DNA of 64,000 bases from Euryarchaeota archaeon UBA257. Its GTDB lineage: Archaea > Thermoplasmatota > Poseidoniia > Poseidoniales > Thalassarchaeaceae. Positions 1-64,000 of this stretch are shown piece after piece (the stretch's first letter is position 1; every line of letters starts with the position of its first letter). Where the stretch lies: NCBI GenBank assembly GCA_002498985.1, contig DAJO01000037.1, positions 3,356 through 67,355 on the forward strand, read 5' to 3'. The notes under the pieces are model-generated. The model saw only the letters and a program-made list of their open reading frames with translations. It was not told the DNA's origin and did not search any database. A program made the position numbers and the translations under genes.

Positions 1-25
1 GATAGTATTATTCTGGAATAGAGGC

Positions 26-556
26 GTGATTTTACGGCTTGGTGATGGTTCCATAGAAATGCAACAGCATGAAAGAAAAAAATTAATCCGAATTAGAGAA
101 AGAATATCTCAACAAATAAATGAGAATGGAGATTTTCAAGGAATATTGGATTCTGCTTTAATGCAGTTAGGAGAAAGCCCCTGGAGTTCAATAAATGAAA
201 TATGGGGTCTGCCTGAACTAAGGCATCTCACAGAACAAATTGAAATTTGTGCTTGGAAGATTTCTGAAGATAGTAATAATCTTCTTTTGGGATTAAAAAC
301 CTCTGATTGGGCATGGGAAGTTGCGTCAATCAGACTAAATTATCCAGAAGGCAATAAACTCTCAATCATTGATGTTTCACCTAATTATCTCTCAAAAGAA
401 GATGAGATATTCATAGATACTTTGCCTAAGAAATCACAAATATTCCTGAGGATTGCATTAGAGGGGGAATCTGCAAACCTAGCTTTAGAATTATCAGGAC
501 TAGTTGAAGGAGAGCCGTTGGCTGCGACACCAAATAAAATTATTGAATGGGCTTAA
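26..556 (+). CDS. hypothetical protein
   Basis: 176-aa ORF with no recognisable motifs. It runs 5' to 3' into the convergent dnaJ end with a 4-nt overlap. The start is uncertain; an alternative Met lies at codon 12. Confidence 0.35.
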   Translation: MILRLGDGSIEMQQHERKKLIRIRERISQQINENGDFQGILDSALMQLGESPWSSINEIWGLPELRHLTEQIEICAWKISEDSNNLLLGLKTSDWAWEVASIRLNYPEGNKLSIIDVSPNYLSKEDEIFIDTLPKKSQIFLRIALEGESANLALELSGLVEGEPLAATPNKIIEWA

Positions 557-1704
557 CCATTGCGTCTTGATCTAGCTTCTTTACGGATTTTTTCTTCGAG
601 TTCTTCATTAGAGTAATTCATTTCATCTCTGATGTCAATCAATTTTTTCTTGAAGGTTCTGGTGATTTTTTCCGGCATATCTAATTTTAAAAGTACCATA
701 ATTGAACCACGCCCATTACGTGCTCGGTTACTGGGTAAACCACGACCTTTTACAGAAATTGTTTGACTAGGTTTTGAGCCAGGAGGAATTTTAATTTTCA
801 GAATTTCACCATCTAAATGAGGAATTTCTACCGTAGTACCAAGTACCAAATCTGTGAATGTTAAAGGTAATGCCATCAGTAAATCAGCACCATCTCTTTC
901 AAACCATTCATGTTCTTGAACATCTATCTCAATATACAAATGACCAGGATCACCGTTTTCCGATTTAGATGATTCCCCATAACCTGACATCCTAAGTCTT
1001 TGACCGTTTTCTATACCTGGAGGGACTGTAAATTGTACTTTTTTAGTCTGATTCGCACGGCCTTGGCCTCTACAATTAGAGCAAGGGTTCTGAATAATTC
1101 TACCCTCTCCTTTGCATGATGGACAATCAGAAACTACTTGTTGAGTAAATGGCCCTAATCTCTCTATTCTTTGGATACGACCACGCCCATCACAAGCAGG
1201 ACATTCTCTAACATCAGCCATATTTTTTGAACCAAGGCCATTGCAATCATTACATGTTTTTAGCACCTCAAATTCTAATGATTCTTCACACCCGTTCATT
1301 AAAGCTTCAAATGGAATTGAATGACTGACAAGTAAATCAGAACCTCTTTGCCTCTTATTTCTTCTTGGACTGGAAGATCCAAAGATTGAACTGAAAACAC
1401 TCTCAAAGCCTCCTCCAAACAAATCTTCAACACTAATATTCACGCCTTGGAATCCGCCAGCCCCAAATGGTGAGCCCCCTGGACCGTTATGCCCATAAGT
1501 GTCATATTTTCTCTTTTCACTAGGATTTGAAAGAATCGCATACGCTTCTTGAACTTCTTTGAATTTTAATTCTGATTCTGGATCATTAGGATTCTTATCA
1601 GGATGAAATTTTCTCGCTAAACTACGAAATGATTTCTTAATTTCTGATTGACTAGCATCTCTTTTAATATCTAGAACCTCATAATAATCTCTTTTCACAG
1701 ACAT
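553..1704 (-). CDS. dnaJ: molecular chaperone DnaJ (Hsp40)
   Basis: N-terminal J domain (DYYEVLDI...HPDKNP), a Gly/Phe-rich linker, four CxxCxGxG zinc-finger repeats, and a C-terminal substrate-binding region. Confidence 0.92.
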   Translation of the reverse strand: MSVKRDYYEVLDIKRDASQSEIKKSFRSLARKFHPDKNPNDPESELKFKEVQEAYAILSNPSEKRKYDTYGHNGPGGSPFGAGGFQGVNISVEDLFGGGFESVFSSIFGSSSPRRNKRQRGSDLLVSHSIPFEALMNGCEESLEFEVLKTCNDCNGLGSKNMADVRECPACDGRGRIQRIERLGPFTQQVVSDCPSCKGEGRIIQNPCSNCRGQGRANQTKKVQFTVPPGIENGQRLRMSGYGESSKSENGDPGHLYIEIDVQEHEWFERDGADLLMALPLTFTDLVLGTTVEIPHLDGEILKIKIPPGSKPSQTISVKGRGLPSNRARNGRGSIMVLLKLDMPEKITRTFKKKLIDIRDEMNYSNEELEEKIRKEARSRRNG

Positions 1705-1755
1705 AAACTCACCTAAATTTATTTTATTATCGATTCCCTATGAATTGTTTTATTT

Positions 1756-2526
1756 TCACGATAAGTATGTCCCACATGAGGTGCAATAAGGATTATTTGA
1801 GTTATTTAGAGTACCGCATTCTTTGCACGAAGCAACAGTTGGTTTTAATTGAGTTTTTGAAGAGACATCCCATTGGTTTTCATCATTTTGATTGTATCCC
1901 TTTACTTTAGACTTATTATTTGATTTCTTAATTTCTTTCTTAGCAGCCTTGAGTCTTTTTTTCTCTAATCTCTTTAGAGCGGATTTTTCTAATTTCTTTG
2001 TTAAAAATGATTTAGAGGCCTCAGTATTATTTTTTTCAATTATTACTTCATCGATAATTGTACCTATATTTCTATGATGAGTGACTACTTCAATTTCATC
2101 ATCGATATCGACCTCTTTCTCAAATGATTCTGCATTCAATGAACCTATGTTTCCAGACATTTTAGCCTGTATTAATGCCCCTTTTCGGCCCTTTAGTTGT
2201 TCAGAAGATTGTTCTTCGAGTTTTTTAATAGCGATTTCAGATTTATCCCACAACCCTTTATCTTCTTGAGAATATGATTTACGAAGTCTTTTTATGGTTG
2301 CGGAGCGATGATATTCATGATCTTCAATTACCCTATATCTAGAAAACATTACCAAACCGATAATAAGTGCAATGAGGTGTATAGAAAATTCGATTATTAT
2401 ATCGTTTGAAATTACTTCGTTGATTCTAGTAAGGCCAAATCTTAATGCTACTATACAAAGTGTTGGTGCCAATAATAACGCTCCGGAGATGGTACTAGAG
2501 CGCTCTGCCATGATACACCTCAGCAA
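1756..2526 (-). CDS. membrane protein with charged coiled-coil region and C-terminal zinc ribbon
   Basis: Two predicted TM helices, a K/E-rich segment, and a terminal CKECG...CTSCG ribbon. The track start is TTG; an in-frame ATG (MAERSS) lies at 2511. Confidence 0.5.
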   Translation of the reverse strand: MLRCIMAERSSTISGALLLAPTLCIVALRFGLTRINEVISNDIIIEFSIHLIALIIGLVMFSRYRVIEDHEYHRSATIKRLRKSYSQEDKGLWDKSEIAIKKLEEQSSEQLKGRKGALIQAKMSGNIGSLNAESFEKEVDIDDEIEVVTHHRNIGTIIDEVIIEKNNTEASKSFLTKKLEKSALKRLEKKRLKAAKKEIKKSNNKSKVKGYNQNDENQWDVSSKTQLKPTVASCKECGTLNNSNNPYCTSCGTYLS

Positions 2527-3124
2527 CTATTCAATTTCAATCATTCGTGTTAGTGGGAGATTATTCATACAGAGAACTCATGACTGGTGGGCTGGACGGA
2601 CATTCATGGAACCAGTGATTAGAATTTCTTCTACGGTCCAACCATATGAAGATGCTGAAAAGATTTTGAAGTCGATAAAAATGTTTTTCCCTGATTGTGA
2701 AATAAATGAAATACCTGGAAAAGGAGTATTTCCAACGAAAAATAAAGAACAAATAATTCATGGAACTTCATCTACTTTTGATATTTTATTAAATCAAATC
2801 AAAATACAAAGAATTTTAGATACAGCTCTTGATGTTATGACGATAAATTCTGATAATAGTTACACCTATTTTTTAATCTCAAGACAGGCTGCCATCACAG
2901 GCAAAGTTTCTTTTGTTGTAGATGAAGGAGCACTTGGTGGTATGATTAGAATTGAAATTTCTGGTGAAAATATCGATATTTGGTTGGAACAACAAACCTG
3001 GCACGAAGGAAGGAATGAGTTTCCAAGATTTTCTGGAGATGAATTGGCTATGAGAAGAGATGGTGAACCAACAGAATGGTTTGATAAAAGAGGAAATCCA
3101 ACAATCAATATCGATGAGGATTAG
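2509..3124 (+). CDS. hypothetical protein (start uncertain)
   Basis: The track ORF 2372..3124 overlaps the divergent upstream gene. The first ATG clear of that gene is 2509 (MIHLSN). No recognisable catalytic motif. Confidence 0.4.
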
Positions 3125-4103
3125 GAATACCTTCAATAGACCATTTTTCGACTATTGGTAAGTCAGCTGGTAACCAATTTACATCAAATAATTCCTCTTT
3201 TGATAGCCATTTCATTTCATCATGCTCTAATAACTTAATTCTATCCTCTTGGATAATTCCACAATTCAAAACCATTAACTTCACATATTTGTCATCATAG
3301 TTACAAAATTGCTCAGCAATTATTCTTGAGGGTGACACATTTAGAGAAAGTTCTTCTTTTAGCTCTCTAGATAATGCAATCTGAGGAGTTTCTCCAAACT
3401 CAATTTTGCCCCCTGGAAATTCCCACCATGATGGCCATGATTTTTCTTTGGGGCGACGACAAGATAGAATTCTATTATTTGTATCAAATATTAATCCTGC
3501 CACAACTTCCAGATAAGGCTTAGTCATACATTTAATCAAGCGAACAATGATTTCAGTTTGTTTTGAAATATCTATAATAAACTCAGAGGGTAGATGAATA
3601 AAAATAACTTTTATATCATTATATATTAGATTCTTATTAATGGTATTTAGTGTATTAAAGTAGGTTTCATTACAAATATATCGCCCAGGATCCTCACTCC
3701 ATTCAATGTGAGATTCTGCTTTAAACTCAGAATTAAGAGGCAATAAATCAGCATTTGTTTGGTACCTTTCTTTCTGATTTTTAATTATTTCACCGTTAGA
3801 TATACAACGCCCGGAATTATCAGGTTGGGACATTTTATACTCGTTATATGCATATTTTTCAAAACGAATTTTGTTGGATTTTGATGAAAATCCTAAATGT
3901 ATAATCACATCAAAAGTTTCTCCGGATTTAATCCTATTAGCAGTTAAATTACTACCAAATTCATCAACAGATAATAATTCTGTAAAAATTTTGGTTTTTC
4001 CAAAATCCATTTGTTTTAGTAATGATAATATCTTTTCAGACACGTTATGTTCGAAATTAGAAAATTTTGGATAGCCTGTGATCAACACACTTGGGGCAGC
4101 CAT
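3105..4103 (-). CDS. fusion protein: pyrrolidone-carboxylate peptidase-like (peptidase C15) N-domain plus NUDIX hydrolase C-domain
   Basis: The N-half has Pcp-like blocks (VLITGYPKF, IIHLGF, Cys in CNETY, His in IFIHLP). The C-half has a Nudix box, GGKIEFGETPQIALSRELKEELSL. The likely start is MAAPSV at 4103 rather than the track start at 4151. Confidence 0.6.
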   Translation of the reverse strand: MAAPSVLITGYPKFSNFEHNVSEKILSLLKQMDFGKTKIFTELLSVDEFGSNLTANRIKSGETFDVIIHLGFSSKSNKIRFEKYAYNEYKMSQPDNSGRCISNGEIIKNQKERYQTNADLLPLNSEFKAESHIEWSEDPGRYICNETYFNTLNTINKNLIYNDIKVIFIHLPSEFIIDISKQTEIIVRLIKCMTKPYLEVVAGLIFDTNNRILSCRRPKEKSWPSWWEFPGGKIEFGETPQIALSRELKEELSLNVSPSRIIAEQFCNYDDKYVKLMVLNCGIIQEDRIKLLEHDEMKWLSKEELFDVNWLPADLPIVEKWSIEGIPNPHRY

Positions 4104-4128
4104 GATAATTTCGATAAGTAGGTGATAG

Positions 4129-4521
4129 TTGGTGTTTTCCCATACATACAATCGCTATATTCATCATTCAGGTATTCCTAGCGTGTATATGACAGAGGAG
4201 CTTGTAGTCAATATTGCTGAAGACGAAGAGCTAGAAAAAGTAAGTAGATTAGGTGTCATTGGAGTTATTTGGAGTGAACTCAATGGAGGAATTGGACCAT
4301 GGGGGACTTTGAGACCGTTATTCACGATTATTCTAGCGCTTATACCGTTCCTTTTTTTAGGTCAACACTTTAATCGGCAACACGAGAAAGCAAATGGCTG
4401 GTTCTTGATACAGTTACCATTACTCTTCACTGTGATTTTGTGGTTTCTACTATATGTTTGGTCTATTGGAGATGCATTTTTTGTTTCAAGCAGAATAGTT
4501 GCTAAAGCCGAAAATGAATGA
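4129..4521 (+). CDS. small membrane protein, hypothetical
   Basis: Two or three hydrophobic helices. A more plausible start is MTEEL at 4189. No motif. Confidence 0.35.
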   Translation: MVFSHTYNRYIHHSGIPSVYMTEELVVNIAEDEELEKVSRLGVIGVIWSELNGGIGPWGTLRPLFTIILALIPFLFLGQHFNRQHEKANGWFLIQLPLLFTVILWFLLYVWSIGDAFFVSSRIVAKAENE

Positions 4522-4992
4522 TTAAAAATTGTCATCTAACTCTAGGGGACTGAATAGATGACCGGGGCTTGTAGATTTCACTAATTGGGTTCTAATTACC
4601 CTCTCCCAGTCCCTTAGCAGCATTACCGCATTTACAAAGGGAATCTCTGAGCCATTGATTATAGTTCTAATAATTGTATCAAATATGTCCATGCGGTCTT
4701 GATCTATGTTTTGCATCAGTTTATCTAACGGGAAATCCTCTATTTTTGGAGTTTTCATCTCACCTGTAATAGGCCATGGATCAGTGATTTCCAGAGGTAG
4801 ATTTTCTTTCTCAAGAGATGCTTTCTTTTTTAATTCATTAAGAAGAATATTGATGTATTTTGAGATTACTAATGCAGATTCAATTATTGGTAGATTATAC
4901 TGCTTAACAAAATTAGATAAATTCTCTTGTAGAAAAAGCAGTTTCTCTTCCATAGAAGCTGCAGGAGATGGCATCTCCCCTTCATTGTCCAT
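4522..4992 (-). CDS. hypothetical protein
   Basis: 156-aa ORF filling the gap between neighbours. No motif recognised. Confidence 0.4.
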   Translation of the reverse strand: MDNEGEMPSPAASMEEKLLFLQENLSNFVKQYNLPIIESALVISKYINILLNELKKKASLEKENLPLEITDPWPITGEMKTPKIEDFPLDKLMQNIDQDRMDIFDTIIRTIINGSEIPFVNAVMLLRDWERVIRTQLVKSTSPGHLFSPLELDDNF

Positions 4993-5033
4993 GTACCAAC
5001 CGAAAGTACATTAGCAAATTAATGCAATGAATC

Positions 5034-8000
5034 TCAGGTAGTAGTTCGATCGTCATATCTTATCGGCGAAGCACTATTTCCACGGACTCCATCTAACATA
5101 TCATCTTCGATCTCAAAGAAGTCATTTAACCAGTCTCCATCAGTATCCCATTTAGTTGGATCTGTACCATCTGCGATCTGATCTCCATCAATATCTAAAG
5201 TCCACCACCCATATACATATTCGCCGAGTCCAATATTAGGAAAATGATACTGATCACCTGCAAATCTCTCATAGGAATCTGCCCATTCACCGCTACAGAG
5301 GGTCTCATCGTCAGTTGTATCTAAATACTGATAATCCAAATCATTATCATCAACTATTAAGGCAAAGAGTTGGTCATTATTATTGATTTTATACATTCTG
5401 AAATAATTAGATGTCAGGGCAGATGAACCGGAGCATGTACCTAACAAAGACTCTCTTAATTGCCACCATTCTTCTACATAATTTCCTGAACAGTCATTTA
5501 ATAAAGATTGACGCACTAATGTAGGAGAAGATAATGAAGCATTTACAACCCCATAATATTCTTGGAAATTATTGTAAGGTTGGTAGACACAATTCCCTCC
5601 TGAACAGTCCCAACCACCATCATTATCAGCATCTTGGCCTGCATCATTTGCGTCTGTTGCATCATGTGTAAACCATACCCAATTCAGAACTGGTCTAGAT
5701 ATGACATTATTAGAAATCAGAACTGGTTTCAGATTATTCGCTGAAATTTGTTCCCATTGGACTTGAATTTTGAGATATGATGACCAATTGTCATTAGTTT
5801 CGTTCCAACCCCTGTAATATTCATAGAAGTCTGGCATCATATCTCCATCTGTATCGTTATCTAAAGGATTAGTACCATATTTGAAAACTTCTCTACCATC
5901 ACTTAAATTCATATCTTGAATATAGTCTGTGACTTCACCATTAGTGAATACTGGTTTCATAACCATAGAATCATCATCTGAATCAGCATCTAATGGTAAT
6001 GTCCCATTTTCATATTCCATAATATTGCTAAAGAATAGAGGAACGAGGCCATTACTAATTTGATCTTCTATATTCGCGGGAGTAAATTGTCTATTTTCCC
6101 ATTTACCTTGAGTTGCAGGGACATCTTCCCATTGCCTGTCATACCAACCATCTTCATCAGGATCATAATTTACATCGAATGGATTTATTGGGTTCATTGA
6201 CCATCTGTAGTCATTGACTGGTAAGTACTGGCCATATATCGAGAAACAATATTCCCAACCATCAGGCATTCCATCTCTATCTGAATCTGAATCAGTAGGG
6301 TCACTAATTCCAGCCAAACTAATATTGAAGTTATCAGGATTAATCTGGTTAATCAATCCAGTTTTCTCGAAAGAAGATATAGACTTCGTAGAGAACGTAA
6401 CATATAATTGACTCAGAGCCAAAGAATAACTCATAGATTGCTCATCCATGTATGCATTCACAGTATCGGCTCCGTATGATACTAAACCTGTTCCATTCGG
6501 AATGCTGTCTATTGCCAATTTTTTGCCATATATCCTAGACTCAAACTCTGCCAAATTATCGAAAGATTCGGATGGAGTAATTATTCCATCTCCATTACAA
6601 TCATAAGAGTCATCGTCACTATCAACAAAAATATCTGTATCTGTAAGAAGATTCATCTCCCAACGATTATCTTCAAGATTCCATTCAGTGAACCAATATT
6701 CGTAACCATCACTCATTCCATCTCTATCTGTATCTTCAGTAGTAGGATCTGAAACTCCAAACAATGCTTTCAATAGAGGTTTTGCTGTAGCCCCGCCTTG
6801 CCAATCTGTAAACTGCTGAAGCGCGAGTTGAGCTCTACCTTCTTTATTAAATAGAATCCTGTATACTCTGTTTTCAGCCTCAGAGGGGTCAAGATATTCT
6901 GCTTCTTCCCAAAGACGAGGAGCATCTGGAGGAGATAACCCGCCATTAAATGGATTGTTTAATGTTAAATTAAGTTCAATTTGATCAGAGATACCGTCAT
7001 TATCTGAGTCGTAATTACCATCATTTGGAACAAGTGGATTTAGGGTCCAAACACCATCTGTTGAATTCCATCTTGTGAAAATTAACTCCATACCGTCAAG
7101 TAATCCGTCAGAGTCAGTATCTGGATTATTTGGATCTGCTGTAAAACCCGTCAGATTTATCTGTTCAGGTGACAAAAATGAACCAAAAGAACTGGAAGAT
7201 TCTGCAGATAACCAAGGATTAGGGAGATACTCACCTCCAAAGTAAAGTAGATAGAATTGTGGAACTGTAATTAGATTGTCTATCTCTGAAAGATTACTAG
7301 AAATTACATTATATTCTTCCCAGTTATTCATTCCATCTCCGTCTGGGTCGCCTATACGATCATTTTCATTGACTGGATTTAGGGTCCAAGCGCTATCAAA
7401 AAGACTCCATCGAGCATGGAAAAACTCCCAGCCATCTGGCATTCCGTCTTGATCCGAATCTGAACTAAGTGGATTACCCGAACCAATATCAATTTCAGAA
7501 GTAGCATTGATTAAATTATTGTAAGAATTACTGGCATACTTACCGAATGAACCGCCAGCAAAATCTTCCCATGTATCATTGAACAATAATGTAGTGAAAT
7601 TCTCCGGGAAAGGTATCCCATTGTCTGTACTATCTGAAAAGATAAGTTCTGATTTCAAATGGAACTCCATCCAATTTACGAGTCTCTCTTCAAGTTCTAA
7701 GATGCCGTTATGATTGACATCATATCCGTCACCATCAGGGTTATTTAATGCATCAGAGCCATTCAAAGGATTCAATCCCGCTGCATCAATAGACCATGAG
7801 CAAGAATACCTTGCTTCCCAGCCATCAGGTAATGTATCTCCGTCTGAATCAACATTGTTTGGGTCAGTTGCTGTCCAATTTAACGCTGCATCTGAACTTT
7901 CACCATGAGAAGGTAATCCTTCATTAATAACTGATTGAAGTAAATTTGACCACTTATATTCACATAGATTAGAAAGTCCATCGTTATCAGCATCTTCGTC

Positions 8001-10754
8001 AGCATCGTTAGGATTTCTTGGATCTAATGTCCATAAATTACCTCCATTATAAACATCTCCAATCCATCTTCGATTTTCAATTTCCCATCCATCAGGCATT
8101 CCATCTCCATCAGAATCTGTATCAGTCGGGTCAGTAGGGCCATCTGTTCCTCCGCCAGCACCAGAACCAAGCCATCCTTCAAGATGGACTGATAACGCTT
8201 CAGAACCTACTCCTTCATCACAAATATATTCTTGATTTAAGTAGTGACAGTCAAAGTTAGTAGATTCTGTGAACCAACCCCAATATTCTTCACCATCAGT
8301 TAATCCATCTCCATCGGTATCAATATTTCTTGGATCTGTTCCATTGAAACCATTTTCAGAGTTAGTGATAAATCGGAATTCATCCAAATTGGTCCAGCTC
8401 CTATCAACTCCCTCACCAAACTCTGAGTCGTATAGAATTCCATCCGCGTCAGCATCTCTATCACGGTCATATGGATCAGTTGGATCGAGACCATGAATAA
8501 ATTCCCAACCATCAGGCATCCCATCAAGATCGGAATCGGTAGATTGGGGGTCAATTGGCATGATATTCATGTAATTCCCAGGAGAAATACCTGCAAACAA
8601 GATTATTGATTCAGAAGATTCTAAAGTAGTTAATGAACTGACTAAACCAGGAAGGAATGTTTGATTATCTGACATTCCAGTTACTCCTTGGTAACCTCCT
8701 TCAAGAACCCAAGTCCCATCTTTAGAACCAACAATTACTTGATTGCTAAATGTATGAATTGAATGAACATCATTTGATCCTGAAAGCCAATTTTCCTGAT
8801 TCCACATCCTCTCAGAATCAAAAGCAGTTAGTGGCATTGATATCAATTTATCAATATCAATCAGATGTAAACCTCCTGATGTGCCAATCCAAGCACCTGT
8901 GATTAATTCAAAATTACCGGATGCGTCTTTAGGACCTGCAGGTTGGAGAATATTTACTATAGCCGACTTTGAAACGTTGAGTAAATCTGCTTTTTGAACG
9001 AAATTTTCTGCGTTTTCCCTGTTGAATACCCACCAAGGAGTACCTACTGAATCAGAGCCATCTGTGGTATTCCAAGCCATTAATCCTCCATCAGTTCCAA
9101 TGAGGAGTAAGGGGCCACGTCCATCCATTTCCATATGCAAAGCAGTATTGACATTCGCCGCATTATTGGATAAAATCTCAGATGTTGATTCAAGATAAAT
9201 TAGAGAGTTTATTGATTGCCCGGATATCGATGCAGTCCAAACATCTTGTCCCGAGAAAAGCATTAGATCTAGGCTTCCACTACCTGTACTAAGCACAACC
9301 ATCTCATTAATCGAACCGACAGAAACGCTAGATTCAGAGTCTTCAAAAGTTGTTGAATCTATTTGTGGGACTCCGTTCTGCATTTCTGCTATTGATATTC
9401 CTTGATTAGTTAACAATATTAGATAGTCGCCATCATCATTCGACCAATCCATCATTGAATTCAAAACTAAACCAGATGGTAGATTAATCATTGAAGATAC
9501 TTCATTAAAGGGGTCCAGTATTGTAATCCCAAATTCTGAACCTACGAGTAATCTATCTCTCTGATTGTCTGAAATGATACTATGAACAGCCGCATCAACT
9601 AATTGCGGCGAAGTAGACTGATCGTATGTAGAGAAACTATCGTCAGAGTGAGATAAGTCTATACTCCTTAGACCAGGAGTCACAGATACTCCTTGGTCAT
9701 AAAATATCATATATTCTTCATAATTGCTAAATGATTCCCCCCAACTAGATGTTGCTACTGAAGTATCAGGAATAATGTATCCATCTCTATCAAGATCCCA
9801 ACCGTCTGAATCTGAATCTAGAATTGCATCACTAGCATTTCTTGGATCAAGGCCATAATGTACTTCCCAGCCATCAGGAATACCATCTCCTGGAACTGCT
9901 AAACCTACAGAAATAACTTCTGCCCAAGAATAATAATCAGAATCTGATTCAGTAGGGTCACTACCAAGCCATCCGTCTCCGGTTTCCCTCTCTACTGATT
10001 TCTGACAGGAGTCAGAATTTAATAGATTAATTTCTCCAAAACACCACAAACCATCTCTCTCAGTTATCCAATTATCAGGGGTTCCAAAAAGATACTCTTC
10101 AGAATTAGTATACTTCTCAGTATCGTCTATAATACCATTTCTATCGACATCAAAACCATCTCCACAACCAAATGTAAAATCAGCACATCTATCAATATCT
10201 TCCCACATATCGCTAGAGTCTAAAGGGTCGAACCAAAGACATGTCCATGCATTAGTCGTATTTAGATAACCAAGACCGCCTTCAGTGCACATATAAATTT
10301 CATACCCATCTGGTAGACCATCACCGTCTGTATCAGCTACTCTCGGGTCTAGCCATTCTCTCATTCCTGAATCTGTTAAATCACCTGGCTTACCCGTTAA
10401 AGAAACTCTATCAGTAAAGCATCTGTCTAGCGTATATGGCCAACAATACTCAAGGAGGGCACTAGCACCATCATTATCATGGTCAGACATATTGTCAGTA
10501 CCATTTCTAGAATCAAGTCCGGATATACTAATTATCTCAGTGCCTAAATCAATAATTATATCTTCTCCGAATAGTATTTCTTCATGGAAATCAGGTATCT
10601 TATCTCCGTCTTCATCAGTTACTGGAGGTCCGCCCCCTGCGGCTTCACCTGGGTCGACATTTTCTACGGGTGCTTGTGGCCTGGTTTGAGAAACAAAGGC
10701 TAAACTTGACAGAATTAGAACTGTCATAAGAAGTGCTGTCTGTTTACGCCTCAT
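5034..10754 (-). CDS. giant secreted protein (1906 aa) with thrombospondin type-3-like Ca-binding repeats and a central beta-propeller-like region
   Basis: N-terminal signal peptide (MRRKQTALLMTVLILSSLAFV). At least a dozen DxDxDGxxDxxE-aromatic repeats (DTDGDGLPDGYE, DSDGDGMPDGWE, DSDRDGMPDGWE and others). A central region has propeller-like GTDGGL / GTSGGL blades. Many N-x-S/T sequons. No C-terminal TM helix. Confidence 0.8.
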   Translation of the reverse strand: MRRKQTALLMTVLILSSLAFVSQTRPQAPVENVDPGEAAGGGPPVTDEDGDKIPDFHEEILFGEDIIIDLGTEIISISGLDSRNGTDNMSDHDNDGASALLEYCWPYTLDRCFTDRVSLTGKPGDLTDSGMREWLDPRVADTDGDGLPDGYEIYMCTEGGLGYLNTTNAWTCLWFDPLDSSDMWEDIDRCADFTFGCGDGFDVDRNGIIDDTEKYTNSEEYLFGTPDNWITERDGLWCFGEINLLNSDSCQKSVERETGDGWLGSDPTESDSDYYSWAEVISVGLAVPGDGIPDGWEVHYGLDPRNASDAILDSDSDGWDLDRDGYIIPDTSVATSSWGESFSNYEEYMIFYDQGVSVTPGLRSIDLSHSDDSFSTYDQSTSPQLVDAAVHSIISDNQRDRLLVGSEFGITILDPFNEVSSMINLPSGLVLNSMMDWSNDDGDYLILLTNQGISIAEMQNGVPQIDSTTFEDSESSVSVGSINEMVVLSTGSGSLDLMLFSGQDVWTASISGQSINSLIYLESTSEILSNNAANVNTALHMEMDGRGPLLLIGTDGGLMAWNTTDGSDSVGTPWWVFNRENAENFVQKADLLNVSKSAIVNILQPAGPKDASGNFELITGAWIGTSGGLHLIDIDKLISMPLTAFDSERMWNQENWLSGSNDVHSIHTFSNQVIVGSKDGTWVLEGGYQGVTGMSDNQTFLPGLVSSLTTLESSESIILFAGISPGNYMNIMPIDPQSTDSDLDGMPDGWEFIHGLDPTDPYDRDRDADADGILYDSEFGEGVDRSWTNLDEFRFITNSENGFNGTDPRNIDTDGDGLTDGEEYWGWFTESTNFDCHYLNQEYICDEGVGSEALSVHLEGWLGSGAGGGTDGPTDPTDTDSDGDGMPDGWEIENRRWIGDVYNGGNLWTLDPRNPNDADEDADNDGLSNLCEYKWSNLLQSVINEGLPSHGESSDAALNWTATDPNNVDSDGDTLPDGWEARYSCSWSIDAAGLNPLNGSDALNNPDGDGYDVNHNGILELEERLVNWMEFHLKSELIFSDSTDNGIPFPENFTTLLFNDTWEDFAGGSFGKYASNSYNNLINATSEIDIGSGNPLSSDSDQDGMPDGWEFFHARWSLFDSAWTLNPVNENDRIGDPDGDGMNNWEEYNVISSNLSEIDNLITVPQFYLLYFGGEYLPNPWLSAESSSSFGSFLSPEQINLTGFTADPNNPDTDSDGLLDGMELIFTRWNSTDGVWTLNPLVPNDGNYDSDNDGISDQIELNLTLNNPFNGGLSPPDAPRLWEEAEYLDPSEAENRVYRILFNKEGRAQLALQQFTDWQGGATAKPLLKALFGVSDPTTEDTDRDGMSDGYEYWFTEWNLEDNRWEMNLLTDTDIFVDSDDDSYDCNGDGIITPSESFDNLAEFESRIYGKKLAIDSIPNGTGLVSYGADTVNAYMDEQSMSYSLALSQLYVTFSTKSISSFEKTGLINQINPDNFNISLAGISDPTDSDSDRDGMPDGWEYCFSIYGQYLPVNDYRWSMNPINPFDVNYDPDEDGWYDRQWEDVPATQGKWENRQFTPANIEDQISNGLVPLFFSNIMEYENGTLPLDADSDDDSMVMKPVFTNGEVTDYIQDMNLSDGREVFKYGTNPLDNDTDGDMMPDFYEYYRGWNETNDNWSSYLKIQVQWEQISANNLKPVLISNNVISRPVLNWVWFTHDATDANDAGQDADNDGGWDCSGGNCVYQPYNNFQEYYGVVNASLSSPTLVRQSLLNDCSGNYVEEWWQLRESLLGTCSGSSALTSNYFRMYKINNNDQLFALIVDDNDLDYQYLDTTDDETLCSGEWADSYERFAGDQYHFPNIGLGEYVYGWWTLDIDGDQIADGTDPTKWDTDGDWLNDFFEIEDDMLDGVRGNSASPIRYDDRTTT

Positions 10755-10931
10755 GCTATGACCTCGTCTTAACTACCCTTAGCGACTTTCATGCATTTAT
10801 GACCATGATGGAGCGTCGTTCGGACAAATACACATGATTGATACATTCTGGTGGTATCGAAATGGTGTATAAAAACGATATTTTTGTTATTTGAAACAGA
10901 TTAATTGAAGGACTAAACGTTCGCTCAAGAG

Positions 10932-11762
10932 ATGATTGATATGGGGTTACAGATTACTCATTTAGGTTCAGGTAGCAGAGGTAATTCTACCTTACTAGAA
11001 TCAGATAGTTGTAAAGTACTAATTGATTGTGGGTTCTCGTTGAAACAAACTGAAAAGAGGTTATCAACAATAAAAATTGAACCAAGTTCAATAGATGCTA
11101 TTTTTATTACTCATCACCATGGAGATCATTCAAAATCTGCACTGAAAGCATCTCAAAAATGGGGTTCAAATCTATACTGCAATATTGAAACTGCAATAAA
11201 AATGGGTTGGAATCCTATGTCAGATTGTAGAACATTCGGTAATTTAGAACGAATAAATATTAATGATGAAATAAGTGTTCTTCCAATACCAATCCCACAT
11301 GATGATGCTGAAAATATTGCTTTGATAGTGAGTAACGGTGATGGGAATAGAGCGGGTTTCGTCACAGATCTAGGAGAGGCTACTGTAGAATTGAAAAGAC
11401 ATTTGAAAGGGTGTTCACATATTTCAATTGAAGCGAATTATGACCATAAGAAATTAATGCAGGGCCCCTATCCAGATTCACTGAAAAGAAGAATTACTGG
11501 TCGTGGTGGGCACTTATCCAATAGCCAAACTGCAGAAATTTTATCTGAAATTATGACTCCAGAACTTAGAACAGTTGTTTTATGTCATCTTTCAGATAAA
11601 AATAACGCACCACACCTCGCTGAAAGTGAGGTGTTGATGAGAATTGGTGACGATTTCAAAGGCATGATTTTCATTTCCGAGCAGTCAGGACCAGAATTTA
11701 AAATTATGATTGGAGAGGAAAAAATCAGCAGCCGTATTAATAACGAAATTAGTGACCCATGA
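10932..11762 (+). CDS. MBL-fold metallo-hydrolase (YycJ/PhnP-like)
   Basis: HxHxDH motif (ITHHHGDHS), N-terminal LGSGSRGNSTLL...LIDCG, and a C-terminal GHLSN motif typical of YycJ-like MBL hydrolases. Confidence 0.8.
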   Translation: MIDMGLQITHLGSGSRGNSTLLESDSCKVLIDCGFSLKQTEKRLSTIKIEPSSIDAIFITHHHGDHSKSALKASQKWGSNLYCNIETAIKMGWNPMSDCRTFGNLERININDEISVLPIPIPHDDAENIALIVSNGDGNRAGFVTDLGEATVELKRHLKGCSHISIEANYDHKKLMQGPYPDSLKRRITGRGGHLSNSQTAEILSEIMTPELRTVVLCHLSDKNNAPHLAESEVLMRIGDDFKGMIFISEQSGPEFKIMIGEEKISSRINNEISDP

Positions 11763-14277
11763 CTACTCTATGAACAGAGTTTTGTACTTCCTTCATACGA
11801 TCGTTTGCACCAAGTTCGCGGAATACTGAAAGAGCTTTTTGCAGATACTCCATCCTCTGAGAGCGATCGGTCTCAACTTCACCGAGACGGGCAAGTAGCT
11901 CCCCCTTCAAATGACGGAAGTCATTCGCTTCTGCTAGTGCTAATCCCTCTAAATAATGTTCAGAAGCTTCCTCTTTCCTACCCGCGTCGCTTAATACTTG
12001 ACCTAATAGCATTTCAACTTCAACCGCACTATGAGGGTCCGCCTGTTCAGACAGAATCTCTAGAGCACCGGAGTAATGTAACATTGCTAAGTCATTATCC
12101 TTAATTTTAGCATAATATCTCCCTAATACTGCTCTTGCTCTGGCGTGAAGAGTTTCTTGCCCATTATCCTTAGTTTCGTCATGAGCCAACATTGCGTGAT
12201 CTCGGGCACGATCGAATTCGCCCATCTCCAAAAATGCAGATGCGAGACGGATTCTTGAATCGCATAATTCAGGATTACTTTCTGACTCTAATAACTCTTC
12301 CACGTTACCGTATACTTCTAAGGCGTGCCTATTATCTCTACGGCGACGGAAAATATAACCCATGTTATTATAAGAACGAGCCGCAGAAACTGCGTCTCTG
12401 GTCTTAATTTGAATTTCTAATGCCTGTCTATGTAATTCTAATGCATCATCCATTGCACCTCTTTTAACTGCAATATCAGCCCTAGAAGATAATAATCTAG
12501 CTAATTCCTTATTTTGTTTGTTTTTACGTGCTATAGGAATTGCCGCATCATATTCTTTCTCTGCGGCGTCCCAATGCCCCTGGATCGATAGAATATCTCC
12601 TCTAAGTTCTCTTACAATTCCCCACGATATAGAATCGAAACCTTCCCTGTCCAAAGATCTTAAAATTCCTAGAAGTTCTGTGTGTCCTGATTGTACCAGA
12701 TTTGGTCCTTCTGAAGAAAGAACTTTTGCTAACTCTTCTATTTGTTCTGAATTATGTAAATGGTGAATAAATTCTATCCTGTCAGTAGGACTTGCCTTAC
12801 GGCCACGGTACCAATTGACTGCATTATTATGTAACTCATGACGTAAATTTTGCTCCATTGAGAGTACTAAAAATTCTCTAACTAAATCGTGAACATCGTA
12901 ATTTTCGCTGTCTGCTTGCCTTGCTAGACCTTTCTCAACTAAATCATCTAAAAGATCGATTGCTGCATCAAGATCACTCAATGCACTCAGAGGCATTGGT
13001 TCACGGAAAACTGCAATAGCACCTAGAAGCCTCTTTTGTGGACCAGATAACCTACTAAAGATTTCTTTCTCGACAAATGTTTCTAATGTAGCGTGAAAAG
13101 TCCCCCCTACACTACCTCTATTTATCAATTCTAAAACTAGTGGATGACCTCTAGAAAGCGAATAAATGTGGAGGAATTGAGGAGCGTCCATATCCGGCAT
13201 AGCGGAGAGAATCTGTTTACTTGACTCTTTATCTAATCCTTCAAGAGGCATTACTAAAGTGAGAATTTTCCCTTCAGAGTCTTTCTCAGGTACAACCATT
13301 CTAAAAGATCTAGAGAACATAATTACACCTACTTGACTGAGGTTGGGAATCCTTGTTGCTATTCCTCTCAAGATAGTAATTAGAGTTTCATCGCCAACTT
13401 TATGTAAATCGTCAATTACAATTAAACTTGGAGAATTCCTAAGTCCTTCTATGATTAAGTCAATCGTGACATTGGACTGCGGTATTGGTGTTGCAGCTAA
13501 GTAATCAGAAAGCCCATTATTACCCATTGTTGCTTGCCATTCCGCGGTAGCCTCAAGAAATGCTCTCGAACCTTCCCAATCTTGGCAGCGATGATATAGT
13601 AAATTTCTTTCATGAGTGAATCTCTCAAGAATTTTTCCAGCAAGAGCGGTCTTTCCAATGCCTGCAATTCCTGGAACTAATATTGAAGATGACCTTTTTT
13701 CAAGAAGATTAACCATGTCGTCAACTTCTTTCTCTCTACCGAAAAATTTTCTAGTTCTTGGTAGGTCATTGAAAGAGGTTACTAATTGCTTCTCAATATG
13801 TTTTGATAAATCTCTCTCAATTAATTCAGCTGAAAGGACCGATAAATCTAAGCTACCATTATCATCGATATATCTCAAGATATCTACATGTCTTAATGGT
13901 AAATCAGTTAGCTCAAGAGCATTAATTAAAGCCACGCTTTTTGAACTCCCATCGGGAAATTTCAGCCTTACATTTTGAGTACTTACTTTTTCCCAAATTC
14001 CATTAGCGACTTTTATCCCGTCGTCAGTTAGGAAATACGCTTTTCGCTTACGGGAAACTCCAGTTACATGTGCCTGCCTTTCAATAAGTAGACCCTGTTC
14101 CCTCATACCAGAAATTGCTCTAGGGACATTAGATCTCGCAATTGCTACCGAGTTAGCGATGCCCATCTGCGATAATGCAAATGGTACTTCGACTCTACCA
14201 GCATGTTCAACATAGTCCCTGAGGTGTAATAATATCCTCTCTTGGACGCCGGGCCTTGGCACTGCCATGTTGCTCAT
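11749..14277 (-). CDS. wHTH-STAND ATPase-TPR protein (842 aa), putative signal-transducing regulator
   Basis: N-terminal winged-helix domain. Arch_ATPase/NB-ARC-like P-loop (FGREKE...ILVPGIAGIGKTALAGK) and Walker B (LIVIDDLHK). The C-terminal third is TPR-like repeats. Confidence 0.8.
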   Translation of the reverse strand: MSNMAVPRPGVQERILLHLRDYVEHAGRVEVPFALSQMGIANSVAIARSNVPRAISGMREQGLLIERQAHVTGVSRKRKAYFLTDDGIKVANGIWEKVSTQNVRLKFPDGSSKSVALINALELTDLPLRHVDILRYIDDNGSLDLSVLSAELIERDLSKHIEKQLVTSFNDLPRTRKFFGREKEVDDMVNLLEKRSSSILVPGIAGIGKTALAGKILERFTHERNLLYHRCQDWEGSRAFLEATAEWQATMGNNGLSDYLAATPIPQSNVTIDLIIEGLRNSPSLIVIDDLHKVGDETLITILRGIATRIPNLSQVGVIMFSRSFRMVVPEKDSEGKILTLVMPLEGLDKESSKQILSAMPDMDAPQFLHIYSLSRGHPLVLELINRGSVGGTFHATLETFVEKEIFSRLSGPQKRLLGAIAVFREPMPLSALSDLDAAIDLLDDLVEKGLARQADSENYDVHDLVREFLVLSMEQNLRHELHNNAVNWYRGRKASPTDRIEFIHHLHNSEQIEELAKVLSSEGPNLVQSGHTELLGILRSLDREGFDSISWGIVRELRGDILSIQGHWDAAEKEYDAAIPIARKNKQNKELARLLSSRADIAVKRGAMDDALELHRQALEIQIKTRDAVSAARSYNNMGYIFRRRRDNRHALEVYGNVEELLESESNPELCDSRIRLASAFLEMGEFDRARDHAMLAHDETKDNGQETLHARARAVLGRYYAKIKDNDLAMLHYSGALEILSEQADPHSAVEVEMLLGQVLSDAGRKEEASEHYLEGLALAEANDFRHLKGELLARLGEVETDRSQRMEYLQKALSVFRELGANDRMKEVQNSVHRVVMGH

Positions 14278-14345
14278 ATTAGTACAGCAATCTGAATCAA
14301 TACAAGAAGTTTCGGTGGTGGAGTCTCTGACTCAAGTCATCAAAA

Positions 14346-17300
14346 TTAATAATTTGGATCTTCAATCCATTCATTAGATTCTTCATCCCAAATCCATCCA
14401 TCAGTAGATTCTTCAACTTTAGAATCCATATTCTCCGTGGAGTCAATAGAAGAGATATCATCATTTTCATCATCACCATCATCTTCAATTTCTACAAAGA
14501 AATATACAAATACAGCCCCTAAGAGAGCCAGGATTACTATTGAAATTATTCCAATCATTAAACTTGACATGCCATCATCTGCAGCCCCTACTGAAATCTG
14601 AACACCACTTGAATAGTCCGAACCAACATATCTGAAATCAGGTGTGACTGGGCCTTCATCGAATCGAGAGGATGGGATATCTAGAGACCATGTAGAGTCA
14701 CTATTTACAACAGTATTATTGGCAGGCACCTTATTAATCAGAGCAGTGACTGTTTTTCCAGGTAATCCTACACCCGAGAATGTTACACTTTCTCCATCTT
14801 TAACAACAGTCACATCAGGAACATCAATTTGGAAACTTATTGGTATTACTGTGAAAGTAACGTCTAATGAAATTTCTTTAGAACCAAATGGATCAGTCGC
14901 TACGAAAATTACATTTTCTAATGTCCATGCATCCATATCGGAGTCGTAGAAGAACATAGAAATTGGATCATAGACAGCGATTCCATCCTGACCTACATTA
15001 ATTACTAATGCGAAATTATCATCGGAAGTTGCTTCAGAATCAAATACAGATAAAATTAGATCCTGTCCATTATCGATCTCTGTGAAGAATTGATTAAGAT
15101 CTATCTCAGCCTTAGTACATCTATCTTGTGATTGGGACTCAATTTCACAGTAAAGAGTTATTTCTTGCATCCAATTTTCTGAATTGAAAACAGGTTGATT
15201 ATTTCCAGCATCTGAAGGGTTATCAGCAATTATTGAAATTGTAGTCATATCACTGTAATCATATCCGTCATATGATCGGACATCAATCTCATATTCGAAG
15301 TCATGTTGTAAAATTGTTGGATCCCAAGTAGTTGACCATGCTCCATTAGTTTCAAAATCAGATACTGATTGTTGGTGAACGATGATATCTCCGTTGAAAA
15401 TATCTCTGACAGTGATATCTACTCTAGAAACAGAGCCATCATTATCTCTTGCAACACCCTCAATCGTATTATCAGAGACTGAAAGCCTTTCGCCATCCAT
15501 AGGTGTCAGTAAACTTACGAAAGGTGCTGAATTAGAATTGTCAATAGTCAATGTCATTGTTACTGGTTCGCATTCATCTATAACACTAAGACAAAAATCT
15601 GAATCTGATGCCCAAATTGTGAATGTGTATTCAGAAACAACTCTTGGTTGACCACTAAAGTCCCATGTCCATGACCAATCAGCACCACCAGTTGTTGGAG
15701 TTGTACCTTCGAAGTTAGGCCCGCTAATATAGAAATAAATTTCCCCTACATCTTGACTACAAGCAATAGGACAACCATATTGATCGTAAGCAGTTCCCTC
15801 GAATGTGACGGTACCATCTGACCAAGTTGAGCCATCGCTTGGAGTACTTACACTAATTACAGGAGGAGCCGCGTTCAACTTAATTGTCCTTGTAATAATT
15901 GGACTGTAATCGATTCCATCAAACGATCTAAACTCAAAAGTATAGTCAGTTTCTTGATACCCAGACATGTCAAATGAAAAATACCAAGAATTGAATGGGT
16001 GATTGAAACGCGTAACAGTCCCAGGTTCAGCCCCACTATCATCAACTGCCAGACCAGCAGAAGTCCATTCACTTGTGAAAGGATCTCTTACTTCTACAGA
16101 ATGGATATATCCTTTTTGATCCCATTGAGCTAATTCATCTGTAGCATAAAATCCTGCTAATTGACCGTCATGCGCAGAACCAGTAAAATTCACGACTTTC
16201 CTGAACGAATGACCTGTTTCTTGAATTACTGATATAGATGGACCTGTATTTACTAAATTTATTACATCTTGATACGTAGTATCTTGAATAATAAAGTCAT
16301 TTCTATCATAACCAAAGCCAAATTTGTATGCAGTGTAATAATAACGAGAAAGTTCCCTAGTTCCTGCACTATAATCACAATCATCATCGTTATTATCAAT
16401 CGTTAAATCACCATCATTGTCTATCCCATCGGAACATGAATCTTCATATTCATCGTCTGCAAAACCATCAGGGTTATCCCCTCCAGCAAGGCCTCGGAAA
16501 TCAAGATGCGAGTCTGATGCTAGTGCAAACCAGGGAGTGTATCCATCTTCATCAGTGTACAGTGAGTAGAGATCATTTCCTAGAGCATCTTCAATTAACA
16601 CATTTGCATTATCTACTTTCATCCCATCTACCAAGGTTTGGAACCTCACCATTTCAGCCCTTCTTACTTGAACTGCAAATTGAGTTGGCTGAGACTTGAT
16701 AAAAATCTTGGAGGTGTCGACATTTGAAAGATTGGCGAATGTAAAGACTGTAGAGTTATTATCCATATTAACTGCCAATGGGAAGTTTCTAGGTGTTAAA
16801 TTATCACAACTAGAACATTCAGAAATTGGTGTTGGAATTATAGCACCCTGGAATCCATTTGCAGGCCAAGCCTCTTGATCGGGCCAGTCTAGTATTACAG
16901 GATACTCACCAGGAGATGCACTTGGAATGAACTCAGATTGAACAGTTACAGAAGATTTAGTAATGTTATAAGCCGTTTCAATACCATTCCAAGTATTCAA
17001 TGAAAAGAAGCCAAGAGAGCCATATTGTTGTGTATTTGCAAATCCGCTATCATAATTTCGGATTACTGCTCCGGTGCCTGGAGTGTTAAACAAATTTCTT
17101 TGGACATCCATCAATCCACCTATTGCTCTGATACCATCGGCATCTCCGCCTAAGCTAAACTCATTGTCATAGAGTGTTACACCTGAACGGAATACACTTA
17201 CTGCAGGGCAGGTATATTCGCCACCCCAGTACTTGAAGCTAGAACAGGTTCCTGGTGAATTCACACTCACTGTATTATTCGTAAAATGAAGCCTGGATGC

Positions 17301-18575
17301 AGCAGGTGCAGGTCCAGAAGTAGATAATTCACCTACTTGAACTGGAGTTCTTGCAGTATCAGTAATTGTATTATATTCGGCAATAACATCAAAGGAACCT
17401 GTCAACCAAAGTCCATTCCAACCACCTATTGGTCCAATCTCATTATTGTGAATATGAGCCTTACTTGATTGTACAGTAATTCCTGAACGATCTGCTACTC
17501 CTGAAATTTGATTATTATGTAATTCAGCATCACCGCCGTCATAAACAGTGATTCCAGAACCCTCATCCGTATTTATTTCATTATTCCCTACTTCAAACGT
17601 ATATGCGACTCCTTGTATCGCTTTGACACCATTGATATCTATTCCATTACAATTCACATTTATGTCAGAGTTAGTAAGAAGACCTGAAGAACTCACAAAC
17701 GCAAATCCATAATCGCCAGTATTTACAGTAGCATCATTAATTTCTATGAATGTTTCTTGAGCCCATAATGTTGGACGGCCACCATCATTATTTCCACAGC
17801 CATTGTCGGTTCCAATAAAGAATGGAGAATTCATCTTAAGAGGAGTGATTTGTGTACCTGAACCATAAATTTGAACCGCTGAACCACCTACTCCACTTTT
17901 CCCATCATTTCCTGCAACATAAGTGCCCCCCTCAAATATTGGTTGAGCAAGATTAGTTGTTAATACACTGCTTGTATTGATATTGCTAAATCTCATTTGA
18001 GTTAAGGTGGGAGATGCTCCATCAATTACCATAGCCCCATATCGCCATCTGTTAATTGAATCAATGTAGTAAGGAATTCCCCAAGCATCATCTATTGTAA
18101 TATGCCTAAAGCCTGTTTCAGATAAATCAATAGAACTTCGAATTAGCACTCCCTCGAAGCAAGAAGCATCTTCAACCTGTATTTCTTGAGTACCTTGTTT
18201 CATACCTTTACACTCTCCAATTTCACTAGCATTGGAAGGATCAGTCCATCGGAAAGTGATTTTATTTGCCAAACTTGCATCGCCGGAGGAACCACAAGAA
18301 CTAGAACCAGCGCATAGATTTCCTCTTACATCAAGATATGTCCCATTTGGGAAAATAACAGTAGTTCCTGGTTGAATAATTAACTTAGCACCGGATGCGA
18401 TTGTAATGTCTCCGGTTAACTGATGAGTTCCTGACCATGTTTCTGAAGTTATAATAGTTCCAGAAGTAGTTTCATTATTAGCCATTACAGGGCTTGCAGG
18501 CCCTACTAGAGCGATTAACACGCTAGATAACATGAGAAATACTAGGAAGGAACTTCTTACTCGGCGCTTGGACAT
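14346..18575 (-). CDS. type-I membrane surface protein (1409 aa) with right-handed beta-helix and Ig-like domains
   Basis: Signal peptide. Pectate-lyase/NosD-like parallel beta-helix repeats (HNNEIGPIGG, YNTITDTART). Downstream beta-sandwich repeats. One C-terminal TM helix followed by an acidic, W-rich tail. Confidence 0.8.
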   Translation of the reverse strand: MSKRRVRSSFLVFLMLSSVLIALVGPASPVMANNETTSGTIITSETWSGTHQLTGDITIASGAKLIIQPGTTVIFPNGTYLDVRGNLCAGSSSCGSSGDASLANKITFRWTDPSNASEIGECKGMKQGTQEIQVEDASCFEGVLIRSSIDLSETGFRHITIDDAWGIPYYIDSINRWRYGAMVIDGASPTLTQMRFSNINTSSVLTTNLAQPIFEGGTYVAGNDGKSGVGGSAVQIYGSGTQITPLKMNSPFFIGTDNGCGNNDGGRPTLWAQETFIEINDATVNTGDYGFAFVSSSGLLTNSDINVNCNGIDINGVKAIQGVAYTFEVGNNEINTDEGSGITVYDGGDAELHNNQISGVADRSGITVQSSKAHIHNNEIGPIGGWNGLWLTGSFDVIAEYNTITDTARTPVQVGELSTSGPAPAASRLHFTNNTVSVNSPGTCSSFKYWGGEYTCPAVSVFRSGVTLYDNEFSLGGDADGIRAIGGLMDVQRNLFNTPGTGAVIRNYDSGFANTQQYGSLGFFSLNTWNGIETAYNITKSSVTVQSEFIPSASPGEYPVILDWPDQEAWPANGFQGAIIPTPISECSSCDNLTPRNFPLAVNMDNNSTVFTFANLSNVDTSKIFIKSQPTQFAVQVRRAEMVRFQTLVDGMKVDNANVLIEDALGNDLYSLYTDEDGYTPWFALASDSHLDFRGLAGGDNPDGFADDEYEDSCSDGIDNDGDLTIDNNDDDCDYSAGTRELSRYYYTAYKFGFGYDRNDFIIQDTTYQDVINLVNTGPSISVIQETGHSFRKVVNFTGSAHDGQLAGFYATDELAQWDQKGYIHSVEVRDPFTSEWTSAGLAVDDSGAEPGTVTRFNHPFNSWYFSFDMSGYQETDYTFEFRSFDGIDYSPIITRTIKLNAAPPVISVSTPSDGSTWSDGTVTFEGTAYDQYGCPIACSQDVGEIYFYISGPNFEGTTPTTGGADWSWTWDFSGQPRVVSEYTFTIWASDSDFCLSVIDECEPVTMTLTIDNSNSAPFVSLLTPMDGERLSVSDNTIEGVARDNDGSVSRVDITVRDIFNGDIIVHQQSVSDFETNGAWSTTWDPTILQHDFEYEIDVRSYDGYDYSDMTTISIIADNPSDAGNNQPVFNSENWMQEITLYCEIESQSQDRCTKAEIDLNQFFTEIDNGQDLILSVFDSEATSDDNFALVINVGQDGIAVYDPISMFFYDSDMDAWTLENVIFVATDPFGSKEISLDVTFTVIPISFQIDVPDVTVVKDGESVTFSGVGLPGKTVTALINKVPANNTVVNSDSTWSLDIPSSRFDEGPVTPDFRYVGSDYSSGVQISVGAADDGMSSLMIGIISIVILALLGAVFVYFFVEIEDDGDDENDDISSIDSTENMDSKVEESTDGWIWDEESNEWIEDPNY

Positions 18576-18673
18576 GTTTTACCGTATTATGTATCATTTA
18601 TCAATGCTAGAGTTACATTTGAGACTAATGTATCAACAAAGCGTATTTGTATCAATTTCAAATATTGGAAAAA

Positions 18674-19912
18674 TTATTCCACATTAAAAGTAAAAGAGAT
18701 TTCCTGAGACCACTTGACTAAGTCCAAAGTGCCATAACCTGAATGGGAATTATGATTAGCAGATTCAAAGTTACTCCTATCGGAAGACCTTGCTAATGCA
18801 TGTTTGACAAGTTTCATTTCATCCTCATCAATATAGCCATCCGAACCTTCAATGGAATCCCCGCATTGTTGAATAATCAATGCCAAAGCTCCTGTAACAA
18901 ATACTGTGGAATCACTCGTCCCAGAAGAGTAAGCATATGGTGATGACAATGTGCTTGAGGCTGTAGAGAAGATATTAACTCCTGGAGCCACAACTTCTGG
19001 TTTTTGATTAGGGAAATCTCTTTCATCTCCTGTTACTGGATCAATCGATGAACCAAAGGCACTGCTACCCCATACATATCCAGATTTAGATATGGCTCCA
19101 ACCGAAATTACTCCCGGAAGGCTGGAAGGTTGAGAAACATCATTTATGTCTAAATCAAGCCCAGTATTTCCTGCGGCTGCTACAACGAAAATCCCTGAAT
19201 CTAATGCTTCTTGAACTGCTAGGTTAGTTTGGGAATCAATATTTGAAGTGAAATCACTAGGAGATCCGCCAAGGCTCAATGAAATAATATCTACTTTCTG
19301 AGTAATTCTACACCACCTAATAGCCTGTGCGACTCGATCGGTTGAACCAGATGTGCCTTCTGAATCCAATGCTAAAGCAACTGACAAACCTACTTCTGGA
19401 GCAACCCCCCTAAAAGTACCATTAGATATCAAGATTCCAGCCATTAATGTCCCATGTGAACTTTCACCGACGTCTCTAACTAACTCATGATTACCCCCTA
19501 CAAAATCTCTGAATCCTAATAATTGTTGATGAGAAAAATCAGGATGACTCATATCAATCCCAGTATCTACAATACAGACATGTACTCCTTGGCCAAAATA
19601 TCCTTCTGATTGTAATTGCCTGATTCCTGTATCTTCGTATGCCCATTCGGAGTCAGGAAGAATTGGTATGAGATATGAGTTAACCCATGGCCAACCAGCA
19701 ATTAACAATAGAGTCAATAAAGAGAAAAAAATAGCACCGGTAGGAGTTTCTGACTTTCTCATGGGACCCAGGGGCCAACGAAGCTGTTTGGCTTCCTCGT
19801 CAGTAAGGCCATAATCATCCCCAGAGTAGCCTAATGCTTGATTATCAATCGTAGTTAGGATACGGTGATCTTCGGGCTCAGGAAGTAAATCAAGATTCTC
19901 TAAAGACCTCAT
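18674..19912 (-). CDS. membrane-anchored subtilisin-like serine protease (peptidase S8)
   Basis: Catalytic triad blocks: Asp (VCIVDTGIDMSHPDF), His (HGTLMAGIL), Ser (SGTSDST). N-terminal TM helix. Confidence 0.85.
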   Translation of the reverse strand: MRSLENLDLLPEPEDHRILTTIDNQALGYSGDDYGLTDEEAKQLRWPLGPMRKSETPTGAIFFSLLTLLLIAGWPWVNSYLIPILPDSEWAYEDTGIRQLQSEGYFGQGVHVCIVDTGIDMSHPDFSHQQLLGFRDFVGGNHELVRDVGESSHGTLMAGILISNGTFRGVAPEVGLSVALALDSEGTSGSTDRVAQAIRWCRITQKVDIISLSLGGSPSDFTSNIDSQTNLAVQEALDSGIFVVAAAGNTGLDLDINDVSQPSSLPGVISVGAISKSGYVWGSSAFGSSIDPVTGDERDFPNQKPEVVAPGVNIFSTASSTLSSPYAYSSGTSDSTVFVTGALALIIQQCGDSIEGSDGYIDEDEMKLVKHALARSSDRSNFESANHNSHSGYGTLDLVKWSQEISFTFNVE

Positions 19913-19990
19913 GAAAAGTTACCACCTAACTTGAGGGTATAGATTCAGTATAAGAATCCCTGTTCCTAAAGCCCGCTAATCATCTCAATA

Positions 19991-22900
19991 TCAGAAAGGT
20001 GCGCCTGGACGGCGGCCAGAACGACCTTTGGTCAAATAAAGGCCGATTATCACTAATCCAATAATTAGGATATAAGCAATAATGTCTGTATTTTCATCAT
20101 CATCAACACTTGGTGACCTGACATCTACATTCATGACTCCCTGCTCTACACCATCACTAATGTGCCACGAGCCATCATCAATATTTTCTTCATCAAATCC
20201 AGTTGAGTTTATATCAAGCATGATATAATATTGATCAACTTGAATATCAGATAAATCAAACAAGAAACTGAACTGAGTAGATGATTCAGCAGATATATCC
20301 ATTGTCGTCGTAGCATTGACAGAAGTTGGAGAATTACAATCTACATCCCTACAAAGTTGAGCATTAAGTTGCACATTTTCAGCATCAACTAATCCACTAT
20401 TAGATATTGTAGCGATATATGTTATTTGGCCACCAGCTTCTGGTTCTCCGCCTCCCAATGCTTGAATTCCTTCAATCTTCAATACAGGTTCAGAACTTCG
20501 GACCTTAATTTCAATAGTATCGTATGAGTTTCCGGCTTTATCTGTCACTGAAACATAAATTAAGAACTCTTCATTCGGCATTGCGTCGCTTGGGGAAACA
20601 ACAGTCACACTATGAGAAGTACTGACGAAACTACCGATTGTGTGTGAAGTTGGACCTGTCCTACTCCAACCATCGGGCAATTCTGAATCGTCAAACTCAA
20701 ACTCATATTTTTCATCGCCATTTCCAGCATTTGTAAACTCTATTGGTATAGTAATTAATTCTCCTGGAGAGACTCCGTATACTTCAGACATAGGATTAGT
20801 AAGTTCGAAACCATGTATTTGAGGGACTCTGACTATCAAATCATGTGAAGCCAGATAACCATCTAGAGTTGAAATACTAATCGTAATCTTATGTCCGTCT
20901 TCGAAAGAATGTGCTACAGATTGATTAGGTGCGATTACACGGATATTCAAATTATCGAAATCAACGCTGTTGTCTAAACCTACTTCAAATTGCGTTGAAG
21001 TTGTCCAGTTTCCTGTACCGTTATGGAATTGAACTGTCCATTCAGAACTATCAGTTCCAGAAACAATACCTCCAACGGTAAATACATCATATGATTCATG
21101 ACCGAGGTAATCTACAGCGAGAGTGAAATCTACTGGGAAAAATCCATTTATTCCATCAACTTCTAATGAAACATCACCCAATGATCCAACATAATTTTCG
21201 TGACCTGAGGTTTCATTCAGTGTAGTAATTTCAATTTCGTGATTTGAAACTCTATTGAATAATAGGTCGATAGTTGTATTGAGACCTGGATAGACATCAA
21301 AGCCTCTTCCTGCAGTAAACTCCATGGTTAATCCTCTTTGCTCTACTTCAAAGTCGCCAGAAAATTGAACATTACCATTAGGAAGTAAAAGATTAAGATT
21401 TCCGGTTTCATCCACGCTTTGTATCCATTTCATTCCGAATCCAACATCGACTAATAAATTCGCATCTGAAATGTCTCCTAGATTACGTGAGTTACCGTCA
21501 TAATCTAACCATTCTGTTTGAACCTCAAGAATACCTCCACTAGTTAGTTCCATATCTAAATTATTTGAATTACCAGTAACATCAACATCCAATAGACCCA
21601 TTATTATCAAGTCCTGACTCGGTACGCTAGCACTTACTATCCATAGACCTGGTTCCAGTTCCGTAGACCAGCTTCCAGACCAATCATCATTGATTTCAAT
21701 TGCTACTGTATCTCTAACTAGACCCTCAGTAGGCATTATCATTAATTCGATATCTTCGACAGGAATACTGGAAATACCAAGTGCATAGGTAATATTTCCA
21801 TAAACATCAACTAGACCTGCAACTAATTCCAATTGCACATCATTAGGAGAGTCTGAAACAGATATACTTTCATTAATGCTTTCAAACCCATCATAAATAG
21901 TTTCAATTTGCCAGCTTGTATTGTATGGTACAAATAATTCCCATTCTCCTGTATTGTCCGTTGAAATTGAATGTTCGTTTGAATCAGATGTAGTTGTAAA
22001 CATCATCTGAACATCAGAAATTCCTTCACCTACATTAGAAGCATTGTTGTTATTCAAATCCCAGAAAACTGTTCCAGTTAAAGCAACATAAAGATTTGCA
22101 GTTAAATCAACATGATTTTCTCCCACTGAAATAGTAACGGGATAACTTTCTACAACCCATCTCTTTCCATCTTCAGTGTAGTTAAGAGAAATTAACCAAT
22201 CTCCCTCTACTACATCAACAGTAGTTAATCCACTGCTATTTGTCGCCTCGATACTGAAAGAACCTAGGTCACTTGCAGACTCCATTAACAAACTAACTCC
22301 TGACAAAGGAGAGCTAGTAGAATCTTCTGATACATTGAATGAAATCTCTGCGAGTTGACTAGTAGAGAATGTTAAACTTTCAGAAGTGATGTCAGATGAT
22401 ACTGAAATCAAATCTCTTAACCCTTCTTTAATATCATTATTTACTATCTCTGTAGTAGCAATCCAATCACCCTGAGGGAAGAAATCAATAATACTTCCAT
22501 TAGAATCGGTAGTTCGAGAAAGAACCCAGCCATTTTCAACATTAGTGAATCTAACTAATTGTTCAGACAAATCACCACCACTTTCATTGGTAAATGACAT
22601 TTCTACTCTCCATTCAGGATCAAATCCAATACTTCTTGTAATATCTGTTGAGTCAATTCCTACTCTGACATCAACATCTCCACTCATTATTCTAGTTCCG
22701 AATAAATCTCCGGAGTTAGGATCAGCAATATCTACAGATATCCTGTAAATTCCTGCCTCTACTGTGACTTGGGCAATCCCTTCGTCAGTCCAATCACTTG
22801 AAGTGGAATTGATATGGTAGTCAATTCCATCAACTAAAGATAGTAAACTGAAATCATAAGTTACTGGAGTACCGTTAGACATATTATTATCTGCAGAATT

Positions 22901-25900
22901 GTCTAGGAAGAAATCAATAGTTAATATTGAATCATCTGGATAGATTATTACTTCAATAGTATTATTGTTATTATCTACATTCGTAGTATTGGTACCTGAA
23001 GTAATTTCATCTGACAAAACTGTGAATTCCCATTCACCCTTAGGTAAAACCATAGTAAAGAAACCACCATCATCTGTTTCTGAGCGCCATGTGACATCAT
23101 ATTCATCACTCTGTGCTATTACTGTAACAGGTTCCCAACCACCAATCTCTGAATTGAATAGGTTGTTTTCTCGATTGACACTTACTGCTCCATCAATTGC
23201 TTGCCCTGGGCGAGCAACCATCGTGATCTTATCCATATTTTCTTCAACTGTAAACTTCGTTCCATTTACTAACTTCAAATCTACACCTAATTGAGCAATT
23301 GCATCAACTTCAGAGCCTACAGGCAAAACAATACTGAATGTACCATCTGATGAAGTTTCAACTGTTGTACTAAAATCATCCCAATAGAAATCAATAGATA
23401 CGAACTCTAATGTTTTATCTGTATCGATAGTATCTGATTGAATATTTTCATCATAATATAGAGTACCATTTACAGTCTGACTTGTATAGAAACTAAATGT
23501 GTCTGTAAAATCAGAATTTGCTATAACTTCAATTTCTTCCCATAATTGTTCGGTTGCGGACAATGTGTAGTTTAAAATCCAAGTCCCAGGAGTTAACTCG
23601 ACATAATAATGACCCGATAAATTATCATATTCCGAATCTACTGGAGATCCTGAACCATTTTTCTGATTAAAGGTTAAATCAAGTCCTTCTACAAGATTAT
23701 CTGTGCCATTATCTGAATTAATTAATTGGAATGTAAGATCCGTAGTAAGGGGCATTGGAGAGGGAAGAATAATTGATGATTCCGTGTTAGAATCTACTGT
23801 GAACTCCAACGAAGTTTCGGGGAAATTATCTCCATCAATATCGATTGATGCAATGTATGAACCCGGCATAATTGGGCCGAACTCAATCTTAGAACCAGTA
23901 AGTAAATCATTTTCATAAGTTAATTCAGGATGAATATTGCACGGCGCATATTTTACAACTTCACAATCACCAATATTTTCTACATCTGAAGAACCGTCAG
24001 CGGATTCAAGAAGAACATGAGAATCAAGATAGTTCCCCGATTCGTCTATCAATATTCCTGAAATTAATCCACCATTGATATCTATATCTGTTGGGGTGCC
24101 AGAAATAGTTTGAGAGATGAAGAATCCATCATCAATTTCTACACGTGTATCGTCGCTGAAAATTACTGCAACATCATAAGAACCAGGAATTGCATCTACT
24201 ACATGGAATGTACCAGGCTGAACCATTACGCCACTGAATATCCCCATTCCAGAGAATGAGCCTGTCGCGTTGATTGTACCATAACTACTCAAATTTTTAT
24301 TAGATGTATCTGTTGAAAATACTCCTGAACCAATTAGAGTTGATTGTACTAGCTTTTGTGTAAATGATGCAACTCCATCTGCTGTGAAAAGTCCGCTTGC
24401 ATTTACAATTCCATCGAGAAGGTATTTCCCATCAGATTGCATGCACAAACTATTATTTTCAGGCATGGTTTCATTAACATCACAATCAATAATATTCTCA
24501 AAATCATCATTGATAATTCCGTCAATAATTCCTTTACCTGCAAATTCACCTTCTCCAGTTATGCTGTAGTTATTGAATATGGTTTGAGTGTAATTTCCAG
24601 TGAAATCAGAAATTGTCGCTATAGTTGATGTAATCACATCACCTTCTCCAGTAAAGGTAACCTCACCAGTACCATCAAACCTCAAATCATCACCCATTAT
24701 CGAACCATTTGATGTTGAAATCAGATATGGTGATGTCACTATAGAATCCCATGAAGGTGAAAGTTCAATAGTAGCATCTTCAAGAGAGTTACCAGAAAAT
24801 ACTTCTGAACCAGACCAAACTAGTCTTCCTATCGAGGAAGCTGGGCTGACAGAAATAGAAACTGGGATAATTGATTCGCCGTTACTGTGACCATCATCTC
24901 CAGAAATATTCACTATGGTTTCTGAAAGCCAAGTTGAACCCGACACATTGCCCAATATACCAGTAATTGGATTTAGAGCACGTACACCTGTAGTTTCAGT
25001 CTCGAAAATATCTCCCAAAGACTGCCCTACATTTGAGGTCATTATTTGAGTTCTTGCTGCTTCAAGATCGGATTCTCCATAAAATGCAGAAACGCGAATC
25101 TTCCCAGAAGGTGCTAAGAAACTGAAATCACCGTTTGAATCTGCGTCTGCAGTTCCTATTGGAATCCAGTAAGTTCTTTGATCCCTATCTGTAACCTGTC
25201 CATCTATTTCTACTTCATCACCACTAAATGCATCTCTTTCAATCAGAAGTCTAGCATTAGGCACAGGACCTATTCCCTCTAGTTCCACTGTTCCTTCAAT
25301 AGTGGCACCACTGTAATATTTCATGACTTTGACTTGGGTATTAGCACTACCTATACCCAAATTTTCACATTCTGAATCTAATTGAGTACCGTTCTCATCA
25401 GTTTCACAGTCAGGAGTATACCAATTTGAAAGAACTAGGTGATTCATCATAGCACCTGGGAGAGGATATGCATTCTCTAGGTATGAACCAGGGGCACCGG
25501 AGGTGTAGAAATGAGGTGCTGGTTGTTCTGCTTCACCAGGTAAACCTAAGGTAGAGCTTCCATATCCTACATAAATTCTAGCAACCATAGTGTCGAAGAA
25601 CTCAGGCTGGTGTTGGTAGTCGATATCAACCATTCTAATCATTTCATTTACATCTGTTAATGCACCAGATTGTTGGCGAATAACATCGTTTAGATATTCA
25701 CTTTCATATTCTTCTCCAGTTCGAGGAATAATGGGGCCATCCCCTCTCTGTGTTTGATAAACGGATGAGATGTAAGTTTCAGTATCTAAACCAGAAAGTG
25801 AAGTAGGTGCATGGAAAATTCCAGTAGTTTGACCTTGGTGATAACCATAGTCTTCGTAATACTGGCCGCCTAGAGGATAGAGACGATTATCAACTGCGAA

Positions 25901-28900
25901 ATATCTAATTTCATTGTTTCTAGAAATTGTTTCTCCAAGAACTCCTTCGTAATCTTGGACATCATACACAAGTTTAGTTGACATATCATGGTATAAATCG
26001 TTAATTTCTTCGGAATTGAAAATCTCTAACAGTAAAGCACGGCTTAATGCTAACTTTGCATTAACTCTGTGCAATCCAGTAGATACATCGTCAAAGTCTT
26101 CAATCAAATCAGGAGTATATCTGTATCCAGAAATATCGTAATACTGGATTATTAATTCGCCTTTGTTTGCGCCTTTTTCATATCTATCTAATTCTGAAAC
26201 TGAGTTTCTAGCATCATTAAAGCTATCAATTGCTGATTCTTCGTTAGATAATCCATCAACTATTATCTCCCCATCTTCTAAAATAACCCAAACTTCGGAT
26301 TCACTAGGTAGGCCGTTAGATTCTAAATGGAATCCACGTAATAATTCATGTTCACCATCTACTGCTACTACAGACATAGAACGATCAAGTACTATTTTTG
26401 AATCACCCGTACCAAGACTCATAATTTTATCAAATTCACTTAATTGTGAATCGTCCATATGCCCGTCCAAGAGTAAATTTCTGAAATCATCAGTAAATCC
26501 AGATGGAGCATTCGACCTTCGATCCCCTTGGGCTAAAGTAGTAATGAATAGGGAAACAGTATCTTCTTGACTAGCAGAAAGTAACATAGCACCGCTATTA
26601 GGTATCCCAGACTGGAAGTTGTCTGCTACCGTAGGGTGCTCACCCTGAGCAAGTGCCTGGAAACCATAATCCCACCATGATACGAAAGCGGGACGTTCAG
26701 AAAAGCTGACTTCAGTATCTTGTTCAGATAACCATTCATAAGCTAAATTCCATGAACCTGAATTAAAACCTGGTCCGAATGTTCCCATATACCATAAGTC
26801 ACCGTTAGCATCATAGTTCTCGCTATTCAATAATGAAAATCCTAGAACTTCCTGTCTGAAGATATCAGGAGTTATATCATGAATTGTTTGATCGACATCG
26901 GACGCAGACTGTTCACCGCGAGGAATTCCTGAATCAATTCCATATGTCATGTGCTGAGAACAAACCAGCATCAACACCATCATCAAAGCAGGAACTCCTG
27001 GGTGCCTCCTCGACGCTTTCCAGTTGGCCCAGAAACGTGACCTTGGTGTTGAAATACCAGACTTTCTCCATTCTTTGAGGAATCCTGAGAAGTTAGCATA
27101 ATTCCACATCATAGCGATACCAATTCCTCCAACTACCGAGATTGCAGGAGTTGCGTTGAAAATGAATCTTCCAGCTGACCAAGCCATGTAAATAGCAATT
27201 AAAACCCATAGCCCTAGCAGAATATGGCTCTGTTTTTCTTTTCTTGCACCTCTCCATAGTAACATTACAGCAACAAATATTGCAATAAGTGAAACTATTG
27301 GACCATAAGATGCGAATAAAACACCTCTACTAGGTGCCTGGGCCTCTCCAATGGTTCCGAATATTTTATTCTTTGAGAAATAGAATCCTCCGGTGAATAA
27401 AACATCCCATCCATCATAGATGTTTGCCTGTTGTAAAACATATAATATAGCCAAAATTGACCCCATTAATACAGCAGTGCTGCCTAGAACCAATAACCAA
27501 GGTTTATCGCGATAGGATGAAGAAACCCAACCCAAAGCTAGCGTGAAACCAATAATGTAAAACATAGGTTGGAATCCACTAGGATCGAACAATAAACTTA
27601 GTCCAGGCCAGCAATAGAAAGGTAATGGGATTACAAATGCAGTAAGCATCATTTGCAAAGATGCTGCAGTAATTGGAAGGCTGTCCCTTCTACGGAACAT
27701 ATTGAAAAATATCTGGAATGCAAAAGCAATGAATAAAATTCCAGGACCATAAACGAAACCTTTCCACCCTAAAGCTACAACAGCGAAAGATACACCAGAC
27801 AAAGTAGCATTAGACATAACTACAGGATTTGTAGACCACATTTGCCTTATACCAGCAATAATGTAGAGCGGGCTTAGACTTGGTGTTTTGAATAATCTTT
27901 CATTCTTCAGTTCATCCATGGCCTTGACCCAATAGTAAAATGCGATTGCTAAGAACAGCATTGCGAATGCGTCGTGATCGGCAAGTCCGAATGTCGAATG
28001 GCCGATATGACCGGGCATTAATGCGATTAACCAGGCTGCAACTATTCCCGCCATATTACTGTGCAATTTTCTAGCAAGACCAGCAATTGGTAACACGATT
28101 AATGCTCCAAAAATTGCAGGTAAAGAGGCTACGCTCCACCACACAGAGGTTTCCAAAGACATTCCAGATAACCAAGAAAGGAAAAGTCCTCCAAGTGCTA
28201 AAGACCACGAGAATAGTGGTGGTCTAGGATTGATTGCTACCATCGGGTAAGCTCTATCTGCGTCAATAATCAGATGGCTCTTTTGGTATACAACATAATC
28301 TACTACACGTTTCATGTACCATGGATCAGACCCTCCTGACATATCCCATAGTCCAGTACCAGATGCATTCATAGCAGGTAGAACATTCCAACCTGTTCGA
28401 ACTGCTAAACCAATAATTAGTGCTGAACCTACCATAATACCGTAAGAGTTTTGATTCCACCATTTACGGAAATCTGAATGTTCTCTACGTGGAGATATAT
28501 CTCCAAACATACCACGGCCAGCTACCATCATTGCCCCCACATTAAGCCAGAAAACTAGCAAGAACCAGGTAAACATACTGACATTATCTTCACCATTCAA
28601 AGTTGAAAGTGGTAAATCATTTCCAATCTCTGCTAAATGAGCCAAAGTATACATTAACCAATTTAGAGCAACAACTGTACCCAATACGTGCCATCTTTCT
28701 GAATTACAAAAAGAAACGAAAAGAACTACTATTGAAGTAAATAATGCCCAAACTGAGCCCAAGTAATAATGATTATTATATGATGTAACATCATCTATGG
28801 TGCTCAGCCAAATTAATGGAATTAAGTTGATTAAAAATATAATTCCAGCAGTGATTAAACCGGCTTGAGGCATTACAGACGGGATATCTCGGAACCATGG

Positions 28901-29497
28901 ACCTTGTCCCGGATTTGTCCCTCTGCCTCTAATTGCTAAAGTAACGAGTATTCCCAATGTGATTGATGCTATCCAGAATGCGAAGAAAACAGAAGCAATA
29001 GAGCCTCTAGTTAAATCAACTAATTCATCTGGGCTTCCACTCCATGAAGATTCGTCAAGAGTATATCTAGTAGCAAAAGAAATCGCTAGATGGAAACCAA
29101 GTACCACTGAAAGTAAAATTGATGATTCCTCATTCCAATTATTTTTATCTAAGAAAATAGTAGAAACAAAAACGAAAGCGAACGTAAATCCTTCCATAGG
29201 GACAATTGGAGTAAACTCAGGCGCTAATAACGAAAATATAATCGCGGACAATGAACTCAGGATAATAATCAAATTACTTTTTGACGATTGGTCCACAACG
29301 ATTCTACCGATAAACGCGGCTAAAGCAGCGATAACCGGTAGGATCAGGAGGTCAGCATATCCGTCGTTCTCAATTCCACCATTAGCGACATAATCAGTCC
29401 CAAAGAAAAGTACCATCAAAGTTGCTAGTACAGCAGGGACCGGGAGTAAATTCTTATTTGAAAAACCTCCCTTTGTCGCATCATTATCATCGTTCAT
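19991..29497 (-). CDS. aglB: giant oligosaccharyltransferase AglB/STT3 fusion (3168 aa)
   Basis: Polytopic STT3 core with WWDYG catalytic motif (AFVSWWDYGFQALA) and a DxD-containing first loop. It is preceded by about 330 aa of extra TM helices. It is followed by about 2200 aa of beta-rich extracellular repeats ending in a TM helix and a basic tail. Confidence 0.85.
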   Translation of the reverse strand: MNDDNDATKGGFSNKNLLPVPAVLATLMVLFFGTDYVANGGIENDGYADLLILPVIAALAAFIGRIVVDQSSKSNLIIILSSLSAIIFSLLAPEFTPIVPMEGFTFAFVFVSTIFLDKNNWNEESSILLSVVLGFHLAISFATRYTLDESSWSGSPDELVDLTRGSIASVFFAFWIASITLGILVTLAIRGRGTNPGQGPWFRDIPSVMPQAGLITAGIIFLINLIPLIWLSTIDDVTSYNNHYYLGSVWALFTSIVVLFVSFCNSERWHVLGTVVALNWLMYTLAHLAEIGNDLPLSTLNGEDNVSMFTWFLLVFWLNVGAMMVAGRGMFGDISPRREHSDFRKWWNQNSYGIMVGSALIIGLAVRTGWNVLPAMNASGTGLWDMSGGSDPWYMKRVVDYVVYQKSHLIIDADRAYPMVAINPRPPLFSWSLALGGLFLSWLSGMSLETSVWWSVASLPAIFGALIVLPIAGLARKLHSNMAGIVAAWLIALMPGHIGHSTFGLADHDAFAMLFLAIAFYYWVKAMDELKNERLFKTPSLSPLYIIAGIRQMWSTNPVVMSNATLSGVSFAVVALGWKGFVYGPGILFIAFAFQIFFNMFRRRDSLPITAASLQMMLTAFVIPLPFYCWPGLSLLFDPSGFQPMFYIIGFTLALGWVSSSYRDKPWLLVLGSTAVLMGSILAILYVLQQANIYDGWDVLFTGGFYFSKNKIFGTIGEAQAPSRGVLFASYGPIVSLIAIFVAVMLLWRGARKEKQSHILLGLWVLIAIYMAWSAGRFIFNATPAISVVGGIGIAMMWNYANFSGFLKEWRKSGISTPRSRFWANWKASRRHPGVPALMMVLMLVCSQHMTYGIDSGIPRGEQSASDVDQTIHDITPDIFRQEVLGFSLLNSENYDANGDLWYMGTFGPGFNSGSWNLAYEWLSEQDTEVSFSERPAFVSWWDYGFQALAQGEHPTVADNFQSGIPNSGAMLLSASQEDTVSLFITTLAQGDRRSNAPSGFTDDFRNLLLDGHMDDSQLSEFDKIMSLGTGDSKIVLDRSMSVVAVDGEHELLRGFHLESNGLPSESEVWVILEDGEIIVDGLSNEESAIDSFNDARNSVSELDRYEKGANKGELIIQYYDISGYRYTPDLIEDFDDVSTGLHRVNAKLALSRALLLEIFNSEEINDLYHDMSTKLVYDVQDYEGVLGETISRNNEIRYFAVDNRLYPLGGQYYEDYGYHQGQTTGIFHAPTSLSGLDTETYISSVYQTQRGDGPIIPRTGEEYESEYLNDVIRQQSGALTDVNEMIRMVDIDYQHQPEFFDTMVARIYVGYGSSTLGLPGEAEQPAPHFYTSGAPGSYLENAYPLPGAMMNHLVLSNWYTPDCETDENGTQLDSECENLGIGSANTQVKVMKYYSGATIEGTVELEGIGPVPNARLLIERDAFSGDEVEIDGQVTDRDQRTYWIPIGTADADSNGDFSFLAPSGKIRVSAFYGESDLEAARTQIMTSNVGQSLGDIFETETTGVRALNPITGILGNVSGSTWLSETIVNISGDDGHSNGESIIPVSISVSPASSIGRLVWSGSEVFSGNSLEDATIELSPSWDSIVTSPYLISTSNGSIMGDDLRFDGTGEVTFTGEGDVITSTIATISDFTGNYTQTIFNNYSITGEGEFAGKGIIDGIINDDFENIIDCDVNETMPENNSLCMQSDGKYLLDGIVNASGLFTADGVASFTQKLVQSTLIGSGVFSTDTSNKNLSSYGTINATGSFSGMGIFSGVMVQPGTFHVVDAIPGSYDVAVIFSDDTRVEIDDGFFISQTISGTPTDIDINGGLISGILIDESGNYLDSHVLLESADGSSDVENIGDCEVVKYAPCNIHPELTYENDLLTGSKIEFGPIMPGSYIASIDIDGDNFPETSLEFTVDSNTESSIILPSPMPLTTDLTFQLINSDNGTDNLVEGLDLTFNQKNGSGSPVDSEYDNLSGHYYVELTPGTWILNYTLSATEQLWEEIEVIANSDFTDTFSFYTSQTVNGTLYYDENIQSDTIDTDKTLEFVSIDFYWDDFSTTVETSSDGTFSIVLPVGSEVDAIAQLGVDLKLVNGTKFTVEENMDKITMVARPGQAIDGAVSVNRENNLFNSEIGGWEPVTVIAQSDEYDVTWRSETDDGGFFTMVLPKGEWEFTVLSDEITSGTNTTNVDNNNNTIEVIIYPDDSILTIDFFLDNSADNNMSNGTPVTYDFSLLSLVDGIDYHINSTSSDWTDEGIAQVTVEAGIYRISVDIADPNSGDLFGTRIMSGDVDVRVGIDSTDITRSIGFDPEWRVEMSFTNESGGDLSEQLVRFTNVENGWVLSRTTDSNGSIIDFFPQGDWIATTEIVNNDIKEGLRDLISVSSDITSESLTFSTSQLAEISFNVSEDSTSSPLSGVSLLMESASDLGSFSIEATNSSGLTTVDVVEGDWLISLNYTEDGKRWVVESYPVTISVGENHVDLTANLYVALTGTVFWDLNNNNASNVGEGISDVQMMFTTTSDSNEHSISTDNTGEWELFVPYNTSWQIETIYDGFESINESISVSDSPNDVQLELVAGLVDVYGNITYALGISSIPVEDIELMIMPTEGLVRDTVAIEINDDWSGSWSTELEPGLWIVSASVPSQDLIIMGLLDVDVTGNSNNLDMELTSGGILEVQTEWLDYDGNSRNLGDISDANLLVDVGFGMKWIQSVDETGNLNLLLPNGNVQFSGDFEVEQRGLTMEFTAGRGFDVYPGLNTTIDLLFNRVSNHEIEITTLNETSGHENYVGSLGDVSLEVDGINGFFPVDFTLAVDYLGHESYDVFTVGGIVSGTDSSEWTVQFHNGTGNWTTSTQFEVGLDNSVDFDNLNIRVIAPNQSVAHSFEDGHKITISISTLDGYLASHDLIVRVPQIHGFELTNPMSEVYGVSPGELITIPIEFTNAGNGDEKYEFEFDDSELPDGWSRTGPTSHTIGSFVSTSHSVTVVSPSDAMPNEEFLIYVSVTDKAGNSYDTIEIKVRSSEPVLKIEGIQALGGGEPEAGGQITYIATISNSGLVDAENVQLNAQLCRDVDCNSPTSVNATTTMDISAESSTQFSFLFDLSDIQVDQYYIMLDINSTGFDEENIDDGSWHISDGVEQGVMNVDVRSPSVDDDENTDIIAYILIIGLVIIGLYLTKGRSGRRPGAPF

Positions 29498-29616
29498 TAT
29501 TAATCACCATGTTGTCGAGCCTGCAGGCTCAGAGTTCCGGCGAAAATTGAGGATGTTATAACCGTTAGTGGGACAACGGTTTTCAGATAAAAATAAAATA
29601 TGAGTAAATATTGCCT

Positions 29617-30876
29617 TCAGAGCCCTTTATGGGCAATGTCTTTTCTAAAATATGAACCTTCTAATTCTATGTTCTCAATTACTTCATACGCGGCTTCAAC
29701 TGCTAAACCTAAATTAGGCGCTATTCCGGTTGCTGCGAGCACACGACCACCATCAGAAATTAATGTACCTTCATTAGAAATCATGGCACCAGCATAATGG
29801 ACAAAGGCACTGATTTCTCCTTCCTCAATTCTTGTTTCTGTACCCGTGATTACTCTACCAGTAATTGAATTGGAAGGATAACCTTCTGAGCACAAAACAA
29901 TGGTTGCCGATGAGTGCGGAAATATATTATATTCGCATTCAGAAATTTTGCCATTTGCACAAGACATCAACAACTCCCCTAAATCGCTTGAGATTAATGG
30001 TAACGTCACTTGTGTTTCTGGATCTCCAAAACGGACATTAAATTCTACTACAAAAGGGGCACCATTCTGATCTATCATTAGTCCGACATATAGGCAACCA
30101 CGATAAGGCACATCCTGATTTCTAAGGAAATGATGCATAGGCTCAATGATTTCTGAAATTGTCCTCTGTTCTACAGCAGGTGTATAAACCGGAGCAGGAG
30201 CATAAGCTCCCATACCACCTGTATTTGGGCCATTATCGCCGTCCAGAAGACGTTTATGGTCTTGACTTGCAGGTAAACAAACATAACCTGATTCATCCAT
30301 TACTACCAAAACTGACGCTTCTTCACCAAATAGGAATTCTTCAAGAAGGACTTTTCCATCCAACTCTATTCCATCTTTCAGAGCATTAAAGGCTTCATTA
30401 CGATCAGATGTTACAACTACTCCTTTACCACCTGCAAGGACATCTCTCTTCACCACCCAAGGAGGTGAATAGATATCTAATGAGTCATTAATTTGGTCAA
30501 TTTTTTCTATCAATATCAGACCAGCTGTTGGGACTTTCATCGATTGCATGACCTCCTTTGCATGCAATTTCGAACCTTCTAATTTAGCACCTATTGAATT
30601 AGGGCCGAAACAAGGAATTTCTTCTTCTGAGAGCCTATCAGATAAGCCAGCAACTAGTGGCGCTTCAGGACCAACCACTACCAAATCTATATTCAATTTT
30701 TTAGCTAAATCAATTATTCCCTCAATATCCATTGAATCTACTTTATAATTAGTCCCTGAAATAGCCGTACCTGCATTCCCGGGGCATGAATGAACATGAT
30801 TTACTGAGTCCGATTCTGAGAGACGTAGGGCTAGAGCATGCTCTCGGCCACCACTGCCTACAATGAGTACTTCCAT
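29617..30876 (-). CDS. purD: phosphoribosylamine--glycine ligase
   Basis: MEVLIVGSGGREHALA N-terminus, ATP-grasp blocks, and the full PurD architecture. Start chosen at Met4 of the track ORF. Confidence 0.92.
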   Translation of the reverse strand: MEVLIVGSGGREHALALRLSESDSVNHVHSCPGNAGTAISGTNYKVDSMDIEGIIDLAKKLNIDLVVVGPEAPLVAGLSDRLSEEEIPCFGPNSIGAKLEGSKLHAKEVMQSMKVPTAGLILIEKIDQINDSLDIYSPPWVVKRDVLAGGKGVVVTSDRNEAFNALKDGIELDGKVLLEEFLFGEEASVLVVMDESGYVCLPASQDHKRLLDGDNGPNTGGMGAYAPAPVYTPAVEQRTISEIIEPMHHFLRNQDVPYRGCLYVGLMIDQNGAPFVVEFNVRFGDPETQVTLPLISSDLGELLMSCANGKISECEYNIFPHSSATIVLCSEGYPSNSITGRVITGTETRIEEGEISAFVHYAGAMISNEGTLISDGGRVLAATGIAPNLGLAVEAAYEVIENIELEGSYFRKDIAHKGL

Positions 30877-30942
30877 GCCAGTCATGTTCGTCCGATGGAG
30901 TAAGGGAATTAATGAATTCTAATGCCGTATTGTAAAATAAAA

Positions 30943-31713
30943 CTAGTAAGGAACTTCTTTTAACCCAAATTTATAGCCTAAAATATTGAATGAACGGTGG
31001 ATTACGGGAGTGATGATCAAAAGGAAAATAATTTCTTCAACTAAATTGGGATGAGTTATAATCTGGCCATCGAATAGTAAAAAAGCAGTAGCAAATATAG
31101 CAATCGCAAAGGGAATTGTATCCAATAGAGGAGCTTCTGAACTTTCATCGCCTTCTCTTTTCAATCCTCTTCTACGCTTTACAAATGAACCACACATATC
31201 TCCAATCATGCAGGAAAAACCAAGTATAAAACCCATTGTAAATGCAGCAAATGATGAACTAAGTTCTCCTTCGAAAAACCAGAACCAATCGCCAGGGTCG
31301 GCATAAATTAGTGGGTCAATAAATGGTGCATTTGTACCATTACCATTCCAGATATTGTGGGCTACAATAAATAATATTCCACTGAATATACCTCCTCCTA
31401 TCAAACCATTCCAAGACTTTCCATCTCCCAATATTCTATGACCATCCGAATAATTCCTTCCGCGATCTATAATAATTACAGACATTCCAGTTTTATCGGG
31501 TATCCATTTACCGAATAACATTGCACCAGTGTTGGCTAAATATGCGGAACCATACATCAATAACACGCATAATACATTTACAAAAAATGATTCAAGGCCA
31601 TTCGATTGGAAAGGAGGGGAAGAGACATCCACAACCTGTCGAAAAGACTTTCGGACATGAAACATTCCCTCATGGCGCCCAAGTATTAATTTCCTATTGG
31701 TGATTCGCAGCAT
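30943..31713 (-). CDS. carS: CDP-archaeol synthase-like (DUF46/CarS family) membrane protein
   Basis: Polytopic membrane protein with a GDxxGSFxKRR motif (GDMCGSFVKRRRG) as in CarS/CTP-transferase DUF46. It is longer than canonical CarS, so the assignment is tentative. Confidence 0.5.
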   Translation of the reverse strand: MLRITNRKLILGRHEGMFHVRKSFRQVVDVSSPPFQSNGLESFFVNVLCVLLMYGSAYLANTGAMLFGKWIPDKTGMSVIIIDRGRNYSDGHRILGDGKSWNGLIGGGIFSGILFIVAHNIWNGNGTNAPFIDPLIYADPGDWFWFFEGELSSSFAAFTMGFILGFSCMIGDMCGSFVKRRRGLKREGDESSEAPLLDTIPFAIAIFATAFLLFDGQIITHPNLVEEIIFLLIITPVIHRSFNILGYKFGLKEVPY

Positions 31714-31715
31714 AC

Positions 31716-33482
31716 ATGAGTACCATACTAAAGATGAAAACTGGTTTTACCTCAATATTATTGATTCTAGTTTTTTTCACTGTACCAACTGTTGCAGACA
31801 ATCATCAAGGAGACATAATAATTGATGAGATTGTTGAATGGACGACTGACCAAGATATAAATCAAAACATTCACATAACTAGTGAAGGTAAGTTGACGAT
31901 TAGTTCCTCGATAACTTTCTCCTCAACATCTACAATAATCATTGACCAAGGAGGAGAATTGAGATTAATAGAATCCTCAGAATTAATTTCTGATAAAAGG
32001 GCGACTTCGTTGAAGACATTAGGAGCTATTGATGAACAAAATAGGTCGAAAATCATTATACCAAGCTCAATTCATAATGGAGACATGAATGTCATAATAA
32101 ACGCTGAAGAGGGGGCATTGTTAGACGGTAGTAATGTATACTTAGGAGATATGGAACCTGTATTAATGAGTGGAATGAACTTCTCATTGAATGTTCCAGA
32201 ATCACAGGGAGATACAGCCCTAGGTTTCACCGGATACGGACAGTTCCCGATTATTAAATCAATTATTATTGAGACAGAATCTGGGAATTATGAATACAAA
32301 GCTAATGAATTACCGTATCAGAATATGTTACTTCACGGAGACAATGGACTTACAATAAACTCTGATGGGAAAATTGAGATAATAGAAAACTCAACATTGC
32401 ATGGTGTGAATATAATTTCGAGCAGTGAGATAATAATAAAGGAAGGAATTATCAAAGATAGTAGCCCAATGATATTAACCAGTGATGATGCTTCATTAAT
32501 CATTCAGAACAGTGAAATCTCAGGTAGTAGCGACGACCACTATGTACAAGCACAGCCGCTAACAAATATTGTATGGGGTGCTTCAGAAGACAATACTGCT
32601 GTTTCAATAAAAGGAGATTTAATTGATAGATGGGAACGAATAATTTCTGATCAAGTCATTATTTTAGATTCCGAAGGAGTTTATTTTAGTATTACTGGAA
32701 GCAGCCCCAACGGGGTATTAGAAATCAATAATTATAGCGGTTTTGATGGTAAATCAGTCATCAATACTCAAGGGGATTCTAGAGTAATTGAGATAGGTTG
32801 GGCAAATGGAGAAATCACTACTGAAAATGCAGTTATTTCAATATTAGAATATAGGACTGCTTGGAATACAGAATCTAGTGGAATCAACAATTATGGTCCA
32901 GCGAATTTTGAATTGACATGGGAAAAGGAAATAGATTTGACTTCAATTAATGTCCCGAACATAGAATGGGTAGATCTTAACGTAAACCTAGATGATTCTA
33001 CATCAGAGGGAATCTTACAAACCGGGGTATCTCAACAGATATCTGCTATTTTAGCGAATAGAGGTGGTGCTTCTGCTAATTTATTCTTTGATTGTAATAT
33101 TACAGAAACAGGAATGTCGGCAGATATTGGGGGGTATCAGAACGTAATGATTGATGCCGGAGAAGAAGTAGAAGTTTTCTTCGGTTGGAGAAATAATGAG
33201 CCTGGTACATTAAGTCTAACATGTGAGGTATTAACGCCTAGTCAATTGGTTGATTATGAAAACTCACAGGCATTTGGAGGAGGCACTATGTCTACAGAAC
33301 CTATCCTTTGGGAAGAAATTAATGATGAAAGTTTCAACATGATTCCAATCCTTATTGTCATAATAATTATTATGATCTCTGCAGGAGTTTACTTTGTACA
33401 TAATTTATCAAAAAATGCCGAAGAAACAGCTGAAATTCTAGATAATTATAATAAATCTTCTAAAAATGAAGAAGATATCTGA
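31716..33482 (+). CDS. type-I membrane surface protein (588 aa), beta-helix-like repeats
   Basis: N-terminal signal/anchor. Repetitive Ile/Ser/Glu-rich beta-strand repeats. A C-terminal TM helix (ILIVIIIIMISAGVYFV) followed by a short acidic tail. Confidence 0.6.
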   Translation: MSTILKMKTGFTSILLILVFFTVPTVADNHQGDIIIDEIVEWTTDQDINQNIHITSEGKLTISSSITFSSTSTIIIDQGGELRLIESSELISDKRATSLKTLGAIDEQNRSKIIIPSSIHNGDMNVIINAEEGALLDGSNVYLGDMEPVLMSGMNFSLNVPESQGDTALGFTGYGQFPIIKSIIIETESGNYEYKANELPYQNMLLHGDNGLTINSDGKIEIIENSTLHGVNIISSSEIIIKEGIIKDSSPMILTSDDASLIIQNSEISGSSDDHYVQAQPLTNIVWGASEDNTAVSIKGDLIDRWERIISDQVIILDSEGVYFSITGSSPNGVLEINNYSGFDGKSVINTQGDSRVIEIGWANGEITTENAVISILEYRTAWNTESSGINNYGPANFELTWEKEIDLTSINVPNIEWVDLNVNLDDSTSEGILQTGVSQQISAILANRGGASANLFFDCNITETGMSADIGGYQNVMIDAGEEVEVFFGWRNNEPGTLSLTCEVLTPSQLVDYENSQAFGGGTMSTEPILWEEINDESFNMIPILIVIIIIMISAGVYFVHNLSKNAEETAEILDNYNKSSKNEEDI

Positions 33483-33483
33483 A

Positions 33484-33960
33484 TCATATATCCAAGACGA
33501 CTTGAGCCATCCAACCTGGTCCTTCAAAGGTAGGAATATTTGGTTCTACGCCTGTAACTATTTCGCCCTTGTTTATTTCTCTAAATACTAGTTCATGTAA
33601 TGTCACTGCCTTGATTTCAATTTCACGATGTACAAAATCTGACTTAACCCAAGAAACATGTGCAGAGATAGATTTTTCATCGATTTTAACTGCTAAATCA
33701 ACTAGCCATTGATCTTCAACAGAGCCTCTGTAAAGTATTTCCTCTAGAAACTTGACAAGTCCTCTTTCCAAATCATTATTGTTAATCACCACTGCCCATA
33801 CTCCATTAAATCTTGTTAAATGATTTAGAGATTCAGGATTCTTATCCTCTAACTGAATTGATTGGAGTCCAAGAACACATTCAGTAATAGCACCCACAGC
33901 AGTAGATGAAAATGCTCTAATTCCAATATCTGCAGTAGTCGGAAGAATCCACCAAGACAT
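33484..33960 (-). CDS. archease (RtcB activator)
   Basis: N-terminal HTADIGIRA-type block (PTTADIGIRAFSSTAVGAITE) and an archease-sized product. Start taken at MSWW. Confidence 0.7.
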   Translation of the reverse strand: MSWWILPTTADIGIRAFSSTAVGAITECVLGLQSIQLEDKNPESLNHLTRFNGVWAVVINNNDLERGLVKFLEEILYRGSVEDQWLVDLAVKIDEKSISAHVSWVKSDFVHREIEIKAVTLHELVFREINKGEIVTGVEPNIPTFEGPGWMAQVVLDI

Positions 33961-33968
33961 ATTTAGCG

Positions 33969-36900
33969 TCACTCAAATTGATTGCATAATTCACCCTGAC
34001 TGGGGAAGCTCACAGGATCCTTTGGATTGGTATTCCATTTATTCTCACATTTATTCAGAGACCCATCCCCGTCAGAATCGATATTTGCATCTGCAGGATC
34101 GAATGGATCAAAGTCGAAGAAATATTCCCATCCTGCCCACATTCCATCACCATCTTGGTCTTGGTGGAACACTTCTGAGCCATCGAACCACTGATCACCG
34201 TCAGTATCATTCAAAATTGGACTTGTTCCATTTTGCATTTCCTCGAAATTAGTATAATTTTCAAGGTCATCATAGAACCTTTTTCCATAATCTCCCATTG
34301 GATCAATGTGGCACTCCGCATTTTGTGGATCGTCCCAACCCGGGCAATAACGGTACAACAAATTTGTACGATTTAGCCCGTCTCTATCAAAGTCTTCCTG
34401 TCCGTCATCCACACCGTCTAAATCAGAGTCAATCATTGCAGGGTCCATCGGTCCTCGTGCACCTAATGCATTCAATGAGTTATTGTCTACAATACCTAAA
34501 GAAATTGCTTCTCCCGAATAGAAAACTTCCCATCCATCTGGGAGTTTATCGCCATCAGTATCGTCATTAACAGGATTAGTATTCCACCTGTCAGGTGCTT
34601 CTAGTTGATTCATTAGAGTATCATTGTCAATGTCAAATATATTATCTGTCATAGAACCATAAGCCGGATCTAAAGCCCATCTTCCATCATTAGGAATTAC
34701 AAAACCTGATAGATTCATTTCATGAAGGAAATATTTCGGGTCCATTACTCCATCACCATCTCTATCTCCAGATGTAGAGAAACCTTGGACATAATTTGTC
34801 CAGACCCAACCGCCCGGTCCTAACCCACATTCAAACATATTATCGCATCCAGGTGGAAGCCAATTAGTACTACTAATCCATAAGCTGTGACTATTAGTAT
34901 TCTGTTGTATTGAAAATACTTGCATTTCCCATCCGTCGGGTTGTCCGTCTTCATCTGTATCATTAATCAACGGATTGGTAGCTGCCTGCCACGGTCGTGG
35001 AATGAATAATACTTCTCCACCATCATCTAATCCATCACCATCGCTGTCTGCATTATTACCATGAGTGATGTACTGATCCTGCCCATCTACCACTTCTTCT
35101 CCATCCGCTAATCCATCATTATCTGTATCAAATGAAGAAGCATTAGTGAAATATTGTTCTGTGACATTCCAGTAGAATCCATCCATGGATTCAGTAAAAT
35201 CTTCCAAACCATCGCTATCAGTATCTCTATCCGTAGCATTAGTAAACGTTTCATAATATTCAACTGCATCAGAAAGACCATCACTGTCTGTGTCAAATAC
35301 ACCAGGGTCGCTACGAACTAACACGTCTTTAACGCCATTATCAACGACTCTGATTGTCCAACCAATAACCTCTATGCCATCGATTAGCCCGTCATTGTCA
35401 GTATCAGCTACGAGAGGATTTGTCGACCTCCCGTCAGTAATACCATCTCCATCTCTATCTCTAGCGTTATACTCATCTAAGTTTGTGAATCTTTCATCTT
35501 GTTCCACAATAATAGCTAAATCTTGAGTTCTAGTAAGTACCTCATCCCCAACATTAACATTAATCTCATAAACCCAGCCTTCGGTTTGTGTCTTTACAGG
35601 AATATTTACATAAACACTGTTTTGAACTGTTCTGACCCAGAGAATTGTTTTATTCACAGGGACATATTCTCCCAATTCTACGGAAATCAAATGAACAGTA
35701 CTAACCCCTACAAGATCGTCATAACGAACCCCGCCATCACCATCAGAATCATACCCATCAAAATCAGGGTCTTCTAAAGCATTGGCGCCATCATCATTAG
35801 GGTGTATTCCATTCAAATGCTCCCAACCATCGGGCATACCATCATTATCAGTATCAGACATTAATGGGCTAGTGAAATTTTCAGGACCCCAGGTGTATGC
35901 GACTTCATACTCTTCTACGTTATTTAGACCGTCTTCATCCCTATCACCGTAGGCATCAGTTGCATTGGCAGGATTAAGGAATCTCTTATTTTCTTGATCT
36001 AGTGCATAACAATATTCGTACCCATCAGGCATTCCATCGCCATCAGAGTCCCAATCTCCGGGGCCGTTGAGGCGCCCATCGCCATCCATATCTTCCTCAA
36101 ACCAAGTCATATCTCCAGGACCGCTCATGTATTCGTGATATGGTGCCTGTAATGTCAAGGTACCAAATTGTATCACTCCACAATGGACTGAAAGATCGAT
36201 GTTACCGAATGCTATTTCATATCTATCAGCAATCAAGTCACCATCACTATCTTCTTCCAATGGATTAGTATCATATCTTTCTTCTACATAATTTCTGAGA
36301 CTATCTGGTTCAGGTTGTTCCAAATCTAATAATGCATCGCAAGAATGGCCGAATTGATTACCCATCTCATCAAAGGTACTGGCTCCAATATCTGCCTTGA
36401 TTTGTGCCTTGACTTCAGGAGTTAAAATATAGCAATCCCAATTTCCATCGAGAGGGTCAAGAAGCTTAATTGGTCCTTGAGGTGTCTCTACAGTGTAAGT
36501 GTAGAGAGATTCCCAGCGATCATTCAACCCATCTCCGTCAGAATCTTGTAAATTTGGATTTGTGCCAAGTGCTGCCTCATCCACATTGATTAGCCCATCT
36601 CTATCTGGATCTCCAAATGGGCCATTATCAGGATTAGGGAATGTTTCATTTAACTCAGTATTTTCATCGTTCTCATCCGGATTAGTAGTTTGTGGATCAG
36701 GTTCAGCGGCTTCACCACTATCTAATGGATCTAAGCCATTATCAATCTCCCATCCATCTTCTAAACCATCATTATCTGTATCGGAGAGTCTCCAATCAGT
36801 ACCGTAAAGTGTCTGCTCCATTCTGTCAGGTAAACCATCACCATCTGTATCTTTACCTTCTATGTGATTTTCATTATCAGAAGTTTCTATGTCTACTGAA

Positions 36901-37016
36901 CCATCTTCCCATCCAGAAACTGTAGCTAAACCGGCTCCAATAATTGTGTAAAATCCTGCTAAAATCAAGGTTGCAGCGATGGCTGCAACGGCATATTGGT
37001 TGTGTGTCAAAGCCAA
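33969..37016 (-). CDS. secreted/anchored protein (1015 aa) composed mainly of thrombospondin type-3-like Ca-binding repeats
   Basis: More than 20 DxDxDGxxDxxE motifs (DTDNDGLEDGWE, DSDGDGMPDGYE, DTDGDKLPDGWE and others). N-terminal hydrophobic anchor. TTG start with a GGTGA SD-like sequence upstream. Confidence 0.8.
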   Translation of the reverse strand: MALTHNQYAVAAIAATLILAGFYTIIGAGLATVSGWEDGSVDIETSDNENHIEGKDTDGDGLPDRMEQTLYGTDWRLSDTDNDGLEDGWEIDNGLDPLDSGEAAEPDPQTTNPDENDENTELNETFPNPDNGPFGDPDRDGLINVDEAALGTNPNLQDSDGDGLNDRWESLYTYTVETPQGPIKLLDPLDGNWDCYILTPEVKAQIKADIGASTFDEMGNQFGHSCDALLDLEQPEPDSLRNYVEERYDTNPLEEDSDGDLIADRYEIAFGNIDLSVHCGVIQFGTLTLQAPYHEYMSGPGDMTWFEEDMDGDGRLNGPGDWDSDGDGMPDGYEYCYALDQENKRFLNPANATDAYGDRDEDGLNNVEEYEVAYTWGPENFTSPLMSDTDNDGMPDGWEHLNGIHPNDDGANALEDPDFDGYDSDGDGGVRYDDLVGVSTVHLISVELGEYVPVNKTILWVRTVQNSVYVNIPVKTQTEGWVYEINVNVGDEVLTRTQDLAIIVEQDERFTNLDEYNARDRDGDGITDGRSTNPLVADTDNDGLIDGIEVIGWTIRVVDNGVKDVLVRSDPGVFDTDSDGLSDAVEYYETFTNATDRDTDSDGLEDFTESMDGFYWNVTEQYFTNASSFDTDNDGLADGEEVVDGQDQYITHGNNADSDGDGLDDGGEVLFIPRPWQAATNPLINDTDEDGQPDGWEMQVFSIQQNTNSHSLWISSTNWLPPGCDNMFECGLGPGGWVWTNYVQGFSTSGDRDGDGVMDPKYFLHEMNLSGFVIPNDGRWALDPAYGSMTDNIFDIDNDTLMNQLEAPDRWNTNPVNDDTDGDKLPDGWEVFYSGEAISLGIVDNNSLNALGARGPMDPAMIDSDLDGVDDGQEDFDRDGLNRTNLLYRYCPGWDDPQNAECHIDPMGDYGKRFYDDLENYTNFEEMQNGTSPILNDTDGDQWFDGSEVFHQDQDGDGMWAGWEYFFDFDPFDPADANIDSDGDGSLNKCENKWNTNPKDPVSFPSQGELCNQFE

Positions 37017-37028
37017 TTAATCACCTCG

Positions 37029-37044
37029 CGCCCCCTGGGGGGCG
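37029..37044 (-). other. GC-rich stem-loop in 5' leader / intergenic spacer
   Basis: A 6-bp all-GC stem with a 4-nt loop (cgccccCTGGggggcg). It lies about 12 nt upstream of the TTG start at 37016. No U-tract follows on the minus strand. Confidence 0.4.
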
Positions 37045-37095
37045 TACAGTTGACTCCAAGATATGATATAATGTTTCATTACTGATGTGCTGAGA

Positions 37096-38190
37096 TTAAT
37101 CAAGACAAATCTCGTTCATTGATACTAATCTAATTGTGTTAGAGTTTTTCCCATAAGAAAAATTACATTTGGCACTGCGTCCATTCGCCCTTTCCCAACA
37201 ACCGCTCATTATCCCTGAGAATATTGCTGGATGGTAACATGAACTGAAAGAAATTTCTATTCCACCAAACTCGTCTATCGAACTAACAGAATCTATTTTC
37301 CCAAGACCTTGTCTCTCCAAATGACGTTTACTAACATAGACCCAATCTGTATTTCCAGAAATTAAAATATGGTGTTTTTGATTATAGAATATTTCTCTAA
37401 TAGTATCTGAAAATATTGTCCATAATAGACTTCGCTTTTTATCAACACCAACCCAAATAAAAGAATCCTTACGTCCTTCGTGAATCTCTTCCAAATAGGG
37501 TAGGAAATAGTCTTCAAAACGAAGTATGAGGTCTTGATTAATCATTGCAAATCTCCTACCCATTATTGACCAAAATTTACCTGACTCAACTTCTAGTGAT
37601 TCCCAAAAATCAAGGTCATCGCTTTGCGATACAATTGGCTTTTCATAGAACCAAGGTAGAGAGATTTTACTTGGTTGAGGTATTTTCATATCATCCTCTG
37701 AAATCATTAAGATTAAGCTTTCAACGTTATTATGATTCCATCTGAACCTATGCCTCTTACCTGTCGCCCTTTCCCAATTAGCAGTAAAAACGCCCGAACA
37801 TAACGGCCCATTAAGCGGATATTTTACAAGGAACCTAGTTTCATCACCATCATCTAATAACTCAAAGTTGCCAATACCTCTTTCTAACCAATCTAATCTT
37901 GTATTTTTCCATCTTTCTGGGTTTCTTCCTTTGGGAAAAGAATTATTCGAAACTATGGAAATCCATTCTTCCGATTCAGACGAAGCATGTGCCAAGCGTC
38001 TTCCTAAACTAAGTCCACTGCGTCTTTCAATTCCTGAAAGAAAATCATCAAAAAGAATCGAATCTACCCTCCATACAGGATGAAAAAATCTTTTAGAATC
38101 TAAAATTAAACCACAATTACTAGTGAGCCATCTTTTTTGGATACCTGAAATCAGCGACTCGTCGGAAATTTCTCTGCCGAAAAACCTCAT
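37096..38190 (-). CDS. hypothetical protein with two V4R-like repeats
   Basis: An internal duplication: two segments end in Cys-Gly patterns (GPLCSGVFTANWERATG and SCYHPAIFSGIMSGCWERANG) reminiscent of V4R small-molecule-binding domains. Confidence 0.4.
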   Translation of the reverse strand: MRFFGREISDESLISGIQKRWLTSNCGLILDSKRFFHPVWRVDSILFDDFLSGIERRSGLSLGRRLAHASSESEEWISIVSNNSFPKGRNPERWKNTRLDWLERGIGNFELLDDGDETRFLVKYPLNGPLCSGVFTANWERATGKRHRFRWNHNNVESLILMISEDDMKIPQPSKISLPWFYEKPIVSQSDDLDFWESLEVESGKFWSIMGRRFAMINQDLILRFEDYFLPYLEEIHEGRKDSFIWVGVDKKRSLLWTIFSDTIREIFYNQKHHILISGNTDWVYVSKRHLERQGLGKIDSVSSIDEFGGIEISFSSCYHPAIFSGIMSGCWERANGRSAKCNFSYGKNSNTIRLVSMNEICLD

Positions 38191-38194
38191 ATTA

Positions 38195-39430
38195 TCAACT
38201 ACTCAAGAACCTTTCAATCCTTTGAAATGCTTCTTCAAGTACTGGAATAGGAGGTAAGCATACCATTCTAAAATGACCCGAACCGAACTCAGGAGAAAAA
38301 CCAGAACCATGGACAACCAATACATGCTCCTGATGTAAAAGATCTAACACCCATTTTTTATCATCTCTCTGATCTTCAAGATTAGTTAATTTAACAAACA
38401 AATAGAAAGCACCTTTTGGGCTCTCACAAGAAAGACCATCAATTTCTTCTATTCTTTTGAGACAAAAATTCATTCTCTCCTCTGTCAATTTACGGTGTTT
38501 ATCAAGCCAGTCTTTAGACTCTCTTAGACCCGCTAAATACCCATATTGAGCTGGTGTTGATGCACATAGACGACTCCTAAGAATTCTTTCCACACCATCT
38601 CTAACCAATCTGAGGCGATTATTAGGATCATGCCAAGCCATGTATCCAATCCTCCATCCAGGGGCGAAATACACTTTAGAGACACCATTTAGTGTAATTA
38701 TTGGTACGCTCTTTGAACGAGATGCTACTGAGATAAAATTATCTGAGAAATCTAATCCATCGTATATCTCATCTGCTATAATTGTACAATTAGGCCATTT
38801 CTCAGCGATATTAATTAATTTATCAATCTCACTTTCTGTAGCAATATTTCCAGTAGGGTTATTTGGATTTATGAGGACTAATAATTTGACTGAATCATTC
38901 ATCTTATCACTAATATCATCTAAATCAATCTTCCACTCCTCAGATGATTTTAGCCTATATTCTACTGTCTTAGCACCGTACATCTGTGGATAAGCCATGT
39001 ATGGTGGGTAATGGGGACCTGGGGCTAATACTATGTCATTTTCTTCAAGAAATGCTGCAAAAATTACTTGTAGTGCCTCAGTAACTCCATGAGTCACATA
39101 TACATCATCAGGACTACAATTCCAACCCTTAGATAACTCCGATTGAGAAATTGCTTCTCTTAATTCATCTAATCCGTATGATGGTCCATAACCATTGTCT
39201 TGCCTGTCTAGAGCATTCTTGTATTTTTCAATCATATGAACTGGAGTTGGGAGTCCTTCATAAGCTAGTGGATCACCAATATTTAATCGGATAATATCAT
39301 GGCCCTGGTTCTCTAATTCAATAGCAGGAACCACTACATCTCTTATCGCATATTCGATTGAAGACGCGCGATTTGATACCTTGACTGGTTCCGACATAAC
39401 CTCGGGAAGAGGTGAAGTTTGATGAATCAA
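38195..39430 (-). CDS. PLP-dependent aminotransferase class I/II (alanine/aspartate aminotransferase-like)
   Basis: Fold-type I aminotransferase blocks, including an SKxY lysine region (NGVSKVYFAPGWRIGYM) and an N-terminal dimerisation region. Confidence 0.85.
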   Translation of the reverse strand: MIHQTSPLPEVMSEPVKVSNRASSIEYAIRDVVVPAIELENQGHDIIRLNIGDPLAYEGLPTPVHMIEKYKNALDRQDNGYGPSYGLDELREAISQSELSKGWNCSPDDVYVTHGVTEALQVIFAAFLEENDIVLAPGPHYPPYMAYPQMYGAKTVEYRLKSSEEWKIDLDDISDKMNDSVKLLVLINPNNPTGNIATESEIDKLINIAEKWPNCTIIADEIYDGLDFSDNFISVASRSKSVPIITLNGVSKVYFAPGWRIGYMAWHDPNNRLRLVRDGVERILRSRLCASTPAQYGYLAGLRESKDWLDKHRKLTEERMNFCLKRIEEIDGLSCESPKGAFYLFVKLTNLEDQRDDKKWVLDLLHQEHVLVVHGSGFSPEFGSGHFRMVCLPPIPVLEEAFQRIERFLSS

Positions 39431-39442
39431 ACGGATAGAGTG

Positions 39443-42313
39443 TCAAACATCTAGCATTTTTTTAGCGGCTTCAAGAGCCGCGGGAATCCCCTCAGGGTTT
39501 GACCCCCCACCTTGGGCAAAGGTTGGTCTTCCACCACCTCCACCATTGATATGGGATGAAATTGCATTCAAAATTTCCACAGAATTATACTTCTCAGAAG
39601 CCTTCGTATTCTCAGTAGTTGCAACAATTATCTTGCCTCCGCCATCCTTGCTTCCAATTATTGCTAATGTAGGATTAGATTCATCTCTTGTCAATTCAGA
39701 AAGCATTTTCATTAATTGCTTGGAATCTCCTGGAGATTCCATGATTACATACCTGATTCCATCTTTATGAATTGCTTCATCACCTCCCCCACTTGTCCTT
39801 AACCTGACAATTTCTGCTTCTAAATTAGAGATCTTTTTTTGTTGTGATTTCCATTCTTGGAAGAACTTCATTACTGCCTTTGGAAGATCGTCAGACTGAA
39901 CTCCCAAAATCTCAGATGCTTCGCTAAGAATACGCTCTTGATGCCTCGCATGGTCTCTCGCCGTATCCCCTGCCACGATTTGCAGACGCTCTACTCCGTC
40001 TTGGACTTGACTGGAACGAACTATCCTTAATTCTCCAATATTACCTGCTTCATCATGGTGGGTTCCTCCACAAGCTTGGACGTCAAAATCTCCAATCTTG
40101 ATAATTCTAATTTGCTGATGTTTTGGAGGTCCTCCCTGATATATGTCGAAACCAAATCTAGAATCGGCTTCTGCCCTATCTAGTATTATCTTCTCTACAG
40201 TAGGATTTAACTGTACAATATCATTTGCCCTATCTTCAATTTTATCTAGCAAATCTCTTGACATTCTAGAATAATGAGTCAAGTCAATTCTAGCGTACCT
40301 TTGTCCTTTGTTAGAACCTGCTTGTCGGATGTGAGGCCCCAGAATATCCCTGGCTGCTCCACCAACAATGTGTATAGCAGTGTGGTGATCCATTAATTGT
40401 CTTCTTCGAATATTATCTACTTCAGCATCAATTCGCCCATTATTTAGGAAACCATCTGTGAAATGAATGATTACACCTTCCTCTATTTTAGTATCTAAGA
40501 CACTAATCGTTCTTGTTTCATCTAGGTGGAAATATCCTTGATCACCTAACTGACCACCCCCTTCTGGATAGAAAAGTGTTCTATCGAGAATTACAAAGTG
40601 AGTGGGGGGGGAAATTACTTCATTAGAAAATGAAATATTATTAGATTCATGATTGATTTCACCACAATGAAGTACTTCAGCAGTGAAATGTGTCTTATTT
40701 GTGTCTAAATAATAATCTTTAGAGGTTACTGGGAATACCTCTTTGAGGAAATTATTTTTATCTCTAATTTTTGCTGCATCTTTAGTCATTCTAGCATTTC
40801 TATCTGCCATATCTGCAGAAAATCCAACTCTAACAGATAGATTCCCCCAACCTAAATCATTAGAAATGGCCATAACCATATCTGGATTGATGCCTCTTTC
40901 TTCAGACAATCTGAATAAAATTGAATCAGGTACTTCGGTTGCATTCTTTGGGAGATTTTGTAAAGCAGTATTAACAGCAGATTGACCTTTTCTCAACATT
41001 TCATAGTAACGTGATTCCTCTAATTCCAACAGTAAAAGTATTCCGTCTTCATTTTGTGTAAAATTTTCTAAGTCTAGATGTGTTTCAATGTGATGCTTTC
41101 CAAGTTCTGCTAAAGTCACATTCAAATTTAAATCCGATTTCATGCGACAAACTCTTCTGGCAAGCATTCTTGCTAGGTAACCGGCTTTTGTATTACTGGG
41201 TATCAATCCGTCTCCTAACATATTACACAGCGCATGCATGTGGTCAGGTATTGCATAAATAGCAGATAATGGTTCTGTAAGGCGTTTCAAATCAGAAACA
41301 GATATCTTAATTTCCTGAGCATTCAATCTTTCAATTAATGTGCTGTAGAGTGAATCTACGTCAGTACCTACATCGATATTTAATATCCCTGCTAATCTTG
41401 ATAATTCAGACAATAATGCAGTTGTATCAACATTTAAATTTAAATCTTTCACCATTGATTCAAAGCCAATAGTTTCTTTTAACCAAGAGACAGATTCAGG
41501 ATATATCGCTTCATAAATTGTTGGAGTACCGGCTGCTGCCCAGCAGAATCTTTCTAGTCCATAACCTGTATCAATTATCTGTAAGTCCATCTCTCGATAG
41601 TTTAATCCTTTGATTACAATATCCCCCTCTTCATGTTCTTCTAAATTCATGAATACGAGAGTTGCTAATTCTAACCCTCCAACTATTACTTCGAGTGCTG
41701 CTCCAGCATTCCCCCCTCCTGACCAAGGATTCTCGACATAGGTGATTTCAATAGGGTTAATTCCAAATGTATTGACTAACATATCGTCACAAAATCTAAC
41801 ACATTGATCTATCCAGTATACTACCTCGCCATCATTGGGTCTATTGAAGGCATGATGAGCCATCATTTCGAAAGTTGTCAAGTGCCTTCCTGAACGTCCA
41901 ACTGCTGCAACATCAGTCAACCTTATGCATGGCTGAGAAATACACAAGGGATTAGCAGGTGGAGGGACTTGCCCACTAGTCACATGAGGTTGGAAATCTG
42001 CAATACTTGCTATTGTTAGATGTATATCATCTCTCCATCTTGCTATTACTGGATAAGGATCGATTTGGGAGTGACTATTCTCAGAGAAATAATCCAGAAA
42101 TGAAGATCTCATCGAATCTTTAAGTTCCTTACCCCTCATAGAGAAACCATCAATTATTGGACTTCCTATGAATGTATATGGGTCTTCATGAGTATCTCCA
42201 GAAGTTGTTCTGTTTTTATCCCGAGTCCAAAAGTAAAGTCCTGTTACTGAACAAGTCCTTCGCATGTGCCCAGATTCATCCCAAAACGGAATATGAACTT
42301 CTCCAAACACCAT
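39443..42313 (-). CDS. alaS: alanine--tRNA ligase (archaeal type)
   Basis: 956 aa. Class II catalytic core, an HxxxH...CGG editing-domain motif (HTAIHIV...CGGTH), and a C-terminal DHHA1-like domain. Confidence 0.95.
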   Translation of the reverse strand: MVFGEVHIPFWDESGHMRRTCSVTGLYFWTRDKNRTTSGDTHEDPYTFIGSPIIDGFSMRGKELKDSMRSSFLDYFSENSHSQIDPYPVIARWRDDIHLTIASIADFQPHVTSGQVPPPANPLCISQPCIRLTDVAAVGRSGRHLTTFEMMAHHAFNRPNDGEVVYWIDQCVRFCDDMLVNTFGINPIEITYVENPWSGGGNAGAALEVIVGGLELATLVFMNLEEHEEGDIVIKGLNYREMDLQIIDTGYGLERFCWAAAGTPTIYEAIYPESVSWLKETIGFESMVKDLNLNVDTTALLSELSRLAGILNIDVGTDVDSLYSTLIERLNAQEIKISVSDLKRLTEPLSAIYAIPDHMHALCNMLGDGLIPSNTKAGYLARMLARRVCRMKSDLNLNVTLAELGKHHIETHLDLENFTQNEDGILLLLELEESRYYEMLRKGQSAVNTALQNLPKNATEVPDSILFRLSEERGINPDMVMAISNDLGWGNLSVRVGFSADMADRNARMTKDAAKIRDKNNFLKEVFPVTSKDYYLDTNKTHFTAEVLHCGEINHESNNISFSNEVISPPTHFVILDRTLFYPEGGGQLGDQGYFHLDETRTISVLDTKIEEGVIIHFTDGFLNNGRIDAEVDNIRRRQLMDHHTAIHIVGGAARDILGPHIRQAGSNKGQRYARIDLTHYSRMSRDLLDKIEDRANDIVQLNPTVEKIILDRAEADSRFGFDIYQGGPPKHQQIRIIKIGDFDVQACGGTHHDEAGNIGELRIVRSSQVQDGVERLQIVAGDTARDHARHQERILSEASEILGVQSDDLPKAVMKFFQEWKSQQKKISNLEAEIVRLRTSGGGDEAIHKDGIRYVIMESPGDSKQLMKMLSELTRDESNPTLAIIGSKDGGGKIIVATTENTKASEKYNSVEILNAISSHINGGGGGRPTFAQGGGSNPEGIPAALEAAKKMLDV

Positions 42314-42393
42314 CTCATGTACAACCTTACATGACTCGGAATAGTTAAACTAACTTTAATACAATTGTTGAAAGACCTGTCCGACCTATTGAA

Positions 42394-43890
42394 ATGTACA
42401 CTATAATTCGGAAGGCTGTGTCAGGGGAGTGGAGAGAACATTTGCAGCCTGATGGCCCCGGAAGAATGCGCATTGGTAAACACGGTTCAATGAAAACAGA
42501 TGCGATAATGGTTGCAGATTCAGATCATCTAGATGAACATTCAGATGATAGATCTCCTAATCAGTTAGTCAATACTGCATCCTTAGATGGTATAGTAGGT
42601 AATGCTTGGGCTATGGCAGATTGGCATTTTGGATACGGATTTCCGATCGGAGGAGTTGTTGCAACTGACATCAATTCAGGGAATCAGGGAGGCGCTATTT
42701 CACCAGGTGGGGTTGGATTTGACATTAACTGTGGTGTGCGATTATGTGCTCTTGATATCGAATATAGAGATATTAATCCTAAATCATTAGCTAGGAAATT
42801 AGCGGATTCAATACCTGCTGGAGCAACAAGCAAGGGAGGAGTAATTTTAGATTCAACAGAAATTGACATGGTACTTTCAGAAGGAGCAAATGCGGCAATT
42901 GAGATGGGTTGGGGAGAATCCAGAGATCTTGAGCTTATTGAATCAAATGGAGTTCTGGAAACTAATGAAAGAAATTTAGGTGAAAGAGCAAAAAAAAGAG
43001 GGAGCAAATCTATGGGAACATTAGGTTCAGGAAATCATTTCTTAGAGCTACAAGTTGTAGATAGGATTGTTGATGAAAAGGCGGCTAAAGCATTTGGAAT
43101 TCGAGAGGGGCAAGTCACAGCAATGATACATACAGGATCTAGGGGTTTAGGGCATCAAGTTTGCTCTGATCATGTGTCAAATATCGAACAAAATTATACA
43201 AAAAAAGACAATATGTGGTTCGCTGAGAAATGGAATATGTCAATACCAGACAGACAATTAGCAGCTGCGCCAATATTCAGTAAAGAGGGGCAACAATATT
43301 TCGATTCCATGTCTGCAGCTGGTAATTTCGCCTTTGCAAATCGTTCAACCTTAACTCAAAGATTGAGAAATATTCTAAGAGAAGAAATTAGAATGGATAG
43401 TGACCTTGAAGTAATCTATGATGTTAGTCACAATATAGCAAAGATAGAAAATCACAAAGTACATGGAGTTTCATGTGAATGCTGTGTTCATAGAAAAGGC
43501 GCTACAAGAGCACTTGGTGGAGATCATTCAGAGTTGGCAGGGAAGTTTTCAGGCATAGGTCAACCAGTCCTTGTCCCTGGTGACATGGGTACCGCCTCAT
43601 GGATTTTATCTGGTCCAGAAAGTGGAGGTAATGATGCTTTTTCTTCATCATGTCATGGCGCAGGAAGAAAACTTTCTAGAACGGCTGCAAGAAATCAGAT
43701 TAATTCATCAGAATTAAAGAAGCAACTTGAAAATAGTGGAATTAATGTTCACACAAAAACACCGAATGTTCTCTCGGAAGAAGCACCGGAAGCATACAAA
43801 AATGTTGACGAAGTAATTAGATTGACATGCGAGGCAGGACTAGCTAGACCAGTAGCCAGAATGAAACCATTTGCTGTAATTAAGGGATAA
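42394..43890 (+). CDS. rtcB: RNA-splicing ligase RtcB
   Basis: Conserved RtcB metal-binding and GMP-His blocks (NCGVRLC, GSGNHF, HNIAKIE...SSSCHGAGR). Confidence 0.95.
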   Translation: MYTIIRKAVSGEWREHLQPDGPGRMRIGKHGSMKTDAIMVADSDHLDEHSDDRSPNQLVNTASLDGIVGNAWAMADWHFGYGFPIGGVVATDINSGNQGGAISPGGVGFDINCGVRLCALDIEYRDINPKSLARKLADSIPAGATSKGGVILDSTEIDMVLSEGANAAIEMGWGESRDLELIESNGVLETNERNLGERAKKRGSKSMGTLGSGNHFLELQVVDRIVDEKAAKAFGIREGQVTAMIHTGSRGLGHQVCSDHVSNIEQNYTKKDNMWFAEKWNMSIPDRQLAAAPIFSKEGQQYFDSMSAAGNFAFANRSTLTQRLRNILREEIRMDSDLEVIYDVSHNIAKIENHKVHGVSCECCVHRKGATRALGGDHSELAGKFSGIGQPVLVPGDMGTASWILSGPESGGNDAFSSSCHGAGRKLSRTAARNQINSSELKKQLENSGINVHTKTPNVLSEEAPEAYKNVDEVIRLTCEAGLARPVARMKPFAVIKG

Positions 43891-44382
43891 TTACTTATTC
43901 TGATAATGTATCTCTATAACATCATTATCTAACATCACATAATTTTCAAAATCTTGATTAATTTCTCCATTAACAAACATCAAAATTTCATGATTAGAGT
44001 CTACCTTATTATCGAGAATCTGTTCTGAATTGAATACCTCACCCCAGATATTGAAAAATGCTCCAATAGGAGCAGATATTTGGCTTGGTGTTTCGATATG
44101 CAGTCTTCCTGAATCATCATGAGTATGTATTCCTCGCATTCCATCAGGGCACTTAGAATCCTGTATACCAATATTCTGAGATATATATTGCTCATTCCCA
44201 TTAATTATTATCGATAAACTACTATGAGTGTGACTAATGTCGCTAGAATGGCTTCCAAGACAGGTTTCTTCTATAGCCCAAGATTCATTTTCTATCAAAT
44301 CAGTATTTCCAGTTGTACTTAAAACAATAAAAATCACAGTAGCAGCAATTGCACCACCGAACATGATTTTCTCAAAATTCAT
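43891..44382 (-). CDS. small secreted His-rich protein, hypothetical
   Basis: N-terminal signal/TM helix. HxH clusters (SHTHSS, IHTHDD) suggest metal binding. Confidence 0.45.
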   Translation of the reverse strand: MNFEKIMFGGAIAATVIFIVLSTTGNTDLIENESWAIEETCLGSHSSDISHTHSSLSIIINGNEQYISQNIGIQDSKCPDGMRGIHTHDDSGRLHIETPSQISAPIGAFFNIWGEVFNSEQILDNKVDSNHEILMFVNGEINQDFENYVMLDNDVIEIHYQNK

Positions 44383-44433
44383 GATAATGCGAACACGGTA
44401 GTTCTCTTGAACTATTAGGTCATAGGAGTATCA

Positions 44434-45060
44434 ATGACATTGTTAGGTGATAGCCCAGACTATTGGGAAACAGCGAAAAAAGAACTATCAGATAATGACA
44501 TAATACTTTCAAGAATAATAAATAAATTTGATGATTTGGAATTAATTTCAAGAGGTGACATTTTTTTCACATTAATTAGATCAATAATAGGCCAACAAAT
44601 TTCTGTTAAAGCCGCATCTACTGTGTGGTCAAGGTTTACTGAAAGGGTTGGAAATATCACCCCTGAGAATATACTATCGGTTGACTTTGAAGAATTAAGA
44701 AGTTGTGGATTATCTCAAAGAAAGGCAGAATATGTAATAGGAATCTCTGAATCTTGGCATGAATATAGCTCGTTTGATTGGGGGGGAATGGACGATGAAG
44801 AGATTATTGAAAAATTGATTAAATTAAGGGGTGTAGGGAAATGGACTGCAGAGATGATTTTGATATTTACTCTACTCCGCCCTAATGTATTTCCAATAGG
44901 AGATATAGGCATGATTAGAGGTATTGAAAAAACATATAATTCAGGGGTGAAAATGTCTAATGATGAGTTGTATGCTATTTCAGAAAAATGGAAGCCATGG
45001 CGTACTGTAGCTTGTTGTTACATGTGGAGAACAGTAGATCCAGAACCAGTAGAATATTAG
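44434..45060 (+). CDS. HhH-GPD base-excision DNA glycosylase (AlkA/3-methyladenine glycosylase II-like)
   Basis: Helix-hairpin-helix with Gly/Pro loop (LRGVGKWTAEMIL) and a conserved Asp (FPIGDIGM). Confidence 0.8.
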   Translation: MTLLGDSPDYWETAKKELSDNDIILSRIINKFDDLELISRGDIFFTLIRSIIGQQISVKAASTVWSRFTERVGNITPENILSVDFEELRSCGLSQRKAEYVIGISESWHEYSSFDWGGMDDEEIIEKLIKLRGVGKWTAEMILIFTLLRPNVFPIGDIGMIRGIEKTYNSGVKMSNDELYAISEKWKPWRTVACCYMWRTVDPEPVEY

Positions 45061-45231
45061 TTACATGCAATATCCACGTCTTGGCTGATTAGGAATAGTG
45101 GGGGCTGCTCCTGACTGGACCCCGTCGGCCTCTTCCATAATGACTGTCAATAGAGTATTGACTAGCACTTTCAAGTCTTCAACTTCGTTTTTTAGTTCTT
45201 CCACACTTACAGCGTCGCTAGTCTTATCCAT
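45061..45231 (-). CDS. candidate small protein (56 aa) missed by the >=60-aa ORF cutoff
   Basis: ATG at 45231 to TAA at 45061: MDKTSDAVSVEELKNEVEDLKVLVNTLLTVIMEEADGVQSGAAPTIPNQPRRGYCM. A TTTATAG TATA-like box lies about 55 nt upstream. The ORF sits between a terminator hairpin and a convergent gene. Heptad-like N-terminus. Confidence 0.25.
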   Translation of the reverse strand: MDKTSDAVSVEELKNEVEDLKVLVNTLLTVIMEEADGVQSGAAPTIPNQPRRGYCM

Positions 45232-45324
45232 CCCAATCCCATCTAAGGAATTTCTTCCTCAAAAGCAATTAGGTCACTAAATAGCCTATAAAGACAACAG
45301 TAAGAAATTACATGAAGATAGGGA

Positions 45325-45354
45325 TTAGTTGGGGTTTGAATTTGCCCCAACTAA
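45325..45354 (-). terminator. perfect 10-bp stem-loop overlapping the stop codon of the 2386-aa gene
   Basis: ttagttgggg-N10-ccccaactaa. On the minus strand it is followed by a pyrimidine/T-rich tract (TCCCTATCTTCATGTAATTTCTT). The stop codon TAG (45351-45353) lies in the 3' arm. Confidence 0.5.
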
Positions 45355-48300
45355 TCTTCTTCTTCGTATTCCCAATCGTCTTCTTCGTATTCTTCTTCAT
45401 CATCATCGTAGTAATAATCTTCATCGCCACGACTGCGCATTACAAGTATTGCAACAAGAGCTACAGCGATAACTGCAACACCAATAACCATGTAAAGGCC
45501 AGTGTTTGATTCCGCTTCTACGGGTAATGGTTGAACATTAATACCAGATAAGTCAATATTATTTCCATTATCATTATTCCAGTCCATCTCACCTGTTTCA
45601 GGATCTTCCATAATCAATACCAATAGAGGTTGACCCTCAGACCAAGACTCCCATTGGAATTGTGCATTGACGCTCGAAGACTGCGCACCTAGAATAATTT
45701 CAGTAGGGCCATCGGATAAGGTAGTTAGCGCCGGCGACCATTGTCCACTTTCTGGATTTAACTCGTATAAACCAACTGTGATAGAGCCTTCTCTCTTACC
45801 ATCATTTTCCCAGAATGTTTGCAGAGTTAACATCTCTCCAACCATTGGAGTAGAGGTTGGATTGATGACTACTCTAGTATATTCTGGATTAAACTTCATT
45901 ATTCTAAGAGTAGGCATTCTTGGTGCAGATTCACTACCTAGGCCAGTGACAACATTTCCTGCTCTATCGGTTGAAGTGACCCAGAAAGCAATCTGGTCGC
46001 CTTGTTCAATTGACATACCATTTAGTGGTGTAAAGTCAATATAGCCTTGATAAACATCTTTTGACTCTCCATCATCAATCATAGTTAGTTGTCCAGTATT
46101 CTCTGATCCAGCCACTGCAGTACCCGACCTTAGAATCACCCAAGCGACATCAAGAGGTCCTTCGATCATACCAATTTCATCGACCATCGTTACTGTGATT
46201 AGTACATCATTGATTAAATCCGATTCTAACAAAACTAATGATGAATCAGGATATGTTGATTGATCAAATAGTACCGTTGGAGCTTTACTGTCAACAGTCA
46301 CAGAAGCATCTGAATTAATATCTGATGAACCACCACCTGGGACATTCAAAACTTCTGTTGAAACAGACATAGTTGGATTAAGAGGGACTCTTGAAGGCAA
46401 AATCATTGAACCATCGAAACTAGCATCTTCATTTACTGATGTGACCATCTTAATTTCTTGTGTTCCATAAACTACTTCGAATTCAACTTCAAGATTTGCT
46501 GGAATATTTGCTGCTAATGCACCTGAACCAGAATGATAAACAAATCCACTCATTCGGAATTCATCCCCCTGTCCCAAGTACACCGAAACTCCTTGAGATT
46601 CTGCCTGAGGAGGAGTAAGATCTTCTATATTATCAGGGATTGCTACATACTTGTTATCAAGATACCAAGATAATTCTCCAATGTTATTCTGGTACGCTAC
46701 AGTAGTGAAATCATCAAGTATTGATACGCTAGGCTTACAAGAGTTCTGATTATTCTCCCAAGGGAAGTCCCAAGAGACTTCGAATATCATTGAAAGTTGA
46801 GTAATATCTGAAGAAACTTGCATCGTCTGCACAGAAAGTGGTGTCACGAAACTAGTTGCATCTGACCAAATAGTTCCTCTCGAAGGATCGTAGCTCATCT
46901 TTCCAAGTTCACTTATCCCATCTCCACATAGCATTATCGATATATTATCCAATGTATTTAGCCCATTGGCTTCTTCAATTTGCATAGTAAATGTATGTTG
47001 TTCACCAGGCAGTAAATACCCTAAATCACGGTCCAGTGAATAACCTGTAGACTTAATGCTGGTTGGCTCATCAGTTGCTACAACGACAGTTGCCCAAGAG
47101 TTAGATGCTCCAGGTCCTCCACCTGTACCTCCCTCTTGGTAACTCAGACCTGCCCAATCAGTACCTTCAACATACATATGGACTGGAGAATTAAAAGTTT
47201 GTTGAGAAACATCAATACCTACAAAATTAACTTGTTGCTGACCTGTCATACCAGGTGTTAATGGCTGTACCATTGACAAGTATTCGTCTTCATCAGCGAT
47301 ACCATCTCCATTGACATCATCTACTGAACCTCGCCAATATCTGAGTGTCAAAATTTCACCTCTAGCCTCAGATTCTTCGACTGTTACGAAAAGAGATAAT
47401 GGGTCCATTGGTTCCCAAACTTTACCATGAGCTGCTTTCAAACCAGATGGGGTGTTTACTTCAAGTGGCCCTGCTACAGGAGGTTCATGATCAACTCGAA
47501 CATTTACAGATGGCGGAGTTCCAGTTACATCCTCTGCCCCAAGTGAATAACCAGTAGGGCCTACTGTATTCATCATAGGTGACAGATAAACGTTAGAGAG
47601 ACCTGTTGGAGATGAAATTAGGCCAGTATATTTCCCGCCTTCTTCAGAAGTCAAAAGATAACTTAGACCGGAAATATTCAAACCAACAGTGAAATCAACC
47701 GCTTGCGGTCTAACTGCAATAGAGTCTTGGAACTTGACGGTGCCTGTGATATTTAATTCACTACCATCAGTCATCGTAAACGGATAGAATGTAGAATACT
47801 GATTTGATAGAAGCCTTCCAAATTGATCTCTGACTTCGAATGAATCAATCATCAAATCATTTTCAACCGCATTCTTTCCAGATTCACCACTATGAGATAC
47901 TGACGGCCATACTGATTCTCCTGAGGCATCGAATGCCTGAGATATCCAACGTATTGAATTAACATCATCCCACATCCAGCTAACATCAAACATCCAGTGT
48001 ATAGTGACATCATCATAGCCATCATTATGAGTTGTAATCTCTAAGAATGTTGAAGGATTCATTGGAGCAACTGATGAACCAGAAATTTGCGTAAAGGATA
48101 CCGCATCTGAACCTTGGCCCCACAAGCCATCTGCACTATTAGTAACCTCAAACATCAAAATCTCCCCATCAGAAGCGATTCCTCTGAGAGAAATCTTATC
48201 TAAATTAGAATTATCAATTAAGTGATGGTGTTGAGTAATTATTTCAACTGTCTCACCATTAGGATAAAGTGTATTTGGAACCACGAAATCTCTGTTGGTG

Positions 48301-51300
48301 ACTATATAATCGAACTTTAAGTCACCATCGATGGAAACTGATCCCTTATCTGCAGTAATATTTACTGGAATTGATACCTGAGTAGGCGGAGGATCATCTT
48401 GAGTCATAGAATCGTGATAATCAGATATTGATGTACCTAAACCTGAAACATTTTCAAATATCAAATAGCCTATTCCAATTGTTGAAATAGATACCGTTTG
48501 TGCATAATTTGACTCTAAAGTAATGGTGACATCTCGCCATTCCCTTCCTGTGTCAGTGTCTGTGTGAGATGTAGTTAGAGAGTTTATTCCTGCAATTTGA
48601 CTGTAATCTAATATGCAATGGAATATCTCTGAAGCAGAAGAACTCGTCTGACTGGATGACCCTACTGTCAAGGTAACCGGTGACTCGAATTGACCATCGG
48701 AATCAGGTGCAACTGAGATTATTCCATTATTGACCGCAGCCAGAGAGGGTAATCTCACCATTATTGAAGATGGAGTTCCAGAATCTAAGCTTATACTTGT
48801 ACCAGTTGTATGAGAATCAATACCATCTGAAACAAGCGATTGCCATCCATAATGACCGTAATCTGTACCCATTGGGAATGACCAATCTACTGAACCATCA
48901 TTAAGCATATCAACTGCAGGATTTTCTGCTGGCTCAACGAAATTGGATGAGATAACCATTCTATCAATCCAGCCATTAGTCGGTAGGGACACTGATAGAG
49001 AGAAACCTGTTTGAGGGATAGCAAAGGGTATTGATCCCTGAGAGGTTTGTCCTAATGTTGCACCAGTGAATGAATATGCAGTCACCATTAGACCACTAGA
49101 AAAGTTACCTGATAGTGTCACGCTCTTGATTGGCCTAGATGAATGGATATAATCGGAAGTAATTGTACCGGCAATAGTTGTAGCATTCAGTAATTCATCT
49201 ACTACCTCGATGCTCGGGCTGAAAGACCATCCATTATAATCTGCACTTGATGACGCAAGATATCTCTTACCACCAATACTTATTTTGGTTAATTTAGGAG
49301 AAACTTCTTCGTCACTTGTATCCATTAGAACCTTAATTCTAACTAGTTCATATTCTTCAGAATCAACTCCTGCCAAAGAGAATGGGAAGGTAACATTGTT
49401 GTAACCTGGCACAATATTATCGCTCATGTCGACTAAGCTACCTGTAATTGAAGTATTATCGGGAATTGTTGCCTCAATATCTACCCAGCCATAATTGAAA
49501 GTGTCAATATCACTCATGTCTACAGCATTACTCAACCAGTACCCACCAGCTCCATAATTAGCAATTAGGATACCAAAATTATCAATGTAGGCACCCTGAT
49601 AAGTTACTGAAGTATCTGTAGATAGACGGAATCTAAATCTTAACTCGTCACCAGCATAACTAGATAGAGGTGCCTGTCTATTTTCAAACTCTTGTTGATT
49701 ACAATCTCCATTCATCCACGCATCATGGCCATACATCTGATTACCAGAATATCCGGGTGAACCATCATACCAACCAGGAATTTGAGGGTCGAAATAATTC
49801 CAAGAACCACCATTAACCTGTATTTGAAGACCAACTGCATCCCAACTATTTTCTGTACATATCCACTTATCAAATGTCACGTATGCTAAGCCATCGTTCG
49901 GAATATCATATGTTGGAGATGTTAACAATGAGTTCTGATTATTTGCATAGTTACCATTTAAATTTGTACCATATACGTAAGGGAACGAAGGTTCATCACT
50001 AGGCCCTGCACTCATACCCAATTGACCATAGTTCCATGCAGATTGTTTTGACCAACCCGGAGCGTTATTGGTGGAAGGGTTTCCAGCAGTAGAATCTTCA
50101 AATCCATATACTTCGCTTAAAATTCCTCCAGTAAGAATGTAGTAATTCCAATCATCATATCCCAGTTGTGTGTTACCACCATAAGTATAGTACTCTTGAT
50201 AATGAGTCATCGTAGTCGGACTTTCTAAATCGTCTCTGAATAATACAGTGCCTGTATCGTCAACAACGCGAATATCTTCAAGTGTAAATCCTTCTTGTGA
50301 ATCACCAGGATAAGTACCTCCATAATGTGTGTAAGCGTCCGTATCTACTACGAAACGAATGTAAACATTAGCCTGATTTTGATAAGCGGAAGGAATATCA
50401 TATTCTACAGTCCTGATTCCGTTACTTTGGTCACCATATACTCCATCATATGAAGGATAACCAGGGATTGCACCACTACGATCTTCACAATCACTTGTTG
50501 TAGAGGAAATGGAGGAAGAAATATCATACCATGTTACATTGTTCAATGAAATCTCAATACAAGCATTATCACTAGTAGAGCCCTGTAAATCCCATTCCAT
50601 ATCTATTTCAATTGATGAAGTTGAATTAGTGCCGGTTAAATCAATTGTTCTTTGAAGTGCCCCCGCTGAATGTGCCACATAGTTGCAATACGTACCTGTT
50701 GTAGAAATACATCCATGGTGCCAAACACCAAAATCAACACCATCATTATTGAAATCAATGTTATCCAAGAACCATCCAGGCCTCTCATAAGATGCGTTAG
50801 GAGAAGTCCAAATATGGAATCTAAATTGAATTTTAGAAGCATTGTCAATATCTGGAATTGAAGATATACTTATGTTCTCACTTAGCCATCCACTGTGAGT
50901 TGCAGAAGCAAAAACTGGAACTGCTACACTTTCGGGAGCACCGTTGGGTGAAGGAGCATCTGTAGACATAGTGCTAGGATATCCTCCATCTGGAGCAATA
51001 TAGGTCCAGTCATTCCAACTACCAGTATTTATTCTATATTCAATCCATGTTCCATCTCCTCCACCTGAAGTAGTACTGTCCAAGTGATACCAATGGTCAA
51101 AAGTCATGTAAAGTCCATTGTAAGTATCTGAATCAGGTAAATCAACTTGAGGTAATAAGAAAGAGCTGCTTGTACCACGTGGAACTGCTGAGCCAGGCAT
51201 TGTACCTACTGCTACAATTCCCTCTGTTGCAGATGATGGAATTGTTCCATAAGACATTGTTTGTTCATTACCAAGATTCGTCCCATTGTGGTTAAATGTT

Positions 51301-52511
51301 GTAGCACCCCACATTTCTTGAATGTTACAGAGATAATTTGTATCTGAAATTTCGTTTGCATCTAAAATGGAATCTTCATCAGTATCCATTCCTGCATTTA
51401 CCATGTAACCTCCTAACATACATTGAGATGTAGAACCTGTACTAATCGATGTAACTGTAATCTCATAATCGAAAAATCCTCCTAAACCTGCACTAATTGA
51501 TGCTGAAGTACCGCTTGAACTAGGCACTATTGTAGGTGCACTAGTGTAGCCATTACCTCCGCTAGTAACAGACGCCTCGTAAATTGAACCAGTAGTTTCC
51601 AGCACGCTAGAAAGTTGAGCACCAGTGCCATTACTACTAGATACCAGAACATACATTGTTTGTTGTGAGATATAGCCAGATCCGCCATTACTCAGTGCTA
51701 TCGAGGTTATATTGCCATTACTGTCAACACCACCTACTGATGCGACAGCACCTGTCCCAGTACATCCACCAGGACATACGAAAGCTAGTGAATCTCCAAT
51801 CGCATATCCAGTTCCGTTATTGGAGATAGTTATACTATCGATTGCACTACTAATTGAATAAGTCCCTGAGAAGCCGCTGCCTGAACCTCCAGTTGCAGAT
51901 AATGTTCCAGCAGTGTATCCACTACCTCCACTAGTGACATTTAATGTTGTAACACTATCTTCTAATGCATTACCACTGCAATACATCAAAGTTTCAGTTG
52001 TTTCTCCAGGCGACAGAGACCCATCAAAATTATTGTCGTATCCATGGTCCACCCATGCACCTGAAAGGTTGTTACATTCTACCACTGATGTTGAAGAAGA
52101 AACCGAATAAACATGTTCCCATCCTGGAGAATAAGTGTAAATGTCATTCATTGATACATCGATATCACCTTCATCGAAAGTGCTAATATTTGACCGAGAA
52201 CCATCGTCAAGTAAAGTGATTTGTTCAATGTCTTCAACGAAATTAGTTCCAAAAAATCTACCAGAATCTAAATCTGCACCTTCCCAAACAATACCAGGAT
52301 CCATGGATGTTGCTGTTTCAGTGTTAGTTATGTGAAGCCAACCATCCTGAACTGTAGCATTTCCGGGGACTCGGAAACCAGTCAGAGTAATGCCCTCCTC
52401 GGGAGGATTTACTGAGCTTGGTCCTGTCCAAGAAGTTGTAGCAGCGGATGTTAGCGGGGCAATTATCATCAATAACACTAGAGCAAGTGCAGTCCTACGG
52501 CGGTCAGACAT
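45351..52511 (-). CDS. giant type-I membrane surface protein (2386 aa)
   Basis: Signal peptide. GSGY(T/I)-type repeats and many beta-sandwich repeats. One C-terminal TM helix followed by an extremely acidic/aromatic tail (DEDYYYDDDEEEYEEDDWEYEEED). Confidence 0.8.
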   Translation of the reverse strand: MSDRRRTALALVLLMIIAPLTSAATTSWTGPSSVNPPEEGITLTGFRVPGNATVQDGWLHITNTETATSMDPGIVWEGADLDSGRFFGTNFVEDIEQITLLDDGSRSNISTFDEGDIDVSMNDIYTYSPGWEHVYSVSSSTSVVECNNLSGAWVDHGYDNNFDGSLSPGETTETLMYCSGNALEDSVTTLNVTSGGSGYTAGTLSATGGSGSGFSGTYSISSAIDSITISNNGTGYAIGDSLAFVCPGGCTGTGAVASVGGVDSNGNITSIALSNGGSGYISQQTMYVLVSSSNGTGAQLSSVLETTGSIYEASVTSGGNGYTSAPTIVPSSSGTSASISAGLGGFFDYEITVTSISTGSTSQCMLGGYMVNAGMDTDEDSILDANEISDTNYLCNIQEMWGATTFNHNGTNLGNEQTMSYGTIPSSATEGIVAVGTMPGSAVPRGTSSSFLLPQVDLPDSDTYNGLYMTFDHWYHLDSTTSGGGDGTWIEYRINTGSWNDWTYIAPDGGYPSTMSTDAPSPNGAPESVAVPVFASATHSGWLSENISISSIPDIDNASKIQFRFHIWTSPNASYERPGWFLDNIDFNNDGVDFGVWHHGCISTTGTYCNYVAHSAGALQRTIDLTGTNSTSSIEIDMEWDLQGSTSDNACIEISLNNVTWYDISSSISSTTSDCEDRSGAIPGYPSYDGVYGDQSNGIRTVEYDIPSAYQNQANVYIRFVVDTDAYTHYGGTYPGDSQEGFTLEDIRVVDDTGTVLFRDDLESPTTMTHYQEYYTYGGNTQLGYDDWNYYILTGGILSEVYGFEDSTAGNPSTNNAPGWSKQSAWNYGQLGMSAGPSDEPSFPYVYGTNLNGNYANNQNSLLTSPTYDIPNDGLAYVTFDKWICTENSWDAVGLQIQVNGGSWNYFDPQIPGWYDGSPGYSGNQMYGHDAWMNGDCNQQEFENRQAPLSSYAGDELRFRFRLSTDTSVTYQGAYIDNFGILIANYGAGGYWLSNAVDMSDIDTFNYGWVDIEATIPDNTSITGSLVDMSDNIVPGYNNVTFPFSLAGVDSEEYELVRIKVLMDTSDEEVSPKLTKISIGGKRYLASSSADYNGWSFSPSIEVVDELLNATTIAGTITSDYIHSSRPIKSVTLSGNFSSGLMVTAYSFTGATLGQTSQGSIPFAIPQTGFSLSVSLPTNGWIDRMVISSNFVEPAENPAVDMLNDGSVDWSFPMGTDYGHYGWQSLVSDGIDSHTTGTSISLDSGTPSSIMVRLPSLAAVNNGIISVAPDSDGQFESPVTLTVGSSSQTSSSASEIFHCILDYSQIAGINSLTTSHTDTDTGREWRDVTITLESNYAQTVSISTIGIGYLIFENVSGLGTSISDYHDSMTQDDPPPTQVSIPVNITADKGSVSIDGDLKFDYIVTNRDFVVPNTLYPNGETVEIITQHHHLIDNSNLDKISLRGIASDGEILMFEVTNSADGLWGQGSDAVSFTQISGSSVAPMNPSTFLEITTHNDGYDDVTIHWMFDVSWMWDDVNSIRWISQAFDASGESVWPSVSHSGESGKNAVENDLMIDSFEVRDQFGRLLSNQYSTFYPFTMTDGSELNITGTVKFQDSIAVRPQAVDFTVGLNISGLSYLLTSEEGGKYTGLISSPTGLSNVYLSPMMNTVGPTGYSLGAEDVTGTPPSVNVRVDHEPPVAGPLEVNTPSGLKAAHGKVWEPMDPLSLFVTVEESEARGEILTLRYWRGSVDDVNGDGIADEDEYLSMVQPLTPGMTGQQQVNFVGIDVSQQTFNSPVHMYVEGTDWAGLSYQEGGTGGGPGASNSWATVVVATDEPTSIKSTGYSLDRDLGYLLPGEQHTFTMQIEEANGLNTLDNISIMLCGDGISELGKMSYDPSRGTIWSDATSFVTPLSVQTMQVSSDITQLSMIFEVSWDFPWENNQNSCKPSVSILDDFTTVAYQNNIGELSWYLDNKYVAIPDNIEDLTPPQAESQGVSVYLGQGDEFRMSGFVYHSGSGALAANIPANLEVEFEVVYGTQEIKMVTSVNEDASFDGSMILPSRVPLNPTMSVSTEVLNVPGGGSSDINSDASVTVDSKAPTVLFDQSTYPDSSLVLLESDLINDVLITVTMVDEIGMIEGPLDVAWVILRSGTAVAGSENTGQLTMIDDGESKDVYQGYIDFTPLNGMSIEQGDQIAFWVTSTDRAGNVVTGLGSESAPRMPTLRIMKFNPEYTRVVINPTSTPMVGEMLTLQTFWENDGKREGSITVGLYELNPESGQWSPALTTLSDGPTEIILGAQSSSVNAQFQWESWSEGQPLLVLIMEDPETGEMDWNNDNGNNIDLSGINVQPLPVEAESNTGLYMVIGVAVIAVALVAILVMRSRGDEDYYYDDDEEEYEEDDWEYEEED

Positions 52512-52597
52512 ATCCCTATCGTTTGTTTGTTAGATTATGAAGTTATTTCCCTAAGGTCGATGAAGATACTGAAAAATTATGTTTTTAATTCGAAAAA

Positions 52598-52672
52598 TGG
52601 AGCCACTGGGGAGAATTGAACTCCCGACCTTCCCATTACCAATGGGATGCTATACCCCTAAGCCACAGTGGC
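52598..52672 (-). tRNA. tRNA-Thr (anticodon GGU)
   Basis: A 75-nt cloverleaf read on the minus strand: acceptor GCCACUG/CAGUGGC, T-loop TTCAATT, anticodon loop UUGGUAA, encoded CCA. Confidence 0.85.
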
Positions 52673-52780
52673 GACGTCTAATCGAAAAACAATTTCGATT
52701 TAATCACTGCGGAGAGAGATTCAAAATCACAATTGAAAAGCAACAGACTCAAAATGTCATGAAGTCTCCGAGACTATGAA

Positions 52781-52866
52781 GCCGAGGTCGCATAGCCTGG
52801 TATTGCGCATGACTGGAAATCATGTGGGATTTTCCCTCGGGAGTTCAAATCTCCCTCTCGGCGCCA
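52781..52866 (+). tRNA. tRNA-Ser (anticodon GGA)
   Basis: 86 nt. Acceptor GCCGAGG/UCUCGGC with a G-U pair. Anticodon stem CATGA/TCATG with loop CUGGAAA. Long variable arm. T-arm GGGAG-TTCAAAT-CTCCC. Encoded CCA. Confidence 0.85.
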
Positions 52867-52990
52867 TCAGCCCTACTAATATATATTGTAGATCATAAAA
52901 CATAGACACATATCGTGATTTTTGGATCCCGATAAGGGAGTTACTTAATGCAGTATTTCATGTCGCACACACATAAGGGGGCTCCGTTCA

Positions 52991-54121
52991 ATGACTGATG
53001 AAACAGAAATTAGAAACCAAGAGCCAATCAGACTTAGTGAAATCACAATAAATTACAAGTTCTCCGAATATAATGAAAGACTGGATTTCTTGGATAAAAT
53101 TATGCAAGAGTCTAAATTTCATATGAAAATGATTCTAAGAGGTTGGGGGGCATTTGAATTTTCAATATTTGGAGTAGGTGTTCTAGCGATATTTTTAGGA
53201 TCATGGGATTTAGGTATAGGCGAACTTAAAAGTGGTGGAGATTATAATAGAGTTGGCACCGAAGGTATGTTATTCTTAGAGGATTTGTCTCTAATTCTAT
53301 CGCTGTTATCTATAATTGCATGGATTGGGTTTGTGATTCAGTTGTTTATTCGTTTCCCCATTATGAGAGAAAATCTTGTTTACATGATGATAGGTATGAT
53401 TGCAATACAGATAGGCTACATCTACACATTTGCCAGTAATCCAAACTTCCCTGAAAATCTAGATATAGGAATGTTAGCACCTATTATTCTAGTGAATTTA
53501 ATTTTTACATTTCTAGTGATTTTTGTGGTTCACAAAGCAGTCAGTGAGACAAGGGACGTTCATGTGATTGAGAGACATTCACACCCCGACCCGAGAGTAG
53601 TCGAAACTGCTTGGAAAGATCATAGTCTAAGATTATGGAGTTTAGGATTAGGAATCTGGATGATAATGGTCAATATTTTTTCTTGGTCTTCATCAAAATC
53701 TATAGCGCTGAGACCATTGTCTTCCGAGGCAACAGTTTTCGATTTCCCTTGGCTTTATCTTATCTGTAGTATACTTTCAATTTTCCTATTAATACATATT
53801 ATTTGGTATCCTCAATTCATGCTCGGTGCTGCTGAAGATAGGATTCAATCAGTTAGAGCAAGGGAAGTTTCTGGTGAAATAAGTCAGCAAAATTTAAACG
53901 ACATGCAAGGTATTTGTCCCATCTGTAAAGAAGAAACGCCCGCTATTCAGAAAGCTAATGGGAAGATTGTCGTGCCTTGTCAATATAATTGTGGAGGAGT
54001 CGGGACTCCGGGTTCAATATGTAATGTATGTGAAATGACATTACCCACAAGATTCGATTGTACCAATTGTAAATCTAATACAACTATTTCAAGTCATTTT
54101 AGTAGACAAGACGCATGGTAA
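52991..54121 (+). CDS. polytopic membrane protein with C-terminal double zinc ribbon
   Basis: 7-8 hydrophobic helices, then CPICKEE...CQYNCGG...CNVCE...CTNCKS. The stop overlaps the start of the downstream S8 protease (ATGGTAA), suggesting translational coupling. Confidence 0.6.
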   Translation: MTDETEIRNQEPIRLSEITINYKFSEYNERLDFLDKIMQESKFHMKMILRGWGAFEFSIFGVGVLAIFLGSWDLGIGELKSGGDYNRVGTEGMLFLEDLSLILSLLSIIAWIGFVIQLFIRFPIMRENLVYMMIGMIAIQIGYIYTFASNPNFPENLDIGMLAPIILVNLIFTFLVIFVVHKAVSETRDVHVIERHSHPDPRVVETAWKDHSLRLWSLGLGIWMIMVNIFSWSSSKSIALRPLSSEATVFDFPWLYLICSILSIFLLIHIIWYPQFMLGAAEDRIQSVRAREVSGEISQQNLNDMQGICPICKEETPAIQKANGKIVVPCQYNCGGVGTPGSICNVCEMTLPTRFDCTNCKSNTTISSHFSRQDAW

Positions 54122-55488
54122 TAGGTGCTAAATATCTCATAGTTGGTTGTCAAATGATTCGAGATGATTCACAACAAAATAAAGATTCACAGAGCGATTC
54201 AGAGACAGATAAAGAAGTGGTTTTTCTTGACGGAAAAAATGTAATCAATGTGATTAATGCCTCAAAAACTCGAGATGAAGATGTATTCAAATTACTTGTT
54301 GGCTTCTCTGCAACGTTAATTTCAGGATTTATCTTAGTCGTAATACTTCTATGGCTATTTATCACTATGAATGGTGAGGCATTTGGGTTCAGTCCACCTC
54401 AATCACTAATCACTTGGGAAGATGAATACAAAGATATAACTGGTGTTAATGAAATAAATGGATTAGACGGTTCTGGGATCTCATTGTGCATAGTTGATTC
54501 CGGGATTGATACTTCACATCCTGATTTAGAAAAAATTAATCTTCTAGGGTGGAATGATGTCATTAATTCTAGTCCAAACCCATATGATGATGACGGTCAT
54601 GGAACCGCAATGGCCGGAATAATTGTTGCAGATGGAGGATTGAATGGAATAGCGAAAAATGTTGATTTATATGTTGCAAAAGCAATTAATTCAGATGGTT
54701 CAGGAACAGATGATGGGATTGCAGAAGCTGTAGACTGGTGTGTTTCACAAGATAGTGATATTATTTCTTTAAGCCTCGGTGGAGGGCAAGGCATTGGTGG
54801 CGATTTATTTACAACTGATTCACTAGAAATTGCTGTTGAGAATGCAATTGAACAAGGTGTATATGTAGTTGCAGCAGCGGGAAATGATGGTGAAGATGAT
54901 GATGGAGATGTTTCATCACCAGGGTCAGTTGAGAATGTGATTTGCGTTGGAGGTGTCACAAGACTTGGGAACTTATGGTCTGGAAGTTCTGAAGGGGATA
55001 ACAATGGAAGATTATGGCCCAATCCTATTCTACCAAGAAATGATCCTGACAAAAAACCAGAGATAATCGCACCCGGTCTTGAGGTACCGGTATTAATGAC
55101 TAATTCAGATTCTTGGTGGGGTTGGTCTAGTGGCACCTCTGCTTCAACAGCGTGGGTTTCAGGAGGATTGGCATTATTCCTGCAAGAAAATCCAGATTTT
55201 CAAAGAAATAGTAATAGTGATGAAACGAAAATTGAAGAAATAAAAATTCTATTAAGTGAGAATTCACAAATGAAAGATGGACAAAGTCAACATGACGATA
55301 ATTTTGGATATGGAATATTTAGAATTGATACATTGATAAAAGCAGTTAACTCTAGTTCATCAGATATTAAAGAGAATCTAGTAAAAGGAAATATAAATAT
55401 TGAAAGAAATATTTTTGATATTTTTCAAGTTGAACGACGTATAACAGCTAGTGTACCACCAGATAATTCTATGAATGCCATTGAATGA
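54115..55488 (+). CDS. membrane-anchored subtilisin-like serine protease (peptidase S8)
   Basis: Asp block (CIVDSGIDTSHPDL), His block (HGTAMAGIIV), Ser block (SGTSASTAWVSGG). N-terminal TM helix. Confidence 0.85.
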   Translation: MVIGAKYLIVGCQMIRDDSQQNKDSQSDSETDKEVVFLDGKNVINVINASKTRDEDVFKLLVGFSATLISGFILVVILLWLFITMNGEAFGFSPPQSLITWEDEYKDITGVNEINGLDGSGISLCIVDSGIDTSHPDLEKINLLGWNDVINSSPNPYDDDGHGTAMAGIIVADGGLNGIAKNVDLYVAKAINSDGSGTDDGIAEAVDWCVSQDSDIISLSLGGGQGIGGDLFTTDSLEIAVENAIEQGVYVVAAAGNDGEDDDGDVSSPGSVENVICVGGVTRLGNLWSGSSEGDNNGRLWPNPILPRNDPDKKPEIIAPGLEVPVLMTNSDSWWGWSSGTSASTAWVSGGLALFLQENPDFQRNSNSDETKIEEIKILLSENSQMKDGQSQHDDNFGYGIFRIDTLIKAVNSSSSDIKENLVKGNINIERNIFDIFQVERRITASVPPDNSMNAIE

Positions 55489-56270
55489 TTTTCGTTGCAT
55501 TCTCGTATCACTTTCATCCATTGATTGAAAGATTCAACTTTCCTTTGAGCATCATTAGGTTCATCTCCATCTTCGGGAACACCAACATCACCAGTAGGTA
55601 CTTCTGGCTCTTTGACCAAGATGAAACCACCATGTGAAATTACTTCTAAGGCGGCAATTGTTGCATTAGGTCTCTGATTTTCAGGTAAATCGATGATTAT
55701 TAGATCAATTGGCTGAGGTAAAGGGGAAGGTTGAGCACTGGAAGGTAATGCTGCTGTTGCGACTGACCAAGATGATGTTTCAGCAGTTATTTCTTGCCAT
55801 GATCTAGTCAAAACCTGTGTCCATTGTTCTGAAGAATGACGGCGGACAAGACGATCAATTATAACTCCAAATTTTCCTGCTGGTTCAACTATTCTAAATG
55901 TATCAGGCCTCGGTCTAGGTTCGGAAGGAGGATTAGCAGGATCACCATTCCATAAATCAAGTAGCCAAGCTGCTAAGTGACCTATCCCCCCGCCCACTAG
56001 AACTACATTCCTAGCTGGAATCTTAGATGAAATATCTCTGATTTTAACTCTAAAAGCCCGAGTTAAAGGAATTAAATTCATATGCAACATTTGTTGACCG
56101 ATATTCGCTGCTATCTGAGGTTCCCCTTCACCATAATCAGAGCCAGAAGATAGTAATTTCTCAAACATTTCACGCTCAGACATTTGAGGTAACCCTACGC
56201 CGCCCCCGCCACTCATGACATGGGCTATATTAACTCTAATTTCAATCATCCCATGTAAGGATGGCTTCAA
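55425..56270 (-). CDS. class I SAM-dependent O-methyltransferase (family 3, CCoAOMT-like)
   Basis: Motif I-like VVLVGGGIGHLAAWL and an acidic DLIIIDL block. The C-terminal region aligns by eye to caffeoyl-CoA OMT-type enzymes. It overlaps the convergent S8 gene by 64 nt at the 3' ends. Confidence 0.55.
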   Translation of the reverse strand: MKPSLHGMIEIRVNIAHVMSGGGGVGLPQMSEREMFEKLLSSGSDYGEGEPQIAANIGQQMLHMNLIPLTRAFRVKIRDISSKIPARNVVLVGGGIGHLAAWLLDLWNGDPANPPSEPRPRPDTFRIVEPAGKFGVIIDRLVRRHSSEQWTQVLTRSWQEITAETSSWSVATAALPSSAQPSPLPQPIDLIIIDLPENQRPNATIAALEVISHGGFILVKEPEVPTGDVGVPEDGDEPNDAQRKVESFNQWMKVIRECNENHSMAFIELSGGTLAVIRRST

Positions 56271-56294
56271 TAAAGGGAGTCATTTCGAAGAGAC

Positions 56295-56903
56295 ATGGAA
56301 GATACGGACATCGATGAAGAAGTATTTGATGCAGCAGTATGTCCTGAATGTACAAAAATGACGGAGCATGAGATTCTAAGGAGAAACGTTAAGGGAAATG
56401 GAGAAGATTTGTTGGTCAGGTGTGTGATTTGTAGTAACGTACATAATTTACAATTAAGGCCACCGAAATCAGTATTTATCAAAACTACATTATCTGATAG
56501 AATGGATAGCGAATTGTCATTAATTGAAGCGGATGAAGATGAAGAAATTGTCAAAGAGGATTACTTCCAACACCAAGAACAAACCTATAGAATTACAAGA
56601 ATAGAAGATTCAACATCTAGAGAATGTATATCTCTTAATGCAGGAGAAATATCTGCAATGTGGGCAGTGAGAGTAGATAGGACGATAGTGCCAATCACCA
56701 TGACTGAAGGTGAAATAAGCGTACCAAGCAGCATAGAATGTGAACCTGACAGAATTTTTTCTTGTGGCGCTATAATGCAAATGAATGGAAGAAGATGGAG
56801 GATCAGAGCTCTCCATACAGGTAAGGGAAGAACACTCAATGGAAAGAGAATCGCCAGTGAGATTAGAAGAATCTACTTACATGTTCCAGATGATCATAAT
56901 TAA
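56295..56903 (+). CDS. archaeal zinc-ribbon protein (COG1326-like), hypothetical
   Basis: N-terminal CPEC...CVIC ribbon followed by a conserved-looking about 150-aa domain. Confidence 0.55.
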   Translation: MEDTDIDEEVFDAAVCPECTKMTEHEILRRNVKGNGEDLLVRCVICSNVHNLQLRPPKSVFIKTTLSDRMDSELSLIEADEDEEIVKEDYFQHQEQTYRITRIEDSTSRECISLNAGEISAMWAVRVDRTIVPITMTEGEISVPSSIECEPDRIFSCGAIMQMNGRRWRIRALHTGKGRTLNGKRIASEIRRIYLHVPDDHN

Positions 56904-56919
56904 AATGGTAAAATTTGAT

Positions 56920-57948
56920 TTATCTTCTATTAGTCCAAGGCATGATTATCGTTTTAGTAACATGCCAAGCAATATCTGGATTTTCTCGAATCCTCCTAAC
57001 CCCATACTCATACCATTTAGTACCGTATGGGACATATACTCTAGTCAAATGACCCTCAGACGCTAATTTTCTCCTAAGGTTGCCTCGTACGCCTAGAAGA
57101 AATTGGAATTCATAGCCGGGTCCCTTGCCTGTTCTACTACCCGCAGAATTATTTCTTGAATCCGTATCAACGGTCATATTAATGTCGCTTAGTTTTTCTA
57201 AACTATGATTAATTATGGGAATGTCATGTGAGGCAATGGCAGTGTAGCAACCCATTTCTAACATTAAATCTATGCATTCATTTGTTGAATCCACTATTTC
57301 CTGATATTTAGTATAAGAAATATCTCCGGATTCCAGATAAATACCTTTACAAATTCTAAAGTCTGCAAGAGAACCTAACTTGTTAGATACCTCAGCAATG
57401 TCTTCTTTGGTTCTGAAAAGTCTACCTTGTAAGACAGTTCCGATATTTTCAAAACCCTTCTTTTGCATTTCTAATACAACATCAATAGTTTCTTGAGTGA
57501 CCCTATGATCTTCCATATCCAATCGGACAAAAATGTCATTTAGAGCCGCTTTCTTCATAATCTCCTCAATATTTGATAATGCCACCTCTTTGTCTATCAG
57601 TAATCCCAAAGCAGTAGGTTTCAAAGAAATATTCGCATTGATTTGGTTAGACACTATCAATTCTAAAACTCTAGAATATTCATCTACAAAGTATCTTGCT
57701 TCTCCAATATCATTGATTTCCTCTCCTAAAACATCAATTGTAAAACAAGCATCCTCTTTCGACATATTTTTCATTAAATCTATTGCAGATTCGAGGTTTG
57801 AACCTGCAACATAACGACCCGCTATACGCTTGACTAAAAATTTAGGAGCGATTGGCATCAAGCCAACAATGATTTTCCCTATCGCTCCCATACACGGTCG
57901 AAGAGAATGAAAGATTTGATTATTCTCTTTGGGTGATTTGCTTAGCAC
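56920..57948 (-). CDS. proline dehydrogenase
   Basis: PutA-type (beta/alpha)8 barrel blocks (RLDMEDH, ASHD, YEFQFLLG, VYVPYGTKW). Confidence 0.8.
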   Translation of the reverse strand: MLSKSPKENNQIFHSLRPCMGAIGKIIVGLMPIAPKFLVKRIAGRYVAGSNLESAIDLMKNMSKEDACFTIDVLGEEINDIGEARYFVDEYSRVLELIVSNQINANISLKPTALGLLIDKEVALSNIEEIMKKAALNDIFVRLDMEDHRVTQETIDVVLEMQKKGFENIGTVLQGRLFRTKEDIAEVSNKLGSLADFRICKGIYLESGDISYTKYQEIVDSTNECIDLMLEMGCYTAIASHDIPIINHSLEKLSDINMTVDTDSRNNSAGSRTGKGPGYEFQFLLGVRGNLRRKLASEGHLTRVYVPYGTKWYEYGVRRIRENPDIAWHVTKTIIMPWTNRR

Positions 57949-58858
57949 GTCTTACTTCAACGCCTAAATCATCTAATTTTTGGATAATTGCCGAGCGTTG
58001 CCATCCCTTGAATGATTTCCTATCCAGATGAGCGAAAATCTTACTTTGAGGGAAAGAAATTCTTGTAGAATCAACTGCACTCTGGATACATTCAGACCAT
58101 GGCCCAGAAGGACTCTCAAATTCATTGTTTTGCTCGAAAATCAAGGAATAGTTTGCAATGATATGCCCTACATTAATTTCTGAGTTCAAAATTACTGCTT
58201 TATGCCTAGGGGCATAATGGCCTCCTCCAAATCCAATCATTATATCTAAATCAGGGTTAAAATATGCCGATTTGCTTCCAAACATTACTAAAACATCAGA
58301 GATTACTTCTGCCCAGCAGTCTGCAACATCTTCTCGACCCCATTCATCTTCTGTTGAGCCAATCTCAATATACAATGTAGGTGTTGTTAGTATTGGTCCG
58401 TGATGAGTGGTTTCTAAAGTTAAATCGAAATCGACATCTAACTTTTTCTTTCTAGCCAAAGTGTTCATTCTCCTAAATAATGATGCGAAATATTTACTTG
58501 GAGGCACTAATAATCCATTTTTACCTCCTGAAATTCCCTCTTCTCCATACGGTAATATTCCTGGAATGCCAATAGCATGCAAAGTCATCGCTGGAGTATT
58601 AGAACGCGAAACATGCCTAGACAAAACTAGAACATCATAAACAGAAAGACCTGTTTGTTTTTTGAATTGTAAATCTATATGATCCGCCATAATATGAATT
58701 TGATCTATAACTAATAGATACACGCTACCACATTCATGAATATAGTAATCTCCTGAAGTTATTGTAAACGGCTTACTCCAACCATCTAAACGCATCATTG
58801 CATCATATAGTGTCATCGATGCAGTATCAGATTTAGAAGCAATAAGGAGTACTCCCAT
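57920..58858 (-). CDS. dtdA: D-aminoacyl-tRNA deacylase, archaeal type (DtdA)
   Basis: Blocks shared with Pyrococcus DtdA: SRHVSRSNTPAMTLH, THHGP, IGFGGGHYAP. Confidence 0.8.
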   Translation of the reverse strand: MGVLLIASKSDTASMTLYDAMMRLDGWSKPFTITSGDYYIHECGSVYLLVIDQIHIMADHIDLQFKKQTGLSVYDVLVLSRHVSRSNTPAMTLHAIGIPGILPYGEEGISGGKNGLLVPPSKYFASLFRRMNTLARKKKLDVDFDLTLETTHHGPILTTPTLYIEIGSTEDEWGREDVADCWAEVISDVLVMFGSKSAYFNPDLDIMIGFGGGHYAPRHKAVILNSEINVGHIIANYSLIFEQNNEFESPSGPWSECIQSAVDSTRISFPQSKIFAHLDRKSFKGWQRSAIIQKLDDLGVEVRRAKQITQRE

Positions 58859-58932
58859 GAATCATCCAAGATGGCTTTAATTTTCAACCCTCTGAACCAC
58901 ACCTTGAAACACTGGTCATCATAGGACATAAT

Positions 58933-59835
58933 ATGGAAGATTCGGGGATAGGTTTCGCCCCAATCAAAATTGACTCTGGAAAGAACATCCATGTTATTTC
59001 CGGTGTCTCCGGTCAATTGCTGAAAGTTGATGACCAGCTCAATCGACTCGGTGAGGTTAGCCAACCATTCCCTGCATTGATTACATCAAGTACAATAGTG
59101 AAGGGAAAATGGATTGGAGTATGGGTTGAAAGAGACTTAAGACAGGCGAGAATGGCCGCATTTGACTTAAATGAAGCCTGGAGTGATGGCGAAACAAAAG
59201 CAGAATTAAGAAGTAATAAATTAGATTCTGTCCTGCATCCATCATCTAGTATTTGGTCACAAATACTGGACTCTGAACCGACCGCATTATCAAATGTAGA
59301 AAATTCAATTTGCTTTTCTACGATAAATAGAGGAATATATAGAATAAATGATGAATCAAAAGAAATTTGGAGAGCGGAGATCCCTGAATGGAAACAAATA
59401 TCGAAAATAAATTCATTAGATGAAATAATTGGATTTCTGAACACTGAAGAAGGAACAATATTATTCTCAAAGGCAGGGGGGTTCGCTGTGATAGATGGTA
59501 GTGGCAATATCACCAAAAAGGGCGTATTAAAATTACCAGAGGTAGTTACAGGTGTCCAATACGAGAAAGAGAAAGGATGGTTCATTAAATTGAATGGGAA
59601 ATATTTTGCAACATTATCTAATTTAAGTGACTCTCCAAAAATATACAAAGTTTTAGGCCCTATATATGATGTTAAAAGCATTCAAGAAGATTGGATTTGG
59701 ACTGGTTGGAGACATGATGGGAAACTAAGTAAGGACGGCTCAATTATTATGGAATCAAGAGAAAATATTGGCATTGGCATCGTTGGTGACAATGTCCTTA
59801 CAAATGATGGGGAATGGGAAAAAATAAGAATTTAA
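58933..59835 (+). CDS. hypothetical protein
   Basis: 300-aa ORF with no confident motif. Possibly a beta-rich repeat fold. Confidence 0.45.
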   Translation: MEDSGIGFAPIKIDSGKNIHVISGVSGQLLKVDDQLNRLGEVSQPFPALITSSTIVKGKWIGVWVERDLRQARMAAFDLNEAWSDGETKAELRSNKLDSVLHPSSSIWSQILDSEPTALSNVENSICFSTINRGIYRINDESKEIWRAEIPEWKQISKINSLDEIIGFLNTEEGTILFSKAGGFAVIDGSGNITKKGVLKLPEVVTGVQYEKEKGWFIKLNGKYFATLSNLSDSPKIYKVLGPIYDVKSIQEDWIWTGWRHDGKLSKDGSIIMESRENIGIGIVGDNVLTNDGEWEKIRI

Positions 59836-60015
59836 TTATTCTTCTTCATCGTTTGAATTATAGCCACATTTACCACAAGATTTTCGATCTTTATGGATAG
59901 CCAAGAATACACCAGGGCCACATCCTGGTTCAGGACAGAATTCCGCACGAACTAATTTATCACCATCTATCTTATATTTTGACCACTTAGATTGTGGATT
60001 AGGTCCTTCTGCCAT
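59836..60015 (-). CDS. rps27ae: 30S ribosomal protein S27ae (59 aa), absent from ORF track
   Basis: Manual translation of the minus strand gives [59 protein letters not shown], a C4 zinc ribbon typical of S27ae. The ATG overlaps the TAA of rps24e (TAATG). A GGAGG lies 12 nt upstream. Confidence 0.85.
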
Positions 60016-60320
60016 TATTCATCTCCTCCTGTATCTTTTTGTGGACGTGCTTTTTCATGCCTGTCAACAATGAATTTTGGTTCTAGTGAAGCTGTTTCTT
60101 CCGAATCGTATACTAATGCAATTCCAGTAGTTAATGGTCTTCCAAACCTAGTATTTACATTCTTTACAAAAACTAGTTCTTTTTTCGAACCGGGTTCTGC
60201 TTTCGCTGCGGCGGTAATCATTTCCGAAAGCGTAGGTGTAGGGAGATTTTCGTGGTTCCATTCAAAGGTTAGTTCAACACGACCAAGTAGTGGGTTTTCT
60301 TTTCTTTCAATTATTTGCAT
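60015..60320 (-). CDS. rps24e: 30S ribosomal protein S24e
   Basis: Conserved S24e blocks ([15 protein letters not shown]). It lies in the canonical archaeal rpoE1-spt4-S24e-S27ae cluster. Confidence 0.9.
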
Positions 60321-60332
60321 ATTTTTTCCTCC

Positions 60333-60551
60333 TTATCTTATATTTACCTTCAGAGCATAAGCGCCTGGATCCTCTATATTCAGCCTTTTTGCAACTTCAG
60401 ATCTTTCAGGGTTAAGGATAATTACATAACCTTGCCAATCAGTAGTTACTGGAGCATTAGGGCACCATTTACAATTAACTGGATCCTTTTTATTTTCTGG
60501 ATCGGGGAGAATACGATTACATTCCCCACAAGCAAATGGTTGCTTAGCCAT
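60333..60551 (-). CDS. spt4: transcription elongation factor Spt4 / RNA polymerase subunit E''
   Basis: CxxC...CxxC zinc ribbon (ACGECN...CKWCPN) and a C-terminal GYVIILNPERSEVAKRL...PGAYALKV matching archaeal Spt4. Start taken at MAKQPF, 2 nt after the rpoE1 stop. Confidence 0.85.
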   Translation of the reverse strand: MAKQPFACGECNRILPDPENKKDPVNCKWCPNAPVTTDWQGYVIILNPERSEVAKRLNIEDPGAYALKVNIR

Positions 60552-60552
60552 T

Positions 60553-61101
60553 TTAATCCTGCTCCTGAATCCAAGAATATGCTCCAAGCCCATCCATTTT
60601 ACAATTTAATCCAATTTTACTTGCTCGTGGGTCATTCTGATTGATTGCTTTAGAAACTACACGTGAACGGATATAAGAGCCCTCTTCTAAGTATTTACCA
60701 CTAGAAGAACCCTCAATTCTTTTAACCCCTAAGTTTACGTTAATAGGTTCATCAAGAATTTGAGATTTATGTAATAATGCCTCCATTGGTCCTATCCTTA
60801 CGAACGCTCCATATTCTGAAATCTCAGATGCATAACCATCTACAACTTCATTATTTTCCATGTTGAAGAGTAAAGCCTTGAACTTTACTCGTTGATAAAT
60901 TGCTCCATCTCCGTGAATAATTTTTCCACGGCCTAAAGGCTCATGATCGAATGTTAAAACAGTATAATTTTCATCGGGATCAAAACGCCCCTCAAATGCA
61001 TCATTTGCTAATTCATCGATATGATCGACTAAGTTACGTCCTGCACGGATATACTCTGCAGGTATTCTTATTGTATCTTCGCGTGTGACTATGCTGTACA
61101 T
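60553..61101 (-). CDS. rpoE1: DNA-directed RNA polymerase subunit E' (Rpo7)
   Basis: Rpb7-like N-domain and S1 domain (GKIIHGDGAIYQRVKF...GAFVRIGPMEALLH). A GGAGG lies 8 nt upstream of the ATG. Confidence 0.9.
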   Translation of the reverse strand: MYSIVTREDTIRIPAEYIRAGRNLVDHIDELANDAFEGRFDPDENYTVLTFDHEPLGRGKIIHGDGAIYQRVKFKALLFNMENNEVVDGYASEISEYGAFVRIGPMEALLHKSQILDEPINVNLGVKRIEGSSSGKYLEEGSYIRSRVVSKAINQNDPRASKIGLNCKMDGLGAYSWIQEQD

Positions 61102-61114
61102 CTTTTTTCCTCCA

Positions 61115-61350
61115 TTTAACGGACTGCTCCGAGGTTTGTCGGAGGAAGGCAGAAGACCCCCCGTCCCTCATCGGCAAAGCCTCCAGAGGAGAAGTCCGTT
61201 GAACCGCCGACTTACCACTCCTGTATAAGCACAACGGATGATTAATGACTTCGGAAAATAGGATTTACCTTACAGACCATAGGTCTGGATGATAGTTTAG
61301 TGCGAATGTTCAAGTGGGTATTGAAACCCATTTGGACCCTGATGCGAGGG
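61115..61350 (+). ncRNA. candidate structured ncRNA (GC-rich; possibly SRP RNA-like)
   Basis: An intergenic core at 61121-61237 is about 59% GC against about 37% around it. It contains GUCGGAGGAAGGCAGAAGAC, which resembles SRP RNA domain IV (GGAAGGAAGCAGC / AAGGCAGAUGAC in 4.5S RNA). Several perfect hairpins follow (CAGACC-AUA-GGUCUG; GGGU-AUUGAA-ACCC). Strand and boundaries are uncertain. Confidence 0.3.
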
Positions 61351-61356
61351 TTCACT

Positions 61357-64000
61357 ATGTCAAATCAATCGAACAAAGTTACAATTTGTTTGATTATGAC
61401 AGGTCTTTTAGTATTAATGCCACATTCAGGATTCTTAGCAAATTATGATAATAGTCACGAGGAAATTGAAAATAAATCTGCAGAATCATATTCATTAAAC
61501 TTTGAAGGAGTATGGATGGGTGGAGAGCAACCATGGCCTCAATCAGGTAAAACACCAGGCAGGGAATCTACTCCCCCCTCACATTCACCTGATGGTGGCG
61601 CAGGGATAGAATCGCCGGAAAATAATTCTGAATTATTATCTATAGTTAATCCTGTAATAAACTGGCAATACAGTAACTATGCGTTCTCAACTGATGCATT
61701 AGCAACACCTGTAGCCGACTTATCTGCATCAATAATTTCAGATGAAGAATCTTTGGAAAGATGTGGTGGCGATTCACTATTTGTGATAATTATTCAAACT
61801 GAAGATGTAGGAGGAGCACCTCACAGTTTTCTGAAAATTATTGAAGGAGAAGATGCAGATCTCGCTTGGGAAGTAGATTTGGGAGAAATTACAGATAGTG
61901 GAAGAGATGAAATAAAGGCCTCACCAGTAGTTGTTGATTTGGATTTTGACGGAAAACAAGAAATTATCGTATCTTATGATTTGAGTGGGACTTTCTATGT
62001 TAAAGCATTCTCACCAGAATTAATTTGTTCAGTTACAGGTTGGTCTCCTGGTGGGAGTCATGTGACTGAATTATTGTGGACTTATTCGGATTCGACATTA
62101 ATGATTGGAAGTGATGAGGGACCATACGTAGGAACTACTCGCGGAGGACACAAGCCAACCACTCAACCATTGCTAGCAGATTTAGATTTAGATGGTTCCG
62201 CTGAATTAGTGCTATCATTAATCGAAAAAAATAGTGATGAACCGGTAATCTTAGCTTTGGACATAACTGGGACTTCTGCTACCTCATTGTGGGAAAAAAC
62301 GTTGGATAAAGGAACACATCCCTCAGACCCTACATTTGTTCAAACTGATGAAAATACTGCCTTTATTTTACTAACATCTGTTCAAAGTTCGACAAGTGCA
62401 ATGTGGTTGTGGAAATTAGATGCTTCAGATGGTGATTCGAATTGGGATGGCAAATCATTAGATAATCTGAACGGTTTCGATTCTAATGTCCCACATATCA
62501 GACTCCCCGGCCCGGTCATTGCAAATCTTGATTCAGATATTGCCATGGAGTTAGTAGTAACCATTCCTTCTGATTTCGACGAAAATGGCGCCGCGTATGG
62601 AGCAGAATACTATGGCTTAGAAATCAGCGATGGGACTGAAATTTGGGATTTTGAGGCATCTAACGGATATGCTGATTCTGCACCAATCGTTATTGACACT
62701 GATGATGATGGAGACCATGACAGAGTTTGCTGGATCACATGGACAGTTTCAGGGATACTGGAAACAAATTTTGATGGATTTGCAGGATGTCATGATGGGA
62801 CTGATGGTTCTAATCCTCAACAAGCATGGAGTATTGAAATATTGGAACCGCAGGGTGCATTTAATGATGGGATAGCTGTATCATCGCCAATTTGGATGGA
62901 TATAGATAATTCAAATGAACCAGAATTAATTGTTCCTTACGGTACTGAAGTCAGAGCATTTGATGGAGAACTCGGCACTATGGCTGGCGTGAATTCGGAT
63001 TGGAATAATCCAATTGCAATTAATCATAGAGTTTGGTCGTCACCATCATTAGCAGATATTGATGGAGATGCAACACTAGATTTAATCCTAGGAGATACAG
63101 TAATTTCTCATGAAATTGCTGATATCAGACCTCAATTAGATGGTAGAAGTATAGAATTTAGCCCTGTAGCTCCAGATCCTGGTGAAACTGTCACTATCAC
63201 AGTTTCATTTGAAAATGCAGGAACTGCTGAAACAGACGAAGATTCAGATGTAATTCTATATGCTGATAATGAAATAATAGCACAAGAGAAGTTTGGAAAT
63301 ATGCAACCAGTTGACCCTACAGGTTCGGGTTCTTTATCGACATTCAATGTAGAATGGTCAGGAAATCTTGGCGAGCATGAATTTAAACTAGTTTTAGATC
63401 CTTACAGAAATATTACACAATCAAGATATGACAATGATATTCAAATTACCACATTAAATATTGTTAATCCGTATAACGCTAGTTTTGAGATACCAACAGA
63501 ACCAACTGTAGTCACACCGGGTGAAAGTTCATTATTTACGCCAAATATTCGTTCAACTGGAAGACTGGCAGGAGTTTGGAGCCTGTCAGTAGAAGATACA
63601 AATTTACCAAATGGATGGGCATGGAGTGACGAAACTTCTGGCGGTATTGAATCTATAGAAATAGGAGTAGGAGAGGTATGGACTCCAAGTCTGAGAATAC
63701 ATGCACCGAGTGATGCATTGGGTTCCGACTCGGGTTATTTGACGCTATCACTTACCCTAGATGATGATAATAATGTTTCAATTTCTGCACTTGCAGCAGT
63801 AGAGGCTAATAGGACAAGAGGGCTCTCTATTAGAGGACCAGATGGTACAGCGAATACTCTAGGATATGGCTTGACTGGAGAATATGCAGAAGCATGGATA
63901 CTGATTCATAATCTTGGAAATGCATTAGAAAACCAAATTATTATGTCATGGGATTCAACTACATGGGGCAATGACCTGAAATTATTTGATTTAGAAGGAA
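61357..64000 (+). CDS. partial secreted FG-GAP/VCBS-repeat protein with CARDB-like domain (runs off window end)
   Basis: Manual translation from the ATG at 61357 reads to the window end with no stop. Signal peptide (MSNQSNKVTICLIMTGLLVLM). Repeated DLDFDG / DLDLDGS / DIDGDATLD FG-GAP-like Ca-binding motifs. A later CARDB-like beta-sandwich (PDPGETVTITVSFENAG). It is absent from the ORF track because it has no stop. Confidence 0.7.
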   Translation, partial: MSNQSNKVTICLIMTGLLVLMPHSGFLANYDNSHEEIENKSAESYSLNFEGVWMGGEQPWPQSGKTPGRESTPPSHSPDGGAGIESPENNSELLSIVNPVINWQYSNYAFSTDALATPVADLSASIISDEESLERCGGDSLFVIIIQTEDVGGAPHSFLKIIEGEDADLAWEVDLGEITDSGRDEIKASPVVVDLDFDGKQEIIVSYDLSGTFYVKAFSPELICSVTGWSPGGSHVTELLWTYSDSTLMIGSDEGPYVGTTRGGHKPTTQPLLADLDLDGSAELVLSLIEKNSDEPVILALDITGTSATSLWEKTLDKGTHPSDPTFVQTDENTAFILLTSVQSSTSAMWLWKLDASDGDSNWDGKSLDNLNGFDSNVPHIRLPGPVIANLDSDIAMELVVTIPSDFDENGAAYGAEYYGLEISDGTEIWDFEASNGYADSAPIVIDTDDDGDHDRVCWITWTVSGILETNFDGFAGCHDGTDGSNPQQAWSIEILEPQGAFNDGIAVSSPIWMDIDNSNEPELIVPYGTEVRAFDGELGTMAGVNSDWNNPIAINHRVWSSPSLADIDGDATLDLILGDTVISHEIADIRPQLDGRSIEFSPVAPDPGETVTITVSFENAGTAETDEDSDVILYADNEIIAQEKFGNMQPVDPTGSGSLSTFNVEWSGNLGEHEFKLVLDPYRNITQSRYDNDIQITTLNIVNPYNASFEIPTEPTVVTPGESSLFTPNIRSTGRLAGVWSLSVEDTNLPNGWAWSDETSGGIESIEIGVGEVWTPSLRIHAPSDALGSDSGYLTLSLTLDDDNNVSISALAAVEANRTRGLSIRGPDGTANTLGYGLTGEYAEAWILIHNLGNALENQIIMSWDSTTWGNDLKLFDLEG

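What the first reader, a model, noticed from the sequence alone, without database searches (positions are those of the whole stretch)
19991..29497. 3168-aa tripartite AglB/STT3 oligosaccharyltransferase fusion
The ORF carries a clear STT3 catalytic core (WWDYG, a DxD-containing loop, and about 13 TM helices). It is preceded by roughly 330 aa of additional TM helices. It is followed by about 2200 aa of extracellular beta-sandwich repeats and a terminal TM anchor. Canonical archaeal AglB is 600-1050 aa. An OST fused in cis to a very large, probably self-glycosylated extracellular scaffold would be an unusual organisation of the N-glycosylation machinery. It also sits inside a surface-glycoprotein island.
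Basis: partly seen in the sequence, partly recalled or inferred. Interest (0 to 1): 0.75.

Follow-up and report, generated by a model that had tools for sequence, protein, structure and literature searches.

The report
Giant three-part archaeal N-glycosylation enzyme
This real 3168-residue gene of marine group II archaea (Poseidoniales) encodes the enzyme that attaches sugars to surface proteins, fused to an unknown 10-helix membrane module and a long sugar-site-rich outer stalk re-anchored in the membrane; this form is three times larger than any studied version and is standard across this abundant ocean lineage.

Summary
Window 19991-29497 (-) is one uninterrupted 3168-aa ORF. It has three parts:
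- an orphan 10-helix N-terminal membrane module (aa 1-335);
- a complete AglB/STT3 oligosaccharyltransferase (aa 336-~1480), with 13 TM helices and D391, D507-H-D509, T715-I-G-E718 and WWDYG 941-945 all invariant;
- about 1650 aa of transthyretin/Cna-B-like beta-sandwich domains, ending in a TM anchor and a conserved RRPxAPF tail.

It is not an artefact. More than 100 full-length collinear homologues (32-99% identity) come from independent MAGs and single-cell genomes. There is one copy per genome among the top 80 GTDB hits, all Poseidoniales. dN/dS is 0.02-0.11 in every segment. A published MGIIb MAG annotates the same 9.5-kb gene as transcribed aglB.

The long C-terminal extension with its anchor is older than this lineage: 77 of 83 related 2000-2900-aa Thermoplasmatota cluster representatives have it. 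The N-terminal module was seen only in the ~3150-3300-aa forms, all labelled Poseidoniales or Euryarchaeota where labelled.

Sequons are enriched 1.65-fold in the extension and many are conserved, which fits self-glycosylation.

What the two extra modules do is inferred, not shown. I rate this a new variant of a known kind. I found no description of it in the searchable literature.

The parts
19991..29497 (-). Whole ORF, 3168 aa plus stop: giant AglB/STT3
   Evidence: Full-length collinear homologues. dN/dS 0.067 overall.
28493..29497 (-). N-terminal extension, aa 1-335: orphan 10-TM module, N-terminus cytoplasmic
   Evidence: AF2 predicts 10 helices with pLDDT 80-90. Positive-inside rule: K+R 10 versus 0. 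Invariant across 16 divergent sequences: E123, F171, R190, G191, E267, W269, W280, G292, W311, F316. No Pfam or PDB homologue. Not a duplicate of the STT3 TM domain. dN/dS 0.085.
26933..28492 (-). STT3 GT-C transmembrane domain, aa 336-855, 13 TM helices
28316..28336 (-). GGSDPWY, aa 388-394: first catalytic Asp, D391, in external loop 1
   Evidence: Aligns to AfAglB GGNDPWY (D47). G and D are invariant across the broad family. Coordinates checked.
27971..27979 (-). D507-H-D509: second acidic (DxD-type) motif
   Evidence: Aligns to AfAglB D-H-H (D161/H163). Invariant in Poseidoniales. Coordinates checked.
27344..27355 (-). T715-I-G-E718: TIXE motif of external loop 5
   Evidence: T, E and A are invariant in the broad family alignment. 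Aligns to AfAglB TIAE. Coordinates checked.
26663..26677 (-). WWDYG, aa 941-945
   Evidence: Invariant in all alignments.
25058..26932 (-). AglB periplasmic domain, aa 856-1480: core with WWDYG, alpha/beta insertions, a variable Cys-containing loop around aa 1360-1385, and a final transthyretin-like peripheral domain
20090..25057 (-). C-terminal extension, aa 1481-3136: array of transthyretin/Cna-B-like beta-sandwich domains, acidic and sequon-rich
24233..24703 (-). G-rich 'GxGxF' segment, aa 1599-1755, predicted as very long beta strands with a conserved Cys pair; fold not identified
   Evidence: AF2 pLDDT 84-92, DSSP strand runs of up to 42 residues. Conserved G/F/C columns.
21833..22030 (-). 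CarboxypepD_reg domain, aa 2490-2555
   Evidence: Pfam PF13620, 35.6 bits against a cutoff of 32.3 when the segment is scanned alone.
19994..20089 (-). C-terminal TM anchor (aa 3137-3160) plus basic cytoplasmic tail ending RRPGAPF
   Evidence: Hydropathy 2.37. A C-terminal TM is present in 112 of 118 giants and 77 of 83 of the 2000-2900-aa relatives. 105 of 118 giants end in RRx(1-3)AP[FLY]. dN/dS 0.021.
18674..19912 (-). Subtilase S8 gene immediately downstream; conserved neighbour in Poseidoniales
   Evidence: Pfam PF00082, E=1e-39. Same position in L001-L003, L086 and SIMO Bin 19-2. Absent next to the Thermoplasmata 2449-aa form.
14346..18575 (-). 1409-aa secreted beta-helix/Big_7 protein with a C-terminal TM; conserved neighbour and a possible substrate
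   Evidence: Pfam. Termini. Synteny.
29617..30885 (-). purD (GARS) immediately upstream; conserved neighbour that marks a housekeeping context
   Evidence: Pfam. Synteny.

Best explanation
This is the genuine, catalytically competent AglB of a marine group II archaeon (Poseidoniales, family Thalassarchaeaceae-like). AglB is the oligosaccharyltransferase that moves a lipid-linked glycan onto Asn in N-X-S/T sequons on the outer face of the cytoplasmic membrane. Here it is built as one 24-TM polypeptide.

Shown:
- The 13-TM GT-C core and its periplasmic domain carry every canonical catalytic motif, and this is the most strongly constrained part of the protein.
- It is preceded by a conserved orphan 10-TM module whose N-terminus is cytoplasmic.
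- It is followed by a rod or arch of roughly 16 transthyretin/Cna-B-like beta-sandwich domains. This array returns to the same membrane through a C-terminal TM helix with a conserved basic tail.

Inferred:
- The extracellular array is itself N-glycosylated at conserved sequons, in cis or by neighbouring copies.
- The array acts as a structural element of the cell envelope: a double-anchored, glycosylated stalk or spacer in the style of SlaB or NOMO. It would hold the enzyme in, or organise, the surface layer formed by the giant secreted proteins encoded nearby.
- The N-terminal module, with invariant intramembrane and interfacial E, R and W residues, is an accessory membrane module. It could serve lipid-linked donor handling or partner docking.

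The enzyme is probably the cell's general OST, because only one copy per genome was seen.

For: **A real single gene.** More than 100 collinear full-length homologues at 32-99% identity. The 80 best GTDB loci come from 80 different assemblies, 79 labelled archaeal/Poseidoniales and one labelled Deltaproteobacteria (probably mislabelled), including SAGs. Synteny is conserved.

**Purifying selection on all segments.** dN/dS 0.017-0.108.

**Transcribed in the sea.** The 9.5-kb aglB next to purD in MAG SIMO Bin 19-2 shows log2FC 2.05 in samples where genus O1 is transcriptionally active (PMC9723583).

**Double anchoring is conserved.** C-terminal TM in 112 of 118 giants and 77 of 83 shorter relatives.

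**Glycosylation of the extension.** 37 sequons against about 22.5 expected. N1530 and N2208 are conserved in 100% of sequences, N1743 in 98% and N2078 in 91%, against a background of about 48% residue identity.

**Topology of the N-module.**
Against: - No biochemical or proteomic evidence exists for activity, for glycan occupancy, or for the polypeptide staying intact.
- The DK/MI motif could not be assigned.
- AF2 confidence is low (pLDDT 30-50) around EL1, EL5 and the WWDYG loop, because the alignment was shallow.
- aa 2401-3168 were not modelled.
- The N-terminal module has no detectable homologue or fold match, so its role is a guess.
- A second, distant AglB paralogue elsewhere in Poseidoniales genomes was not excluded. 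The genome scan kept only the best 80 of 481 relatives.
- A purely structural role does not obviously explain why the array must be fused to the enzyme.
Confidence: 0.6

Rival explanations
1. Accessory-subunit model. The two extra modules are functional parts of the glycosylation machine rather than envelope structure, making this a cis-encoded counterpart of the non-catalytic subunits of the eukaryotic OST complex. The N-module would handle the dolichol-linked donor or dock the Sec translocon. The beta-sandwich array with its TM anchor would capture or hold unfolded secreted substrates near the active site, as ribophorins, OST48 and Ost3/6 are thought to do.
For: - Invariant charged and aromatic residues lie inside the N-module.
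- The part of the extension nearest the enzyme (aa 1481-1800) is more conserved than the distal part: 0.58-0.71 against 0.41-0.54 identity.
- A luminal beta-sandwich plus single TM plus short cytosolic tail is the build of OST48/Wbp1 and the ribophorins (established knowledge, not tested here).
- There are 24 TM helices in total, against 28 in yeast OST (my own knowledge).
Against: - No sequence or fold similarity to any OST accessory subunit was found.
- About 16 tandem Ig-like domains is far more than needed for substrate capture.
- Comparable arrays in bacteria and archaea are typically structural stalks or adhesins.
Confidence: 0.2
2. Precursor (polyprotein) model. The extension is exported using the enzyme's last TM helix as a signal-anchor and is glycosylated in cis. 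It is then cleaved off, for example by the conserved adjacent S8 subtilase, to give a separate C-terminally anchored surface (S-layer-like) glycoprotein.
For: - The S8 protease gene sits immediately downstream in all Poseidoniales loci examined.
- The extension has its own TM anchor.
- It resembles the S-layer stalk protein SlaB.
- It has the highest observed sequon density and the second-highest observed-to-expected ratio among the large surface proteins in the window.
Against: - No variable or disordered linker exists at the core/extension junction. aa 1398-1600 are confidently folded and 62-71% identical across the family.
- The related 2449-aa Thermoplasmata form has the same extension and anchor without an adjacent protease.
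- The subtilase ORF has no obvious signal peptide.
Confidence: 0.12
3. Specialised second OST. The cell has another, canonical AglB elsewhere. This giant form glycosylates only the neighbouring giant surface proteins.
For: - It is conserved next to several huge secreted proteins.
- Some archaea, such as A. fulgidus, carry several AglB paralogues (established knowledge).
- The paralogue question could not be fully tested.
Against: - There is one locus per assembly among the 80 best GTDB hits.
- Every relative above 40% identity in 1.84 billion representatives is a giant or a fragment of one.
- In the stored part of the annotation table for MAG SIMO Bin 19-2, the two GT66 entries displayed are this gene (significant) and one weak hit (E=0.068). 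Three further occurrences were not displayed and the file is truncated.
Confidence: 0.06
4. Artefact or pseudo-enzyme. The ORF is a mis-assembly or read-through fusion of adjacent genes, or the STT3 part is catalytically dead and the protein is just an adhesin.
For: The ORF is extremely long. One Thermoplasmata relative appears split into three ORFs on a long-read contig.
Against: - The same length and collinearity appear in more than 100 independent assemblies and in SAGs.
- M1 and the C-terminal APF are conserved.
- The STT3 core is the most constrained segment (dN/dS 0.017), with all catalytic motifs invariant.
Confidence: 0.02

Closest known systems
Archaeal AglB, long type (Archaeoglobus fulgidus AglB-L, PDB 3WAJ/5GMY; CAZy GT66)
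   Same: 13-TM GT-C fold. Catalytic D in EL1, the D-x-H/D motif, TIXE in EL5 and WWDYG are all shared. The periplasmic core ends in a transthyretin-like peripheral domain.
   Different: AfAglB-L is 868 aa. This protein adds 335 aa (10 TM) in front and about 1690 aa behind: a beta-sandwich array, a second membrane anchor and a tail. The equivalent AglB part is also about 280 aa longer because of insertions.
2000-2900-aa STT3 proteins of uncultured Thermoplasmata/Thermoplasmatota (e.g. NCBI MFA5772382.1 = P0137, 2449 aa)
   Same: 27-37% identical STT3 core. They share the conserved block at aa 1130-1500. They have a long CarboxypepD_reg/SdrD_B/CARDB-type C-terminal array and a C-terminal TM with basic tail.
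   Different: They have no 10-TM N-terminal module: the match starts at query aa 335-390. Their extension is shorter by about 500-900 aa. They lack the RRPxAPF terminus, and the one locus examined (P0137) has no adjacent subtilase. Their array matches NOMO2 strongly (E=4e-26), whereas the Poseidoniales array matches only marginally (E=0.06).
Eukaryotic multi-subunit OST (STT3 with ribophorins, OST48/Wbp1, Ost3/6 and others)
   Same: A catalytic STT3 is combined with extra TM helices and with luminal beta-sandwich domains tethered by a single TM and a short cytosolic tail. This is a resemblance of architecture only.
   Different: In eukaryotes the additions are separate subunits. No homology between them and the modules here was detected.
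Beads-on-a-string transthyretin/Cna-B Ig arrays: NOMO (BOS complex), B. anthracis TIE protein, Gram-positive pilins, Sulfolobus SlaB
   Same: The domain fold matches, and so does the tandem arrangement. NOMO and SlaB also share the C-terminal single TM anchor.
   Different: Those proteins are not fused to an enzyme and are anchored at one end only. Sequence similarity of the Poseidoniales array to NOMO2 is not significant.
NCBIfam TIGR04154 (archaeosortase A system-associated STT3)
   Same: It is the best-scoring NCBIfam model, covering aa 355-980.
   Different: The score of 164 bits is far below the 450-bit cutoff. No PGF-CTERM-type signal is present, and the C-terminus is TM plus RRPxAPF.

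Membership tests
AglB/STT3 oligosaccharyltransferase (GT66, Pfam PF02516) | N-terminal 13-TM GT-C fold domain | tested here: met
AglB/STT3 oligosaccharyltransferase (GT66, Pfam PF02516) | Catalytic Asp in external loop 1 (AfAglB D47 / PglB D56) | tested here: met
   GGSD391PWY aligns to GGND47PWY. Invariant across the broad family.
AglB/STT3 oligosaccharyltransferase (GT66, Pfam PF02516) | Second acidic metal-binding motif (DxD / DxH / DxE) | tested here: met
   D507-H-D509 aligns to AfAglB D161-H-H163. Invariant in Poseidoniales.
AglB/STT3 oligosaccharyltransferase (GT66, Pfam PF02516) | TIXE/SVSE motif in external loop 5 | tested here: met
   T715-I-G-E718. T, E and A are invariant in the 29-sequence broad alignment. 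Aligns to AfAglB TIAE.
AglB/STT3 oligosaccharyltransferase (GT66, Pfam PF02516) | WWDXG motif in the periplasmic domain | tested here: met
   WWDYG at aa 941-945, invariant.
AglB/STT3 oligosaccharyltransferase (GT66, Pfam PF02516) | DK or MI motif on the helix facing WWDXG | tested here: inconclusive
   The helix at aa 977-995 carries conserved Q977, D979, T980, F984, I985 and D992. No DxxK or MxxI pattern could be assigned, and the AF2 model is of low confidence in this region.
AglB/STT3 oligosaccharyltransferase (GT66, Pfam PF02516) | Transfer of a lipid-linked glycan to Asn of N-X-S/T | not testable with these tools
   This needs an enzyme assay or glycoproteomics.
TIGR04154 archaeosortase A-associated STT3 | Score above the curated cutoff (450 bits) | tested here: not met
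   164.3 bits.
CarboxypepD_reg / transthyretin-like domain (PF13620) | Domain score above the gathering threshold and a transthyretin-like fold | tested here: met
NOMO (BOS complex subunit) family | Significant sequence match to NOMO domains | tested here: not met

The most novel reading that the evidence does not exclude
The giant AglB would be a single-chain equivalent of a multi-subunit OST or translocon-associated machine. In this reading the orphan 10-TM module and the NOMO-like, C-terminally anchored Ig array are working accessory parts, serving donor-lipid handling, translocon docking, substrate holding or envelope-distance ruling. The NOMO-like array of the wider Thermoplasmatota family would be evolutionarily related to eukaryotic NOMO. 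That would place an ER-lumen spacer or multipass-translocon component in physical fusion with the archaeal OST.
Probability: 0.1. Interest if true: 0.85.

Novelty: new variant of a known kind. Interest (0 to 1): 0.6.

Why it matters
Poseidoniales are among the most abundant archaea in the surface ocean and remain uncultured. Their envelope and glycobiology are essentially unknown.

All structural and mechanistic work on archaeal OSTs uses single-subunit enzymes of 600-1050 aa. Here the order-wide standard enzyme is a 24-TM, 3168-aa protein. It has an orphan membrane module and a double-anchored, probably glycosylated Ig-domain array. Related 2000-2900-aa forms are common in uncultured Thermoplasmatota.

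This gives three things:
- a natural experiment on how non-catalytic modules are added to an OST, in cis here and in trans in eukaryotes;
- a candidate major envelope component for cryo-ET and metaproteomic studies of marine archaea;
- a conserved, easily recognised marker gene for the lineage.

If the extension truly organises or measures the envelope, it links protein glycosylation to cell-surface architecture in one polypeptide.

Tried and rejected
- **Self-BLASTP for repeats:** nothing at E<=10. Only profile self-alignment showed repeats.
- **N-terminal module:**
  - No Pfam hit for the query or for 16 divergent members; best recurring hit was DUF898 at E>=0.5.
  - It is not a duplication of the STT3 TM domain and has no internal 5+5 duplication (hhalign probability <1%).
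  - No stand-alone homologous gene lies upstream of the Thermoplasmata form that lacks the module.
- **Archaeosortase-type sorting signal:** no PGF motif, and TIGR04154 scores below its cutoff.
- **Second AglB in Poseidoniales:** the genome scan returned only the best 80 of 481 relatives, all giants and one per assembly. A distant paralogue is therefore not excluded. The MAG annotation table in PMC9723583 is truncated.
- **afdb50 fold search:** library unavailable.
- **Literature:** five full-text searches combined AglB, STT3, oligosaccharyltransferase or N-glycosylation with Marine Group II, MGII, Poseidoniales, Thermoplasmata or Thermoplasmatota. Three more general searches were also run, and the 2024 archaeal N-glycosylation review was read. 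None describes oversized AglBs. The gene is merely listed as aglB in one MAG table.
- **'Short' relatives (600-1200 aa):** several of the ten looked up share 90% clusters with ~2100-2200-aa members, so they are probably fragments of those genes. Others, such as 1194 and 1211 aa, may be genuinely shorter.
- **Horizontal-transfer island idea:** GC is uniform at 0.36-0.41, housekeeping genes flank the region, and synteny is conserved.
Full report
**1. The observation**

Window 19991..29497 on the minus strand is a single ATG-initiated ORF of 3168 codons. GC is uniform across the window at 0.36-0.41. The neighbours are archaeal housekeeping genes: purD, CDP-archaeol synthase, archease, RtcB, AlaRS and DnaJ. 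They are interleaved with several very large secreted proteins.

The middle of the ORF is an STT3/AglB.
- Pfam PF02516 matches aa 389-646 at 58.7 bits. NCBIfam TIGR04154 matches aa 355-980 at 164 bits, which is below its 450-bit cutoff.
- The best solved relative is Archaeoglobus fulgidus AglB-L.

**2. Anatomy**

*(a) N-terminal extension, aa 1-335.*
- AF2 predicts ten helices with pLDDT 80-90.
- The loops predicted to be cytoplasmic hold 10 Lys+Arg and the outer loops hold none. The module therefore starts and ends in the cytoplasm and hands over correctly to STT3 TM1.
- Across 16 sequences down to 21% identity, E123, F171, R190, G191, E267, W269, W280, G292, W311 and F316 are invariant.
- It has no Pfam, NCBIfam or PDB relative.
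- It has no specific fold match.
- It is not a copy of the STT3 membrane domain.

*(b) AglB proper, aa 336-~1480.*
- It has thirteen TM helices.
- GGSD391PWY aligns to the catalytic GGND47PWY of AfAglB.
- D507-H-D509 aligns to D161-H-H163.
- T715-I-G-E718 is the TIXE motif of external loop 5.
- WWDYG lies at aa 941-945.
- These residues are invariant in a 29-sequence alignment that reaches 24% identity.
- The DK/MI motif could not be assigned.

*(c) C-terminal extension, aa 1481-3136.*
- The AF2 model of aa 1201-2400 (pLDDT 78.6) is almost entirely beta from aa 1398 onward.
- Foldseek matches tandem Ig-like arrays: B. anthracis TIE protein (E=2e-11), Cna-B repeats, Gram-positive pilins and SlaB.
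- BLASTP sees no repeats. Profile self-alignment shows that aa 1771-2203 repeat at aa 2248-2669 (probability 97%) with sub-shifts of about 90 aa.
- For aa 2400-3136 there are only Pfam hints: CarboxypepD_reg above threshold at aa 2490-2555, and weak NPCBM_assoc, Big_3_2, DUF11 and CARDB hits at aa 2910-3090.
- A G-rich segment (aa 1599-1755) is predicted with high confidence as unusually long strands. It remains unexplained.

*(d) C-terminus.* A TM helix (aa 3137-3160) is followed by the tail KGRSGRRPGAPF.

In total there are 24 TM helices and about 2280 aa of extracellular polypeptide held at both ends.

**3. It is not an artefact**

- A search of 5.8 billion proteins found 411 relatives. The best 120 are nearly all 3140-3340 aa, with 100% coverage at 40-99% identity, and come from many independent assemblies.
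- A 57-sequence alignment is collinear with few gaps over all 3168 positions.
- In GTDB species representatives, the 80 best loci come from 80 different assemblies. Those named below phylum level are Poseidoniales of both families (Thalassarchaeaceae 55-95%, Poseidoniaceae about 48-50% identity), including single-cell genomes. One contig is labelled Deltaproteobacteria.
- The window is 95% identical to contig NZDA01000007.1.
- Gene order is kept at 40-51% identity: carS, purD, aglB, S8 subtilase, 1410-aa beta-helix protein, STAND/TPR ATPase, MBL, 1900-aa TSP3 protein.
- Against an 87%-identical orthologue, dN/dS is 0.085 for the N-module, 0.017 for the STT3 membrane domain, 0.037 for the periplasmic domain, 0.09-0.11 for the extension and 0.021 for the anchor and tail.
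- A published MGIIb MAG table lists the same gene (9.5 kb, after purD, followed by a 'halolysin') as aglB/GT66. It is transcribed in coastal metatranscriptomes and enriched when genus O1 is transcriptionally active (PMC9723583).

**4. Wider family**

- An exhaustive phmmer search of 1.84 billion cluster representatives with aa 1-1200 gave 757 hits.
- Forms with the N-module are all about 3150-3300 aa, reach down to 32% overall identity, and are labelled Poseidoniales or Euryarchaeota where labelled.
- The next tier, at 27-37% identity, comprises more than 80 clusters of 2000-2900 aa. They start at the STT3 core with no N-module. They share the aa 1130-1500 block and, in some cases, weak collinear similarity across aa 1760-3030.
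- 77 of 83 of these also end in a TM helix plus basic tail.
- Where named, they are Thermoplasmata or Thermoplasmatota MAGs.
- Several apparent short relatives share 90% clusters with ~2100-2200-aa members and so look like fragments of those genes.
- The extension-plus-anchor is therefore ancestral to a broad uncultured clade. The 10-TM module, the extra domains, the RRPxAPF terminus (105 of 118 giants) and the adjacent subtilase were seen only in Poseidoniales-type forms. The subtilase is absent in locus L084.
- A profile dominated by the non-Poseidoniales forms hits human NOMO2 at E=4e-26. The Poseidoniales profile reaches only E=0.063.

**5. Glycosylation of the extension**

- 37 of the protein's 43 sequons lie in aa 1401-3130. 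That is 2.14 per 100 aa against 1.30 expected from composition, and is the highest observed density among the large surface proteins of the window, although one neighbour has a higher observed-to-expected ratio.
- Several sequons are far more conserved than the background of about 48% residue identity: N1530 and N2208 at 100%, N1743 at 98%, N2078 at 91%.
- This supports glycosylation of the array but does not prove it.

**6. Mechanism**

Shown:
- an intact, strongly constrained OST catalytic unit;
- a constrained orphan membrane module;
- a constrained extracellular array of transthyretin/Cna-B-like domains anchored at both ends.

Inferred:
- the enzyme is the general AglB of these cells;
- the array is glycosylated and serves as a structural stalk, arch or spacer of the envelope, by analogy with SlaB and NOMO;
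- the N-module is an accessory membrane module.

Rivals are scored in the report sections:
- a true accessory-subunit role (0.2);
- a cleaved precursor of a surface glycoprotein (0.12);
- a specialised second OST (0.06);
- an artefact or a dead enzyme (0.02).

The junction between core and extension is well folded and conserved. This argues mildly against cleavage.

**7. Novelty**

The gene is annotated in databases as an STT3-domain protein or as dolichyl-phosphooligosaccharide-protein glycotransferase, and as aglB in one MAG table. Eight full-text searches and a recent review found no description of its size or architecture. The library lacks most subscription journals, so this is absence of evidence only.

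It is a member of a known enzyme family with two unprecedented fused modules, so I rate it a new variant of a known kind. The interest is moderate to high because of the abundance of the lineage, the threefold size jump, the orphan 10-TM module and the parallel with multi-subunit OSTs.

Noticed in passing
L050 (JAOMAZ010000025.1): This contig is labelled 'Deltaproteobacteria bacterium isolate AH-558-G13' (a single-cell genome). It carries a Poseidoniales-type giant AglB core at 52% identity, so the contig is probably mislabelled or contaminated.
   Followed up: no
P0227, P0278 and P0279 on one 1.48-Mb contig: Three ORFs of 954, 663 and 597 aa cluster with a 2201-aa Thermoplasmata AglB. The gene is split, either by frameshift errors in a long-read assembly or because it is a pseudogene.
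   Followed up: no
window 24233-24703 (aa 1599-1755 of the AglB): This is a conserved G-rich 'GxGxF' segment with a Cys pair. AF2 predicts it (pLDDT 84-92) as very long beta strands, with one run of 42 residues. It differs from the surrounding beta-sandwiches, and its fold was not identified.
   Followed up: partly
window 5034-19912 and loci L001-L003, L086: A gene string downstream of aglB is conserved at 40-51% identity: S8 subtilase, a 1409-aa beta-helix/Big_7 protein with a C-terminal TM, an 842-aa HTH+STAND ATPase+TPR protein, an MBL-fold protein, and a 1906-aa TSP3-repeat protein. It may be a functional envelope module.
   Followed up: partly
window 45351-52511 (-): A 2386-aa secreted protein with DUF7151 and a MAM domain. 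It has a C-terminal TM helix and an unusual poly-acidic, Tyr-rich cytoplasmic tail (DEDYYYDDDEEEYEEDDWEYEEED).
   Followed up: no
window 33484-33972 (-) and 42394-43890 (+): Archease and RtcB, the tRNA-splicing ligase and its activator, lie 8 kb apart. Between them are a 1015-aa TSP3 protein, an aminotransferase and AlaRS.
   Followed up: no
L084/L085 (Thermoplasmata MAG, P0137 locus): The 2449-aa AglB without the N-module sits directly after an ORF of more than 8300 aa and a 1077-aa Ig/PKD-like protein. The association of giant AglBs with giant surface proteins therefore recurs outside Poseidoniales.
   Followed up: no
alignment A3 against PDB 9c7v_B: The C-terminal arrays of the non-Poseidoniales giant AglBs match human NOMO2 (BOS complex) at E=4e-26. 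Weak Pfam hits to NOMO-specific domain models also appear. I did not resolve whether this is more than generic CarboxypepD_reg similarity.
   Followed up: partly
window 1-64000: No glycosyltransferase, flippase or other agl pathway gene accompanies aglB anywhere in the 64-kb window. This contrasts with the agl gene clusters of several model archaea.
   Followed up: yes
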